40,000 bases of DNA from an uncultured Ignatzschineria sp. (GTDB lineage Bacteria; Pseudomonadota; Gammaproteobacteria; Cardiobacteriales; Wohlfahrtiimonadaceae). The stretch is from assembly GCA_945619025.1 (NCBI GenBank), contig CALZBJ010000001.1:1-40000 (forward strand). The letters are read 5' to 3'. The notes under the pieces are model-generated. The model was not told the origin of the DNA. It made no database searches and saw nothing but the letters and a program-made list of their open reading frames with translations. Within the stretch, counting starts at the first letter, position 1. Each line of letters opens with the position of its first letter. Positions 1 to 40,000 of this stretch are shown here, piece by piece. The translations under genes and the position numbers were made by a program.

Positions 1-1151
1 TTCTCTTCAAGAGCTTGAGCTAGTAACCTGAAAGTCAATTTTTTGCTATCTATAGAACTATTCTCAAAAGACTTTATCTTACTCTGAACTTGCATAGCAA
101 AAACATCAAAGATATCTCGTTTCGTTGAATCTACTGGGCTCAATCTGTCATTGCTAACAACAGGATAGGGATAAATACTATCCCTTATCCACTTATCTTT
201 TATCAACCTCTTCCTTTCTTGCTCTTTACTTAGGAATACGTGATTTATTCTACTGATAGCTTTATCTATCAACGTCACTACATTCTCATTAATATCAGGA
301 ACACTTGCCGTATCATCATTAAATAAATTGCTAGATAAATATGCAGAATACTTTGAGCTAAAAGGTTTAATTTTTCTATTTAAATTACCACGATAAGGAT
401 AGAGAGTTGTCCCATTCCCTTTACATAAATACAACTGCTCATCTGATGCTTTTTTCCATAAAAACAATTTTAACTCATGCTCTTTTCCATCAAATTCTAT
501 ATTTATAGTGTGGGGTTCCTCAGACATTAATTCTTCAGGGTTTAACGGTTCGCCATTCACAGTAATCTCTACATCATGATAACTAACTAGGAATGGTGAA
601 AAAATAAAATTAAGCTCAGATATAGCTTTATTTAAGGATTTTTCTGATAACTTTTTTGCCGCCCCGTCGTGAATATCATAAATCACGACTTTAGTTCCTA
701 GCTCAAATGATACACCCTCATTCTCTGACACCTCACGAATTTTAACTGCTTGTATATCATCCAGTGTCTGCTCAATAGCATGGGTTTTAACAACCCCATC
801 TTCAGAGTAACTACTCAACCATTCTATGCGTCGCCCCAGAGAGAAGCCTTTTAAGCGCCCTTCTCCCTTTTCACCATGCATATTTCTCTGCCCATCAGTT
901 AAAAGCTTATTTTTCTTCCAGCTTCCACCTAGTTTGATGAAATTATCGAGCTCTAAACCCGGTTTTATGCCACTCCCATTATCTTCAATAGTAATGGTTT
1001 GTTCCATTTCGGTTAAGTTTATATTTACTGATACCTCCGTTGCATCAGCATCAAGAGCATTCCATATAAACTCTGCTAAAGCGGCTACAATAGGTGAACG
1101 TGTGATTCGCCTCAAGCTGTCGGCTTGTATAGCAATGGTTTTTCTAGACAT
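1..1151 (-). CDS. GHKL-superfamily (HATPase_c_3 / MORC-like) ATPase, N-terminal 383 codons; the C-terminus lies beyond the left window edge
   Basis: Missing from the ORF track because it runs off the edge. ATG at 1151-1149, open to base 1 in my hand translation. Begins MSRKTIAIQADSLRRITRSPIVAALAEFIWNALDADATEVSVNINLTEMEQTITIEDNGSGI...MHGEKGEGRLKGFSLG. This gives a Bergerat-fold N-box (E..N..DA), a G1 box (DNGSG) and a G2 box (GxxGxG). Visibly AT-richer than the neighbouring head genes. Confidence 0.7.
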   Translation of the reverse strand, partial: MSRKTIAIQADSLRRITRSPIVAALAEFIWNALDADATEVSVNINLTEMEQTITIEDNGSGIKPGLELDNFIKLGGSWKKNKLLTDGQRNMHGEKGEGRLKGFSLGRRIEWLSSYSEDGVVKTHAIEQTLDDIQAVKIREVSENEGVSFELGTKVVIYDIHDGAAKKLSEKSLNKAISELNFIFSPFLVSYHDVEITVNGEPLNPEELMSEEPHTINIEFDGKEHELKLFLWKKASDEQLYLCKGNGTTLYPYRGNLNRKIKPFSSKYSAYLSSNLFNDDTASVPDINENVVTLIDKAISRINHVFLSKEQERKRLIKDKWIRDSIYPYPVVSNDRLSPVDSTKRDIFDVFAMQVQSKIKSFENSSIDSKKLTFRLLAQALEE

Positions 1152-1226
1152 AGATTAACTCTACTTATTGATGGTAATTAATCAGTTCATTATACAAACT
1201 TCATCGTGCAGAACAAGAAGAATGCT

Positions 1227-1598
1227 TCATTGCAATCGCTTCTCATAAACCGAAACATCAAAGGAACAGCGCCAGTGTTTGGTCGTTCCGTCTCGGGTAG
1301 TGCGTGGGACGGTTTCAATACGACCAATATATTCCAATGCACTTCGCATCGCGTTTACGGTTTCATGCGCGCGGTTATATTCTGTATCGTAAACATCAAT
1401 TTGATACAACACATCATCGGTTGAGGCTTTATTGCTGTTGACGCAATTGAGTGGTCGACCGCCGATAACCTGATAAACGGCATAAGGAAAGGCCACGCCT
1501 TCCGGGGCTTCGCCGTGCGGATAAAACCGGATATGCCCTCGACTGCTTAGTAACGACTGGCACGTTTTATCATCTCTAATGCATTTAAACAGACTCAT
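1227..1598 (-). CDS. Head-tail joining / tail-completion-like protein (DUF3168-like), last gene of the head-neck module
   Basis: 123-aa ORF. Its start overlaps the stop of the gp10-like gene by 4 nt. Size and position after the gp6 / head-closure / gp10-like genes are typical of HK97-type neck modules. Confidence 0.55.
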   Translation of the reverse strand: MSLFKCIRDDKTCQSLLSSRGHIRFYPHGEAPEGVAFPYAVYQVIGGRPLNCVNSNKASTDDVLYQIDVYDTEYNRAHETVNAMRSALEYIGRIETVPRTTRDGTTKHWRCSFDVSVYEKRLQ

Positions 1599-2083
1599 TT
1601 TGATACCTTTTTTAATGATCGATCCAATGATCTTTTATAATTCTCAATGAAAATCCTAATCGCCTCTTGTGAGCCATTCTTCAGTGCCGGTCGGATAAAG
1701 GGACGCGCCGGTGTTGTCGCTGTTCCAAATTCAATAAAGCGCCAATAATAGGTGTCGCCCCCTTTATTGGAGGCGTTGGAATCTCTGGATTTTGCCCCAC
1801 CTCGAATCCCGACATTAAACCGTAGATCACCCGTTTTGCGTGACTCTTTCCCGTTCCACCGTGTCGAAACGTTTTCAGCGATCTTTTCAGGCGTATTGGG
1901 ATCGTCCACACGCTCCGCGCCCTCCTTCACTTTATCCCGAATGTAGTTCGCTGCTTTGCGTAGACCAAACTTTACCCCGCGCTCACTTTCACCTGCTGCC
2001 ATGTCGGTGGCCGTTGCTTTAATGGCATCGATCTTCTGTTGAATCGCTTCGAGCCCTTCCATTTTATATTCAGTTTTAAGCAT
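1595..2083 (-). CDS. HK97 gp10-family head-tail joining protein
   Basis: 162 aa. Contains YYWRFIEFGT...PARPFIRPA, the signature stretch of the HK97_gp10-like family. Overlaps both neighbours, which suggests translational coupling. Confidence 0.7.
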   Translation of the reverse strand: MLKTEYKMEGLEAIQQKIDAIKATATDMAAGESERGVKFGLRKAANYIRDKVKEGAERVDDPNTPEKIAENVSTRWNGKESRKTGDLRFNVGIRGGAKSRDSNASNKGGDTYYWRFIEFGTATTPARPFIRPALKNGSQEAIRIFIENYKRSLDRSLKKVSK

Positions 2084-2423
2084 ACGCTTCGATTCCGCTT
2101 TGGCAAAAGAGTGTTAACCATTCAAGACCGCTTCGATCATCGGGAAGCACGCCTTTAATCTCATAGGTTTTCCCTCGAAAAACGACGCGCATTGTATTAT
2201 CAATTTGAGGGTTATACCGGATCGTAATTCGGACATCATATTGATATTGACTGGCTTGTGCTGCGATAAATTCCCGCGCACTCACCGGATTAACGCCGGC
2301 GGATACGCGCTCAAAGGCTAAAACCCAGCGATGGCTGATTGATCCATTATTAGGGTCTTGAACCTCTTTCTGTTGCCAGATGTCGATCTTGTGCCGTAAA
2401 TTCCCGGCTCGTAATGTGCTCAT
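2076..2423 (-). CDS. Phage head closure / head-tail adaptor protein (Phage_H_T_join-like)
   Basis: 115 aa. Begins MSTLRAGNLRHKIDIWQQ and continues ...RVSAGVNPVSAREFIAAQ...VRITIRY..., typical of SPP1 gp16/HK97 gp7-like head closure proteins. Position fits. Confidence 0.7.
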   Translation of the reverse strand: MSTLRAGNLRHKIDIWQQKEVQDPNNGSISHRWVLAFERVSAGVNPVSAREFIAAQASQYQYDVRITIRYNPQIDNTMRVVFRGKTYEIKGVLPDDRSGLEWLTLFCQSGIEAYA

Positions 2424-2720
2424 TTATTTCACCGTTGGAACGCGTAAAGGATAGAGAATGGCAGTGACAAAATGGGGTAGATAGCCGTGCTCATAATCGC
2501 CATCCGGATCACCGTCACGATTGCGATACATAAGCCCAACATAGGCAAGCGTCGCCTGTTTTGCTTGAAGCGGAGCATTCTCTTGCGTTAAATCATCTCG
2601 TTTCAGATACTCGGAAATGGCAGCACTAGCGGACTTGATATAGATTTCTAAAATCATATCGTCCTCGTTATGATCGATATAACACTGATTTTTAGCCTGC
2701 TCTAAGGTGACTAACATCAT
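2424..2720 (-). CDS. gp6-like head-tail connector protein
   Basis: 98 aa. N-terminus reads LVTLEQAKNQCYIDHNEDDMILEIYIKSASAAISEYL, typical of the Phage_connect_1 (gp6-like) family. Confidence 0.7.
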   Translation of the reverse strand: MMLVTLEQAKNQCYIDHNEDDMILEIYIKSASAAISEYLKRDDLTQENAPLQAKQATLAYVGLMYRNRDGDPDGDYEHGYLPHFVTAILYPLRVPTVK

Positions 2721-3709
2721 GCGCGCAATCCTCTTCTAATCTCTGCAATAAATTCCTTTTCTGATCCTGCAAAACCGCTATTTTTAGCGACCTCATAGGC
2801 CGATAATCCCGGCTTTCCTTTCTCCCCTTGTCGTCCGTGCTTCACGGTTAATTGCCAATCTTCGGAGGAAAATGGACGCTCGGTTGTGGGGTTAATGCAG
2901 GTCCAAAGGCTTCCGTTATCGGTGACGGTATCGCCAATCGCATAGGTGGCCCCTTTCTTAAATACACCGCGATAGATCTGCGCGGGAATCGAAAACTCAA
3001 ACGACTTGCGATGATGCCCCGATTCAAAGTTGAGCGTAATCGTTCGCTCACCATCAAACTCGACATTAAGATCATCAAAGCCCAGTCCATCCTTTCCATC
3101 GAGCCCATCTTTCCCATTCGTGCCATCTTTACCGTCGCGACCATTTACGCCATCTTTACCAAATTGTGCCTGCGCAAATTCAAGCTCTGTGCCGTTATAG
3201 CCATACTGTTTAGCGATCTGATACGCCGATTGGCCATCCTTTCCGTCCTTGCCATCGATACCATCTTTACCATCACGGCCATCTTTAAGGGTTTCGAGCT
3301 TAATCTTATACGGCTCAAACATGAGCGCTAATAGGGATTTAACCTCTTTTACATCCACATCTCGCCCATCTTTTCCATCCTTACCATCCCGAAGGGTTTC
3401 CAGCTTGGTTTTATAGGGCTCGAACATCAATTCTAATAGCCCTTTAATCTCGTGCAAATCAACGCTTTTCCCATCTTGGCCATCTTTACCATCCTTCCCA
3501 TCGCGCCCGTCTTTTCCATTGTCACCATCTTTACCCGGTGTGGGAACGGTTTGGCTTCGTTGGTTGAGTGCGCTCACTTCGTTCGAGAGTGCCTGATTTG
3601 CTGATTTTAATGACGCGACCTCTTTCTCTAACATCCCGCATTTGGACTCTATTTCGGTGTTGATATAGTCTTTAATTGCATTAATTAGCTCGTTTTTTAA
3701 CTCATCCAT
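2717..3709 (-). CDS. Collagen-like (G-X-Y repeat) fibre protein with N-terminal coiled coil, internal 35-aa tandem duplication and C-terminal CBM5/12-like segment
   Basis: 330 aa. Has runs of GKDGxDGKDG triplets. Two near-identical 35-aa units, VDLHEIKGLLELMFEPYKTKLETLRDGKDGKDGRD and VDVKEVKSLLALMFEPYKIKLETLKDGRDGKDGID. Two SAY(Q/E)(I/V)AK..G(Y/F).G(T/S)E.EF motifs of the kind seen in phage fibre proteins. C-terminal YAIGDTVTDNGSLWTCINPT...WQL. Confidence 0.75.
   Translation of the reverse strand: MDELKNELINAIKDYINTEIESKCGMLEKEVASLKSANQALSNEVSALNQRSQTVPTPGKDGDNGKDGRDGKDGKDGQDGKSVDLHEIKGLLELMFEPYKTKLETLRDGKDGKDGRDVDVKEVKSLLALMFEPYKIKLETLKDGRDGKDGIDGKDGKDGQSAYQIAKQYGYNGTELEFAQAQFGKDGVNGRDGKDGTNGKDGLDGKDGLGFDDLNVEFDGERTITLNFESGHHRKSFEFSIPAQIYRGVFKKGATYAIGDTVTDNGSLWTCINPTTERPFSSEDWQLTVKHGRQGEKGKPGLSAYEVAKNSGFAGSEKEFIAEIRRGLRA
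3254..3463 (-). repeat. Tandem duplication (2 x 105 nt) inside the collagen-like gene
   Basis: Encodes aa 83-117 and aa 118-152, which align residue by residue with most positions conserved. Confidence 0.8.
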
Positions 3710-5051
3710 TGACCTTAAACTCCTTAATTAGGCTTGTGAGAAATGCTTTTTCTGATTCATCATCCGGGGTTTCTGGCGCAGATGCACCCGCTTTCTTACC
3801 AAACGGATCGTCTTGAGCGTCTCGTTTAGAGAGCGCTTCCAGTGAATAGTTTTGCTGTTGCAGATAAGGCGTATCACCACCCACGACCGGAAGAAGCCCC
3901 TCTTCGGCGCGCACCTCATTAATCTTTTTCCAACCGCCTTTAACCGCTTCACCATGTGCTTTATATCGGCTCGCGGTATCCATGCGCATTAGGTTTTTAA
4001 TGTCGATATCGATCGACTCGGTCACCCCATCAAACCCCAATCCATCATCAAGGCCCACCTCCAGGGATTCGATATGGTATTGAAGTGCGGATTGGTAATA
4101 TTCAAGATAGATCGCTTCAACATCGGCCTGTGGACGTTTATCCGAAACGCCTGCAACATAGGTAGGCACTCGATACGCCGAACAGATCATCTCTGCGGTT
4201 AACTTAAGTTGCTCGATCAGCTGAGAATCCACTGCGGTCATGCCCATCGGCTCAAATTTAAGCCCATCGCCCAATACGGCGACCTTACCGCTTCCATCAC
4301 CGGAATAATTCTCTTCCCAATTCTTCTTCAAACGCCCAGCCGTATCATCGGAGATCGCTCCCGGCGCGGTTAAAATACCGCTCGGAACAGCGCGATTGCC
4401 AAAAAAGGTATAGCTATTATTTTGAATTTCGAGCCCTTGATTAATCGATACCGCCATAAAAGAGATCGGCGATAATCCAATCAAAGGGTGGTAATAACAA
4501 TTAAAGCGATCGTGAATAATGTCATACGCAGGTACGACCACACTCTCGGTTGAGAGCTTCGCCAGCTTGTCGGTTTTAAGCTCATAATAGACATCTCCCT
4601 GATCCGTCACTAACACCTTCACAAGTCCGGGATCTAATACGTGCAATCCCACAACGCTCCCGTTATGACGCTCTTTTAGCACATAGGTATTCCCATGCAG
4701 TAACTTGGAGCTAATCCACACCTCTTTAAATTGGATATGATTTTGGTAGAGGTTGGGTTTGCGCAACATTTTTAACACCTCATGATCGACGTGTTGATCA
4801 ACGCCTTGCGATTGACGCATAAAGACAAACGGCAATTTAGCGATATCTTGGGAGATATTACTAATGCATGAAAATGCAGCGTAATGAGATAAAGAGGTCT
4901 CTTTTTTTAATTCTTTATTGCGTTGCCAAGCACCTGAAAAAGGCTCTTTCACTAACATCGACACCCACGCAGACGAACGAGCGGATGATGCACTCTTTTG
5001 AGTGACCTCTTTCGCTGCAGTATCTTTTTTTCGATTCAAAAAACTGAACAT
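3702..5051 (-). CDS. Phage portal protein, HK97 family
   Basis: About 450 aa, with a portal-like sequence throughout (…LYQNHIQFKEVWISSKLLHGNTYVLKE…). The ORF track starts at GTG 5057. ATG 5051 is better spaced from the GGGG(T)GA SD. Confidence 0.85.
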   Translation of the reverse strand: MFSFLNRKKDTAAKEVTQKSASSARSSAWVSMLVKEPFSGAWQRNKELKKETSLSHYAAFSCISNISQDIAKLPFVFMRQSQGVDQHVDHEVLKMLRKPNLYQNHIQFKEVWISSKLLHGNTYVLKERHNGSVVGLHVLDPGLVKVLVTDQGDVYYELKTDKLAKLSTESVVVPAYDIIHDRFNCYYHPLIGLSPISFMAVSINQGLEIQNNSYTFFGNRAVPSGILTAPGAISDDTAGRLKKNWEENYSGDGSGKVAVLGDGLKFEPMGMTAVDSQLIEQLKLTAEMICSAYRVPTYVAGVSDKRPQADVEAIYLEYYQSALQYHIESLEVGLDDGLGFDGVTESIDIDIKNLMRMDTASRYKAHGEAVKGGWKKINEVRAEEGLLPVVGGDTPYLQQQNYSLEALSKRDAQDDPFGKKAGASAPETPDDESEKAFLTSLIKEFKVNG

Positions 5052-5061
5052 CTTCACCCCA

Positions 5062-5085
5062 TAAAAAAGCCCCGAAATTGGGGCT
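5062..5085 (-). terminator. Intrinsic terminator between the capsid and portal genes
   Basis: Minus strand AGCCCC-AATTTC-GGGGCT followed by TTTTTTAT. It lies 5 nt after the stop of the -1 frame extension and directly upstream of the portal SD. Confidence 0.75.
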
Positions 5086-5090
5086 CATCG

Positions 5091-5297
5091 CTATTGTCCA
5101 TCGATGTATTGTTGAACATCTGTTTTGGTAATATTCCCCCCAGCACCCGACCCTTGAATCTTAGACAGATCAATCTCATGCGCTGCTGCCAAATCCATGG
5201 CGGCTTGCGTTGCATTGATTGCGTTTGATTCATCAGAAGCAGGTGGCGCGCTTTGGCCACCCTCTTCATTGGGTCCTTCTGGGGAAGCTACTTTCCC
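5091..5297 (-). CDS. Extension ORF in the -1 frame of the capsid gene (66 codons after slippery heptamer G GGA AAG): Pro/Gly/Ser linker plus PSBD/E3-binding-like domain
   Basis: Hand translation from the heptamer: (GK)VASPEGPNEEGGQSAPPASDESNAINATQAAMDLAAAHEIDLSKIQGSGAGGNITKTDVQQYIDGQ*. The frame is closed by TGA codons until 4 codons before the capsid stop. There is no SD-preceded start codon of its own. Confidence 0.6.
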   Translation of the reverse strand, partial: GKVASPEGPNEEGGQSAPPASDESNAINATQAAMDLAAAHEIDLSKIQGSGAGGNITKTDVQQYIDGQ

Positions 5298-6697
5298 GAT
5301 TCAGCACCAGAATCAGTGCCACCGGGAACGCCCCATTTCACATTACTGATATAGGCCACCGCTTCTTTACGGCGACGCTTCCAGTTGATAATGCGCTCCG
5401 CGCGAATTCCCACGAGGTTGGTCTGCCATAAGCTCACCAGTTCCGCGCCTTTACCGGAAATCCCGTCCTGTGTTGGCGTATCGGACATCTCAAGCGAGGC
5501 CTCGGTACTCATATCAAGTAATACGCCATCTTCATCCCCAAGATAGACCTCGGTCGCACTCATTAAAACCACGACATCTTTGGCATATTGGGAAACCAAG
5601 ACCGGAACGCCCTTAATGCTTCCGCCGGTTAAGGTGAGATCCGGATAGAGATAGTTGTCCTTTTCATTACGAAGCTCAGAGAGATGCATCGCACTTACCG
5701 CGCTCATAATATAGACCGCATTGGCCGGATCGAGATTGGCAAGAACATAACGATACCAAAGCGATTGGAAGTCCTTTTCAATCGATTCCACGGATGATCC
5801 GCTCGATTCAACTTTGGTTGCGCCATAGGTAATGGAGGAAGGAGAGACGTTATCCACCCCATTTTTCGCGGGATTGATAAAGTCCTCATCTAATACCTCT
5901 TGGAGCGACTTCGCTAACTCATCACGAACGAGCATATCAATCGCCACGCTCCCATTTCGCAGGGCTTCTTGCGTTAAGACTGCAATCGCTGCCACTTTAA
6001 GCGGATGGAGCGAGCTACTATCGTATCCCCATTTGGTCAAAGGTTTTCCCTTACCTTCTCCAACCCACTGACCTTTTCCGCCTGACACTTGTCCAACAAT
6101 GGTGGTATTAAACGGCACACTGCGAAGCGATGGGATATTGTTTTTCCCAAATTGTCCGATAATGGTCTTAGGCCGTAAGAATTCAATAAAGTCGGTGATG
6201 ATGGTTTTCTCTTCAGGAGCCAACACGCCAATCCATGAGGGATCGCTGGTGCTACCCGCTGACACCGCTGCTTTGGTAAGATTTAAAATTCGGTTATCGC
6301 CCGTCTTTTTCGCTTCCGCTTCGGCAAGGCGCTCAACCATCATCAGGTTACCTTTAGATGCTGCGAAGTTTTTCACAAAGCGCCCAAACAGCACCCCTTT
6401 TTCTTCCTTCGGAGCTGATACGGTAATGCTTAAGCCCGCACGCGCCTTAGTACCTTCCTCTTCACTCTTACCTGAAACGGTAGTTGCACTTTTAACCAGG
6501 CGTTTTTCCATCGCTTTTAAACGAGTTAAATCCGCTTCGATCGAATCCACATCGGCCTCGTATTCATCAAACTCGGCGACTTCGTTTTCATCCATGGTAC
6601 GGCCTTCTTTTGCCGACTTTTCAATGATGTTATTCATCAATTGAACTTTGTTATCTCGCGCCTCTTCAAGCGCTTTAATTTGTTCCGCTAAACTCAT
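5288..6697 (-). CDS. Major capsid protein, HK97 family, with N-terminal coiled-coil delta/scaffolding domain
   Basis: 469 aa. N-terminal helical region reads MSLAEQIKALEEARDNKVQLMNNIIEK...DLTRLKAMEKR, followed by an HK97-fold-like body. Sits directly after the prohead protease. Confidence 0.9.
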   Translation of the reverse strand: MSLAEQIKALEEARDNKVQLMNNIIEKSAKEGRTMDENEVAEFDEYEADVDSIEADLTRLKAMEKRLVKSATTVSGKSEEEGTKARAGLSITVSAPKEEKGVLFGRFVKNFAASKGNLMMVERLAEAEAKKTGDNRILNLTKAAVSAGSTSDPSWIGVLAPEEKTIITDFIEFLRPKTIIGQFGKNNIPSLRSVPFNTTIVGQVSGGKGQWVGEGKGKPLTKWGYDSSSLHPLKVAAIAVLTQEALRNGSVAIDMLVRDELAKSLQEVLDEDFINPAKNGVDNVSPSSITYGATKVESSGSSVESIEKDFQSLWYRYVLANLDPANAVYIMSAVSAMHLSELRNEKDNYLYPDLTLTGGSIKGVPVLVSQYAKDVVVLMSATEVYLGDEDGVLLDMSTEASLEMSDTPTQDGISGKGAELVSLWQTNLVGIRAERIINWKRRRKEAVAYISNVKWGVPGGTDSGAESGK

Positions 6698-6709
6698 AAT
6701 AATGGTTCC

Positions 6710-7285
6710 TTAAATTTTTCTGATTTGAACTACTTTTTTAGTCGAAGCGCCGACTTCTGATACTGTTTGATCGGAGTGCTTAGGAATCGCCCTAATGCTT
6801 TTCACTCGCTGTTGATCAATGCTTTTAATCTCGGTAATGATGGCCTCTGAATTGGCGGGAATCGTCACCAATGAGAGCTCTAAACACTCCCACTCTTTAA
6901 AGTGAATTCCACTTCCATCCTCAAGCCACTCATATTTCTTGCCACTAAACCCGATCGACACCGCTCTCACTAAGCCGTATTTAACCGAATGAATCGCTTC
7001 ATCGACCTGCTCTTTGAGCGCGCCTTCCTCTTTGATATAAGGCAGGCGTGCTGTGAAGGGAATCCCCTCATCGGCCGCTTGACCAAAGTCCACAGTGCCC
7101 ACGGGCTTATCGGATCGGTGTTGCCATAACATCGGCATAGGGTTTTGAAACGTGCCACCTTTAGGCTCAACGATATCGCCGTAACGATCGGGCTTAGGGG
7201 TGGTTGCCGTCCCTGAAAAAATAAAATAATCATCACTCTTCTCGTACTCTTTAACATGGAGTACGGAATACGCTCTCTTTAACAT
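6710..7285 (-). CDS. HK97-family prohead protease (S78)
   Basis: 191 aa. Contains ...DRYGDIVEPKGGTF..PMPMLWQHRSDKPVG...AVSIGF...LELSLVTIPANSEA, the pattern of prohead serine proteases. Confidence 0.85.
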   Translation of the reverse strand: MLKRAYSVLHVKEYEKSDDYFIFSGTATTPKPDRYGDIVEPKGGTFQNPMPMLWQHRSDKPVGTVDFGQAADEGIPFTARLPYIKEEGALKEQVDEAIHSVKYGLVRAVSIGFSGKKYEWLEDGSGIHFKEWECLELSLVTIPANSEAIITEIKSIDQQRVKSIRAIPKHSDQTVSEVGASTKKVVQIRKI

Positions 7286-7295
7286 TTGGATCTTC

Positions 7296-8954
7296 CTATA
7301 CGAAAAACAATTGGTAATCTTTTTGGGCAGGCTCTGGGTTCATGCTCATCAAACTTGCCGCATTAAACGTGGCAATTAAAGGGTCAATTTTGGATTTACC
7401 ACTTGATTGTTTGGTGATGAGCGCGTTATTACCACGCACCTCAACACGGGCATTTCCCACACACCACGCCATCATCCGCTGGCTTGCGTGATAGAGCGCG
7501 CCCTCGGCTAATTTCCGTTCGGTTGTTTGGATATACCCTGCCAATTTATATCCCTGCGCGATCCCGATAATGAGCTCTTCAGGCACCTCCGCTTCGATAA
7601 TTCCATCGATCAATCCGCCGACCATTAACGGGTCAAGCCCAATCTTATAGAGCTTCCCGGACTCATAGACCGTTGAGCAGATCTCGCCAAACTCTTTACA
7701 ATCCATGCCCGATTGGGAAATGATGACAAGATCGCCATCGCGCTCATAATCTCGTAATTGCTCGGCAATGGTCTTCCGTAGCTCTAAGACCTTGTCGTGA
7801 CACCACGCTCGATTCCAAAGAAGCCACCGCCTCGTCTCTTTTTCGCGCCCGATCACCGCCATGCCGAGTAGGTCATCAAGCCCACCGCCATCTCCGCCGA
7901 TCGTAATCACCTCACTGCGCTCAATCAGCTCCTCAAGATCAAAGACAATGCCCTGATCTTCCCAATAATCTGCTCCCATCCAGCGCCGATCTCTCAGGTT
8001 GAGCCCAATCTCTATATTTAAGTGCTTCGCAAAGAAGTCTCTTAACGCCTCTTCGCCCGCTTCTTCCGCCTTTTGATATTCCGTCTGCAGGAATTTTTCA
8101 CTCACAGACGCGCCGAGATTGGGATTGGTCACATAAAAAAAGGCCGGATCTTTATAGCGCTCCTTTTCGATATACGTTTTAGGAAACTCATACAGGATCG
8201 GCAAATAACTTGGGTTATCAATCCGACCATCCCGCACTCCACGCGCATAGCTCAATTGCGATGCCATCACCCCTGCCGGTTGCTCATCGGATTGTGTGGT
8301 GAGCCAAATCGTAAAGCCTTCAGGTCTAGAAGCAAGCCCACCGCGCGCCTCGCGCAACATGCTGTCCGCACCGTTCACCTTGCCAAAGAGATGCACCTCA
8401 TCGATCAAGATATAAGAGGCCTTTTTACCGCCTACCGTATTAGAGTCGGCTGCGACAACTTTAAGCGTCGCTTTGGTCACCCGATGGGTGATCGTCCGGG
8501 TATGCTCTGAAATATTAAAGAGCCCTTGCAGCTCAGGATCGGCATTAATCATGTCTCTTGCTGGAATAAAGGAGTTATCGGCTACCTCTTTGGTCGGGGC
8601 TAAAATCAATAGCTCCGCTGAATTTCGCCAATTCAATATCAGCGCGGTTAACATGATTCCGGCTGCAATCGTGGATTTAGTATTCTTCTTACTAATTAAG
8701 AGAAAGAACTCATTGATAAGGCGCTCTCCAGATTCGCTGTTATAAGCACCAAAGATCGCTGAAACGAACTCAAATACCCACTCACGCGTTACCTCGCCCA
8801 TCTTCGGACTGCCTGCAACGTCCACCAGTACCAGCTCTTTAAAGATATTAAGCGCCATCTCGGCCTGTTCATGAAAGAGAGGCTTTAACGGAATCAGCGA
8901 CTCGCCTTTAATGATCTTCGTTTCCCAATCCTTACAGGCGGTTGTCCATTTCAT
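7296..8954 (-). CDS. terL: Terminase large subunit (Terminase_1-like)
   Basis: 552 aa. Walker A-like region LLISKKNTKST and Walker B ILIDEVHLFG. C-terminal nuclease-like half. Follows the small subunit. Confidence 0.9.
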   Translation of the reverse strand: MKWTTACKDWETKIIKGESLIPLKPLFHEQAEMALNIFKELVLVDVAGSPKMGEVTREWVFEFVSAIFGAYNSESGERLINEFFLLISKKNTKSTIAAGIMLTALILNWRNSAELLILAPTKEVADNSFIPARDMINADPELQGLFNISEHTRTITHRVTKATLKVVAADSNTVGGKKASYILIDEVHLFGKVNGADSMLREARGGLASRPEGFTIWLTTQSDEQPAGVMASQLSYARGVRDGRIDNPSYLPILYEFPKTYIEKERYKDPAFFYVTNPNLGASVSEKFLQTEYQKAEEAGEEALRDFFAKHLNIEIGLNLRDRRWMGADYWEDQGIVFDLEELIERSEVITIGGDGGGLDDLLGMAVIGREKETRRWLLWNRAWCHDKVLELRKTIAEQLRDYERDGDLVIISQSGMDCKEFGEICSTVYESGKLYKIGLDPLMVGGLIDGIIEAEVPEELIIGIAQGYKLAGYIQTTERKLAEGALYHASQRMMAWCVGNARVEVRGNNALITKQSSGKSKIDPLIATFNAASLMSMNPEPAQKDYQLFFV

Positions 8955-8970
8955 TGATTCCTCTAATCCT

Positions 8971-9444
8971 TTAATTTACCGTCTTGGGAGGAGCCATCGC
9001 TGCAAAGCGTCCTGATCCTCCTCCACTTGCTAACTCTTGAGCATTATTCTCACGGGATTCTTTCACACCCACATCCCCTTTTTTCGCATATTGATATGGA
9101 AGCGCTGCCTTTGCACACTCGACCCGTGTTTTAATATCTTCAAAATCATCACTCATGACCTGCAGTAAAAAATTAAGTGCATCCGGTTTCACCTCACCTT
9201 TTGCAAATACTTTTTGTACCTGCTCGCTCGTGCCAACCGGGACATAATCGTCCACTTCTTCTTTAACTTTTGCTTTAACACCCTCAAGTCGTGAGATGTA
9301 GTCCAAAATTCGTTTGTCTTTGGCTAATCGCGATCCTTGCTGAGATGCTGAATTTTCTGAATAGCCCGCTTGCAATGCGGCTTCCCGATTACTTAACCCC
9401 TGCAAGATTCCGCGAGCAAATGCTTTTTGTTTATCATTCAACAT
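8971..9444 (-). CDS. terS: Terminase small subunit
   Basis: 157 aa. N-terminal HTH reads KQKAFARGILQGLSNREAALQAGYSENSASQQGSRL, typical of Terminase_2-type small subunits. Confidence 0.8.
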   Translation of the reverse strand: MLNDKQKAFARGILQGLSNREAALQAGYSENSASQQGSRLAKDKRILDYISRLEGVKAKVKEEVDDYVPVGTSEQVQKVFAKGEVKPDALNFLLQVMSDDFEDIKTRVECAKAALPYQYAKKGDVGVKESRENNAQELASGGGSGRFAAMAPPKTVN

Positions 9445-9553
9445 TTCCGTGAAACCTTTAACATGTTCATAAAAACGGGATTTTTTTTGCGCGTGAGATG
9501 GGGGGCGGTCTAGAGAGTTGATTCTCCTAAATGTTTAACATACCCCCCACCCT

Positions 9554-9886
9554 TTAACCTCTGTGCTCTTCGCGCTGTTTCACAGAACTGTGACAGCGAC
9601 TGCATAAAGGTTGCCAATTATTTCTATCCCAAAACAATTTCTTATCGCCTCGATGAGGTGTGATGTGGTCCACCACCGTTGCCTCTTCGATAATCCCTTT
9701 CCGCTCACAATACACACACACTGGATGCTTCTTTAAGAATCCTTCGCGCGCCTTTTGCCACCGATAGTTATAGCCACGCTCCGAAGAGCTCTTACCCGAT
9801 CGCCATGAGTCCGGGCTGACAACGCCCAATCGAGCCAAATCAATTGTCTGTAACTTAGTGCGTAGCGTTTTGAGTTTCTTAGTCAT
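9554..9886 (-). CDS. HNH endonuclease (terminase-associated)
   Basis: 110 aa. Motif CVYCERKG...VDHITPHRGD...NWQPLCSRCHSSVK. The HNH gene next to terS is the standard arrangement in HK97-like cos phages. Confidence 0.85.
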   Translation of the reverse strand: MTKKLKTLRTKLQTIDLARLGVVSPDSWRSGKSSSERGYNYRWQKAREGFLKKHPVCVYCERKGIIEEATVVDHITPHRGDKKLFWDRNNWQPLCSRCHSSVKQREEHRG

Positions 9887-10014
9887 GGCAACTTGTCATC
9901 TCGCCACTGCTCACGGCTATCGCTATCGGATTTACGACCAAAAACGATTTCGATCACACAATACTGCGAAACTAAAATTAAAAATATATGAAATAAAATA
10001 TTGAGATTAAACAT
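9883..10014 (-). CDS. Small single-TM protein (43 aa), unknown function
   Basis: GGAGG SD 7 nt upstream of ATG 10014. Sequence MFNLNILFHIFLILVSQYCVIEIVFGRKSDSDSREQWRDDKLP. ATGA overlap with the HNH start. The longer track ORF start at 10074 overlaps the upstream gene. Confidence 0.45.
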   Translation of the reverse strand: MFNLNILFHIFLILVSQYCVIEIVFGRKSDSDSREQWRDDKLP

Positions 10015-10015
10015 C

Positions 10016-10315
10016 TTAATCCCTCCTTTGTTGCAATATGAGAATACTGCTTTTGAGAGAGTTAATTTCTTCAAGCACCTGCTTCTGCTCTTTCTGAAGC
10101 TCTTTTATGCTCTCTTCATGTAGATTCACTTTTAAAGTTAACGTATTTGTATTCATCTCGATTCGATAGAGTCTGTCATCAATCTTGTCGAGTTTGTTAA
10201 AAGAGCCAACGAAGAAGTATGACCATATAACGCCTATAAGCGCTAAAAAGACCATCTCTTTGTACTTCTCAAAAACACTGATTCTTTTATCTAAATTGGT
10301 TCTATTCTCTGCCAT
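10016..10315 (-). CDS. Membrane-anchored coiled-coil protein, unknown function
   Basis: 99 aa. One TM (MVFLALIGVIWSYFFVGSF) followed by a heptad-like helical region. Lies between the spanins and the HNH gene. Confidence 0.55.
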   Translation of the reverse strand: MAENRTNLDKRISVFEKYKEMVFLALIGVIWSYFFVGSFNKLDKIDDRLYRIEMNTNTLTLKVNLHEESIKELQKEQKQVLEEINSLKSSILILQQRRD

Positions 10316-10389
10316 TCCGGCACCTCTCTTATAACCGTCTTGGCATGTTAATTAAAAGACCACTTATAGGGCCAAGCGACTAAAGTAAC

Positions 10390-10632
10390 TCAAATGGATC
10401 TCTGGTTCGCTCGGCGATACTCCATGCATTCTTTTAGCTTTAAGTTAACGGGGTATAGGTCTTCTAATAGTTCTGAATTAGTATCCAGATAGACCTTAAT
10501 CGGCTCAGGCCACCCTGCACAGTTAATCCCCTTATAATCAATCTCTGAACCACCCTTCACGCTCGTACATGCGCCTAATATCATCATCAGACATATTAGA
10601 AGCATCACTTTTATTGACCGCTGTCTTATCAT
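10390..10632 (-). CDS. o-spanin (Rz1-like outer-membrane lipoprotein), overlapping the i-spanin gene in another frame
   Basis: Lipoprotein signal MIRQRSIKVMLLICLMMILGAC with a lipobox Cys. It starts inside the i-spanin gene and extends past it. An alternative start exists at 10662. Confidence 0.65.
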   Translation of the reverse strand: MIRQRSIKVMLLICLMMILGACTSVKGGSEIDYKGINCAGWPEPIKVYLDTNSELLEDLYPVNLKLKECMEYRRANQRSI

Positions 10633-10792
10633 TTTCATGATTAATAAACTCCTTTTCTTCAATCTTCTGATCTTTCAGCTCAATCTCGCGTGCCTGCTTC
10701 TCGATCTGCTTATCTTTAACTTTCAATAAGGCATAAAAAAAGACGCTTAACGCGCCTCCAATCATCAGCAATATATCTTTGATCTTACTCAT
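10538..10792 (-). CDS. i-spanin (Rz-like)
   Basis: 84 aa. N-terminal TM (ILLMIGGALSVFFYALL) followed by a charged coiled coil. Sits downstream of the holin. Confidence 0.65.
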   Translation of the reverse strand: MSKIKDILLMIGGALSVFFYALLKVKDKQIEKQAREIELKDQKIEEKEFINHENDKTAVNKSDASNMSDDDIRRMYEREGWFRD

Positions 10793-11033
10793 CTCGCTTC
10801 ACCTGCATCTGCTTAGTATCCATCGCCCCTTTCGATACAATCCCACCGACGGACGCGCCAATCATGGTCATGAATAAAACCTCATGGCTTGGCATCTGAA
10901 CGATCGTTGCATAACCGGTTAACGTCCATCCAAAAAGATGTCCCATAAAGAGCAATACTTTGTTTAACTCAAAACGTAACGTACCGTCGGCAGTTTGCGT
11001 CTGGAGCATTCTTAAAATATTCATGGCTAACAC
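10785..11033 (-). CDS. Holin (two predicted TM segments)
   Basis: 82 aa. Hydrophobic stretches VLLFMGHLFGWTLTGYATIV and VLFMTMIGASVGGIV, with a charged C-terminus. GTG 11033 overlaps the endolysin stop. Alternative ATG at 11024 (MLAM.. dual-start-like). Confidence 0.6.
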   Translation of the reverse strand: MLAMNILRMLQTQTADGTLRFELNKVLLFMGHLFGWTLTGYATIVQMPSHEVLFMTMIGASVGGIVSKGAMDTKQMQVKRDE

Positions 11034-11479
11034 TATGCAACCGCTAAGCGCATCGCTCCAAGATCATCGTTAATCTCTTTATACTCAACACGCGCATCAA
11101 ATGACGGACACGCCTTCGTCGCATACTGGTTATGTCCGGCAATTGGCGCATTGAAATGATAGGAGAGATAACGCAACAACTTATCGAGCGCCTCTTTCTG
11201 CTTCGGTGTGCGCGTATCTTTAGCATATTGATTCTTAGCGTCCATGCCTCCGATATAACATACGCCGATCGAATCATGGTTATGCCCTTTCACATGCGCA
11301 CCAACATCGGACATCTTCCGCCCCTGAGCAATCTCTCCATCTCGATAGACGATAAAGTGATAACCAATATTGCTCCACCCGTTTTGATTCACATGCCAGT
11401 CGTAAATATCGTCAATGGTATAGTCCTTGCCTTCTGCCGTTGCCGAGCAATGGACAATGATTTTATTAATTCGTCTCAT
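11033..11479 (-). CDS. Endolysin, N-acetylmuramoyl-L-alanine amidase (Amidase_2 / T7 lysozyme-like)
   Basis: 148 aa. Contains IIVHCSAT...WSNIGYHFIVYRDGEI..GR....GAHVKGHN..SIGVCYIGG, the pattern of PGRP-type amidases. Confidence 0.85.
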   Translation of the reverse strand: MRRINKIIVHCSATAEGKDYTIDDIYDWHVNQNGWSNIGYHFIVYRDGEIAQGRKMSDVGAHVKGHNHDSIGVCYIGGMDAKNQYAKDTRTPKQKEALDKLLRYLSYHFNAPIAGHNQYATKACPSFDARVEYKEINDDLGAMRLAVA

Positions 11480-11492
11480 TTTCTTTCTCGTA

Positions 11493-11516
11493 TAAAAAAA
11501 CCTCCGAAATGGAGGT
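11493..11516 (-). terminator. Intrinsic terminator after rexB-like, just upstream of the endolysin gene
   Basis: Minus strand ACCTCC-ATTTC-GGAGGT followed by TTTTTTTAT. Confidence 0.75.
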
Positions 11517-11556
11517 CTTACAATTTATTGTGCTCACAAGAGAATTGAATATCAAC

Positions 11557-12018
11557 TCACTCTTCTTTAATCTTTTCTTTAAACAATCCAACTAAAACCC
11601 ATATAATAAACACTGTTAAAAATACACTTCCAAGCATAAAAGCATAGGCAATATAAGGCACTGGAAATGACTGTTGAATCGATGCCATAGAAAATATAAA
11701 AGTCCCGATCAAGTAAGCCGCATCAGCAAATACTAAATGAAAAAATAAATCCAAGTACCCTTTATTCGAAAAACTTTTAAAAAACCTAGCGTCGACAACT
11801 GCAAATAATAGGGCGAGTATCGCGACTAACGCACCTAAAATAGTAAATGAATACGATGCTAGGATAGGTGCTATATGCTTTAAATTCACCATCATTCCTA
11901 GTGAGACGTACTTAGATACACCAAGAAAATTATAAAAGAGTACTATTGCTATCCCAAGCAGTAGCGGCACAAAATAAGCTAAGAATACAAGAATCCGAAT
12001 AAGATTTTTTTCCTTCAT
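11557..12018 (-). CDS. rexB: RexB-like multi-pass membrane protein
   Basis: 153 aa with four hydrophobic segments. SYSFTILGALVAILALLFAV resembles lambda RexB SYAGTMIAILIAALTFLIG as I remember it. Directly follows the RexA-like gene. Confidence 0.6.
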   Translation of the reverse strand: MKEKNLIRILVFLAYFVPLLLGIAIVLFYNFLGVSKYVSLGMMVNLKHIAPILASYSFTILGALVAILALLFAVVDARFFKSFSNKGYLDLFFHLVFADAAYLIGTFIFSMASIQQSFPVPYIAYAFMLGSVFLTVFIIWVLVGLFKEKIKEE

Positions 12019-12925
12019 GCTCCCACTCCGATAATCGAGTTGCTAACTGCTCATTTTCATGTAGCGCTTCTGAAATAGATGACGCAATGTTGCCATCTCC
12101 CTTATCTTTAAGATCAATCAAATCACTTAAAGCCCCTTTTGACATTATATAATAGTCACTAAGCCTCTCTTCTAGTTCTTCTTTTGCTCTTAAATTAAAC
12201 TTTTTAACACCATCTAAATTATCTTCTAATAACAATGGAGAAATAACCGGTTTAATATTACCACCTCTTCGGGCAGGCTTAAAAACAACCTCAATGCTTC
12301 CTAGTGTACTTGTATCAAGATTAAGCTGTCCACCACTCTTAAAGTTTTTAATAGCATCAATCACCCCTTGAAACATCTTGTTCTTTGAGTCTATTTCTAT
12401 AGTGCTTCTTCCTATAAACTTTAAAGACTGCGCTTCATGTACAGTCGTTTGATCCGCCATTATTGTTATGTGCATCTTTAGCTGAATCTGCAGTTTTGAA
12501 AATAATTCATTTAAATACTCTCCTAGCTCATTAAGAGTTGGCCCATATATTGTGGGAACAAAACAAATTAATTTTTCTGTAAAATACACATATGCGGCAA
12601 AAGCTATACTTTCATCCTCCTGTAATTTTTCCTTTATATCTGATACCGTTAGCTCTTCTTTATCAATTTTCCTAATAATCTCTTGATCCTTAGTTTTTAC
12701 AAAATAGTATAATCTTGGGATAAAATGTTGATTTCTCTGCATCACTTCTTCCTCAGCCGGCAATAAATAAATCTTTTCACCAGACTTTTCGAAGCTACTT
12801 TTCAACATCAAAGAACCATATTCACTATAAGCTTTTAAAAAAGGCCTTATATCAAAAATAAATTGAGAGTTATTACCACTTTCCTCAGAAAAGTGGTAGG
12901 CAGCATATCTTAATGTTTTTTTCAT
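11930..12925 (-). CDS. rexA: RexA-like abortive-infection protein
   Basis: Start reset to MKKTLRY (GGAGG SD 8 nt upstream). FVKTKDQEIIRKIDKEELTVSDIKEKLQEDESIAFAAYVYF...VPTIYGPTLNELGEYL, KFIGRSTIEID and LRAKEELEERLSDYYIMSKGALS align with remembered lambda RexA blocks FTKTNDKSLVQKINRSKASVEDIKNSLADDESLGFPSFLF...FGPTTSDLTDFL, HFIGRTTVKVE and LRAKDEAGDILTEHYLSEKGHLS. The 3' end overlaps rexB-like by 89 nt. Confidence 0.7.
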   Translation of the reverse strand: MKKTLRYAAYHFSEESGNNSQFIFDIRPFLKAYSEYGSLMLKSSFEKSGEKIYLLPAEEEVMQRNQHFIPRLYYFVKTKDQEIIRKIDKEELTVSDIKEKLQEDESIAFAAYVYFTEKLICFVPTIYGPTLNELGEYLNELFSKLQIQLKMHITIMADQTTVHEAQSLKFIGRSTIEIDSKNKMFQGVIDAIKNFKSGGQLNLDTSTLGSIEVVFKPARRGGNIKPVISPLLLEDNLDGVKKFNLRAKEELEERLSDYYIMSKGALSDLIDLKDKGDGNIASSISEALHENEQLATRLSEWEHEGKKSYSDSCILSLFCAATAWDSNSTLL

Positions 12926-12986
12926 TGATAAATCCTCCAAAACAATCCCTAAATATATCAGATATAAAAAAACAAAAAGAATCAAA

Positions 12987-13772
12987 TTATAAATTTAACA
13001 GGAACATATATTCCTTAATCCTATTCTTCACAATGCTCGTCGCAAACTCGATGCGCTCAATGCTTTGTGGCTGATAGACTTCAAACAGTGCGTCGGACTC
13101 ACTCTTCGGACTCGAAAAGAACAACGCCTTTTCGGTATGAAGCTCGATGATTAACTCGATCGAGTCTTTAAGTTTGAAGTGATCCTCTCCTTTGGCCACA
13201 TACCCGCTTTGGTTTGTCATCACATACGGCGGATCGGCAATAAAGATCACATTCTCTTTGCCTTTAAACTCTTTGATCAGCTCTCGGAAGTCCGCCGATC
13301 TGCGTTCGACTCCCTCCAAATACCCCTCGCTTGTAAGTGCGCTCTTAGGGACGCTCGCATACCAACTCCGACCCTTGAGATCGTCATAGTCATGCGCGTA
13401 ATTAGCCGGGAATAAGAGCCAACTCGATAATGTGATCCAGTCGATCGAATCATACCGATTGATGATCTGAAGCATGCGCTCTTTGATCTCTTCCGACGTT
13501 CGCACCTTCTTCCCGTGTGGGATCGCTTGGAGCTCTTGCCGGAGCGCCTCGGTCTGCTCGATCACTTCAAGACGCGCCTGAAAGTTATCGTAATCATTCC
13601 AAATCACACGCGCCGTGGGATTTTTATCTTTAATCGTATGGGAAACGATACCGCTCCCACCAAAGAGATCGACGACGGTCATACCGTTAAAATCAATCTC
13701 TCGAATCTGTTTAAGCCAATTCCTTTTTTGCCCTAAAAAGGGTAACGGAGACTTAGAGTACTGCTTTGCCAT
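12987..13772 (-). CDS. DNA N6-adenine methyltransferase, D12/Dam class
   Basis: 261 aa. N-terminal SPLPFLGQKRNWL, motif I DLFGGSG, motif IV DPPY. Confidence 0.8.
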   Translation of the reverse strand: MAKQYSKSPLPFLGQKRNWLKQIREIDFNGMTVVDLFGGSGIVSHTIKDKNPTARVIWNDYDNFQARLEVIEQTEALRQELQAIPHGKKVRTSEEIKERMLQIINRYDSIDWITLSSWLLFPANYAHDYDDLKGRSWYASVPKSALTSEGYLEGVERRSADFRELIKEFKGKENVIFIADPPYVMTNQSGYVAKGEDHFKLKDSIELIIELHTEKALFFSSPKSESDALFEVYQPQSIERIEFATSIVKNRIKEYMFLLNL

Positions 13773-13790
13773 GTTTCACCTTTAACATGG
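13769..13790 (-). promoter_or_regulatory. Hairpin sequestering the methyltransferase start codon (translation-inhibition-structure candidate)
   Basis: mRNA sense CCATGTT-AAAGGTGA-AACATGG. The 3' arm contains the MTase ATG and the loop contains the SD AAGGTG. Preceded by a tandem 9-nt repeat, TAGAGCGCC x2, at 13789-13806. Confidence 0.5.
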
Positions 13791-13827
13791 CGCTCTAGGC
13801 GCTCTATCTAAAGGGGCTCAAGGCTCT

Positions 13828-13968
13828 CTATTTCTCTTTATTTACAACGAATTTATTGAGTGTTTTACAGCGCGGGCATTTAATCGAAAGCCTGATGTAT
13901 TGGCCTTCTCCAAGTTTTTTATCACACTCTGTACAGCGAATTTCATGTTCATTCGTTAATTGCTTCAT
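13828..13968 (-). CDS. Com-like zinc-finger protein (Mu Com family)
   Basis: 46-aa ORF, below the track cutoff: MKQLTNEHEIRCTECDKKLGEGQYIRLSIKCPRCKTLNKFVVNKEK. Has a CxxC...CxxC motif and the overall pattern of Mu Com. Lies immediately upstream of the methyltransferase, as com is to mom. Confidence 0.7.
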   Translation of the reverse strand: MKQLTNEHEIRCTECDKKLGEGQYIRLSIKCPRCKTLNKFVVNKEK

Positions 13969-14119
13969 TGTTGTTACCTTCGTTAATTTGGTATTATTAA
14001 CGCCCCTGCAGGGGGCAGCCTTGCATTCTTCGCAATGCTTGGGTAACAGGTCGTCCTGTTGCTGTCTCTATTAGTGTGTCCGCATTAATAGAGGCGCTGC
14101 TTTACTTTCCTCCTCCCAT

Positions 14120-14145
14120 AAAAAAGCCCCCACCGAAGTGGAGGC
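14120..14145 (-). terminator. Intrinsic terminator (second of a tandem pair downstream of the candidate late promoter)
   Basis: Minus strand GCCUCCAC-UUCG-GUGGGGGC followed by UUUUUUAU. The stem contains a U.G pair that would be a C.A mismatch on the plus strand, so it is strand-specific. Confidence 0.75.
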
Positions 14146-14320
14146 AAACCTAAAAAGGAGGATTACGGTTAGTTGATTACGTCAACCACGCGCCACGTCT
14201 TTCCGTGATGTCTTGCAGGTTATTGGATAACGCGAATATTTACCTGTTTCTGTCGCACAGATGAAAACCCGCAACTTCTCAAAGAGCGCGCGGGTTATGT
14301 CATTGCTTTTCAATAGGCAA

Positions 14321-14344
14321 TAAAAAAGCCCGCCTAAGCGAGCT
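14321..14344 (-). terminator. Intrinsic terminator (tR'-like), about 30-50 nt downstream of the candidate late promoter
   Basis: Minus strand AGCUCGC-UUAG-GCGGGCU followed by UUUUUUAU. It also has a minus-strand-only U.G pair. Confidence 0.7.
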
Positions 14345-14377
14345 TTCTCTGGATAAAACTTGTACATCCTATATATC

Positions 14378-14407
14378 ACTATATCACTTATGGGGGGACA
14401 ATTTCAA
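14378..14407 (-). promoter_or_regulatory. Candidate late promoter (PR'-like)
   Basis: Minus strand TTGAAA-18 nt-TATAGT. The -10 lies in a tandem repeat, AGTGATAT AGTGATAT, that places a second -10-like hexamer in the initial transcribed region. Confidence 0.4.
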
Positions 14408-14420
14408 ATTAAAAATTGAT

Positions 14421-14449
14421 TTGACGACTTCCAAAATAGATGATATTAT
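14421..14449 (+). promoter_or_regulatory. Sigma70-type promoter of the plus-strand AT-rich moron
   Basis: TTGACG-17 nt-TATTAT. Confidence 0.45.
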
Positions 14450-14523
14450 ATCGAGAATTTTTACGCCTTCCGATTTTCGGATAGGCGCGTATTATTTTGT
14501 CTAAATACTAAGGAGTATTAGAA

Positions 14524-14727
14524 ATGATTTATTTAAATAGGGGAAGCCCCTACACAAATGTCAGTCCATTACTAATGGGCAGACTGATAACGCTTTTTTT
14601 GAAAAAAGCTATTTGTGATTATAAACAGGCTCATTACTGGAGGCTGTATTATGAGTATCACAAAGCAAAAAAAACTACTACTCTGTGTGTATTTAATGCA
14701 ACTAATTTTTGCACTAAATTCTACTAG
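14524..14727 (+). CDS. Small basic/aromatic protein (67 aa), hypothetical
   Basis: AAGGAG SD 8 nt upstream of the ATG, downstream of the 14421 promoter. No recognisable domain. Overlaps the next small ORF in another frame, so at most one of the two overlapping regions is certain. Confidence 0.3.
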   Translation: MIYLNRGSPYTNVSPLLMGRLITLFLKKAICDYKQAHYWRLYYEYHKAKKTTTLCVFNATNFCTKFY

Positions 14728-14812
14728 TAGTGACATTAAACTTCTTGAAAACATCCAAGAAAAAACCATAAAACATTACATACTTATGACTCACAAAAAT
14801 CGAAGAATGTAA
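14651..14812 (+). CDS. Small membrane/secreted peptide (53 aa), hypothetical
   Basis: GGAGG SD 7 nt upstream of ATG 14651. MSITKQKKLLLCVYLMQLIFALNSTSS... looks like a signal or TM segment. Followed by a hairpin terminator. Confidence 0.4.
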   Translation: MSITKQKKLLLCVYLMQLIFALNSTSSDIKLLENIQEKTIKHYILMTHKNRRM

Positions 14813-14818
14813 TCTACA

Positions 14819-14852
14819 AACCTTACTCTAGTGCAAATAGGGTAAGGTTTTT
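14819..14852 (+). terminator. Hairpin terminator of the plus-strand moron
   Basis: AACCTTAC-15 nt loop-GTAAGGTT followed by TTTC. Confidence 0.5.
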
Positions 14853-14910
14853 CTATATCAGCTATTATATCGAAAATAGAAGCTTATGCAAATTTTTTTG
14901 CACACACAAT

Positions 14911-15360
14911 TTATACTGCAACCGCCAACGTACAATAACGAGCAGCAAAATTAAATCTCGCATCATATAATGAGCGACGACTAACCTTAATGCCTTCTAA
15001 CCCACTATTTTTAGATAGTTTTTCCATGCAATCATGGAAATCAATTGATTTAATCAACTTCTCTATACTCTGATTCTCTGAACGTGAAAGAGCTACAGCC
15101 TTAACTATTATTGCATCAACTTGATGTTTTTTCCCCGCCTGCCTCATCACTCCAAACACAATATTACAATTAATTACCTCTCTCTTTACCTCTACTCCAT
15201 GTGGAAGTGACGGATGTACATGCGTTCTTCTAACATCGAGCATAATTTTCAAAGACGGGGATGCGCCATATCCGTTATTTGATAGCGCCCACTTTGCCCA
15301 CTCTTCGAGTGCGTAATCGGCTACATCGAGCTCGGTATCTGCTTGTGACTTATGTCCCAT
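14911..15360 (-). CDS. Putative late-gene antiterminator (Q-like)
   Basis: 149 aa from MGHKSQ (GGGAGG SD; TGATG overlap with the upstream stop). Sits after the RusA/NinG-like genes and before the late promoter, terminators and lysis genes, matching lambdoid Q. Sequence similarity to Q families is not verified. Confidence 0.45.
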   Translation of the reverse strand: MGHKSQADTELDVADYALEEWAKWALSNNGYGASPSLKIMLDVRRTHVHPSLPHGVEVKREVINCNIVFGVMRQAGKKHQVDAIIVKAVALSRSENQSIEKLIKSIDFHDCMEKLSKNSGLEGIKVSRRSLYDARFNFAARYCTLAVAV

Positions 15361-15764
15361 CACACCACCTCCCAAAACTTCAATTGAACGCCCTGTTCGC
15401 TTTTCGGCACGAGCTCATACTTGTGCGTGATCTCGGAGATGTAATTTAGATTGTCATTTTTAAGCATTCCGTATTCCTGCATACAGTCAAAGATGTTTTT
15501 AAGAAGTAAATTATCCAGATCGCGGTTAAGATTCGGGACGCGCCAGATAGCCTCGATCTTATACTCGCCCTCCAGTAATCCTTTAACCTGTGGCTTGATC
15601 TGGTAATAGAGCGAACGCATCGCCCGTTTTTTCAGCGTTGCACTGGCGTATCTATTGCCACGCGCCACATTTGTTAATTGATTGAGATTAAATAGCTTGA
15701 TGCTTTCATTAATTGAAATAGATGCCACTAATTGAACATCGGTTTTTTGTTCCAAATCCTGCAT
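15360..15764 (-). CDS. RusA-like Holliday junction resolvase
   Basis: 134 aa. RDLDNLLLKNIFDCMQEYGMLKNDN matches the RusA D-x-D-N-x-x-K...D..L...DD acidic motif. Lies in the nin-region position. Confidence 0.55.
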   Translation of the reverse strand: MQDLEQKTDVQLVASISINESIKLFNLNQLTNVARGNRYASATLKKRAMRSLYYQIKPQVKGLLEGEYKIEAIWRVPNLNRDLDNLLLKNIFDCMQEYGMLKNDNLNYISEITHKYELVPKSEQGVQLKFWEVV

Positions 15765-15794
15765 GATTGCTACCTTTCTGTATTCCGTTACGAG

Positions 15795-16073
15795 TTAAAT
15801 ATGGTCGAATGTTTCTTTGTATTCTTCGTCAAAATCAAACAGCGGTTTGCTGTTCGCGCTATCTGCTAATGCCTGCAGGTTTGCAATTTCATAGCTATGC
15901 ACCCGCGTTAAATAGGCATTGATCCGTTTTACATCTGACTTGCTGATCCGTGCGCGTTGCGTTTCGATTGCTAAAAGCTCGCCCGTGCTGAGTCCGCACC
16001 CTTTTGATATGTCCGACGATGTAATACCTAATTCAAGACGCGCCATCGATAGCGCTCGTCCAAATTCATTCAT
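15795..16073 (-). CDS. XRE-type HTH protein
   Basis: Start reset to MNEFGRALSMARLELGITSSDISKGCGLSTGELLAIE (AAGGA SD). This is a classical HTH_3 pattern. Confidence 0.6.
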   Translation of the reverse strand: MNEFGRALSMARLELGITSSDISKGCGLSTGELLAIETQRARISKSDVKRINAYLTRVHSYEIANLQALADSANSKPLFDFDEEYKETFDHI

Positions 16074-16083
16074 TTTTATTCCT

Positions 16084-16488
16084 TTAAAAAAGTTTCTTGC
16101 CTTGTCCGTCAATAAACTGGCCATTCAATGCCACAAGCACCACATGCATTTTGATAAGCCACTGGAGCGTTTTTAAAAAGCCCGAATAATGCAGCGCGGT
16201 GAGCTCTTCTGGCGTGAGATCGTGATTCTTATTCCGCCCGTCCACAATGTCGTGGCATGCTTTACAGGACCACGCGCCAAAGAGATCGTGCGACTTGTTC
16301 GCCACTCCCGGCAAGATCGTATCGCCCCGAAGGTGGGCAAGGTGATCGCCCTCCCATAATTCCGGTCTTGGCTCGGGATTAAACTCAAACATAGCGTCGA
16401 TCTTTGGTGATGTGCAGTGGCCATAAATATTGATCATGCACGGCATGTGATGCGCTAATTCGCGAAGGTTCTTTGGTCTTATACTCAT
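16084..16488 (-). CDS. DUF1364 / YbcO-like putative nuclease
   Basis: 134 aa. The C...C....LAHLRG......K.HDLFGAWSCKACHD.VDGR pattern parallels E. coli DLP12 YbcO as I remember it. Confidence 0.6.
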   Translation of the reverse strand: MSIRPKNLRELAHHMPCMINIYGHCTSPKIDAMFEFNPEPRPELWEGDHLAHLRGDTILPGVANKSHDLFGAWSCKACHDIVDGRNKNHDLTPEELTALHYSGFLKTLQWLIKMHVVLVALNGQFIDGQGKKLF

Positions 16489-16502
16489 GCCTCTACTAAC
16501 TC

Positions 16503-17060
16503 CTAAATAAACGTAATAGCGTGAGTTTGAGCGATCTCGATTAAGTGAAGCGCTTGGGTTTTAGCGTCATCGAGTGCGTTGTGATATGTGCCTTTCCGTT
16601 CAAGTTTCACATCGCGAAATAGGCTCTTCATGGTCCGGTAACAGCGATCGTTCCAAAACTTCCACGGCAATTGGATCTGGCAACGTGAATACGCGCCGGC
16701 AAGGATGACGTTATCGAAGCCCGCACCGTTTCCCCAGACTTTGAGTTGCTCATTGATCTCGCCATCTTCCGACCCTAAAAACAGGCTAAGCTTGAATAGT
16801 GCTACGCCGATATCGTGCAGATTGGTTTTAAGCGACTTCCGGGCTTCTTTGTTCTGTCCTAACCACCACATCACCGTATCGCCATCGATCTCCCCGCCTT
16901 TCTCCATGGCGGTGGCTAAATCGACGTTGATATAAAACTCTTCACCGAGCCCGTTTTCATCAAAATAGACCGCGCCAATGGAAACGATCGCTGCACTTGA
17001 TCCCGCTCCCATCGTTTCGATATCGATCATCACGTTGTTCATCTTGCTCTCTACTCTCAT
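16503..17060 (-). CDS. DEDD-type 3'-5' exonuclease
   Basis: 185 aa. Motifs MIDIETMG, WGNGAGFDNVIL and YHNALDDAKTQALHLIE correspond to Exo I, II and III. Confidence 0.75.
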   Translation of the reverse strand: MRVESKMNNVMIDIETMGAGSSAAIVSIGAVYFDENGLGEEFYINVDLATAMEKGGEIDGDTVMWWLGQNKEARKSLKTNLHDIGVALFKLSLFLGSEDGEINEQLKVWGNGAGFDNVILAGAYSRCQIQLPWKFWNDRCYRTMKSLFRDVKLERKGTYHNALDDAKTQALHLIEIAQTHAITFI

Positions 17061-17440
17061 GCTGCTACCCTTCTTTTCTTATTCCAATAATGTTCAAAAC
17101 TGCTCAATTTCCCGTATATATCCTTTGTCGTCTCCGGGTCATCACCTCTAAAGCGGATAATGCCTTTTAGCTTGTGTGGCGTATGAAATGAGACGCGCCC
17201 CCACCCATCAATCTCGAAAATAATGACCCGCATGTGCTCGCCGGTAATCAGTTTCCGAGTCTTGATGAACTTCGGCTCACCTGAATCAATCAATAGCTGA
17301 ATGAGCGCCTGCTTCTGCTCGTAGCACCAAGCGCGGTGTCCTTTATAGATCGTCTGCTTGGCGAGGCTGTTGAAATTCATGGTGAGTTTTAAATTAATTA
17401 AGAAATGCGCGGTCTCCTTCGTTACTTGATCAAAATTCAT
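17057..17440 (-). CDS. Hypothetical protein
   Basis: 127-aa ORF in the operon, with an ATGA overlap to the exonuclease gene. No domain recognised. Confidence 0.5.
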   Translation of the reverse strand: MNFDQVTKETAHFLINLKLTMNFNSLAKQTIYKGHRAWCYEQKQALIQLLIDSGEPKFIKTRKLITGEHMRVIIFEIDGWGRVSFHTPHKLKGIIRFRGDDPETTKDIYGKLSSFEHYWNKKRRVAA

Positions 17441-17443
17441 AGC

Positions 17444-18313
17444 TTACCCCCGTCTGTAACTTGACCAGTCAAAGGTGAGGATCACGCCCTCCGCCATGCG
17501 GTCAATGACTCGTTCGCCGATCCGCTCCGCGAGCTCGTTATCGCTCAAGTTGGAAACGATAATCGTGGGCTTCATCTCTTCATAACGTCGGTTAATCACT
17601 TCAAAGAGCGCGACGTTTTCGGCGTTGCTCATATTGGACGCGCCGGCCTCATCTAAAACGAGGAGATCCGCTTCGGCGTAGGCGTTGAGAATTTTTGATT
17701 CCCCACCATTTCTCCACGTGTCGGCAATCGAGCGAAACATGCCAGATACAGAGCGCACGACCACGCTATGCCCTTTACGAGCGACCGCGTTAGCGATGGC
17801 GCAAGCAAGGTGCGTTTTACCCGTACCGGGCTTCCCAAGGAGCATGAGCGACGTTCCGTTTTCGAGCTGTTCGCTAAAGGTGGCAGCGTATTGCGCTAAA
17901 AAGGCTAAATTGTCGTACTGTGCTTGGTTTGTAACTTGGTAATTGCTGAAGGTTTTCATCTTGAAGCGTTTGGCGATCCCGTCCACTCCGTTAAAAGCTG
18001 CCTTGGTGCGTTCTTCTTTCGCGCACTGTGGGCAATACGGCATCGAGCTGTCCGTCTCGGGGTTATAGCTCAGCCACTTGCCATGCTTGTCGCAAACATC
18101 GTAAGCCGGGACTCGGGTAATGCGGTGCGATTCGCTTCTCTCGAAAGCCACGCGTAAACGCGCCTCGGCGTTCTCTTCGGGTAATGCAGGTTTAAAGCCG
18201 GCTCTCTTCGCTTCTCTTTTCGCCATCGCCTCACGATTTGCCATGGCTTGAGCGATCAACTCCTGCTCTGATTTATTCGCCATCGCTTGTTCTACTGTTT
18301 TAACTGCCATCAT
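17444..18313 (-). CDS. DnaC/IstB-like AAA+ helicase loader with N-terminal zinc-ribbon-like motif
   Basis: 289 aa. Walker A LLGKPGTGKTHLA and Walker B LLVLDEAG. N-terminal CDKHG...CPQC. ATGA overlap with the O-like gene. Confidence 0.8.
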   Translation of the reverse strand: MMAVKTVEQAMANKSEQELIAQAMANREAMAKREAKRAGFKPALPEENAEARLRVAFERSESHRITRVPAYDVCDKHGKWLSYNPETDSSMPYCPQCAKEERTKAAFNGVDGIAKRFKMKTFSNYQVTNQAQYDNLAFLAQYAATFSEQLENGTSLMLLGKPGTGKTHLACAIANAVARKGHSVVVRSVSGMFRSIADTWRNGGESKILNAYAEADLLVLDEAGASNMSNAENVALFEVINRRYEEMKPTIIVSNLSDNELAERIGERVIDRMAEGVILTFDWSSYRRG

Positions 18314-19203
18314 TGCTGCTCTCCTTCACCCTGATTTTGAAACACCTGACGCGCCCCGCGTCCCATTCTGATTCCGACACCGCCAAAGTCTTGGCTGATC
18401 TGCGTGCTGTTTGGTTTTGGTGATGCCTGATTGTTAAACCCACCCATCGCATTGCGATACCAACCTGCATTAAATCCTTGCCAGTTACGTTCGATCGTGA
18501 AGCGAATGGCATGGCTTAATGAAACGTCCGCTTTCTTGGCCTCACGAACAAATCCCTGCAGGGCTGTTTTCGTAAGGGGTGCTTTTTTGGTTTTACGAAC
18601 TTTTAGGAAGTCCTCAATCAGGTCATCACCAACGCCGAACTCTTTGAGCGCTTCTTTTGGGTCAAATTTTTTCGCGGGTTTGCTCGCCTTCTCTTGACGA
18701 TTCAATTGACGGTTATCCTGACGGTTAGAAGAAGTGACGGTTATGTGTGAATATTCTTCACCCTCCCCCTGTGAATATTTTTCACTCCCCCCGTGAATAT
18801 TATTCACCCCTAGGTGTGAACCTGTTTCACTCCCGGGTGAATCTCCTTCACCCCCATTTTCAGGATTTTCTGGTGTGGAATCTTCAGGGTTTGATCCAGA
18901 GTCGGATTCCATCTCCTCTAAATTTCCCGCGCCATCTAAATGCAGGTGATAGATATTCGACTTCTGTTGGCCACTATTAAAGTCGCGTCGCTCTTCAATC
19001 GTTAACAGCCCCTGCTCTTCCAAAGCCTTGATGGCATTAATCACCGTACGGCGCGTGCATTGGCACTGGTCTGCAATATGACGATGTGAAGGGAAACATT
19101 GCCCATCGTCGTTGGCGTTGTCTGCGAGCTTAATCAAAATAAGCTTCTGCGTTGAATTGGCCGTCTTAGTCTTGAAAGCCTTGGTTATAAGTTCTATACT
19201 CAT
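18310..19203 (-). CDS. Replication initiator (lambda O-like; N-terminal HTH_36-type domain)
   Basis: 297 aa. N-terminus LILIKLADNANDDGQCFPSHRHIADQCQCTRRTVINAIKALEEQGLL. The low-complexity middle is encoded by the iteron array. Followed by the DnaC-like loader. Confidence 0.75.
   Translation of the reverse strand: MSIELITKAFKTKTANSTQKLILIKLADNANDDGQCFPSHRHIADQCQCTRRTVINAIKALEEQGLLTIEERRDFNSGQQKSNIYHLHLDGAGNLEEMESDSGSNPEDSTPENPENGGEGDSPGSETGSHLGVNNIHGGSEKYSQGEGEEYSHITVTSSNRQDNRQLNRQEKASKPAKKFDPKEALKEFGVGDDLIEDFLKVRKTKKAPLTKTALQGFVREAKKADVSLSHAIRFTIERNWQGFNAGWYRNAMGGFNNQASPKPNSTQISQDFGGVGIRMGRGARQVFQNQGEGEQQ
18747..18855. repeat. Five iterons (candidate replication origin) inside the O-like gene
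   Basis: GTGAATATTCTTCACCC, GTGAATATTTTTCACTCCCC, GTGAATATTATTCACCCC, GTGAACCTGTTTCACTCCC and GTGAATCTCCTTCACCCCC start at 18747, 18771, 18793, 18816 and 18837. Spacing is 21-24 bp. Each contains the inverted repeat GTGAA..TTCAC. Confidence 0.7.
19172..19200 (+). promoter_or_regulatory. Sigma70-type promoter antisense to the PR-type operon (pO-like)
   Basis: TTGAAA (19172-19177), 17 nt spacer, TATACT (19195-19200). Confidence 0.55.
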
Positions 19204-19206
19204 GGT

Positions 19207-19271
19207 GTCCTCCGTTGACGAGGTCGGCCGATAATGATCAAAAGTAGTGATTTTGGTTATCGGCTTTTTTT
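19207..19271 (+). ncRNA. Candidate oop-like antisense sRNA (about 65 nt)
   Basis: Starts about 7 nt after the -10. The 5' end is complementary to the SD (GGAGG) of the O-like gene. Ends in the hairpin GCCGATAA...TTATCGGC, which has an inner CAAAA/TTTTG helix, followed by seven T. Confidence 0.5.
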
Positions 19272-19276
19272 ATTGG

Positions 19277-19579
19277 TTAAGGAAAAGGTTGCCCTGCTAA
19301 TACATCTGATAAAGAGGCGCGTCGTTCTAATAACGCTTTCATCGCTTGCGCTTCCGTTGTCTTGAGCCACTCCTTACACATCCAATATTTCTTATAGGTC
19401 GTGACTGCTTTGGTCTGCTCGTCTTTAAAACTGTCCCATTCATCTTTGATATGTAATCGATCACGACACTCCGCCACACGCGAACGAAACGCGCCATATT
19501 TAAACTGAACCATCGCTTGCCGATCGCTTAACGCATTCCCTTGTAATAGGTAAAGCCAGATTTGGTCGATTCTAGTCAT
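19277..19579 (-). CDS. Hypothetical protein in the cII position (possible winged-helix regulator)
   Basis: Start reset to MTRIDQIWLY (GAGGGGAG SD; ATGA-type overlap with the cro-like stop). 100 aa. The function is inferred from position only. Confidence 0.45.
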   Translation of the reverse strand: MTRIDQIWLYLLQGNALSDRQAMVQFKYGAFRSRVAECRDRLHIKDEWDSFKDEQTKAVTTYKKYWMCKEWLKTTEAQAMKALLERRASLSDVLAGQPFP

Positions 19580-19778
19580 AGCTCCCCTCTTCTCTCTTAC
19601 TCCAATTTTCATAAACCTCACCGATGGTCATATTTAAGTTTTGAGATATTTTTTCGATGGTTTCGCGACGAGCGCCTCCACCTGCTTTCCATCTCTTAAC
19701 AGCATTTTGAGAAACTCCTAATGCCTTCCCGATGGCTTCTTGTGAGCCGTATTTTTCATGCAATAATTTGTAAATCAT
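19572..19778 (-). CDS. Cro-like HTH repressor
   Basis: 68 aa. HTH region GSQEAIGKALGVSQNAVKRWK. Divergent from the CI-like gene. Confidence 0.75.
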   Translation of the reverse strand: MIYKLLHEKYGSQEAIGKALGVSQNAVKRWKAGGGARRETIEKISQNLNMTIGEVYENWSKREEGSYD

Positions 19779-19789
19779 ATTTACTCCGA

Positions 19790-19869
19790 AAACCTACTGG
19801 GTTTGATTATAGCTTTTTTCTATATTATTTCAAACCTTTTGGGTTTTGTTATTCAAACCAAATTGGTTT
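19790..19869. promoter_or_regulatory. Immunity operator/promoter region: three 15-bp operators AAACC-N5-GGTTT with divergent PR-like and PRM-like promoters
   Basis: Operators at 19790-19804 (AAACCTACTGGGTTT), 19832-19846 (AAACCTTTTGGGTTT) and 19855-19869 (AAACCAAATTGGTTT). Minus-strand TTGAAA (19828-19833), 16 nt spacer, TATAAT (19806-19811) faces cro. Plus-strand TTGATA (19873-19878), 18 nt spacer, TATATA faces cI. Confidence 0.7.
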
Positions 19870-19914
19870 ATATTGATATAAATACCGATTACTGCTTATA
19901 TACAGGGGATTATT

Positions 19915-20601
19915 TTGAACGAAAATGACAAAGCCCTTTCGATAGGGGATAGAATTCAACAAAAAATGAATGAGTTGGGGCTATCTCAAGAGCAGCTCGC
20001 TGACATGGTGGGAATAAGCCAAAACTCTATATCTAAAATAATTAGAGGCGTTACGCGCCGAAGTAAGTCACTTCCATTAATCGCTAAATCATTGGGAGTT
20101 AGTGAGGTATGGCTTGTTTATGGGGATGACATCCAAAGCTCTAATGATGTATTCCCTGCTCCCAACACAACACCCATTAGCGCTCCAAACAATGCAGGAC
20201 GCTTAGTGCCGGTGATCTCTTGGGTTGCAGCAGGTAGTTTTAGCAATATCGATACATTGCCAGCCGATGAATTAATAAAATGGGTGCCATGCCCCGTCCC
20301 GCACAGCCCAAGCACTTTCGCTCTGAAGGTTGTAGGCATTAGTATGGAAAACCCAAATGGAAAACCCTCTTTTGAAGATGGCGATATCATCTACGTCGAC
20401 CCAGAAAAGTGCCCAGAGAATAAATCTTTTGTCATCGTAACCTTAGAAGGCAGTTCGCAAGCGACATTCAAGCAGCTCATTATTGAGCTTGATGGTAAAT
20501 ACATTCAACCCCTAAACCCGAACTGGCATGAGAAGATAATAAAAATTAACGGGAATGCCATCATTAACGGCGTAGTTATTGGGAAGTGGACGGATATATA
20601 A
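19915..20601 (+). CDS. CI-like repressor, XRE HTH plus S24 (LexA-like) autopeptidase domain
   Basis: 228 aa. TTG start with an AGGGGA SD. HTH LSQEQLADMVGISQNSISKIIRG. Ala-Gly cleavage-site context VAAGSF. Ser motif GISMEN and downstream Lys (FKQL). Confidence 0.85.
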   Translation: MNENDKALSIGDRIQQKMNELGLSQEQLADMVGISQNSISKIIRGVTRRSKSLPLIAKSLGVSEVWLVYGDDIQSSNDVFPAPNTTPISAPNNAGRLVPVISWVAAGSFSNIDTLPADELIKWVPCPVPHSPSTFALKVVGISMENPNGKPSFEDGDIIYVDPEKCPENKSFVIVTLEGSSQATFKQLIIELDGKYIQPLNPNWHEKIIKINGNAIINGVVIGKWTDI

Positions 20602-20603
20602 AC

Positions 20604-21722
20604 ATGAATGAAACAAAAAGCAATGAAACCTTGCTGCCAACTGTGTATCCAGATGGGGCAGGTTTTTTCGCTATTAGCATAGATCAGATAGATCAAAGCA
20701 TATGGGCTACAGCTCAAGATATCGCAAGTATTTTTGGTATAGCCAGACCGACAGTTCTTGAACATATAAAAAATATTTACAGAAATCAGGAATTGGCCAG
20801 AAACTCAACTTGTCGGAAATTCCGACAAGTTCAAATCGAAGGCTGCAGAAGGGTTGAGAGAGAAATAGACCACTATAGTTTAGATGTCATCTTAGCTGTT
20901 GGATACAGGACAAATAGTGGAAAAGCTAGCCAGTTCAGGAACTGGGCTGCAAGCGTTCTCAAGAATCATATTGAAAAAGGATACTCTCTAAATTATGCAA
21001 GGCTTGAGAATGATCCTAAAGCACTTAGAGATTTAGCTAACGAAGTAAGAGCGTTGCGCACAAGCGAAAAAAGTACTTACGCAATACTGCGCGAATGCTT
21101 TAGGATTTGCGCTTTAGACTACGATAAAAACTCCCAAGAAGCCCACTCTTTCTTTGCCTTGTTGCAGGATAAGTTTTACCATGCAATTACTAAAATGACG
21201 GGCTCTAAAATAATATTAGACAGAGCAAGATCAGAAGATGCCAATGCTGGAGTTGTATCTTTTAATACCGAAATTCCAACTATAGATGAAATGCTAACAG
21301 CAAAAAACTACTTCAACAATAAAGAACTGCAAGAATTAAACTTGCTATCAGAAGCCTTTTTAGTAATGGCTGAATCGTTAATATCGAGAGGCATAAGGAT
21401 GACTATGAATGGACTTCATAAGAAGATAGACGAAACCATGCGGTTACTTGAATACGATGTTTTTGGTGGTTATGAGAACTACACAAGAGATGAAGCAAAC
21501 GCTCATGCAAGAAGAGAGCACGCCAATTATTTAGAGATACTGCGACTGCAAATGCTAGATTTAGACCACCCTTTCTCTCTTGATAACTTTTACAATGGTG
21601 AATATGACTACCTAAAAGAAGAGACATCAAAAATTTCCCTACATCGGCTAAAGAAAAATCTCCCACAAATAAATGAAAAACTTCTTTTAATAAATCAACG
21701 CCTCTTCTTAGAACATTCATAA
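20604..21722 (+). CDS. RhuM-family protein, apparently co-transcribed with the repressor
   Basis: Start reset to MNETKS, 2 nt after the cI stop. IWATAQDIASIFGIARPTVLEHIKNIY...YSLDVILAVGYRTNSGKASQFRNWAASVLKNHIEKGY is the conserved Virulence_RhuM core. Confidence 0.7.
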   Translation: MNETKSNETLLPTVYPDGAGFFAISIDQIDQSIWATAQDIASIFGIARPTVLEHIKNIYRNQELARNSTCRKFRQVQIEGCRRVEREIDHYSLDVILAVGYRTNSGKASQFRNWAASVLKNHIEKGYSLNYARLENDPKALRDLANEVRALRTSEKSTYAILRECFRICALDYDKNSQEAHSFFALLQDKFYHAITKMTGSKIILDRARSEDANAGVVSFNTEIPTIDEMLTAKNYFNNKELQELNLLSEAFLVMAESLISRGIRMTMNGLHKKIDETMRLLEYDVFGGYENYTRDEANAHARREHANYLEILRLQMLDLDHPFSLDNFYNGEYDYLKEETSKISLHRLKKNLPQINEKLLLINQRLFLEHS

Positions 21723-21742
21723 CTCTAAAAAACACGTCAACA

Positions 21743-21765
21743 AACCGCCAATCGGCGGTTTTTTT
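21743..21765 (+). terminator. Intrinsic terminator after the cI-rhuM unit
   Basis: AACCGCC-AATC-GGCGGTT followed by TTTTT. Confidence 0.75.
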
Positions 21766-21794
21766 ACGCCTGTTGAAATAACCCAAACTATTTT

Positions 21795-21836
21795 AAACCT
21801 TTTTGGTTTGACAACTTAAACCCTTTAAGCTATATT
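21795..21836 (+). promoter_or_regulatory. PL-like early-left promoter with an overlapping operator
   Basis: Operator AAACCTTTTTGGTTT at 21795-21809 overlaps -35 TTGACA (21808-21813), then 17 nt, then -10 TATATT (21831-21836). The spacer contains the palindrome CTTAAAcccTTTAAG (21815-21829). Confidence 0.65.
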
Positions 21837-21892
21837 CACTACAACATAAAGGTTTAGAAAGTTTTAAAGTAAAACAACGCAAGGGGCTCAAC

Positions 21893-22381
21893 ATGGCAAA
21901 CCACATCACCACCCAGATCACCGTAAGCGCAGAGCAATTTGAAACAATCAAAGCGCTCTATTTCAACGAAAACGAAGTCCTTGACTTCAAAAAAGTAATC
22001 GAACACGCACACACCCAGAGCGGTCAAAAAATGGACTTCAAACTTAAGGTTTGGGGATGTGAAAGCGCCTACGATTTTTGCGCAACTGAAACCCAAAACG
22101 GCGTAGAGATCAAATTTTTCACCCACTGGTATCACCCTCTTTTAGTTATTGAGCAGATCGCAAAAGATAACCCAACCCTTTCTTTTGACGTTAAATACGC
22201 CTCCGACGATATGGGATACGACTGTGGCGCGTATAGCGCCCAAGACGGCGAAATTATCAACCACACCAAGGCAGAGCCAAACCAAAGCCAAGAGGCAAAA
22301 AATCAATGGAAGGATTTTGCCGGTGCGCTTCGATACGGCAAAAACTACTGGCAAGAGATCCGTTCAGAATACTTTTCTTAA
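21893..22381 (+). CDS. First early-left gene; Api92-like / DUF1281-like protein (tentative)
   Basis: 162 aa. The pattern FKLKVWGCESAYDF....NGVEIKFFTHWYHPLLVIEQIAKDNPTLSFDVKYASDDMGYDCG resembles the WGTKW...F.TAW.PP..vi..ls..fP.l.f core of that family as I remember it. Confidence 0.5.
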   Translation: MANHITTQITVSAEQFETIKALYFNENEVLDFKKVIEHAHTQSGQKMDFKLKVWGCESAYDFCATETQNGVEIKFFTHWYHPLLVIEQIAKDNPTLSFDVKYASDDMGYDCGAYSAQDGEIINHTKAEPNQSQEAKNQWKDFAGALRYGKNYWQEIRSEYFS

Positions 22382-22438
22382 TCAAATAACCACAAGGTGG
22401 TGCATCACGCGCCACCTAACCAACTTAGGAGATCAAAT

Positions 22439-22705
22439 ATGTTCGGCGAAAAACTATTTAACCGCGTGATTAGCTCACTCAACAGCGAGCAGATCGCAAA
22501 AATGCAACGTTTAATCATTGTCCGCAGTGTGCATCTAGCTCAAACGCTAAGCGCTGAAATGCTCGAAGCTAAACGCCTACACCATGCGAAACGCGCCATG
22601 CGTCCGTTTACTAGCAAGGCCTCAATTATCGAAAACACCGTTTGGGCATCAGCGGCGGATCGCGCGCTTGCTGTGAAAGAGAGAGCGGAGGAGGTAGCGG
22701 CATGA
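22439..22705 (+). CDS. Hypothetical small protein
   Basis: Start reset to MFGEKL (AGGAG SD). 88 aa. In the operon. Confidence 0.5.
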   Translation: MFGEKLFNRVISSLNSEQIAKMQRLIIVRSVHLAQTLSAEMLEAKRLHHAKRAMRPFTSKASIIENTVWASAADRALAVKERAEEVAA

Positions 22706-22914
22706 TTAATAGCACGCGCAAAATCTCAAGCAACTCGACAATATTCTTAATTAAAAAATCGACTGGCGAGCATGTCGTATCAGTCGAGTATGAATCCGAC
22801 AATCTATCCCTTTCGTTATGTCGTACTTTTAGCTCACGCAATGCAGCAAACGACTTTTATGCAAAGATTGACGCGCAAACAGAGCAACGTTTTTTACAGC
22901 TGATTTTCAATTAA
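22702..22914 (+). CDS. Hypothetical small protein
   Basis: ATGA overlap with the upstream stop. 70 aa (MINSTRKISS...). Confidence 0.5.
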   Translation: MINSTRKISSNSTIFLIKKSTGEHVVSVEYESDNLSLSLCRTFSSRNAANDFYAKIDAQTEQRFLQLIFN

Positions 22915-22966
22915 GGACAGCCACCATAGCGCAGGGACGCGCACTTTTATTTAAGAGGCAATCAAC

Positions 22967-23149
22967 ATGGCTAAATATCTACTAACCGTCACCGAGGTGG
23001 CAACCAAACACATCATAGTTGAGGCGAACTCAACTGCTGAAGCTAAAGAGATCTATCTTGAAAGCGATGGGGCAGATAATTTTGAAGAGCGCCACGGGCT
23101 TGGTGGCGGTATAAACGAACAAGAAGTCCGCGACGCGGAGGAGCTATAA
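22967..23149 (+). CDS. Hypothetical small acidic protein
   Basis: 60 aa. AAGAGG SD. Confidence 0.5.
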   Translation: MAKYLLTVTEVATKHIIVEANSTAEAKEIYLESDGADNFEERHGLGGGINEQEVRDAEEL

Positions 23150-23371
23150 ATGGCAAATAACGAAGGTTTAATTATTTCAACACACGAGAGTCCACGCAGA
23201 TTTGTATTAAGAAAGCGTGTTGGTAATTTTGACGATGGAACACTAAAAGGCACGCTGATGACGACAGTAAGTGGCGCGCCCATCATTGAATTTGAGAACG
23301 GCAACACAGTGGCCTTTCCATGGGAATGGCTTATAAATGAGGCATTTGAAGTATTGGAGAACAAGCAATGA
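23150..23371 (+). CDS. Hypothetical small protein
   Basis: 73 aa. The ATG directly abuts the upstream TAA. Confidence 0.5.
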   Translation: MANNEGLIISTHESPRRFVLRKRVGNFDDGTLKGTLMTTVSGAPIIEFENGNTVAFPWEWLINEAFEVLENKQ

Positions 23372-23580
23372 GCAAATACAGAGCGGGCGTTCAAGTCCAC
23401 TTCACCTATTTCAACGGCTATATCGACGCTTTCAAAGTTGTCGGGAAAGAGATGTGGATTGGAGAACAAAGATATTTTTTAGAAGATGATGGAAACCCCG
23501 AGCACTACTCAATCAAAGAGAGCCAACTAAAACTAGCAAATGAGTTTGCAAAAATCGGATTTGAAGCGGAGGCAGAATAA
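23368..23580 (+). CDS. Hypothetical small protein
   Basis: 70 aa. ATGA overlap upstream and TAATG overlap with ssb. Confidence 0.5.
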
Positions 23581-24056
23581 TGGCGCGTGGTATTAACAAA
23601 GCAATCATTCTTGGCAATCTTGGCCAAGACCCGACCATTCGATACACCGCAGGTGGTGCTGCAGTGACGAGCTTTTCAATTGCAACATCCGAGACTTGGA
23701 AAGACAAAAACACGGGAGAGCCCCAAGAGCGCACCGAATGGCATAACGTAGTATTTTTTGGAAAGCTTGCGGAAATCGCCGGCCAATACTTAAAGAAAGG
23801 CTCGAAAATCTATATCGAGGGCAAGCTCCAGACGCGCAAGTGGCAGGATAAAAACGGCATTGACCGTTACTCAACTGAGATTATCGCCCACGAATTGCAA
23901 ATGTTAGGTGGTCCTCAACGCGATCAGTATTCAAATGACGATCGGCCAGACCATGGTCGCGAACCACAGCCTCAAGTAAATGACGGCACACAATATGAAA
24001 ATGCATTCAATTCAATGCCAGACCCGAACACTATCGATGAAGAAATTCCATTTTAA
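23580..24056 (+). CDS. ssb: Single-stranded DNA-binding protein
   Basis: 158 aa. [69 protein letters not shown]. Acidic tip DEEIPF. Confidence 0.9.
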
Positions 24057-24067
24057 GGAGAGTAAAA

Positions 24068-24451
24068 ATGAGTGCAATCCAACTTATCTCTGAATTGGTA
24101 AAACAAGACCAAATTGAACGGACAAATAATAAAGAATTATTAGAGCAGATTTTAAATAAACTACTCATCTTTGAAAGCTCTATCAAAACCAAAAACAAAT
24201 ACATGATCGGCTATTACGATATAAATGATCTTATAAAGCTACTTAACATTAGCGCGCCAACAATTTATAAGGAAATAAGAGCCAATACCTTCCCCAAGCA
24301 AGTTCGGATTGGCGCACGATCATCTGTATGGTGTCGAAATGAAATCGCTGCCTGGATAGAAATTAATACAAATTTAGGCAGAGAATATATAGAAAATTGT
24401 GGCTGGACTAATATTTATACGGATAGATATGGCTCTAAAAATAAAAAATAA
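24068..24451 (+). CDS. AlpA-family DNA-binding protein (excisionase/regulator-like) with an N-terminal extension
   Basis: 127 aa. LLNISAPTIYKEIRANTFPKQVRIGARSSVWCRNEIAAWIE is the Phage_AlpA pattern. AAGGAG SD. Confidence 0.7.
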   Translation: MSAIQLISELVKQDQIERTNNKELLEQILNKLLIFESSIKTKNKYMIGYYDINDLIKLLNISAPTIYKEIRANTFPKQVRIGARSSVWCRNEIAAWIEINTNLGREYIENCGWTNIYTDRYGSKNKK

Positions 24452-24473
24452 ATGGTACGTAAAATGGTACGTA
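24450..24473. repeat. Perfect tandem 12-bp repeat AAATGGTACGTA x2 at the prophage end
   Basis: Copies at 24450-24461 and 24462-24473, directly after the AlpA-like stop and 55 bp from the tRNA 3' end. Confidence 0.85.
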
Positions 24474-24488
24474 CATTTTCTACAGACC

Positions 24489-24516
24489 ACAGAAAAGCCC
24501 TTGAAATCAAGGGCTT
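24489..24516 (-). terminator. Intrinsic terminator downstream of tRNA-Met
   Basis: Minus strand AAGCCCTTG-ATTT-CAAGGGCTT followed by TTCTG. Confidence 0.65.
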
Positions 24517-24528
24517 CCGAGTTTTAAC

Positions 24529-24605
24529 TGGTGGACATAGGTAGATTCGAACTACCGACCCCAACATTATGAGTGTTGTGCTCTAACCAACTGAGCTATA
24601 TGTCC
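24529..24605 (-). tRNA. tRNA-Met (anticodon CAU), elongator type
   Basis: Reverse complement: GGACATATAGCTCAGTTGGTTAGAGCACAACACTCATAATGTTGGGGTCGGTAGTTCGAATCTACCTATGTCCACCA. 77 nt with a full cloverleaf, G1-C72 and encoded CCA. The D and anticodon arms are close to E. coli metT as remembered. tRNA-Ile2 (k2C) is not formally excluded. Confidence 0.9.
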
Positions 24606-24620
24606 GTTGAACTGATGTGT

Positions 24621-24649
24621 ATTCTAGGGGGTAATGCCTTTTCTGTCAA
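24621..24649 (-). promoter_or_regulatory. tRNA-Met promoter
   Basis: Minus strand TTGACA (24649-24644), 17 nt spacer, TAGAAT (24626-24621). An A-rich UP-like tract lies upstream. Confidence 0.6.
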
Positions 24650-24975
24650 ACTTTTTTTACCATATGATTACAAGTTGAGCATTTATCTCTTTTGGTGCAG
24701 ATAACTGATTGTTTTAATACAATCTAACGATATCTATGGCGCGGTTATTTAGATGTTATTTGCGTGAGATTAATAAAAGTTTAATAAAAAACTGCCCGAG
24801 GTTGGTGAACATTTATTCAAAATGAAGCGAAGTTTTCTTTTACTCCATTTTTCGTCTCCCCCGCCTCTAAAATTGAGGGTTTTCCATCGCCCTCTTGTTA
24901 CTTTGATGGGTTAGTGCTAAAACTATTTGTATAACAATAAATATCAAACGCATCGAGCATGCGTGAGGAGTGATA

Positions 24976-25509
24976 ATGAATAACACTATTTTTGTACTCG
25001 TCGATGTCCAGGAGCGACTTGCGAATGTGATCGACCAAAATGAAACGATTATTCGTGAAACCCACCGACTGATTTCGGGCTTAAAAACCCTCGAGATTCC
25101 CATTTTGTGGCTCGAACAATATCCAAAAGGATTGGGGCCAACCTGTGAGCCGTTAAAAAGTGAGCTGACGGGTTATTGTCAGCCGATTGAAAAGCGTGAA
25201 TTTAGTGGCTATCTACAACCTGCCTTTGTTGAAGCGCTCGAAAAAAGTGGCCGTAAACGCGTCATTGTTGCGGGCATGGAATCACATGTATGCGTCTATC
25301 AAACGGTGAAAGATCTCTTAAAAGAGGGGTATCGCGTTGAAGTTGTCGCCGACTGCATTGGCTCACGCACGGCGGAAAATCGTAAAATTGGCATCAAAAA
25401 AATGATGGCACTCGGCGCGCAGATCACCTCGGTCGAGACGCTATTATTTGAATTATTAGAAACCTCTCTGCATCCAAAATTTAGAGAGATTAGCAACCTG
25501 ATTAAATAG
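24976..25509 (+). CDS. Isochorismatase-family hydrolase
   Basis: IFVLVDVQE...VIVAGMESHVCVYQTVKDLL..GY.V.VV.DC..S fits the family. GAGGAG SD favours ATG 24976 over the track start at 24970. Confidence 0.75.
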   Translation: MNNTIFVLVDVQERLANVIDQNETIIRETHRLISGLKTLEIPILWLEQYPKGLGPTCEPLKSELTGYCQPIEKREFSGYLQPAFVEALEKSGRKRVIVAGMESHVCVYQTVKDLLKEGYRVEVVADCIGSRTAENRKIGIKKMMALGAQITSVETLLFELLETSLHPKFREISNLIK

Positions 25510-25527
25510 GAAGGAACAGATAAAATC

Positions 25528-26565
25528 ATGATCAAAGTAGGAATTATTGGCGTTACGGGCTATGCGGGCATTCAGCTTCTATGGCTACTTGAGAACCACC
25601 CGAATGTCGAGGTCACGATGCTTGCGTCGCGCTCTTATGAGGGCATGGATCTTGCAGAAGTGTATCCAAATTTTCAGGGTCGACGACGCCAAATCCTACT
25701 CTCTGATGATGCGCTGATGAGCCGTATTGATGAGCTCGATTGCCTGTTTATGGCGCTCCCTCACGGACTTTCACAACCTCTTGCGCAAAAGGCGCACGAT
25801 CACAATATCAAAGTGATCGATCTTGGGGCGGATTTCCGCTTTGATGATCTTGAAACTTACGAGAAATGGTATAAGGTTAAACACGAATCAAAAATGCTTA
25901 ATGATCGAGCGGTGTACGGGCTTTGCGAGCTCTATCGAGAAGAGATTAAAAAGACCGATATTGTCGCCTCACCGGGCTGCTTTCCGACCTCCGCAATTTT
26001 GGGCGCAGCGCCTCTTTTAAACGCGAAACTGGTTAATCCGAAAACCATTATTGTCGATTCCAAATCAGGCACAACGGGGGCCGGTCGAGGCAATAAAACT
26101 GCCTCACTATTTTGCGAAGTCAATGAGAGTTTTAAAGCGTACGGCGTCTTTTCGCATCGCCATCGCCCCGAGATTGAGCAAGAGCTCTCGCATGTCGCCG
26201 ATGAGTCTGTCGAGATCGTCTTTACGCCCCACCTTATTCCGATTAATCGTGGGATTTTATCCACCATCTATCTCGATCTAAACACCCCTCAAACCGAAGC
26301 TGATCTATTAAAACTCTATCAAGATTTTTATCAAGGGGAAGCCTTTGTACGCGTCCGTGAATCATTACCGGAATTGAGCCACGTGAAAGGGACAAACTTT
26401 TGCGATATCGCCATTCGCGTTGATGAAGAGCGACAAAAAGTGATCGTTATTTCCGCGATCGACAATCTCATCAAAGGTGCTGCCGGCCAAGCGGTTCAGA
26501 GCATGAACATTATGCATGGATTTGATGAAACCCTCGGACTGAAACTGACATCGATGTATATTTAA
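25528..26565 (+). CDS. argC: N-acetyl-gamma-glutamyl-phosphate reductase
   Basis: 345 aa. KVGIIGVTGYAGIQLLWLLENHP, active-site context SPGCFPTSAILGAAPL, and C-terminal DNLIKGAAGQAVQ.MN. Confidence 0.9.
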   Translation: MIKVGIIGVTGYAGIQLLWLLENHPNVEVTMLASRSYEGMDLAEVYPNFQGRRRQILLSDDALMSRIDELDCLFMALPHGLSQPLAQKAHDHNIKVIDLGADFRFDDLETYEKWYKVKHESKMLNDRAVYGLCELYREEIKKTDIVASPGCFPTSAILGAAPLLNAKLVNPKTIIVDSKSGTTGAGRGNKTASLFCEVNESFKAYGVFSHRHRPEIEQELSHVADESVEIVFTPHLIPINRGILSTIYLDLNTPQTEADLLKLYQDFYQGEAFVRVRESLPELSHVKGTNFCDIAIRVDEERQKVIVISAIDNLIKGAAGQAVQSMNIMHGFDETLGLKLTSMYI

Positions 26566-26598
26566 TCACTCAATATAAAATCGAAACGATAATGAATC

Positions 26599-26624
26599 GC
26601 CTGCAGAAAAATGCAGGCTTTTTT
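26599..26624 (+). terminator. argC terminator
   Basis: GCCTGCA-GAAAAA-TGCAGGC followed by TTTTTT. Confidence 0.75.
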
Positions 26625-27297
26625 ATGGCTTTAATACATCCATCAGGCGAAGTGTTTCCGATTGACTCTTAAGCTCCTCATCTTTTTCGATAATTAAGAG
26701 GTCAATACTGCGGACTTTTTTACGCATTTGGTGCAGCCCACTAAAGATATAATCAAACGCCAAAAGGCATTTTCGATTGCTCGGACTCTCGGCAAAAAAT
26801 GCACTGTGCATGCGTTTACTGCCGGAAAAAAGGGAATACTTATATTCCCTCTTCTCAAAAACCGTGCCGATTCTCCAATACAATAATGTCTCAATATACT
26901 CATAATGCCGATGGTATTTATGATAGATTTTCCGTGCTTTCGCCTTCCGTGAAGCGACCTCAACTTGAAGCCATTGACTCCGCTGTCGACGTGAATAAAA
27001 TTCATTATCTAAATGACTTTCGTAAAAATCGCCCACCTCAGTCATCAGACGATTTAATGACTCATTTACCCGCATCAACGCGACATAATTGCCGAGTAAC
27101 GACTCATGATTATGGCTCGATAGTTGGGTAAAAAAGTCAGCTCCCACGCGCCCAATCTCAACTTCCACCGCTTCCAATCCACTCTTAAACACCTCGAGCC
27201 CCGCGGGGATTTGGGCACGATCTTTAAACTGAATGTAATGATTACATTCGCTATCAATGTAGGGATTAATCTCTGCTTGGCTCTTCTTAGATCTCAT
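26623..27297 (-). CDS. Hypothetical protein (224 aa), no recognised domain
   Basis: Long ORF with ordinary composition. No motif I can name. Confidence 0.5.
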   Translation of the reverse strand: MRSKKSQAEINPYIDSECNHYIQFKDRAQIPAGLEVFKSGLEAVEVEIGRVGADFFTQLSSHNHESLLGNYVALMRVNESLNRLMTEVGDFYESHLDNEFYSRRQRSQWLQVEVASRKAKARKIYHKYHRHYEYIETLLYWRIGTVFEKREYKYSLFSGSKRMHSAFFAESPSNRKCLLAFDYIFSGLHQMRKKVRSIDLLIIEKDEELKSQSETLRLMDVLKP

Positions 27298-27388
27298 AAA
27301 TCATTGATCATCCTTGATTAAAAATCAATCATATAAATGGGTATATCGCGCGCCTTCATCAAAAAAATCGGCACCGATTTAACTTCGG

Positions 27389-27625
27389 TTAATCCCAGAG
27401 TTTGTTACTTTGTAAAGCATCCATCTTCGCAAGTAACGTCGTCGCATCGGCTTGGACTTTCTTCTTAAAAGCGGTAAATTCCGCAAGCGTTGAGTGCGTA
27501 TTTGAGAGCGAATAACTCTCTGCTAAACAGCTGTGCGCATAGTGACGCATCTGATTAATCACCTCTAACACCAAATCTTTACAGACATCATCCATTAAAG
27601 TTTTTTCTTCGTGACAAAATGACAT
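27389..27625 (-). CDS. Hypothetical small helical protein
   Basis: Start reset to MSFCHEEK (GGAGG SD 6 nt upstream). 78 aa. Confidence 0.45.
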   Translation of the reverse strand: MSFCHEEKTLMDDVCKDLVLEVINQMRHYAHSCLAESYSLSNTHSTLAEFTAFKKKVQADATTLLAKMDALQSNKLWD

Positions 27626-27944
27626 ATACCCCTCCATTTATTTGTTGATAGATACAGTACTTACAGTTATATGCAAAACTTTACATATACGAAGCGGATA
27701 GATTGTCGATGAAACAAGAACAATTGTCAATAAAGTTTTCCTTCTAAATCAACAGGTTAGATATTAGATAGCCGTTCGATTATTGCTAGCCGTAGAAAAG
27801 TAGGCTTTTAGAGGGCTTAACTCATTAATAAACCACGCTATTAACCTTTTTTGGGACTGTCTATTATTCAATCATAAATTTTTAGAGTGATTGATAAAAA
27901 TTTTAAATAAGCTGATTTTTCGACTTTTTCAATGCGCGAGCAAC

Positions 27945-27967
27945 AAAAAAGGAGAGCGTTGCCCTCC
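27945..27967 (-). terminator. Terminator of the RND operon
   Basis: Minus strand GGAGGG-CAACG-CUCUCC followed by UUUUUU. The G.U pair is valid only on the minus strand. Confidence 0.65.
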
Positions 27968-28010
27968 TTTTTTTAATGTCACTTTAATTTTATCTATGTT
28001 GTCCGCTCTA

Positions 28011-31000
28011 CTAAGATGCACTCACCGCTTGCGCTTCAGCACTTCCCTCAGCAGGATCGATCTCATACTCTGAAAAATCGATGCGTTTGTGACGATTGAT
28101 AATCATATAGACCACCGGCACCACAAAGAGCGTGAGAAGTGTTCCGAGTGTAAGCCCACCGACGATGACCCAGCCGATCGCTTCGCGGGATTCAGCGCCC
28201 GCGCCCGTTGCAAGCGCAAGCGGTAAGGAACCAAGCACCATCGCTCCCGTTGTCATTAAAATGGGGCGTAAACGAAGGGCCGCCGACTCTTTAATCGCCT
28301 CAAGTTTTGCCTTGCCTTCATCTTGCAATTGATTGGCAAATTCAACGATCAAAATCCCGTGTTTCGTAATCAGCCCGACAAGCGTCACAAGGCCAATCTG
28401 ACTGTAGATATTGAGCGAATTCCCCGTAATATAGAGCGCACCAAGAGCACCAAACCCAGCAAGAGGCACCGAGGTGAGAATAATAAAGGGGTCAATCCAC
28501 GACTCAAATTGCGCCGCTAATACAAGATAAATAAAGAGCACCGCAAGCCCAAACATCAGATACATCGACGAGCCAGAATCAATGAGCTCTCGCGCCGAAC
28601 CGGTGTAATCGAGCATCGCATCAGGCATCACCTCGCGGATCACCTCTTCAACCATCCGCAGGCCTTCTCCTTGCGATGTCCCCTCTTCTAAGTTCGCTGA
28701 AATGGTCACCGAACGCAGTTTGTTAAAGTGGCGCAATACCTGAGGCGCAATGGTCTCTTTAATGGTCGCAAACGTCGATAATGGCACCATCTCGCCACTC
28801 TTTGTGCGCACATAGATATCTTCCATATCCCGCGGTTTACTGCGCTTATCAGGATTTACTTGCACAAGGACATCATACTGCTCAGCCCCCTCTTTAAAAC
28901 GGGTAATATTACGGCCTCCAAGCGCTGTTTCAAGCGCCTTTCCGACGACATTAACATCAACACCAAGGAGCGCAAGCTTTTCACGATCCACCGACACTTC
29001 AAGCTGTGGCGTATTCATACGAAGATCGTTATCGGGCGTAACAAGCTCGGGCATCTGATTTAGACGCGCCATAATTTTATTGACCTTTTGGTCGAGCACT
29101 TCAAAGGATTCATTCGATCGAATGACAATCTCGACCTCTTTTGAGCGCCCATCTTGCCCAAGCGATTGTTGGTTACTTGCAAAGACGCGAAGCCCAAGCG
29201 CGACATCGCGAAACTCGCGGTTTAGTCGGCTCACCATCGCCATCTGCGATTCTTTACGCTCGTCCCAATCTTTAAGCGTCACCGAACCAAATCCACCCGA
29301 TGCAACGCCCGACACCACAAAGACATTTTCCGCCTCAGGTTCATTAATTAAGAGATCTTCCACCTCGTTTAAATAACGGTCAGTAAAATCCACCGTCGCG
29401 CCATCAGGCGAGATCGCCGCGATACGAATATTCCCGCGATCTTCAATCGGTGACAACGCTTGAGGAAGGAGATTAAAGAGCCCGTACGTTCCTGATAATA
29501 CGAGAACCATCACGATCACAATCACGCTTTTCACCTTCAGAACTTTCGCAAGCAGGCCTTCATAGAGATGATTAATCCCTGTTAAAAAACGCTCGATCAG
29601 CGACGAGAGTTTCCCCTGTTTATGGGACGGTTTTAACAGGCGCGAGCACATCATCGGCGAGAGCGTCAGCGCAGTAAAACCTGAAATCATCACAGCCAGC
29701 GCAAGCGTCATGGCAAACTCAACAAAAAGTTGCCCAATTCGCCCCTCTGAAAAAGTGAGCGGTAAAAAGACCGCCGCAAGCGTAATCGTCATCGCGATAA
29801 TGGCAAAGCCGATCTCTTTTGAGCCCACAAAAGCAGCGCGAATCGGATGCATTCCCGCTTCAATATGCCGGTGAATATTTTCAAGCATTACAATCGCATC
29901 ATCGACCACAAGCCCAATCGCCAGCACAAACGCCAGCATCGTCAGCGTATTGATCGAGTAACCGAGCACATACATTAAAAAGAGCGTTCCAACCAGTGCA
30001 ATCGGCACCGTGACCATCGGAATAATGGTCGCCCGTGCATCGCGGAGGAAAAAGAAGATAATAATTCCGACAAAAATCAGCGCTTCTACAATGGTTTGAT
30101 AGACTGATTTAAGCGATTTATTGATAAAGACGGAGTTATCTGAGCTAATTCCAAGCTCCACCGAGTCATCTAAACTTGCTTGAAGCGCCGGTAATACGCG
30201 CCGTACCTCGCTCGAAAGAGTTAAAGGATTCGCCACCGATTGCTTAATAATCGCAATCCCAACGCCCTGCTTTCCATTCATGCGCGGTTTTGTGGTCTCT
30301 TCCACCCCGCCAAGCTCGACATTTGCCACATCACGAAGGCGTACAATATGCTGGTTTACATTGGAATTCTCCGGTTTTGTCGTTTTAATGACGACATCGC
30401 CAAATTCCTCTTCACTGTTTAAATCGGTCCGCGCGACGACTGAAAATTCTTGCGTAGAGCTCTTCACTGTTCCCGCAGGGATCTCGACGTTTTGAGTTCG
30501 AAGCGCCGATTCGATATCGGCCACTGTTATCTCAAAGGCCGCCATTTTTTGGGTATCGAGCCAGACGCGCATCACCGGCTGACGCTCCCCCCAAATGGTA
30601 ATGCTCGACACGCCCTCAAGGAGTTCAAGCTGCGGTTTTATCGCAAGCTCCACCATTTTAGTGAGCTCAATAGCACTATGATTATCACTTGAAAGCGTGA
30701 GCACCATCACGGGATCAGCATCGGAATCACTTTTGCTGATAATCGGCTCATCAACCTCATCGGGCAGCATACGTTTCGCGCGGGAAACTCGGTCGCGCAC
30801 GTCATTAGCCGCCTCTTCAATGTTTTTATTAGGTTTAAAGGTGATATTAACGTTGGAAAACCCGCGACGCGACATCGAGGTAATATAATCGATTCCTTCA
30901 ATGCTCGTGACCGCATCTTCCACCGCTTTTGTCACCTGAGTTTCGATAATCTCAGGGCTAGCACCGGAATAACTGGTGCGAACGCTAATAATCGGCACAT

Positions 31001-31121
31001 CAATATCGGGATATTCGCGAATGCTTAAACGATCGAGCGCAATCATGCCGAGTAAAATCAGCACAATATTGATCACAATCGCAAAGACCGGGCGACGAAT
31101 CGAGACTTCAGATAACATCAT
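28011..31121 (-). CDS. RND efflux transporter permease (AcrB/MdtB-like)
   Basis: 1036 aa. N-terminus SEVSIRRPVFAIVINIVLILLG. A 12-TM RND pattern with two large periplasmic loops. Confidence 0.9.
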   Translation of the reverse strand: MMLSEVSIRRPVFAIVINIVLILLGMIALDRLSIREYPDIDVPIISVRTSYSGASPEIIETQVTKAVEDAVTSIEGIDYITSMSRRGFSNVNITFKPNKNIEEAANDVRDRVSRAKRMLPDEVDEPIISKSDSDADPVMVLTLSSDNHSAIELTKMVELAIKPQLELLEGVSSITIWGERQPVMRVWLDTQKMAAFEITVADIESALRTQNVEIPAGTVKSSTQEFSVVARTDLNSEEEFGDVVIKTTKPENSNVNQHIVRLRDVANVELGGVEETTKPRMNGKQGVGIAIIKQSVANPLTLSSEVRRVLPALQASLDDSVELGISSDNSVFINKSLKSVYQTIVEALIFVGIIIFFFLRDARATIIPMVTVPIALVGTLFLMYVLGYSINTLTMLAFVLAIGLVVDDAIVMLENIHRHIEAGMHPIRAAFVGSKEIGFAIIAMTITLAAVFLPLTFSEGRIGQLFVEFAMTLALAVMISGFTALTLSPMMCSRLLKPSHKQGKLSSLIERFLTGINHLYEGLLAKVLKVKSVIVIVMVLVLSGTYGLFNLLPQALSPIEDRGNIRIAAISPDGATVDFTDRYLNEVEDLLINEPEAENVFVVSGVASGGFGSVTLKDWDERKESQMAMVSRLNREFRDVALGLRVFASNQQSLGQDGRSKEVEIVIRSNESFEVLDQKVNKIMARLNQMPELVTPDNDLRMNTPQLEVSVDREKLALLGVDVNVVGKALETALGGRNITRFKEGAEQYDVLVQVNPDKRSKPRDMEDIYVRTKSGEMVPLSTFATIKETIAPQVLRHFNKLRSVTISANLEEGTSQGEGLRMVEEVIREVMPDAMLDYTGSARELIDSGSSMYLMFGLAVLFIYLVLAAQFESWIDPFIILTSVPLAGFGALGALYITGNSLNIYSQIGLVTLVGLITKHGILIVEFANQLQDEGKAKLEAIKESAALRLRPILMTTGAMVLGSLPLALATGAGAESREAIGWVIVGGLTLGTLLTLFVVPVVYMIINRHKRIDFSEYEIDPAEGSAEAQAVSAS

Positions 31122-31133
31122 AATGGTAACTCC

Positions 31134-32207
31134 TTACAGCGCATTCGCCGTCTCTAATCGCTCGAGGCGAAGCGTGCGTGAACGTTCATTTTCCTGTACC
31201 GTTGCACCATCGCTAATTCGGATTTGCCCCGCCCGAATCACAAGCTCCCCACCGGAAAGCCCTTTTAAAATCTCTACGTGTGAACGAGTTCGTTCACCAA
31301 GCTCCACCTCACGCATAAGCGCTTTATATTGATTGTCATTGCCGGCAATGGGTTCGGCAATATAGAGAAAATGTTTCCCCTCTTGCGCTACAATCGCCTC
31401 TTCCGGCACCACCACTACATCATATCCATAAGGAATTTTAAGCGCGAGACGGGTGAACATCCCGGAGATTAATTTCTCATCGGTATTATTGTAGAGCGCG
31501 CGAATCGCAAGTGACCGCCCCTCTTGTTCAATTTTTGGGCTCACCGCATACACCTCTGCCTCAAACATCTCATGGGGGAAGTTATCAATGGAAAACTCCA
31601 CCTGTTGCCCCACTTTTGCAATGTGTGCGACGCGCTCTGGAATATTAAACTCAAGCTTAAGTTGGTCAGTATTTGAGAGCGTGACTAAGCTTGTGCCTGC
31701 TTGAATGTAATCGCCTAGATCGAAATTTTTTAGCCCCATCGTACCGTTAAAGGGTGCGTGAATGGTCATCTTTTCAAGATCGGCTTTGGCAATTTCAAGG
31801 CGTGCTTCCGCTTGAAGAAGCGTTGCATGGGCTTCATCTCGCATTTGCGCCGTAGCTCCAGCTTTTGCCGCTTGAAAACGCTCATAGTTTTGCTGGGCAA
31901 TCATCACTTTTGATTCCGCTTCCACGACATTGGCCGCCTGAACGCGTTTATCAAATCGAATGAGCACATCGTCTTTGGCAACATTGCGTCCTTCAATAAA
32001 ATCAATGCCGATAATGCGCCCCGAAATCTCAGGACGAATGGTGATTTCTGAGGAGGGAAAGAGCGTGCCGATCGCATAGATCTCTTCGCTTTTAGGAATT
32101 AATTGGCTCTGTTCAAGCTCCACCTCCGTTGCCTTATCTTGTGCTTGGAGGAACATCGGAAAGAGCATCAACAGGGAGAGCCCAAGGGAAAGATAACGTC
32201 GATTCAT
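31134..32207 (-). CDS. RND periplasmic adaptor (membrane fusion protein)
   Basis: 357 aa. Signal peptide, lipoyl/hairpin/beta-barrel MFP pattern (…IRPEISGRI…V..GD.L..FD…), upstream of the RND pump. Confidence 0.85.
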   Translation of the reverse strand: MNRRYLSLGLSLLMLFPMFLQAQDKATEVELEQSQLIPKSEEIYAIGTLFPSSEITIRPEISGRIIGIDFIEGRNVAKDDVLIRFDKRVQAANVVEAESKVMIAQQNYERFQAAKAGATAQMRDEAHATLLQAEARLEIAKADLEKMTIHAPFNGTMGLKNFDLGDYIQAGTSLVTLSNTDQLKLEFNIPERVAHIAKVGQQVEFSIDNFPHEMFEAEVYAVSPKIEQEGRSLAIRALYNNTDEKLISGMFTRLALKIPYGYDVVVVPEEAIVAQEGKHFLYIAEPIAGNDNQYKALMREVELGERTRSHVEILKGLSGGELVIRAGQIRISDGATVQENERSRTLRLERLETANAL

Positions 32208-32373
32208 AGCGCAAACCTCTCGCGTAATACTAAACTCTAGCTAAATCATGTGAAGAATCCTAGCATAGCCTTTAGTGTGTGATTTTTTGTAAATAAGTCA
32301 GCTAAATTAATGCTTAGTCTATCATGCAGTGCGGTGCGACTACACGTTTAATCATTTAAATTCATAAACAAAA

Positions 32374-32405
32374 AGAGCTAAATCAACTCAATTTAGCTCT
32401 TTTTT
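32374..32405. terminator. Bidirectional hairpin terminator downstream of the AI-2E transporter gene
   Basis: AGAGCTAAAT-CAACTCA-ATTTAGCTCT flanked by A and T runs. Confidence 0.55.
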
Positions 32406-32431
32406 ATCTACCCTATTCAAAGAATCCCCAT

Positions 32432-33547
32432 CTAGCTTTTGGCGGAGGATTTTCGTTTTGCTTTAATCGCCTTTTTTGGCTCAGGCTCGGGAATCCGGTG
32501 ATCCTCTTCATGGACCCACTCGCGCCATAACGCCACAATGAGCGCCATAATCACAGGCCCGATAAATAGCCCGATTACGCCCATGGTTTTAACCCCGCCA
32601 ACCAGCCCCATAATCGTGGGTAAAAATGGGAGTTTAACCGCACCACCAACAAGACGTGGACGAATGGTTTTATCCACTACAAAAAGCTGAATCGTTCCCC
32701 ATGCAAAGAGGATTAATCCGCTTGTCGTTGAGCCACTTCCCACTAAATAGAGCGAAACCATCGTCATCGATAATGGTGCGCCTCCCGGGATAAGGGCAAA
32801 TACACCGGTAATCACCCCAAGCGTTAAGGGCGACGGCGCGCCGACAAAATAATAGACAAACCCAAACACAATCCCCTCACCGATCGCAATTACGACCATA
32901 CCGGTAACGGTGGAACTAATCAGCGTTGGGACAATGCGGGAAATGCGATGCCAGCGATCCGGAAATACCCGCTCACCGACAATATCGATTTGCTCACAGA
33001 TACTGCGGCCATCTTTATAGAGGAAAAAGAGCGTGATAATCATAAAAAGAAGGGTAAACCCAAGCCCGGCAAAGTGACGGGTAATCTCTTTGGTGATCAC
33101 CATGCTGTATGAAAAGATATTTTTAAGCCCCGCTTTGGCAAGGAGCTCGTTCACCCCGTTCGGGCGATTTAAGAAACTCTCCCACCATTTGTGCAATTCA
33201 TCACCAACGAGGGGAAGATTTTGAATCCAATCGGGCGTTGGCTTACCATCTCGGTTAAGCGCGGTAATCCATTCAAAGAGCCCTTGAATTTCATTAAGAG
33301 AGTAATGCGCAAGCCAAATAAAAGGCAGCACGATTGCAAGGACGATAAAGACCGTTGCAATGCTGGCTGCCACAAGTTCGCGCCCCTTACAGAGACGCAA
33401 TAAATCGCTGTAGGATTGCCAGGTCACAAATGCGATAATCATTGCGCCGAGTGCGGGAACAATAAATTCATGGAAGAAAAAGAGCCCTAATACTAAAATG
33501 AGCCCGATAATCCATTTCGCTACGGGGTGAAATGATAACGCCTTCAT
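32432..33547 (-). CDS. AI-2E family transporter (PerM/YhhT-like)
   Basis: 371 aa, multi-TM. Conserved C-terminal stretch ...IPGGAPL.........G.......L..W......VDK.IRP.L.G. Confidence 0.75.
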   Translation of the reverse strand: MKALSFHPVAKWIIGLILVLGLFFFHEFIVPALGAMIIAFVTWQSYSDLLRLCKGRELVAASIATVFIVLAIVLPFIWLAHYSLNEIQGLFEWITALNRDGKPTPDWIQNLPLVGDELHKWWESFLNRPNGVNELLAKAGLKNIFSYSMVITKEITRHFAGLGFTLLFMIITLFFLYKDGRSICEQIDIVGERVFPDRWHRISRIVPTLISSTVTGMVVIAIGEGIVFGFVYYFVGAPSPLTLGVITGVFALIPGGAPLSMTMVSLYLVGSGSTTSGLILFAWGTIQLFVVDKTIRPRLVGGAVKLPFLPTIMGLVGGVKTMGVIGLFIGPVIMALIVALWREWVHEEDHRIPEPEPKKAIKAKRKSSAKS

Positions 33548-33581
33548 GTGACCTGCCTTATTTCATGGTGTTGTCGGTGTT

Positions 33582-34058
33582 TTAGATGTGTTCTACCTCT
33601 AAAATCTCATACATTTTATCACCACCTGGGGTTTTAATGGTAACCTCATCGTCAACTTCTTTTCCGATAAGCGCACGAGCAATCGGCGAGGAGATCGAAA
33701 GTTTATTCGCCTTCACATCCGCCTCGTAATCGCCGACGATCTGATAGGTGACTTCTTTCTCTTCATTGACATCAAAAAGTGTTACCGTTACCCCGAAAAT
33801 CACCTTGCCGGTATTGGCGATCTGCGTGATATCGATCACTTGAGCATTCGAAAGGCGTGCTTCAAAATCGCTGATTCGAGCTTCGATAAAACCTTGCTCT
33901 TCACGGGCCGCATGATACTCAGCATTCTCTTTTAAGTCACCGTGTTCACGGGCTTCTGCAATGTCTGCAACAACGCGTGGACGTTGTACTTTTTTAAGAT
34001 CATCAAGCTCTGCACGTAAACGCTCAGCGCCCTCTTTCGTAATGGGATATTTATTCAT
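33582..34058 (-). CDS. greA: Transcription elongation factor GreA
   Basis: 158 aa. [59 protein letters not shown]. Confidence 0.92.
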
Positions 34059-34106
34059 TGTCTCAATTCCTGTTGATACGTCTTTGAAGTAAATGTTCTG
34101 CGGGCG

Positions 34107-34532
34107 TTACCACCAGCCAACATTTTCCATTTCAGTCCATGGGGATTGCGGTGCTTTCGGCTCCCCTTTTTGCAATAATTCGATCGAGATATCATCGGGC
34201 GAGCGGAAAAATGCCATCCAACCATCGCGAGGAGGAACATTGATCTCAATGCCAGCATCCATCGCGCGTTGACACACTTCATAGATATCGTCCACCTCAA
34301 AGGCTAAATGCCCAAATGCGCGACCAATACCGTACTCTTCTTCTGAATCCCAGTTGTAGGTCAATTCGATCTCAACCTCTTGCCCCGGCGCCGCTAAATA
34401 GACCAGCGTACATTCCCACTGGGGATATTCCTTACGGCGAGTCTCTTTTAATCCTAAAACATTTGAGAAAAATTCAAGGGATTTCTCAAGGTCTTTAACG
34501 CGGACCATCGTATGTAAAAATTTAACTGTCAT
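34107..34532 (-). CDS. gloA: Lactoylglutathione lyase / VOC family (GloA-like)
   Basis: Start reset to MTVKF (GAGGAG SD). FLHTMVRVKDLEKSLEFF..VLG...........C.L..L........IELTYNW.....Y..G.AFGHLAF.V parallels E. coli GloA. Confidence 0.75.
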   Translation of the reverse strand: MTVKFLHTMVRVKDLEKSLEFFSNVLGLKETRRKEYPQWECTLVYLAAPGQEVEIELTYNWDSEEEYGIGRAFGHLAFEVDDIYEVCQRAMDAGIEINVPPRDGWMAFFRSPDDISIELLQKGEPKAPQSPWTEMENVGWW

Positions 34533-34544
34533 TTTTGTTCTCCT

Positions 34545-34578
34545 CAAAAGGAAGAAGGGTATGTCAGCATACCCTTCT
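34545..34578 (-). terminator. Hairpin terminator after the small membrane peptide gene
   Basis: Minus strand AGAAGGGTAT-GCTGAC-ATACCCTTCT followed by TCCTTTTG. Confidence 0.5.
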
Positions 34579-34656
34579 CATATATTTGTGTGAACGAATT
34601 AAGGGGCGCATTGCATATCTGCTAAATCGCCTTTTACGTTGCTATTTCAAGCTCTA

Positions 34657-34773
34657 TTACATGAAATGCATCACAAGTGATTTAACAAGTACAACCACGA
34701 TCCCTAATAAACATGCACCACTTAATACCGCTAAAATGGGGAAAGTAATTCTATCTGAACTTTGTTGTGACAT
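34657..34773 (-). CDS. Small hydrophobic peptide (38 aa), hypothetical
   Basis: Below the track cutoff. GGAGATGG SD, then MSQQSSDRITFPILAVLSGACLLGIVVVLVKSLVMHFM. Has its own terminator. Confidence 0.4.
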   Translation of the reverse strand: MSQQSSDRITFPILAVLSGACLLGIVVVLVKSLVMHFM

Positions 34774-34916
34774 TTCCATCTCCTCTAAAAAAGTTGGCAA
34801 TATTTAAGTACTCGAGGCACCTAAAAGCTACATTTAACTAACTAAATGATAAGGCATGTATTCCTTTTTTTCTAGCTTTATCTCAATAAAAGCTCAGAAG
34901 CGCCCTAATCGTGCGA

Positions 34917-35486
34917 CTATTCAGCAACAATCACCTGCGCCGCTCGTACCACGCGCTCGTTTAGCAAATATCCTTTTTGCACCACTTGAATCACATGACC
35001 GGATTCAAATTCACGATTTTTCTGCATGGTAATGGCTTGATGACGCTCAGGGTCGAGTTTTTCACCGGTAGGATTAATCTGGACGACGCCAAATTTCTCA
35101 CATGCATTTAAGAGCATTTTGTAGGTGAGTTCGGATCCTGTGATAAATTGTTTTACTTCATCATTTTCAGATTTTTGCAGCGCGTTTAATTCGAGCTCCA
35201 TCGCATCTAAAATGGGCAGTAATTCTTTTACAAATTTATCAAGCGCATATTTATGGGCGTTTGCCACATCGATCTCAGCACGGCGTTTGATGTTTTTCAC
35301 ATCGGCGGCTGCGAGTAAATATTGATTATATAGCTTCTCTTTTTCCGCTTGTGCTGCTTCATACGCAGCCGTTAACTCTTCAAGCGTTAATTCGCCCTCT
35401 TCGCCTTCCACCACTTCATCAGTTGCTTCTGCGTCGAGCGCATCATTTTCAAGCTCTACATCCATCTCATTTTTTGTATCTGACAT
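34917..35486 (-). CDS. grpE: Nucleotide exchange factor GrpE
   Basis: 189 aa. Acidic N-terminus, then YLLAAADVKNIKRRAEIDVANAHKYALDKFVKELLPILDAMELEL and C-terminal GYLLNERVVRAAQV.V. Confidence 0.92.
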   Translation of the reverse strand: MSDTKNEMDVELENDALDAEATDEVVEGEEGELTLEELTAAYEAAQAEKEKLYNQYLLAAADVKNIKRRAEIDVANAHKYALDKFVKELLPILDAMELELNALQKSENDEVKQFITGSELTYKMLLNACEKFGVVQINPTGEKLDPERHQAITMQKNREFESGHVIQVVQKGYLLNERVVRAAQVIVAE

Positions 35487-35576
35487 GATCTTTTCCCTAC
35501 GTAAAAATTCTATAACACCTATAATTTGAGGTTCATTATAATTTTTTCAAGGTGAATTGATAATTTTGTCTAAATA

Positions 35577-35777
35577 TTAATCATCGAGATCATCAAAATC
35601 CCAATCATCTTCAAAACTTTCAAGCTCATACTCTTTCGCGAGCTTTTTCTCTAATGCGCGCTGTTCACGAATCGCTTCAATGTCACGCCACGCTTGAGAT
35701 TTATTGGGTTTTACCTCAGGAATTTCTTCCTCTTCGATAAGATCCTCATCAATAAAATCGTCGTATCCTGCTGTCAT
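35577..35777 (-). CDS. Small highly acidic protein, hypothetical
   Basis: 66 aa, with Asp/Glu-rich termini flanking a basic helix (WRDIEAIREQRALEKKLAKE). Family not confidently recognised. Confidence 0.5.
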   Translation of the reverse strand: MTAGYDDFIDEDLIEEEEIPEVKPNKSQAWRDIEAIREQRALEKKLAKEYELESFEDDWDFDDLDD

Positions 35778-36056
35778 GGTTTTCTCCTATATAAAAACTC
35801 TATGGCATGCTTATAACGCATTCAGGCTAAAAAGCAAATTTTTTTTTAATTTATTGCATTTATCGGGGTGATAACCCTGTAAATTCAAGAGATTACCACA
35901 TGCTTATTTTTCGATCAACTCTTCTTTTTTGATGGAAAAAAGCGTGCCAAAACCGCTCATTTCTAAAACTCTCTGCAAGCAAAAAGAGATACGCTATAAT
36001 ATGCCCTTATTCTTCATAAAAACCCCTTTCCCGCTAAAATCAGGAGGTAAACTAAG

Positions 36057-37100
36057 GTGATTACAGCGTTTATATTAAAAAATGGTCGACTGGTGCAGAG
36101 CAAAATCTCATCGAGCGACGATTTTCAAAAAGAGATGATCTGGATTGATCTTGTCGATCCAACCGAAGAGGAACGCGCCTTAGTTGAAGCTCATTACAAT
36201 TTTGAGTTGCCGGAGAAAGCGGAGATTAAAGATATCGAGGCCTCCGCACGCTTTTATGAAGATGAAGATGGGATTCACGTCCACAGCTTCTTTTTAAATG
36301 ATTTTGGCGATCGCGTGACCAATGTCACCGTCGCTTTTTCGATCTATAATGGCCGCCTCTTTACCCTGCACGATGAGGATTTAAGCTCCTTTAGACTCTA
36401 TCGCCTGCGTGCCCGTCATCCGCAAATTAATGATATGGAGTCGGTCATTGATGTGATGGATATCTTAATTGGGCTTCACGAAACGGCGGTCGAACACGTC
36501 GCGGACGTTCTTGAGCTTATCTATACCAAGCTTGAATCCACAAGCCCTTATGTACTCATTAATGGCAATAAAACGGAAGAGAAAGAGCCTCGAAAATCCC
36601 GTCGCCGCCGACAAAAAGAGCTTGAACAAGAAGAGGATGACGAGCAGAAAAAAGTTGATATGGATACGATCTTATCGGAGATCTCCATTCAAGAAGATAT
36701 TAATGGCAAAGCCCGCTTATCCCTGATGGATACGCGCCGTTCGCTCTCCTTTTTATTGCGGGGCCGCCTACTAACCAATGACCAAAATGAAGATGTGCGA
36801 GAGATTCTGCGCGACTTAGAATCACTCACCAGTCACACCTCATTTCTCTTTGACAAGGTAAACTTCCTGCTCGATGCGGCCATGGGTAAAATCTCCCTTG
36901 AACAGAGCCGTATTATCAAAATCTTCTCCATTGCATCAGTAGTCTTTCTGCCGCCGACACTTATTGCCAGTATCTATGGTATGAACTTTGCCTTTATGCC
37001 AGAGCTCAATTTCCGCTACAGCTATCCGCTCTCGATCGGACTGATGTTTTTATCCGGAATTGCGCCCTATCTCCTCTTTAAGCGAAAAGGTTGGCTGTAA
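36057..37100 (+). CDS. corA: Magnesium/cobalt transporter CorA
   Basis: 347 aa. GTG start with an AGGAGG SD. YGMNF signature (ASIYGMNFAFMPE) and two C-terminal TMs. Contains a highly charged insert (aa about 168-203). Confidence 0.88.
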   Translation: MITAFILKNGRLVQSKISSSDDFQKEMIWIDLVDPTEEERALVEAHYNFELPEKAEIKDIEASARFYEDEDGIHVHSFFLNDFGDRVTNVTVAFSIYNGRLFTLHDEDLSSFRLYRLRARHPQINDMESVIDVMDILIGLHETAVEHVADVLELIYTKLESTSPYVLINGNKTEEKEPRKSRRRRQKELEQEEDDEQKKVDMDTILSEISIQEDINGKARLSLMDTRRSLSFLLRGRLLTNDQNEDVREILRDLESLTSHTSFLFDKVNFLLDAAMGKISLEQSRIIKIFSIASVVFLPPTLIASIYGMNFAFMPELNFRYSYPLSIGLMFLSGIAPYLLFKRKGWL

Positions 37101-37156
37101 TTGCTATATATCCATATATAGATATAAGACGAAAACAGCTCTTTGAAACGACAAAA

Positions 37157-37188
37157 ACGCGAGCCATCTTACGATCCTCGCGTTTTTT
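37157..37188. terminator. Bidirectional terminator between corA and the META-domain gene
   Basis: ACGCGAG-13 nt-CTCGCGT with T runs on both strands. Confidence 0.6.
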
Positions 37189-37226
37189 ATTCCCTTTTAC
37201 TTTTACTTTAATCTACAACCGATATT

Positions 37227-37952
37227 TTATGGCTCGAGACTCTCCTCATCGGTCCCTGCCTCATCAAGCTCTTCCTTAGTATCGATCGACACCTGCTCGA
37301 CAATCATATCAAGCACAAGACGCGCCTCACCTTCTGCACGGGGATAAGCTTTTAGACGAAGGCGATAATCGATATTCTCATTAGGAGTAAATCCTTCAAT
37401 CTCCCCTTTATAGATCTCCCACTGATCCTCAGGCTTTTTACGCACGAGTAGGCAAGTTTCGCCCGATTCTGTCGTACCTAATTTACAGACGGCAGGTTTA
37501 CCAGAAACATAAAGAAACGTCGTGTCATATTCGAGCGCCTCAATATCTTTAAACGCGCCCTTATCGAGCTCTACCGGAATGTAACGACTTTCAGATTCGC
37601 CCCGAATATTTCCAACGAGATAGAGCGCATCACCCTTGCGCACCATTTTCGGTTTATTGCGCAAAAAGGAGCGCACTTTTTGATCAAGCCCTTCCATCGG
37701 CCCCGCACACGCCATCTTAGTAGAAGCTAAACGATGAGGATTGGTACGGAAAATATCGTGCTCTTTAAGATACATCGAACCGGTAAAGGTATTGCAACCG
37801 CCGACGATGGCAAATCGATTGGACTCCATATCGAGCACCGCGCGAATCTCTCGCTCCGCTGAAATCGGCTCGATGGTTAACGAATCGGCAACCCCGATCT
37901 TTCCTACCAGTAAAAGCGCGCTGAGCGTCATCAATTGTCGTAATTTGGCCAT
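37227..37952 (-). CDS. META-domain plus DUF4377-like secreted/lipoprotein
   Basis: Start reset to MAKLRQLMTLSALLLVG (signal-like). GGCNTFTGSM...LASTKMAC is the META pattern. The C-terminus has C..G.....C.....P..W....GEIEGF.P.....YRLRLK. Confidence 0.6.
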   Translation of the reverse strand: MAKLRQLMTLSALLLVGKIGVADSLTIEPISAEREIRAVLDMESNRFAIVGGCNTFTGSMYLKEHDIFRTNPHRLASTKMACAGPMEGLDQKVRSFLRNKPKMVRKGDALYLVGNIRGESESRYIPVELDKGAFKDIEALEYDTTFLYVSGKPAVCKLGTTESGETCLLVRKKPEDQWEIYKGEIEGFTPNENIDYRLRLKAYPRAEGEARLVLDMIVEQVSIDTKEELDEAGTDEESLEP

Positions 37953-38098
37953 CTCAATCGTACCTCGCAATGTTGAGTGTGATAAATTTAACTGCATTTA
38001 TAGTAGCACGGCTCGCCCGCAACACGAGAGTTTTTCCCGTCTAACTCATTCATTTATGATCGCCAGTGCGCCATTGTTAGCCAATTTAATAAAAAAAG

Positions 38099-38126
38099 AT
38101 GACAAATGTTTTTTTCTTTGTATAAT
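38099..38126 (+). promoter_or_regulatory. Promoter of the first tRNA-Asp
   Basis: ATGACA-16 nt-TATAAT. Confidence 0.45.
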
Positions 38127-38164
38127 ACGAATCCTCAGTTGGCAACAACGAGAAACAAAACTTA

Positions 38165-38242
38165 GGAGCGGTAGTTCAGTTGGTTTAGAATACCTGCCTG
38201 TCACGCAGGGGGTCGCGGGTTCGAGTCCCGTCCGTTCCGCCA
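38165..38242 (+). tRNA. tRNA-Asp (GUC)
   Basis: GGAGCGGTAGTTCAGTTGGTTTAGAATACCTGCCTGTCACGCAGGGGGTCGCGGGTTCGAGTCCCGTCCGTTCCGCCA. Nearly identical to E. coli tRNA-Asp as remembered. Confidence 0.95.
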
Positions 38243-38337
38243 GTTTTAACGCAAGTTTGATCACTTTTATAAGGTCGAATAAGCAAACTATCTTAGTTGA
38301 GTTAGGTGAAGCAGTTAAGATTGAACAAAAATTATGC

Positions 38338-38365
38338 TAGACAATTAAATTTACTTTAGTATAAT
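38338..38365 (+). promoter_or_regulatory. Promoter of the second tRNA-Asp
   Basis: TAGACA-16 nt-TATAAT. Confidence 0.45.
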
Positions 38366-38396
38366 ACTTCACCTAGACGCTAGCAATAGCAAATTA

Positions 38397-38474
38397 GGAG
38401 CGGTAGTTCAGTTGGTTTAGAATACCTGCCTGTCACGCAGGGGGTCGCGGGTTCGAGTCCCGTCCGTTCCGCCA
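38397..38474 (+). tRNA. tRNA-Asp (GUC), identical second copy
   Basis: Same 78-nt sequence as 38165-38242. Confidence 0.95.
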
Positions 38475-38480
38475 CATAAG

Positions 38481-38512
38481 AAGCACTGATTCAAACGAGT
38501 CAGTGCTTTTTT
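38481..38512 (+). terminator. Terminator after the tRNA-Asp pair
   Basis: AAGCACTGA-10 nt-TCAGTGCTT followed by TTTTTC. Confidence 0.75.
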
Positions 38513-38561
38513 CTTTGCCTAAAGTTTTATTTAAAACCAGGATAACGGCAAAGCGCATCTC

Positions 38562-39134
38562 TTATCCCCCACCCACAAGTTTCCAGAGCGAAACCACGAG
38601 CGTTTTCACCCACACCCAATTGATCTCCATTCCTTCCACCCCGCTTGCGATCATCTTAATGGTTTGGATCACCGCATAAATCAAAATCAAAATGGAAAAA
38701 ATCACGCGAATCACAAGCCCTACTGCAAAACCTAAAAAGGCACCTAACCCAACCTTTCCCGCGTTGTAGAGATCTTTTCGATCTAAAATTTCACCAAGCA
38801 TCGCCCCAAGCACAAGTCCGATCACCATGCCTAAAATCGACGCAACCAACAATCCCACAATCGAGCCCAACATCGAGAGCCAAATGCCTTTTCGACCCGA
38901 TCCAGTAAGTTTTGCGCCATAGGCCGTCGCTAAATAATCGATCACAGAACCGATTCCGGCAATCACGCCAACAACGATCACGCTTAAAATTGACATCCGT
39001 GTAAAACCATCGAGATAGGCGAGCCACCAATATCCCACAAACATCAAAGGAAGCCCCGGCAAAATCGGGAAGACCGATCCAAGTGCGCCGATCACAATTA
39101 ACACGAGCGCTAAAAGCGCAAAGAGAATCGTCAT
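38562..39134 (-). CDS. DUF456-family membrane protein
   Basis: 190 aa. LGSVFPILPGLPLMFVGYW...IDYLATAYGAKLTGSGRKG and Gly-rich TMs. Confidence 0.65.
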   Translation of the reverse strand: MTILFALLALVLIVIGALGSVFPILPGLPLMFVGYWWLAYLDGFTRMSILSVIVVGVIAGIGSVIDYLATAYGAKLTGSGRKGIWLSMLGSIVGLLVASILGMVIGLVLGAMLGEILDRKDLYNAGKVGLGAFLGFAVGLVIRVIFSILILIYAVIQTIKMIASGVEGMEINWVWVKTLVVSLWKLVGGG

Positions 39135-39763
39135 ACAGCACGCTCGATCGGTTTTTCGCCGATAAACTCAAAGAGCGCGGGGAGATAATATTCCGTCAAT
39201 TCCAATCCATCGCCAGCCCAATCAAATATCGAACGGCGCGCAATAAAAGTCGGCACGTCGAAAGCATGATCAGATTGCTCAAGATGATCCGGATAATCTT
39301 GAGCTTCCATTCCCCACTCAAACATGGGCGGATTTTTCACCACCGCATACTCAAACGGCGTACGCGTAATTGGAAGCGAGCCATCAAAAAGTTTATGCCC
39401 GAGCGGCTCTGTACCGCAATCGAGAATTTCAAGCCAGCGCGATTCATTTACTCGCCCCTTTTCAAGCGAGGAGGGCACTCCCTGACAAAGACTTTGCGCC
39501 CATACAACCGGAATTCCATCAAGAAGCAAAAAGACCTCTCGGCTAAAGAAATTATGATCGGACAGTGCATTAAAGCGCGGATCGCCGAGCGCTTCAATTT
39601 GGCGATTGCCTAAAAATAACAAGGAAACGGAAAAGTCTGCGCCGAGCGATTTCAATCCCGCTGTTAACGATTGGATGCGCAATAATGGATCGAGTACTTT
39701 AAAGCGTGGCTCTCGATCATAGATCGATTTCAGCCCATCTCGCCACTCCGATAAATTCGCCAT
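39131..39763 (-). CDS. ubiC: Chorismate pyruvate-lyase (UbiC-like)
   Basis: 210 aa. SLTAGLKSLG..FSVSLL, FSREVFLLLDGIPVVWAQS, EPLGHKLF and ARRSIF......LELTEYYLPA parallel E. coli UbiC blocks SMTKRFEQQGKTVSV, WLREILLCADGEPWLAGRT, TPLGRYLF and GRRSRL...LLLTEVFLPA. Confidence 0.65.
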   Translation of the reverse strand: MANLSEWRDGLKSIYDREPRFKVLDPLLRIQSLTAGLKSLGADFSVSLLFLGNRQIEALGDPRFNALSDHNFFSREVFLLLDGIPVVWAQSLCQGVPSSLEKGRVNESRWLEILDCGTEPLGHKLFDGSLPITRTPFEYAVVKNPPMFEWGMEAQDYPDHLEQSDHAFDVPTFIARRSIFDWAGDGLELTEYYLPALFEFIGEKPIERAV

Positions 39764-39894
39764 AACGCCTCTTCCTTCTCTAAAAATGATGGGGTATAGT
39801 GTAACGCAGAACGGGCTGACGCCTCAACGAGATCCGCACGTTTACGCCGAATCTTGTCTTATAACAATAACTCAGACACCCCAAAAAGGATCCT

Positions 39895-40000
39895 ATGGAA
39901 GCGGATATTATCGCCCTACTCACCCTCGTCGCAATGATTGCTGGAACCATCGATGCCATTGCGGGCGGAGGCGGATTACTCACCCTTCCTGCCCTTATGA
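39895..40000 (+). CDS. TSUP (TauE/SafE, YfcA-like) family membrane protein, N-terminal fragment
   Basis: ATG 39895 with an AAAGGA SD. MEADIIALLTLVAMIAGTIDAIAGGGGLLTLPALM is the typical TSUP N-terminus. Runs off the right edge. Confidence 0.6.
   Translation, partial: MEADIIALLTLVAMIAGTIDAIAGGGGLLTLPALM

Follow-up and report, generated by a model that had tools for sequence, protein, structure and literature searches.

Organization of the capsid locus

The window, that is, the whole stretch of DNA analysed here, comprises 40,000 nt from an uncultured Ignatzschineria sp. (GCA_945619025.1, contig CALZBJ010000001.1, positions 1–40,000 of the forward strand) and carries a prophage of a temperate Ignatzschineria phage. 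The major capsid protein gene occupies positions 5288–6697 of the minus strand and encodes, in its zero frame, a 469-aa protein of the HK97 family (Pfam Phage_capsid PF05065, 4e-18), whose N-terminal ~100 aa have the appearance of a scaffold or delta region. The S78 prohead protease is encoded directly upstream of the capsid gene (6710–7285, minus strand; Pfam Peptidase_S78, 3e-10), and many of the 1178 capsid homologues are fused to such a protease. The terminase genes (TerL) likewise lie upstream, which gives the gene the head-module context of an HK97-family capsid. The portal gene follows directly downstream of the capsid locus (3702–5057, minus strand; Pfam Phage_portal, 4.7e-78). It probably starts at the ATG at 5051, with the Shine–Dalgarno (SD) sequence GGGGTGA at 5054–5060, and the sequence ATGTTYAGTTTT at the portal start is kept across the alignment of the six lineages described below. 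A collagen-like protein is encoded in the neighbourhood (2717–3709), and the flanking genes place the host in Ignatzschineria. The sole annotation carried by capsid genes of this type is 'phage major capsid protein', with a length of 459 or 469 aa, and an exact-sequence look-up of the window capsid returned no record.

A slippery heptamer and an open −1 frame at the end of the capsid gene

The capsid ORF ends on the minus strand with GAA TCG GGA AAG TAG. The slippery heptamer G GGA AAG, formed by the last two sense codons of the gene (5291–5297, minus strand), stands in the X XXY YYZ phase, and its 3' side is abutted by the zero-frame stop TAG (5288–5290). The −1 frame carries a TGA, then three sense codons (ATC GGG AAA) and, as the first new codon, GTA (5291–5289). 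From there it remains open for 66 codons (VASPEGPNEEGGQSAPPASDESNAINATQAAMDLAAAHEIDLSKIQGSGAGGNITKTDVQQYIDGQ; VASPEG...YIDGQ) until the TAG at 5093–5091. The heptamer and its phase, the opening of the −1 frame at the heptamer and the length of the open frame all agree with what the earlier note had read from the DNA. The predicted trans-frame junction is ...AESGK-VASPEG... (GAESGKVASPEGPNEE), and the −1-frame peptides of the extension include IQGSGAGGNITK and TDVQQYIDGQ.

Initiation signals are scarce within this frame. Its single in-frame ATG encodes Met32 of the extension, within helix 1 of the domain described below, and has no SD, again in line with the earlier reading; no ATG, GTG or TTG is present upstream of the domain in the window. 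One metagenome gene caller nonetheless reports a 35-aa ORF from Met32 (P0190). The ORF at 5054–5269, which had been dismissed as noise, is the zero-frame continuation past the capsid TAG; it is indeed unconserved and closes after 30 and 20 codons in the related lineages L001 and L003, respectively. An intrinsic-terminator-like hairpin (GAGCCCCAATTTCGGGGCTT) with a T run lies at 5061–5086 (minus strand; terminator scan, stem 5086–5067). It is thus placed after the stop of the extension, not after that of the capsid, and begins 4 nt past the extension stop, where the earlier note had given 5 nt.

The heptamer alone is insignificant, since GGGAAAG occurs nine times in the window versus 5.9 expected; it is the combination of where it lies and how well it is conserved that goes beyond chance. 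With the residues X-G-K fixed, codon choice is expected to yield the heptamer in just 2–4% of cases per lineage. The codon-usage log-likelihood is +18.8 bits for the −1 frame versus −22.7 and −66.2 bits for the other two frames. The locus combines two features by which a programmed −1 frameshift is recognized, namely a heptamer in the correct phase and a −1 ORF that runs from the site, codes for a Pfam domain and lacks a separate start signal.

The extension consists of an acidic linker and a PSBD-fold domain

Residues 1–25 of the extension (VASPEGPNEEGGQSAPPASDESNAI; 5217–5291, minus strand, −1 frame) constitute an acidic Pro/Gly/Ser linker, and residues 26–66 (5094–5216, minus strand, −1 frame) a domain with the predicted fold of the peripheral-subunit-binding domain (PSBD; E3_binding-like). 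Pfam E3_binding (PF02817) matches residues 33–60 with 3.6e-9 and 37.1 bits, above the curated cut-off of 23.7 bits, and the extensions of L001 and L003 score 46–47 bits. A profile built from three extensions retrieved 34 solved chains from the PDB, nearly all of them PSBDs of E2 or E3BP (best match 1w4i, 5.9e-11), and none of them a phage structure.

The PSBD fold consists of two helices and a connecting loop with short 3-10 turns, ~35 residues in all. The AlphaFold model of the extension has a pLDDT of ~50 over residues 1–20 in the linker and of 88–92 over residues 31–66, and places two predicted helices, H18–37 and H56–65, on either side of a loop with short turns. A Foldseek search of the PDB with this model returned PSBDs throughout ranks 1–30, with 0.5–5.0 Å rmsd (mostly ~1 Å) over 31–37 aligned columns; the Foldseek E-values are weak solely because the domain is tiny. 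On the strength of the Pfam, PDB profile, AlphaFold and Foldseek results, the extension is an acidic, flexible linker, predicted to be disordered, followed by a PSBD-fold domain, which bears out the linker and domain assignment that the earlier note had made from sequence pattern.

The surface of the domain departs from that of its metabolic relatives. In each of the six lineages the domain carries a net charge of −3, as compared with +3 in 1w4i and +1 in E. coli E2o. The RR pair in helix 1 of E2 PSBDs is replaced by MD, IS, RD or LE in the capsid extensions, and the loop GGR by GGN or GGS, so that the loop Arg becomes Asn or Ser. The basic surface formed by the helix-1 Arg pair and the loop Arg is accordingly absent from the extension. 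Binding of E3 reportedly depends on basic PSBD residues (Arg135/139/156). Since the domain is acidic, with the charge reversed and the basic residues of E2 PSBDs replaced, canonical E3 or E1 binding is, judged from the sequence, unlikely; the label 'E3-binding-like' used in the earlier note holds for the fold but not for the binding surface. The setting of the domain differs as well: in E2 and E3BP the PSBD is placed between lipoyl and catalytic domains, whereas here it would be joined to an HK97-type capsid protein via a frameshift, and no lipoyl or acyltransferase domain accompanies it.

The putative recoding cassette is conserved across Ignatzschineria prophages

The same design is found in five further lineages, L001, L003, L102, L103 and L106, which together with the window make six distinct lineages; L275, which is 99% identical to the window, is counted as its variant. 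The six fall into two capsid clades, one comprising the window, L001 and L003 and the other L102, L103 and L106. The capsids of L001 (P0002, 69%) and L003 (P0003, 67%) are 66–75% identical to that of the window. The second clade was found by a scan of viral contigs with the PSBD alignment; its members are prophages of I. cameli (L102), I. indica (L103) and Ignatzschineria sp. F8392 (L106), and their capsids are 37–43% identical to those of the window clade.

The capsid gene ends with GCG GGA AAG TAG in L001, CCG GGA AAG TAG in L003 and L102, CCG GGA AAG TAA in L106 and CCG GTA AAG TAG in L103. An intact heptamer is therefore present at the same place in L001, L003, L102, L106 and the variant L275, that is, in five of the six distinct lineages when the window is included. 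The stop abuts the slip site in all six (TAG in five, TAA in L106 and in the variant L275), and the −1 frame is open and encodes linker and PSBD in all six. Conservation of heptamer and open frame in related prophages, on which the earlier note had made its reading depend, is thus seen, L103 being the one exception as regards the heptamer.

The −1 frame comprises 54 codons in L001 and L003, and 54–59 across L001, L003, L102 and L106. Linker length differs among the lineages by whole codons only, the linker of the window being 12 codons longer. No ATG, GTG or TTG precedes the domain in L001, L003, L102 or L103, and no usable start codon is conserved across the six lineages. The domain-defining residues are all kept, and dN/dS of the extension ranges from 0.15 to 0.47 with synonymous sites near saturation. 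Even between the window and L275, the PSBD part differs by three substitutions, none of which alters the protein read in the −1 frame; the extension stop is changed from TAG to TAA in L275, and its heptamer is intact. In addition, a terminator hairpin (GCCCCGAAAGGGGC) with a T run is found at the same position past the extension stop in all six lineages, followed by the SD and ATG of the portal gene.

Between the two clades, the protease is 60–64%, the portal protein ~60% and the connector 64–69% identical, as compared with 37% for the capsid. The similarity of protease, portal and connector to those of the window is the same between clades as within the window clade. By these comparisons the six lineages are a single phage group that has retained the recoding cassette through divergence or replacement of the capsid body.

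The prophage of I. indica (L103) differs from this pattern by one base, which breaks the heptamer into G GTA AAG; A AAG TAG is kept. The variant is real, since the exact protein is deposited under four NCBI accessions, and it implies either that the full heptamer is dispensable or that the function has been lost in that prophage.

The arrangement is so far narrow, being found in six lineages of which every named host is Ignatzschineria. Among 80 more distant capsid relatives (41–47% identical), none has GGGAAAG at the end of the capsid gene and none has a PSBD anywhere in the locus; in its place they have a small gene of its own, which starts with an ATG. Assignment of the small post-capsid genes of such PSBD-less relatives to HeH- or Rho_N-type C-termini was considered and discarded, as Pfam gave it no support; these genes show weak DUF7210 matches and fall into PHROGs 29995, 590 and 10209, to which no function is assigned. 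A C CCA AAG near the stop of the outgroup capsids L013 and L078 was also rejected as a candidate site, its −1 ORF having just 19 codons.

Occurrence beyond Ignatzschineria

Other searches for the fused arrangement gave no further case. A genome scan with the capsid peptides yielded no confirmed relative, a genome scan with the PSBD alignment matched only Nitrospirota contigs, which presumably carry metabolic genes, and a first metagenome scan had no match. We also scanned DNA for the pattern AAAGTAR followed by 95–125 nt and a PSBD motif, a gap range outside which the window linker itself (134 nt) falls. Viral contigs gave nothing beyond the three known Ignatzschineria prophages. Metagenomes gave at least 120 matches, and among the matches listed none passed the frame and ORF filter, the motif lying mostly in the reading frame of AAAGTAR, as for one continuous gene. 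When 50,697 phage records were searched by tblastn with the extension as query, no close relative was retrieved from isolated phage genomes and the matches were all weak (E at least 2e-3, identity at most 51%), including an annotated pdhC; these look like bacterial sequence within phage records. No PHROGs family was found for the extension or for the stand-alone PSBD proteins described below. A profile search of 1.84 billion representatives gave 4384 matches, the top list of which consists mostly of multi-PSBD proteins, with no in-frame capsid–PSBD fusion evident in it.

By comparison, unrelated phages encode stand-alone proteins of 80–290 aa beside the capsid gene that end in the same PSBD subtype (GxGxGGxITKxDVQxYID). 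They share 43–63% identity with the extension domain. At nine of ten tested loci the gene that precedes them is classed in PHROGs as a 'major head protein', with five different families represented, and 16 Pfam capsid matches were obtained among 120 neighbours at 41 loci. A further group is encoded between a ~390-aa gene and decoration plus capsid genes. The closest stand-alone protein is P0191 of a marine phage, which has 83 aa, shares 63% identity across the domain and is encoded behind a major head gene of phrog_283. Unlike the extension, the stand-alone proteins have their own start codon and an additional N-terminal part of 40–250 aa, and involve no frameshift.

Because stand-alone versions adjoin capsid genes in unrelated phages, the PSBD-like module is recurrently capsid-associated, and the extension probably either evolved from such stand-alone proteins or is their functional counterpart. 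In the Ignatzschineria phages, recoding appears to have joined a module of this kind to the capsid protein. A model put forward for Ig-like domains agrees with this: a domain that arrives out of frame by shuffling is rescued by frameshifting (PMC5009743). As a broader and speculative proposal, which we consider possible rather than probable, PSBD-fold domains may represent a class of modules, so far unrecognized but common among tailed phages, that are tethered to the capsid. They would occur either as small stand-alone proteins encoded next to the capsid gene, in at least five capsid families with no relation to one another, or, in the Ignatzschineria phages, as a −1-frameshift fusion. Such modules might bring a specific partner to the capsid surface, be it a phage head accessory (for example, the collagen-like neighbour) or a ligand from the host or the environment, in the way that E2 cores recruit peripheral enzymes.

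Alternative explanations

An assembly or sequencing error within what is truly one ORF for capsid and tail, or readthrough of the TAG, would also bring the two parts together, and the adjacency of two reading frames, though nothing more, points that way. The one-base offset is identical in independent assemblies and lineages, the zero frame past the stop is unconserved and closed after 20–30 codons in L001 and L003, and no in-frame capsid–PSBD fusion occurs among the best 120 of the 1178 capsid homologues. These comparative sequence data effectively refute both variants of the explanation, to which we assign next to no probability. We also regard it as highly unlikely that independent initiation or termination–reinitiation yields the PSBD as a small separate peptide with no fusion to the capsid. 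The window does offer an in-frame ATG (Met32), the one used by a gene caller for P0190, and L106 has a GTG nine codons past the slip site. Against this, L001, L003, L102 and L103 have no possible ATG, GTG or TTG start ahead of the domain, and the window ATG lacks an SD and lies inside helix 1, so initiation there would truncate the domain. Moreover, the linker that would precede such a start is also kept in frame and shows purifying selection.

Decay of an ancestral gene is a related consideration, in that the −1 ORF could be the unexpressed relic of a small downstream gene for an N-terminal domain, linker and PSBD, the 5' part of which was lost. Stand-alone proteins of that make-up do follow the capsid gene in other phages, and the damaged heptamer of L103 is what a relic might show. 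Yet six lineages with near-saturated synonymous divergence have kept the frame open, with the dN/dS values given above and with linker indels of whole codons; heptamer and stop are kept at the nucleotide level against codon-usage expectation, and the terminator is placed past the extension, all of which makes a relic very unlikely. A different question is whether the frameshift is real and the domain acts as it does in 2-oxoacid dehydrogenase complexes, binding host Lpd (E3) or E1 at assembly or on the virion. Membership of the domain in the E3_binding/PSBD family is clear in both sequence and fold, and a GRITK motif is preserved in several of the stand-alone phage PSBD proteins, which resemble E2 more closely. 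The net charge of −3 of the PSBD core in every lineage and the replacement of RR and GGR, as set out above, weigh against this role, which we consider improbable.

A model for frameshift-dependent display of the domain

From the anatomy of the site, the identity of the domain, its conservation and the purifying selection acting on the −1 frame, we infer that a programmed −1 ribosomal frameshift at the end of the capsid gene is the likely explanation of the locus, and that it gives the temperate Ignatzschineria prophage a PSBD-tailed minor capsid isoform. The majority of ribosomes would translate ...TCG GGA AAG and terminate at UAG, yielding the 469-aa capsid protein, and a minority would slip back by one base on G GGA AAG and add 66 residues. 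The added tail would consist of a ~25-aa disordered acidic linker and a ~40-aa PSBD-fold domain, making the extended isoform ~7 kDa larger.

RNA folds within the 90 nt 3' of the site have z-scores of −0.7 to −2.8 with a different fold in each lineage, and no conserved stimulatory RNA structure was found across the lineages in this segment, nor an SD-like element at a consistent upstream position. A cis stimulator is not obligatory for programmed −1 frameshifting. The only conserved feature flanking the slip site is the adjacent stop codon, and the TAG may possibly serve as a 'slow A-site' stimulator. In E. coli, G_GGA_AAG has been described as a heptamer on which shifting occurs very readily, and the tetranucleotide A_AAG by itself still permits −1 shifting at a lower level (PMC5009743). 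Two slip routes are proposed because the heptamer is shift-prone, a conserved RNA or SD stimulator was not found and the adjacent stop is conserved. In one, tRNA-Gly and tRNA-Lys would re-pair in tandem on GGG AAA; in the other, the P-site tRNA-Lys would move from AAG to AAA while the adjacent stop awaits the release factor. Both routes would lead to the identical product ...AESGK-VASPEG..., and the second, which needs A_AAG, would remain open to L103.

The extended isoform would be a minor component that co-assembles into the shell. If the efficiency resembles that of lambda, in which the G:GT ratio is 30:1 (PMC5009743), on the order of ten extended subunits per capsid could be expected. In encapsulin shells, which have the HK97 fold, the C-terminus is exposed and serves to display cargo-free fusions on the exterior (PMC8229669), and in T3, T7 and A2 the capsid proteins extended by frameshifting form part of the virion (PMC5009743). 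Since encapsulin C-termini are exposed and these extensions are virion-borne, an outward-facing tethered domain is, by analogy with HK97-fold shells, the likeliest geometry, with a small helical domain held on a flexible tether at the outer capsid surface. There it would most likely act as a docking or adhesion module. The replacement of the basic residues of E2 PSBDs and the reversal of charge point to a docking partner other than the canonical E3 or E1.

Frameshift-made capsid extensions are already known and the G GGA AAG heptamer is a classic one. What appears to be new is the PSBD as a capsid-appended domain; as the earlier note had supposed, the combination seems not to have been described, and in the literature collection searched no paper was found that links E3_binding or PSBD domains with phage capsids. 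The compact design of heptamer and stop without an evident RNA stimulator is also new. The extension is invisible to standard annotation and its domain is absent from PHROGs; if confirmed, it would be a non-Ig-like addition to the short list of capsid domains placed by recoding. With an adjacent stop, no obvious RNA stimulator and a natural broken-heptamer variant in I. indica, the site is a natural test case for frameshifting. The link to the larger set of capsid-adjacent, PSBD-ending proteins provides a handle on small 'orphan' proteins of head modules. PSBDs are among the smallest autonomously folding domains, and natural low-copy display of one on an HK97-type shell would be a ready design for phage or encapsulin display.

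Comparison with known systems

The heptamer of the lambda G/GT frameshift is reportedly G GGA AAG, the same as that of the Ignatzschineria capsid gene, and lambda uses it for a low-level shift that fixes the ratio of two products. By comparison, lambda makes two assembly chaperones in this way, neither of which is present in the virion, whereas the Ignatzschineria site lies in a capsid gene and would add a display-type domain.

With the PSBD of E2 chains in 2-oxoacid dehydrogenases, the extension shares the sequence family, the predicted fold, a size of ~35–40 residues and a flexible Ala/Pro/acidic linker. It differs in lying outside an E2 chain, in being acidic (−3) instead of basic and in the replacement of the helix-1 Arg pair and the loop Arg, and for these reasons its partner is probably a different one. 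T4 Hoc and the Ig-like domains added by frameshifting offer a functional analogy, each being a small, low-copy accessory domain of the capsid. The delivery of Ig-like capsid domains sometimes involves frameshifting after domain shuffling (PMC5009743). The PSBD-like fold is distinct from these Ig-like decoration domains, and its likeness to adhesion modules is one of analogy only.

The closest parallels to the proposed arrangement are the frameshift-made capsid extensions of T3, T7, A2, A118, A500 and PSA (PMC5009743). Like T7/T3 gene 10A/10B, gp5A/5B of Lactobacillus phage A2 and the capsid genes of Listeria phages A118 and A500 (−1) and PSA (+1), the Ignatzschineria prophage would generate capsid isoforms by frameshifting, and the extension is likewise a small autonomous domain. 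As in the T7 10B type, the recoding site is located at the 3' end of the capsid gene and would add a folded domain. Unlike in these phages, the Ignatzschineria slip site is formed by the last two codons and abuts the stop, with no conserved downstream RNA structure found. The fold of the extension is Ig-like in T3 and A2 and other or unknown in T7, whereas in the Ignatzschineria prophage it is predicted to be a PSBD carried on an acidic linker.

Gene order and probable boundary of the window prophage

The head genes at window 2717–9444 (minus strand) are arranged in the order TerS, TerL, prohead protease, capsid and portal, and this order is kept in L001 and L003 of the near capsid clade as well as in L102 (I. 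cameli), L103 (I. indica) and L106 (Ignatzschineria sp. F8392) of the second clade. The arrangement is unusual in that the capsid gene precedes the portal gene. Translation of the portal gene probably begins at ATG 5051 (minus strand) and not at GTG 5057 of the mechanical ORF list: an SD, GGGGTGA, lies before this ATG at 5054–5060 (minus strand), and the start region at 5049–5060 (minus strand), ATGTTYAGTTTT, is conserved in six lineages.

At window 11930–24605 the prophage encodes a RexA-like abortive-infection sensor (11930–12985), a Dam-like methyltransferase (12987–13772), a CI-like S24 repressor (19915–20601), RhuM (20586–21722), SSB (23580–24056) and AlpA (24068–24451). AlpA adjoins tRNA-Met (24529–24605), likely the attachment-site end, beyond which host genes (argC, RND efflux) are found.

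Variation at the proposed slip site

In the I. indica prophage (L103), positions 3462–3471 read G GTA AAG TAG in place of G GGA AAG TAG, the proposed –1 slip heptamer followed by the capsid stop. The –1 frame and its peripheral subunit-binding domain (PSBD) are intact despite the altered heptamer, with a dN/dS of 0.22 versus L102. Either the L103 site was recently disabled, or A AAG together with the stop codon is sufficient. Three more in-phase X XXY YYZ patterns, TTTAAAA, TTTAAAT and GGGAAAA, occur within the window capsid gene (5288–6697, minus strand) at gene positions 177, 411 and 648, respectively. In two related outgroup capsid genes (L013 and L078), the pattern C CCA AAG lies at the stop codon or close to it; as a frameshift site this was rejected, as the –1 frame stays open for only 19 codons and the pattern is probably due to chance.

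Genes near the capsid gene

The window encodes a collagen-like protein of 330 aa (2717–3709, minus strand), whose gene is flanked by those for the portal and the head-tail connector. The protein has an N-terminal coiled coil, collagen-like G-x-y repeats and a C-terminus weakly matching CBM_5_12 (chitin-binding type). Conserved at 47–51% in the two capsid clades, it is possibly a head fibre, and it is also a candidate partner of the capsid PSBD tail.

In capsid relatives without the frameshift, the first gene after the capsid encodes a 70–110 aa protein with its own ATG (L005 1931–2146; also L011, L014, L029, L052, L061, L069, L079 and L080). These proteins belong to the function-unassigned PHROG families 29995, 590 and 10209, and have an N-terminus that weakly matches DUF7210, followed by an Ala/Pro/acidic linker; their C-terminal motifs vary, with GKRPFHGWDAETL or a basic tail as examples.

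PSBDs in other viral proteins

Unrelated phages encode stand-alone proteins of 80–290 aa with a C-terminal E3_binding/PSBD, directly 3' of the major head gene. These ORFs are found at L098 7001–7252, at L113 2754–3623 and at ~3300–3650 of L117, L125, L129, L130, L132, L141, L143 and L148. The proteins themselves had no match in PHROGs; their upstream neighbours matched a PHROG major head protein in nine of ten tested, representing five families.

A second PSBD-bearing family of 180–200 aa also carries the domain at its C-terminus, and shares the conserved motif PNPY..EE.QGM.M.P..VGPPQYGSPDPA. Members are encoded at L086 3569–4132 (L086 and L108 being one contig) and in L104, L105, L111, L114 and L115. 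The gene is flanked by a ~390-aa gene on one side, and by Phage_cement_2 decoration and capsid genes on the other, a scaffold-like position.

Two further arrangements were observed: a family-2 glycosyltransferase of 617 aa from a viral contig (L123/L124 1776–3626) ends in a PSBD, and a viral protein at L151 3111–3773 contains a pair of PSBD repeats and, after them, a helical tail.
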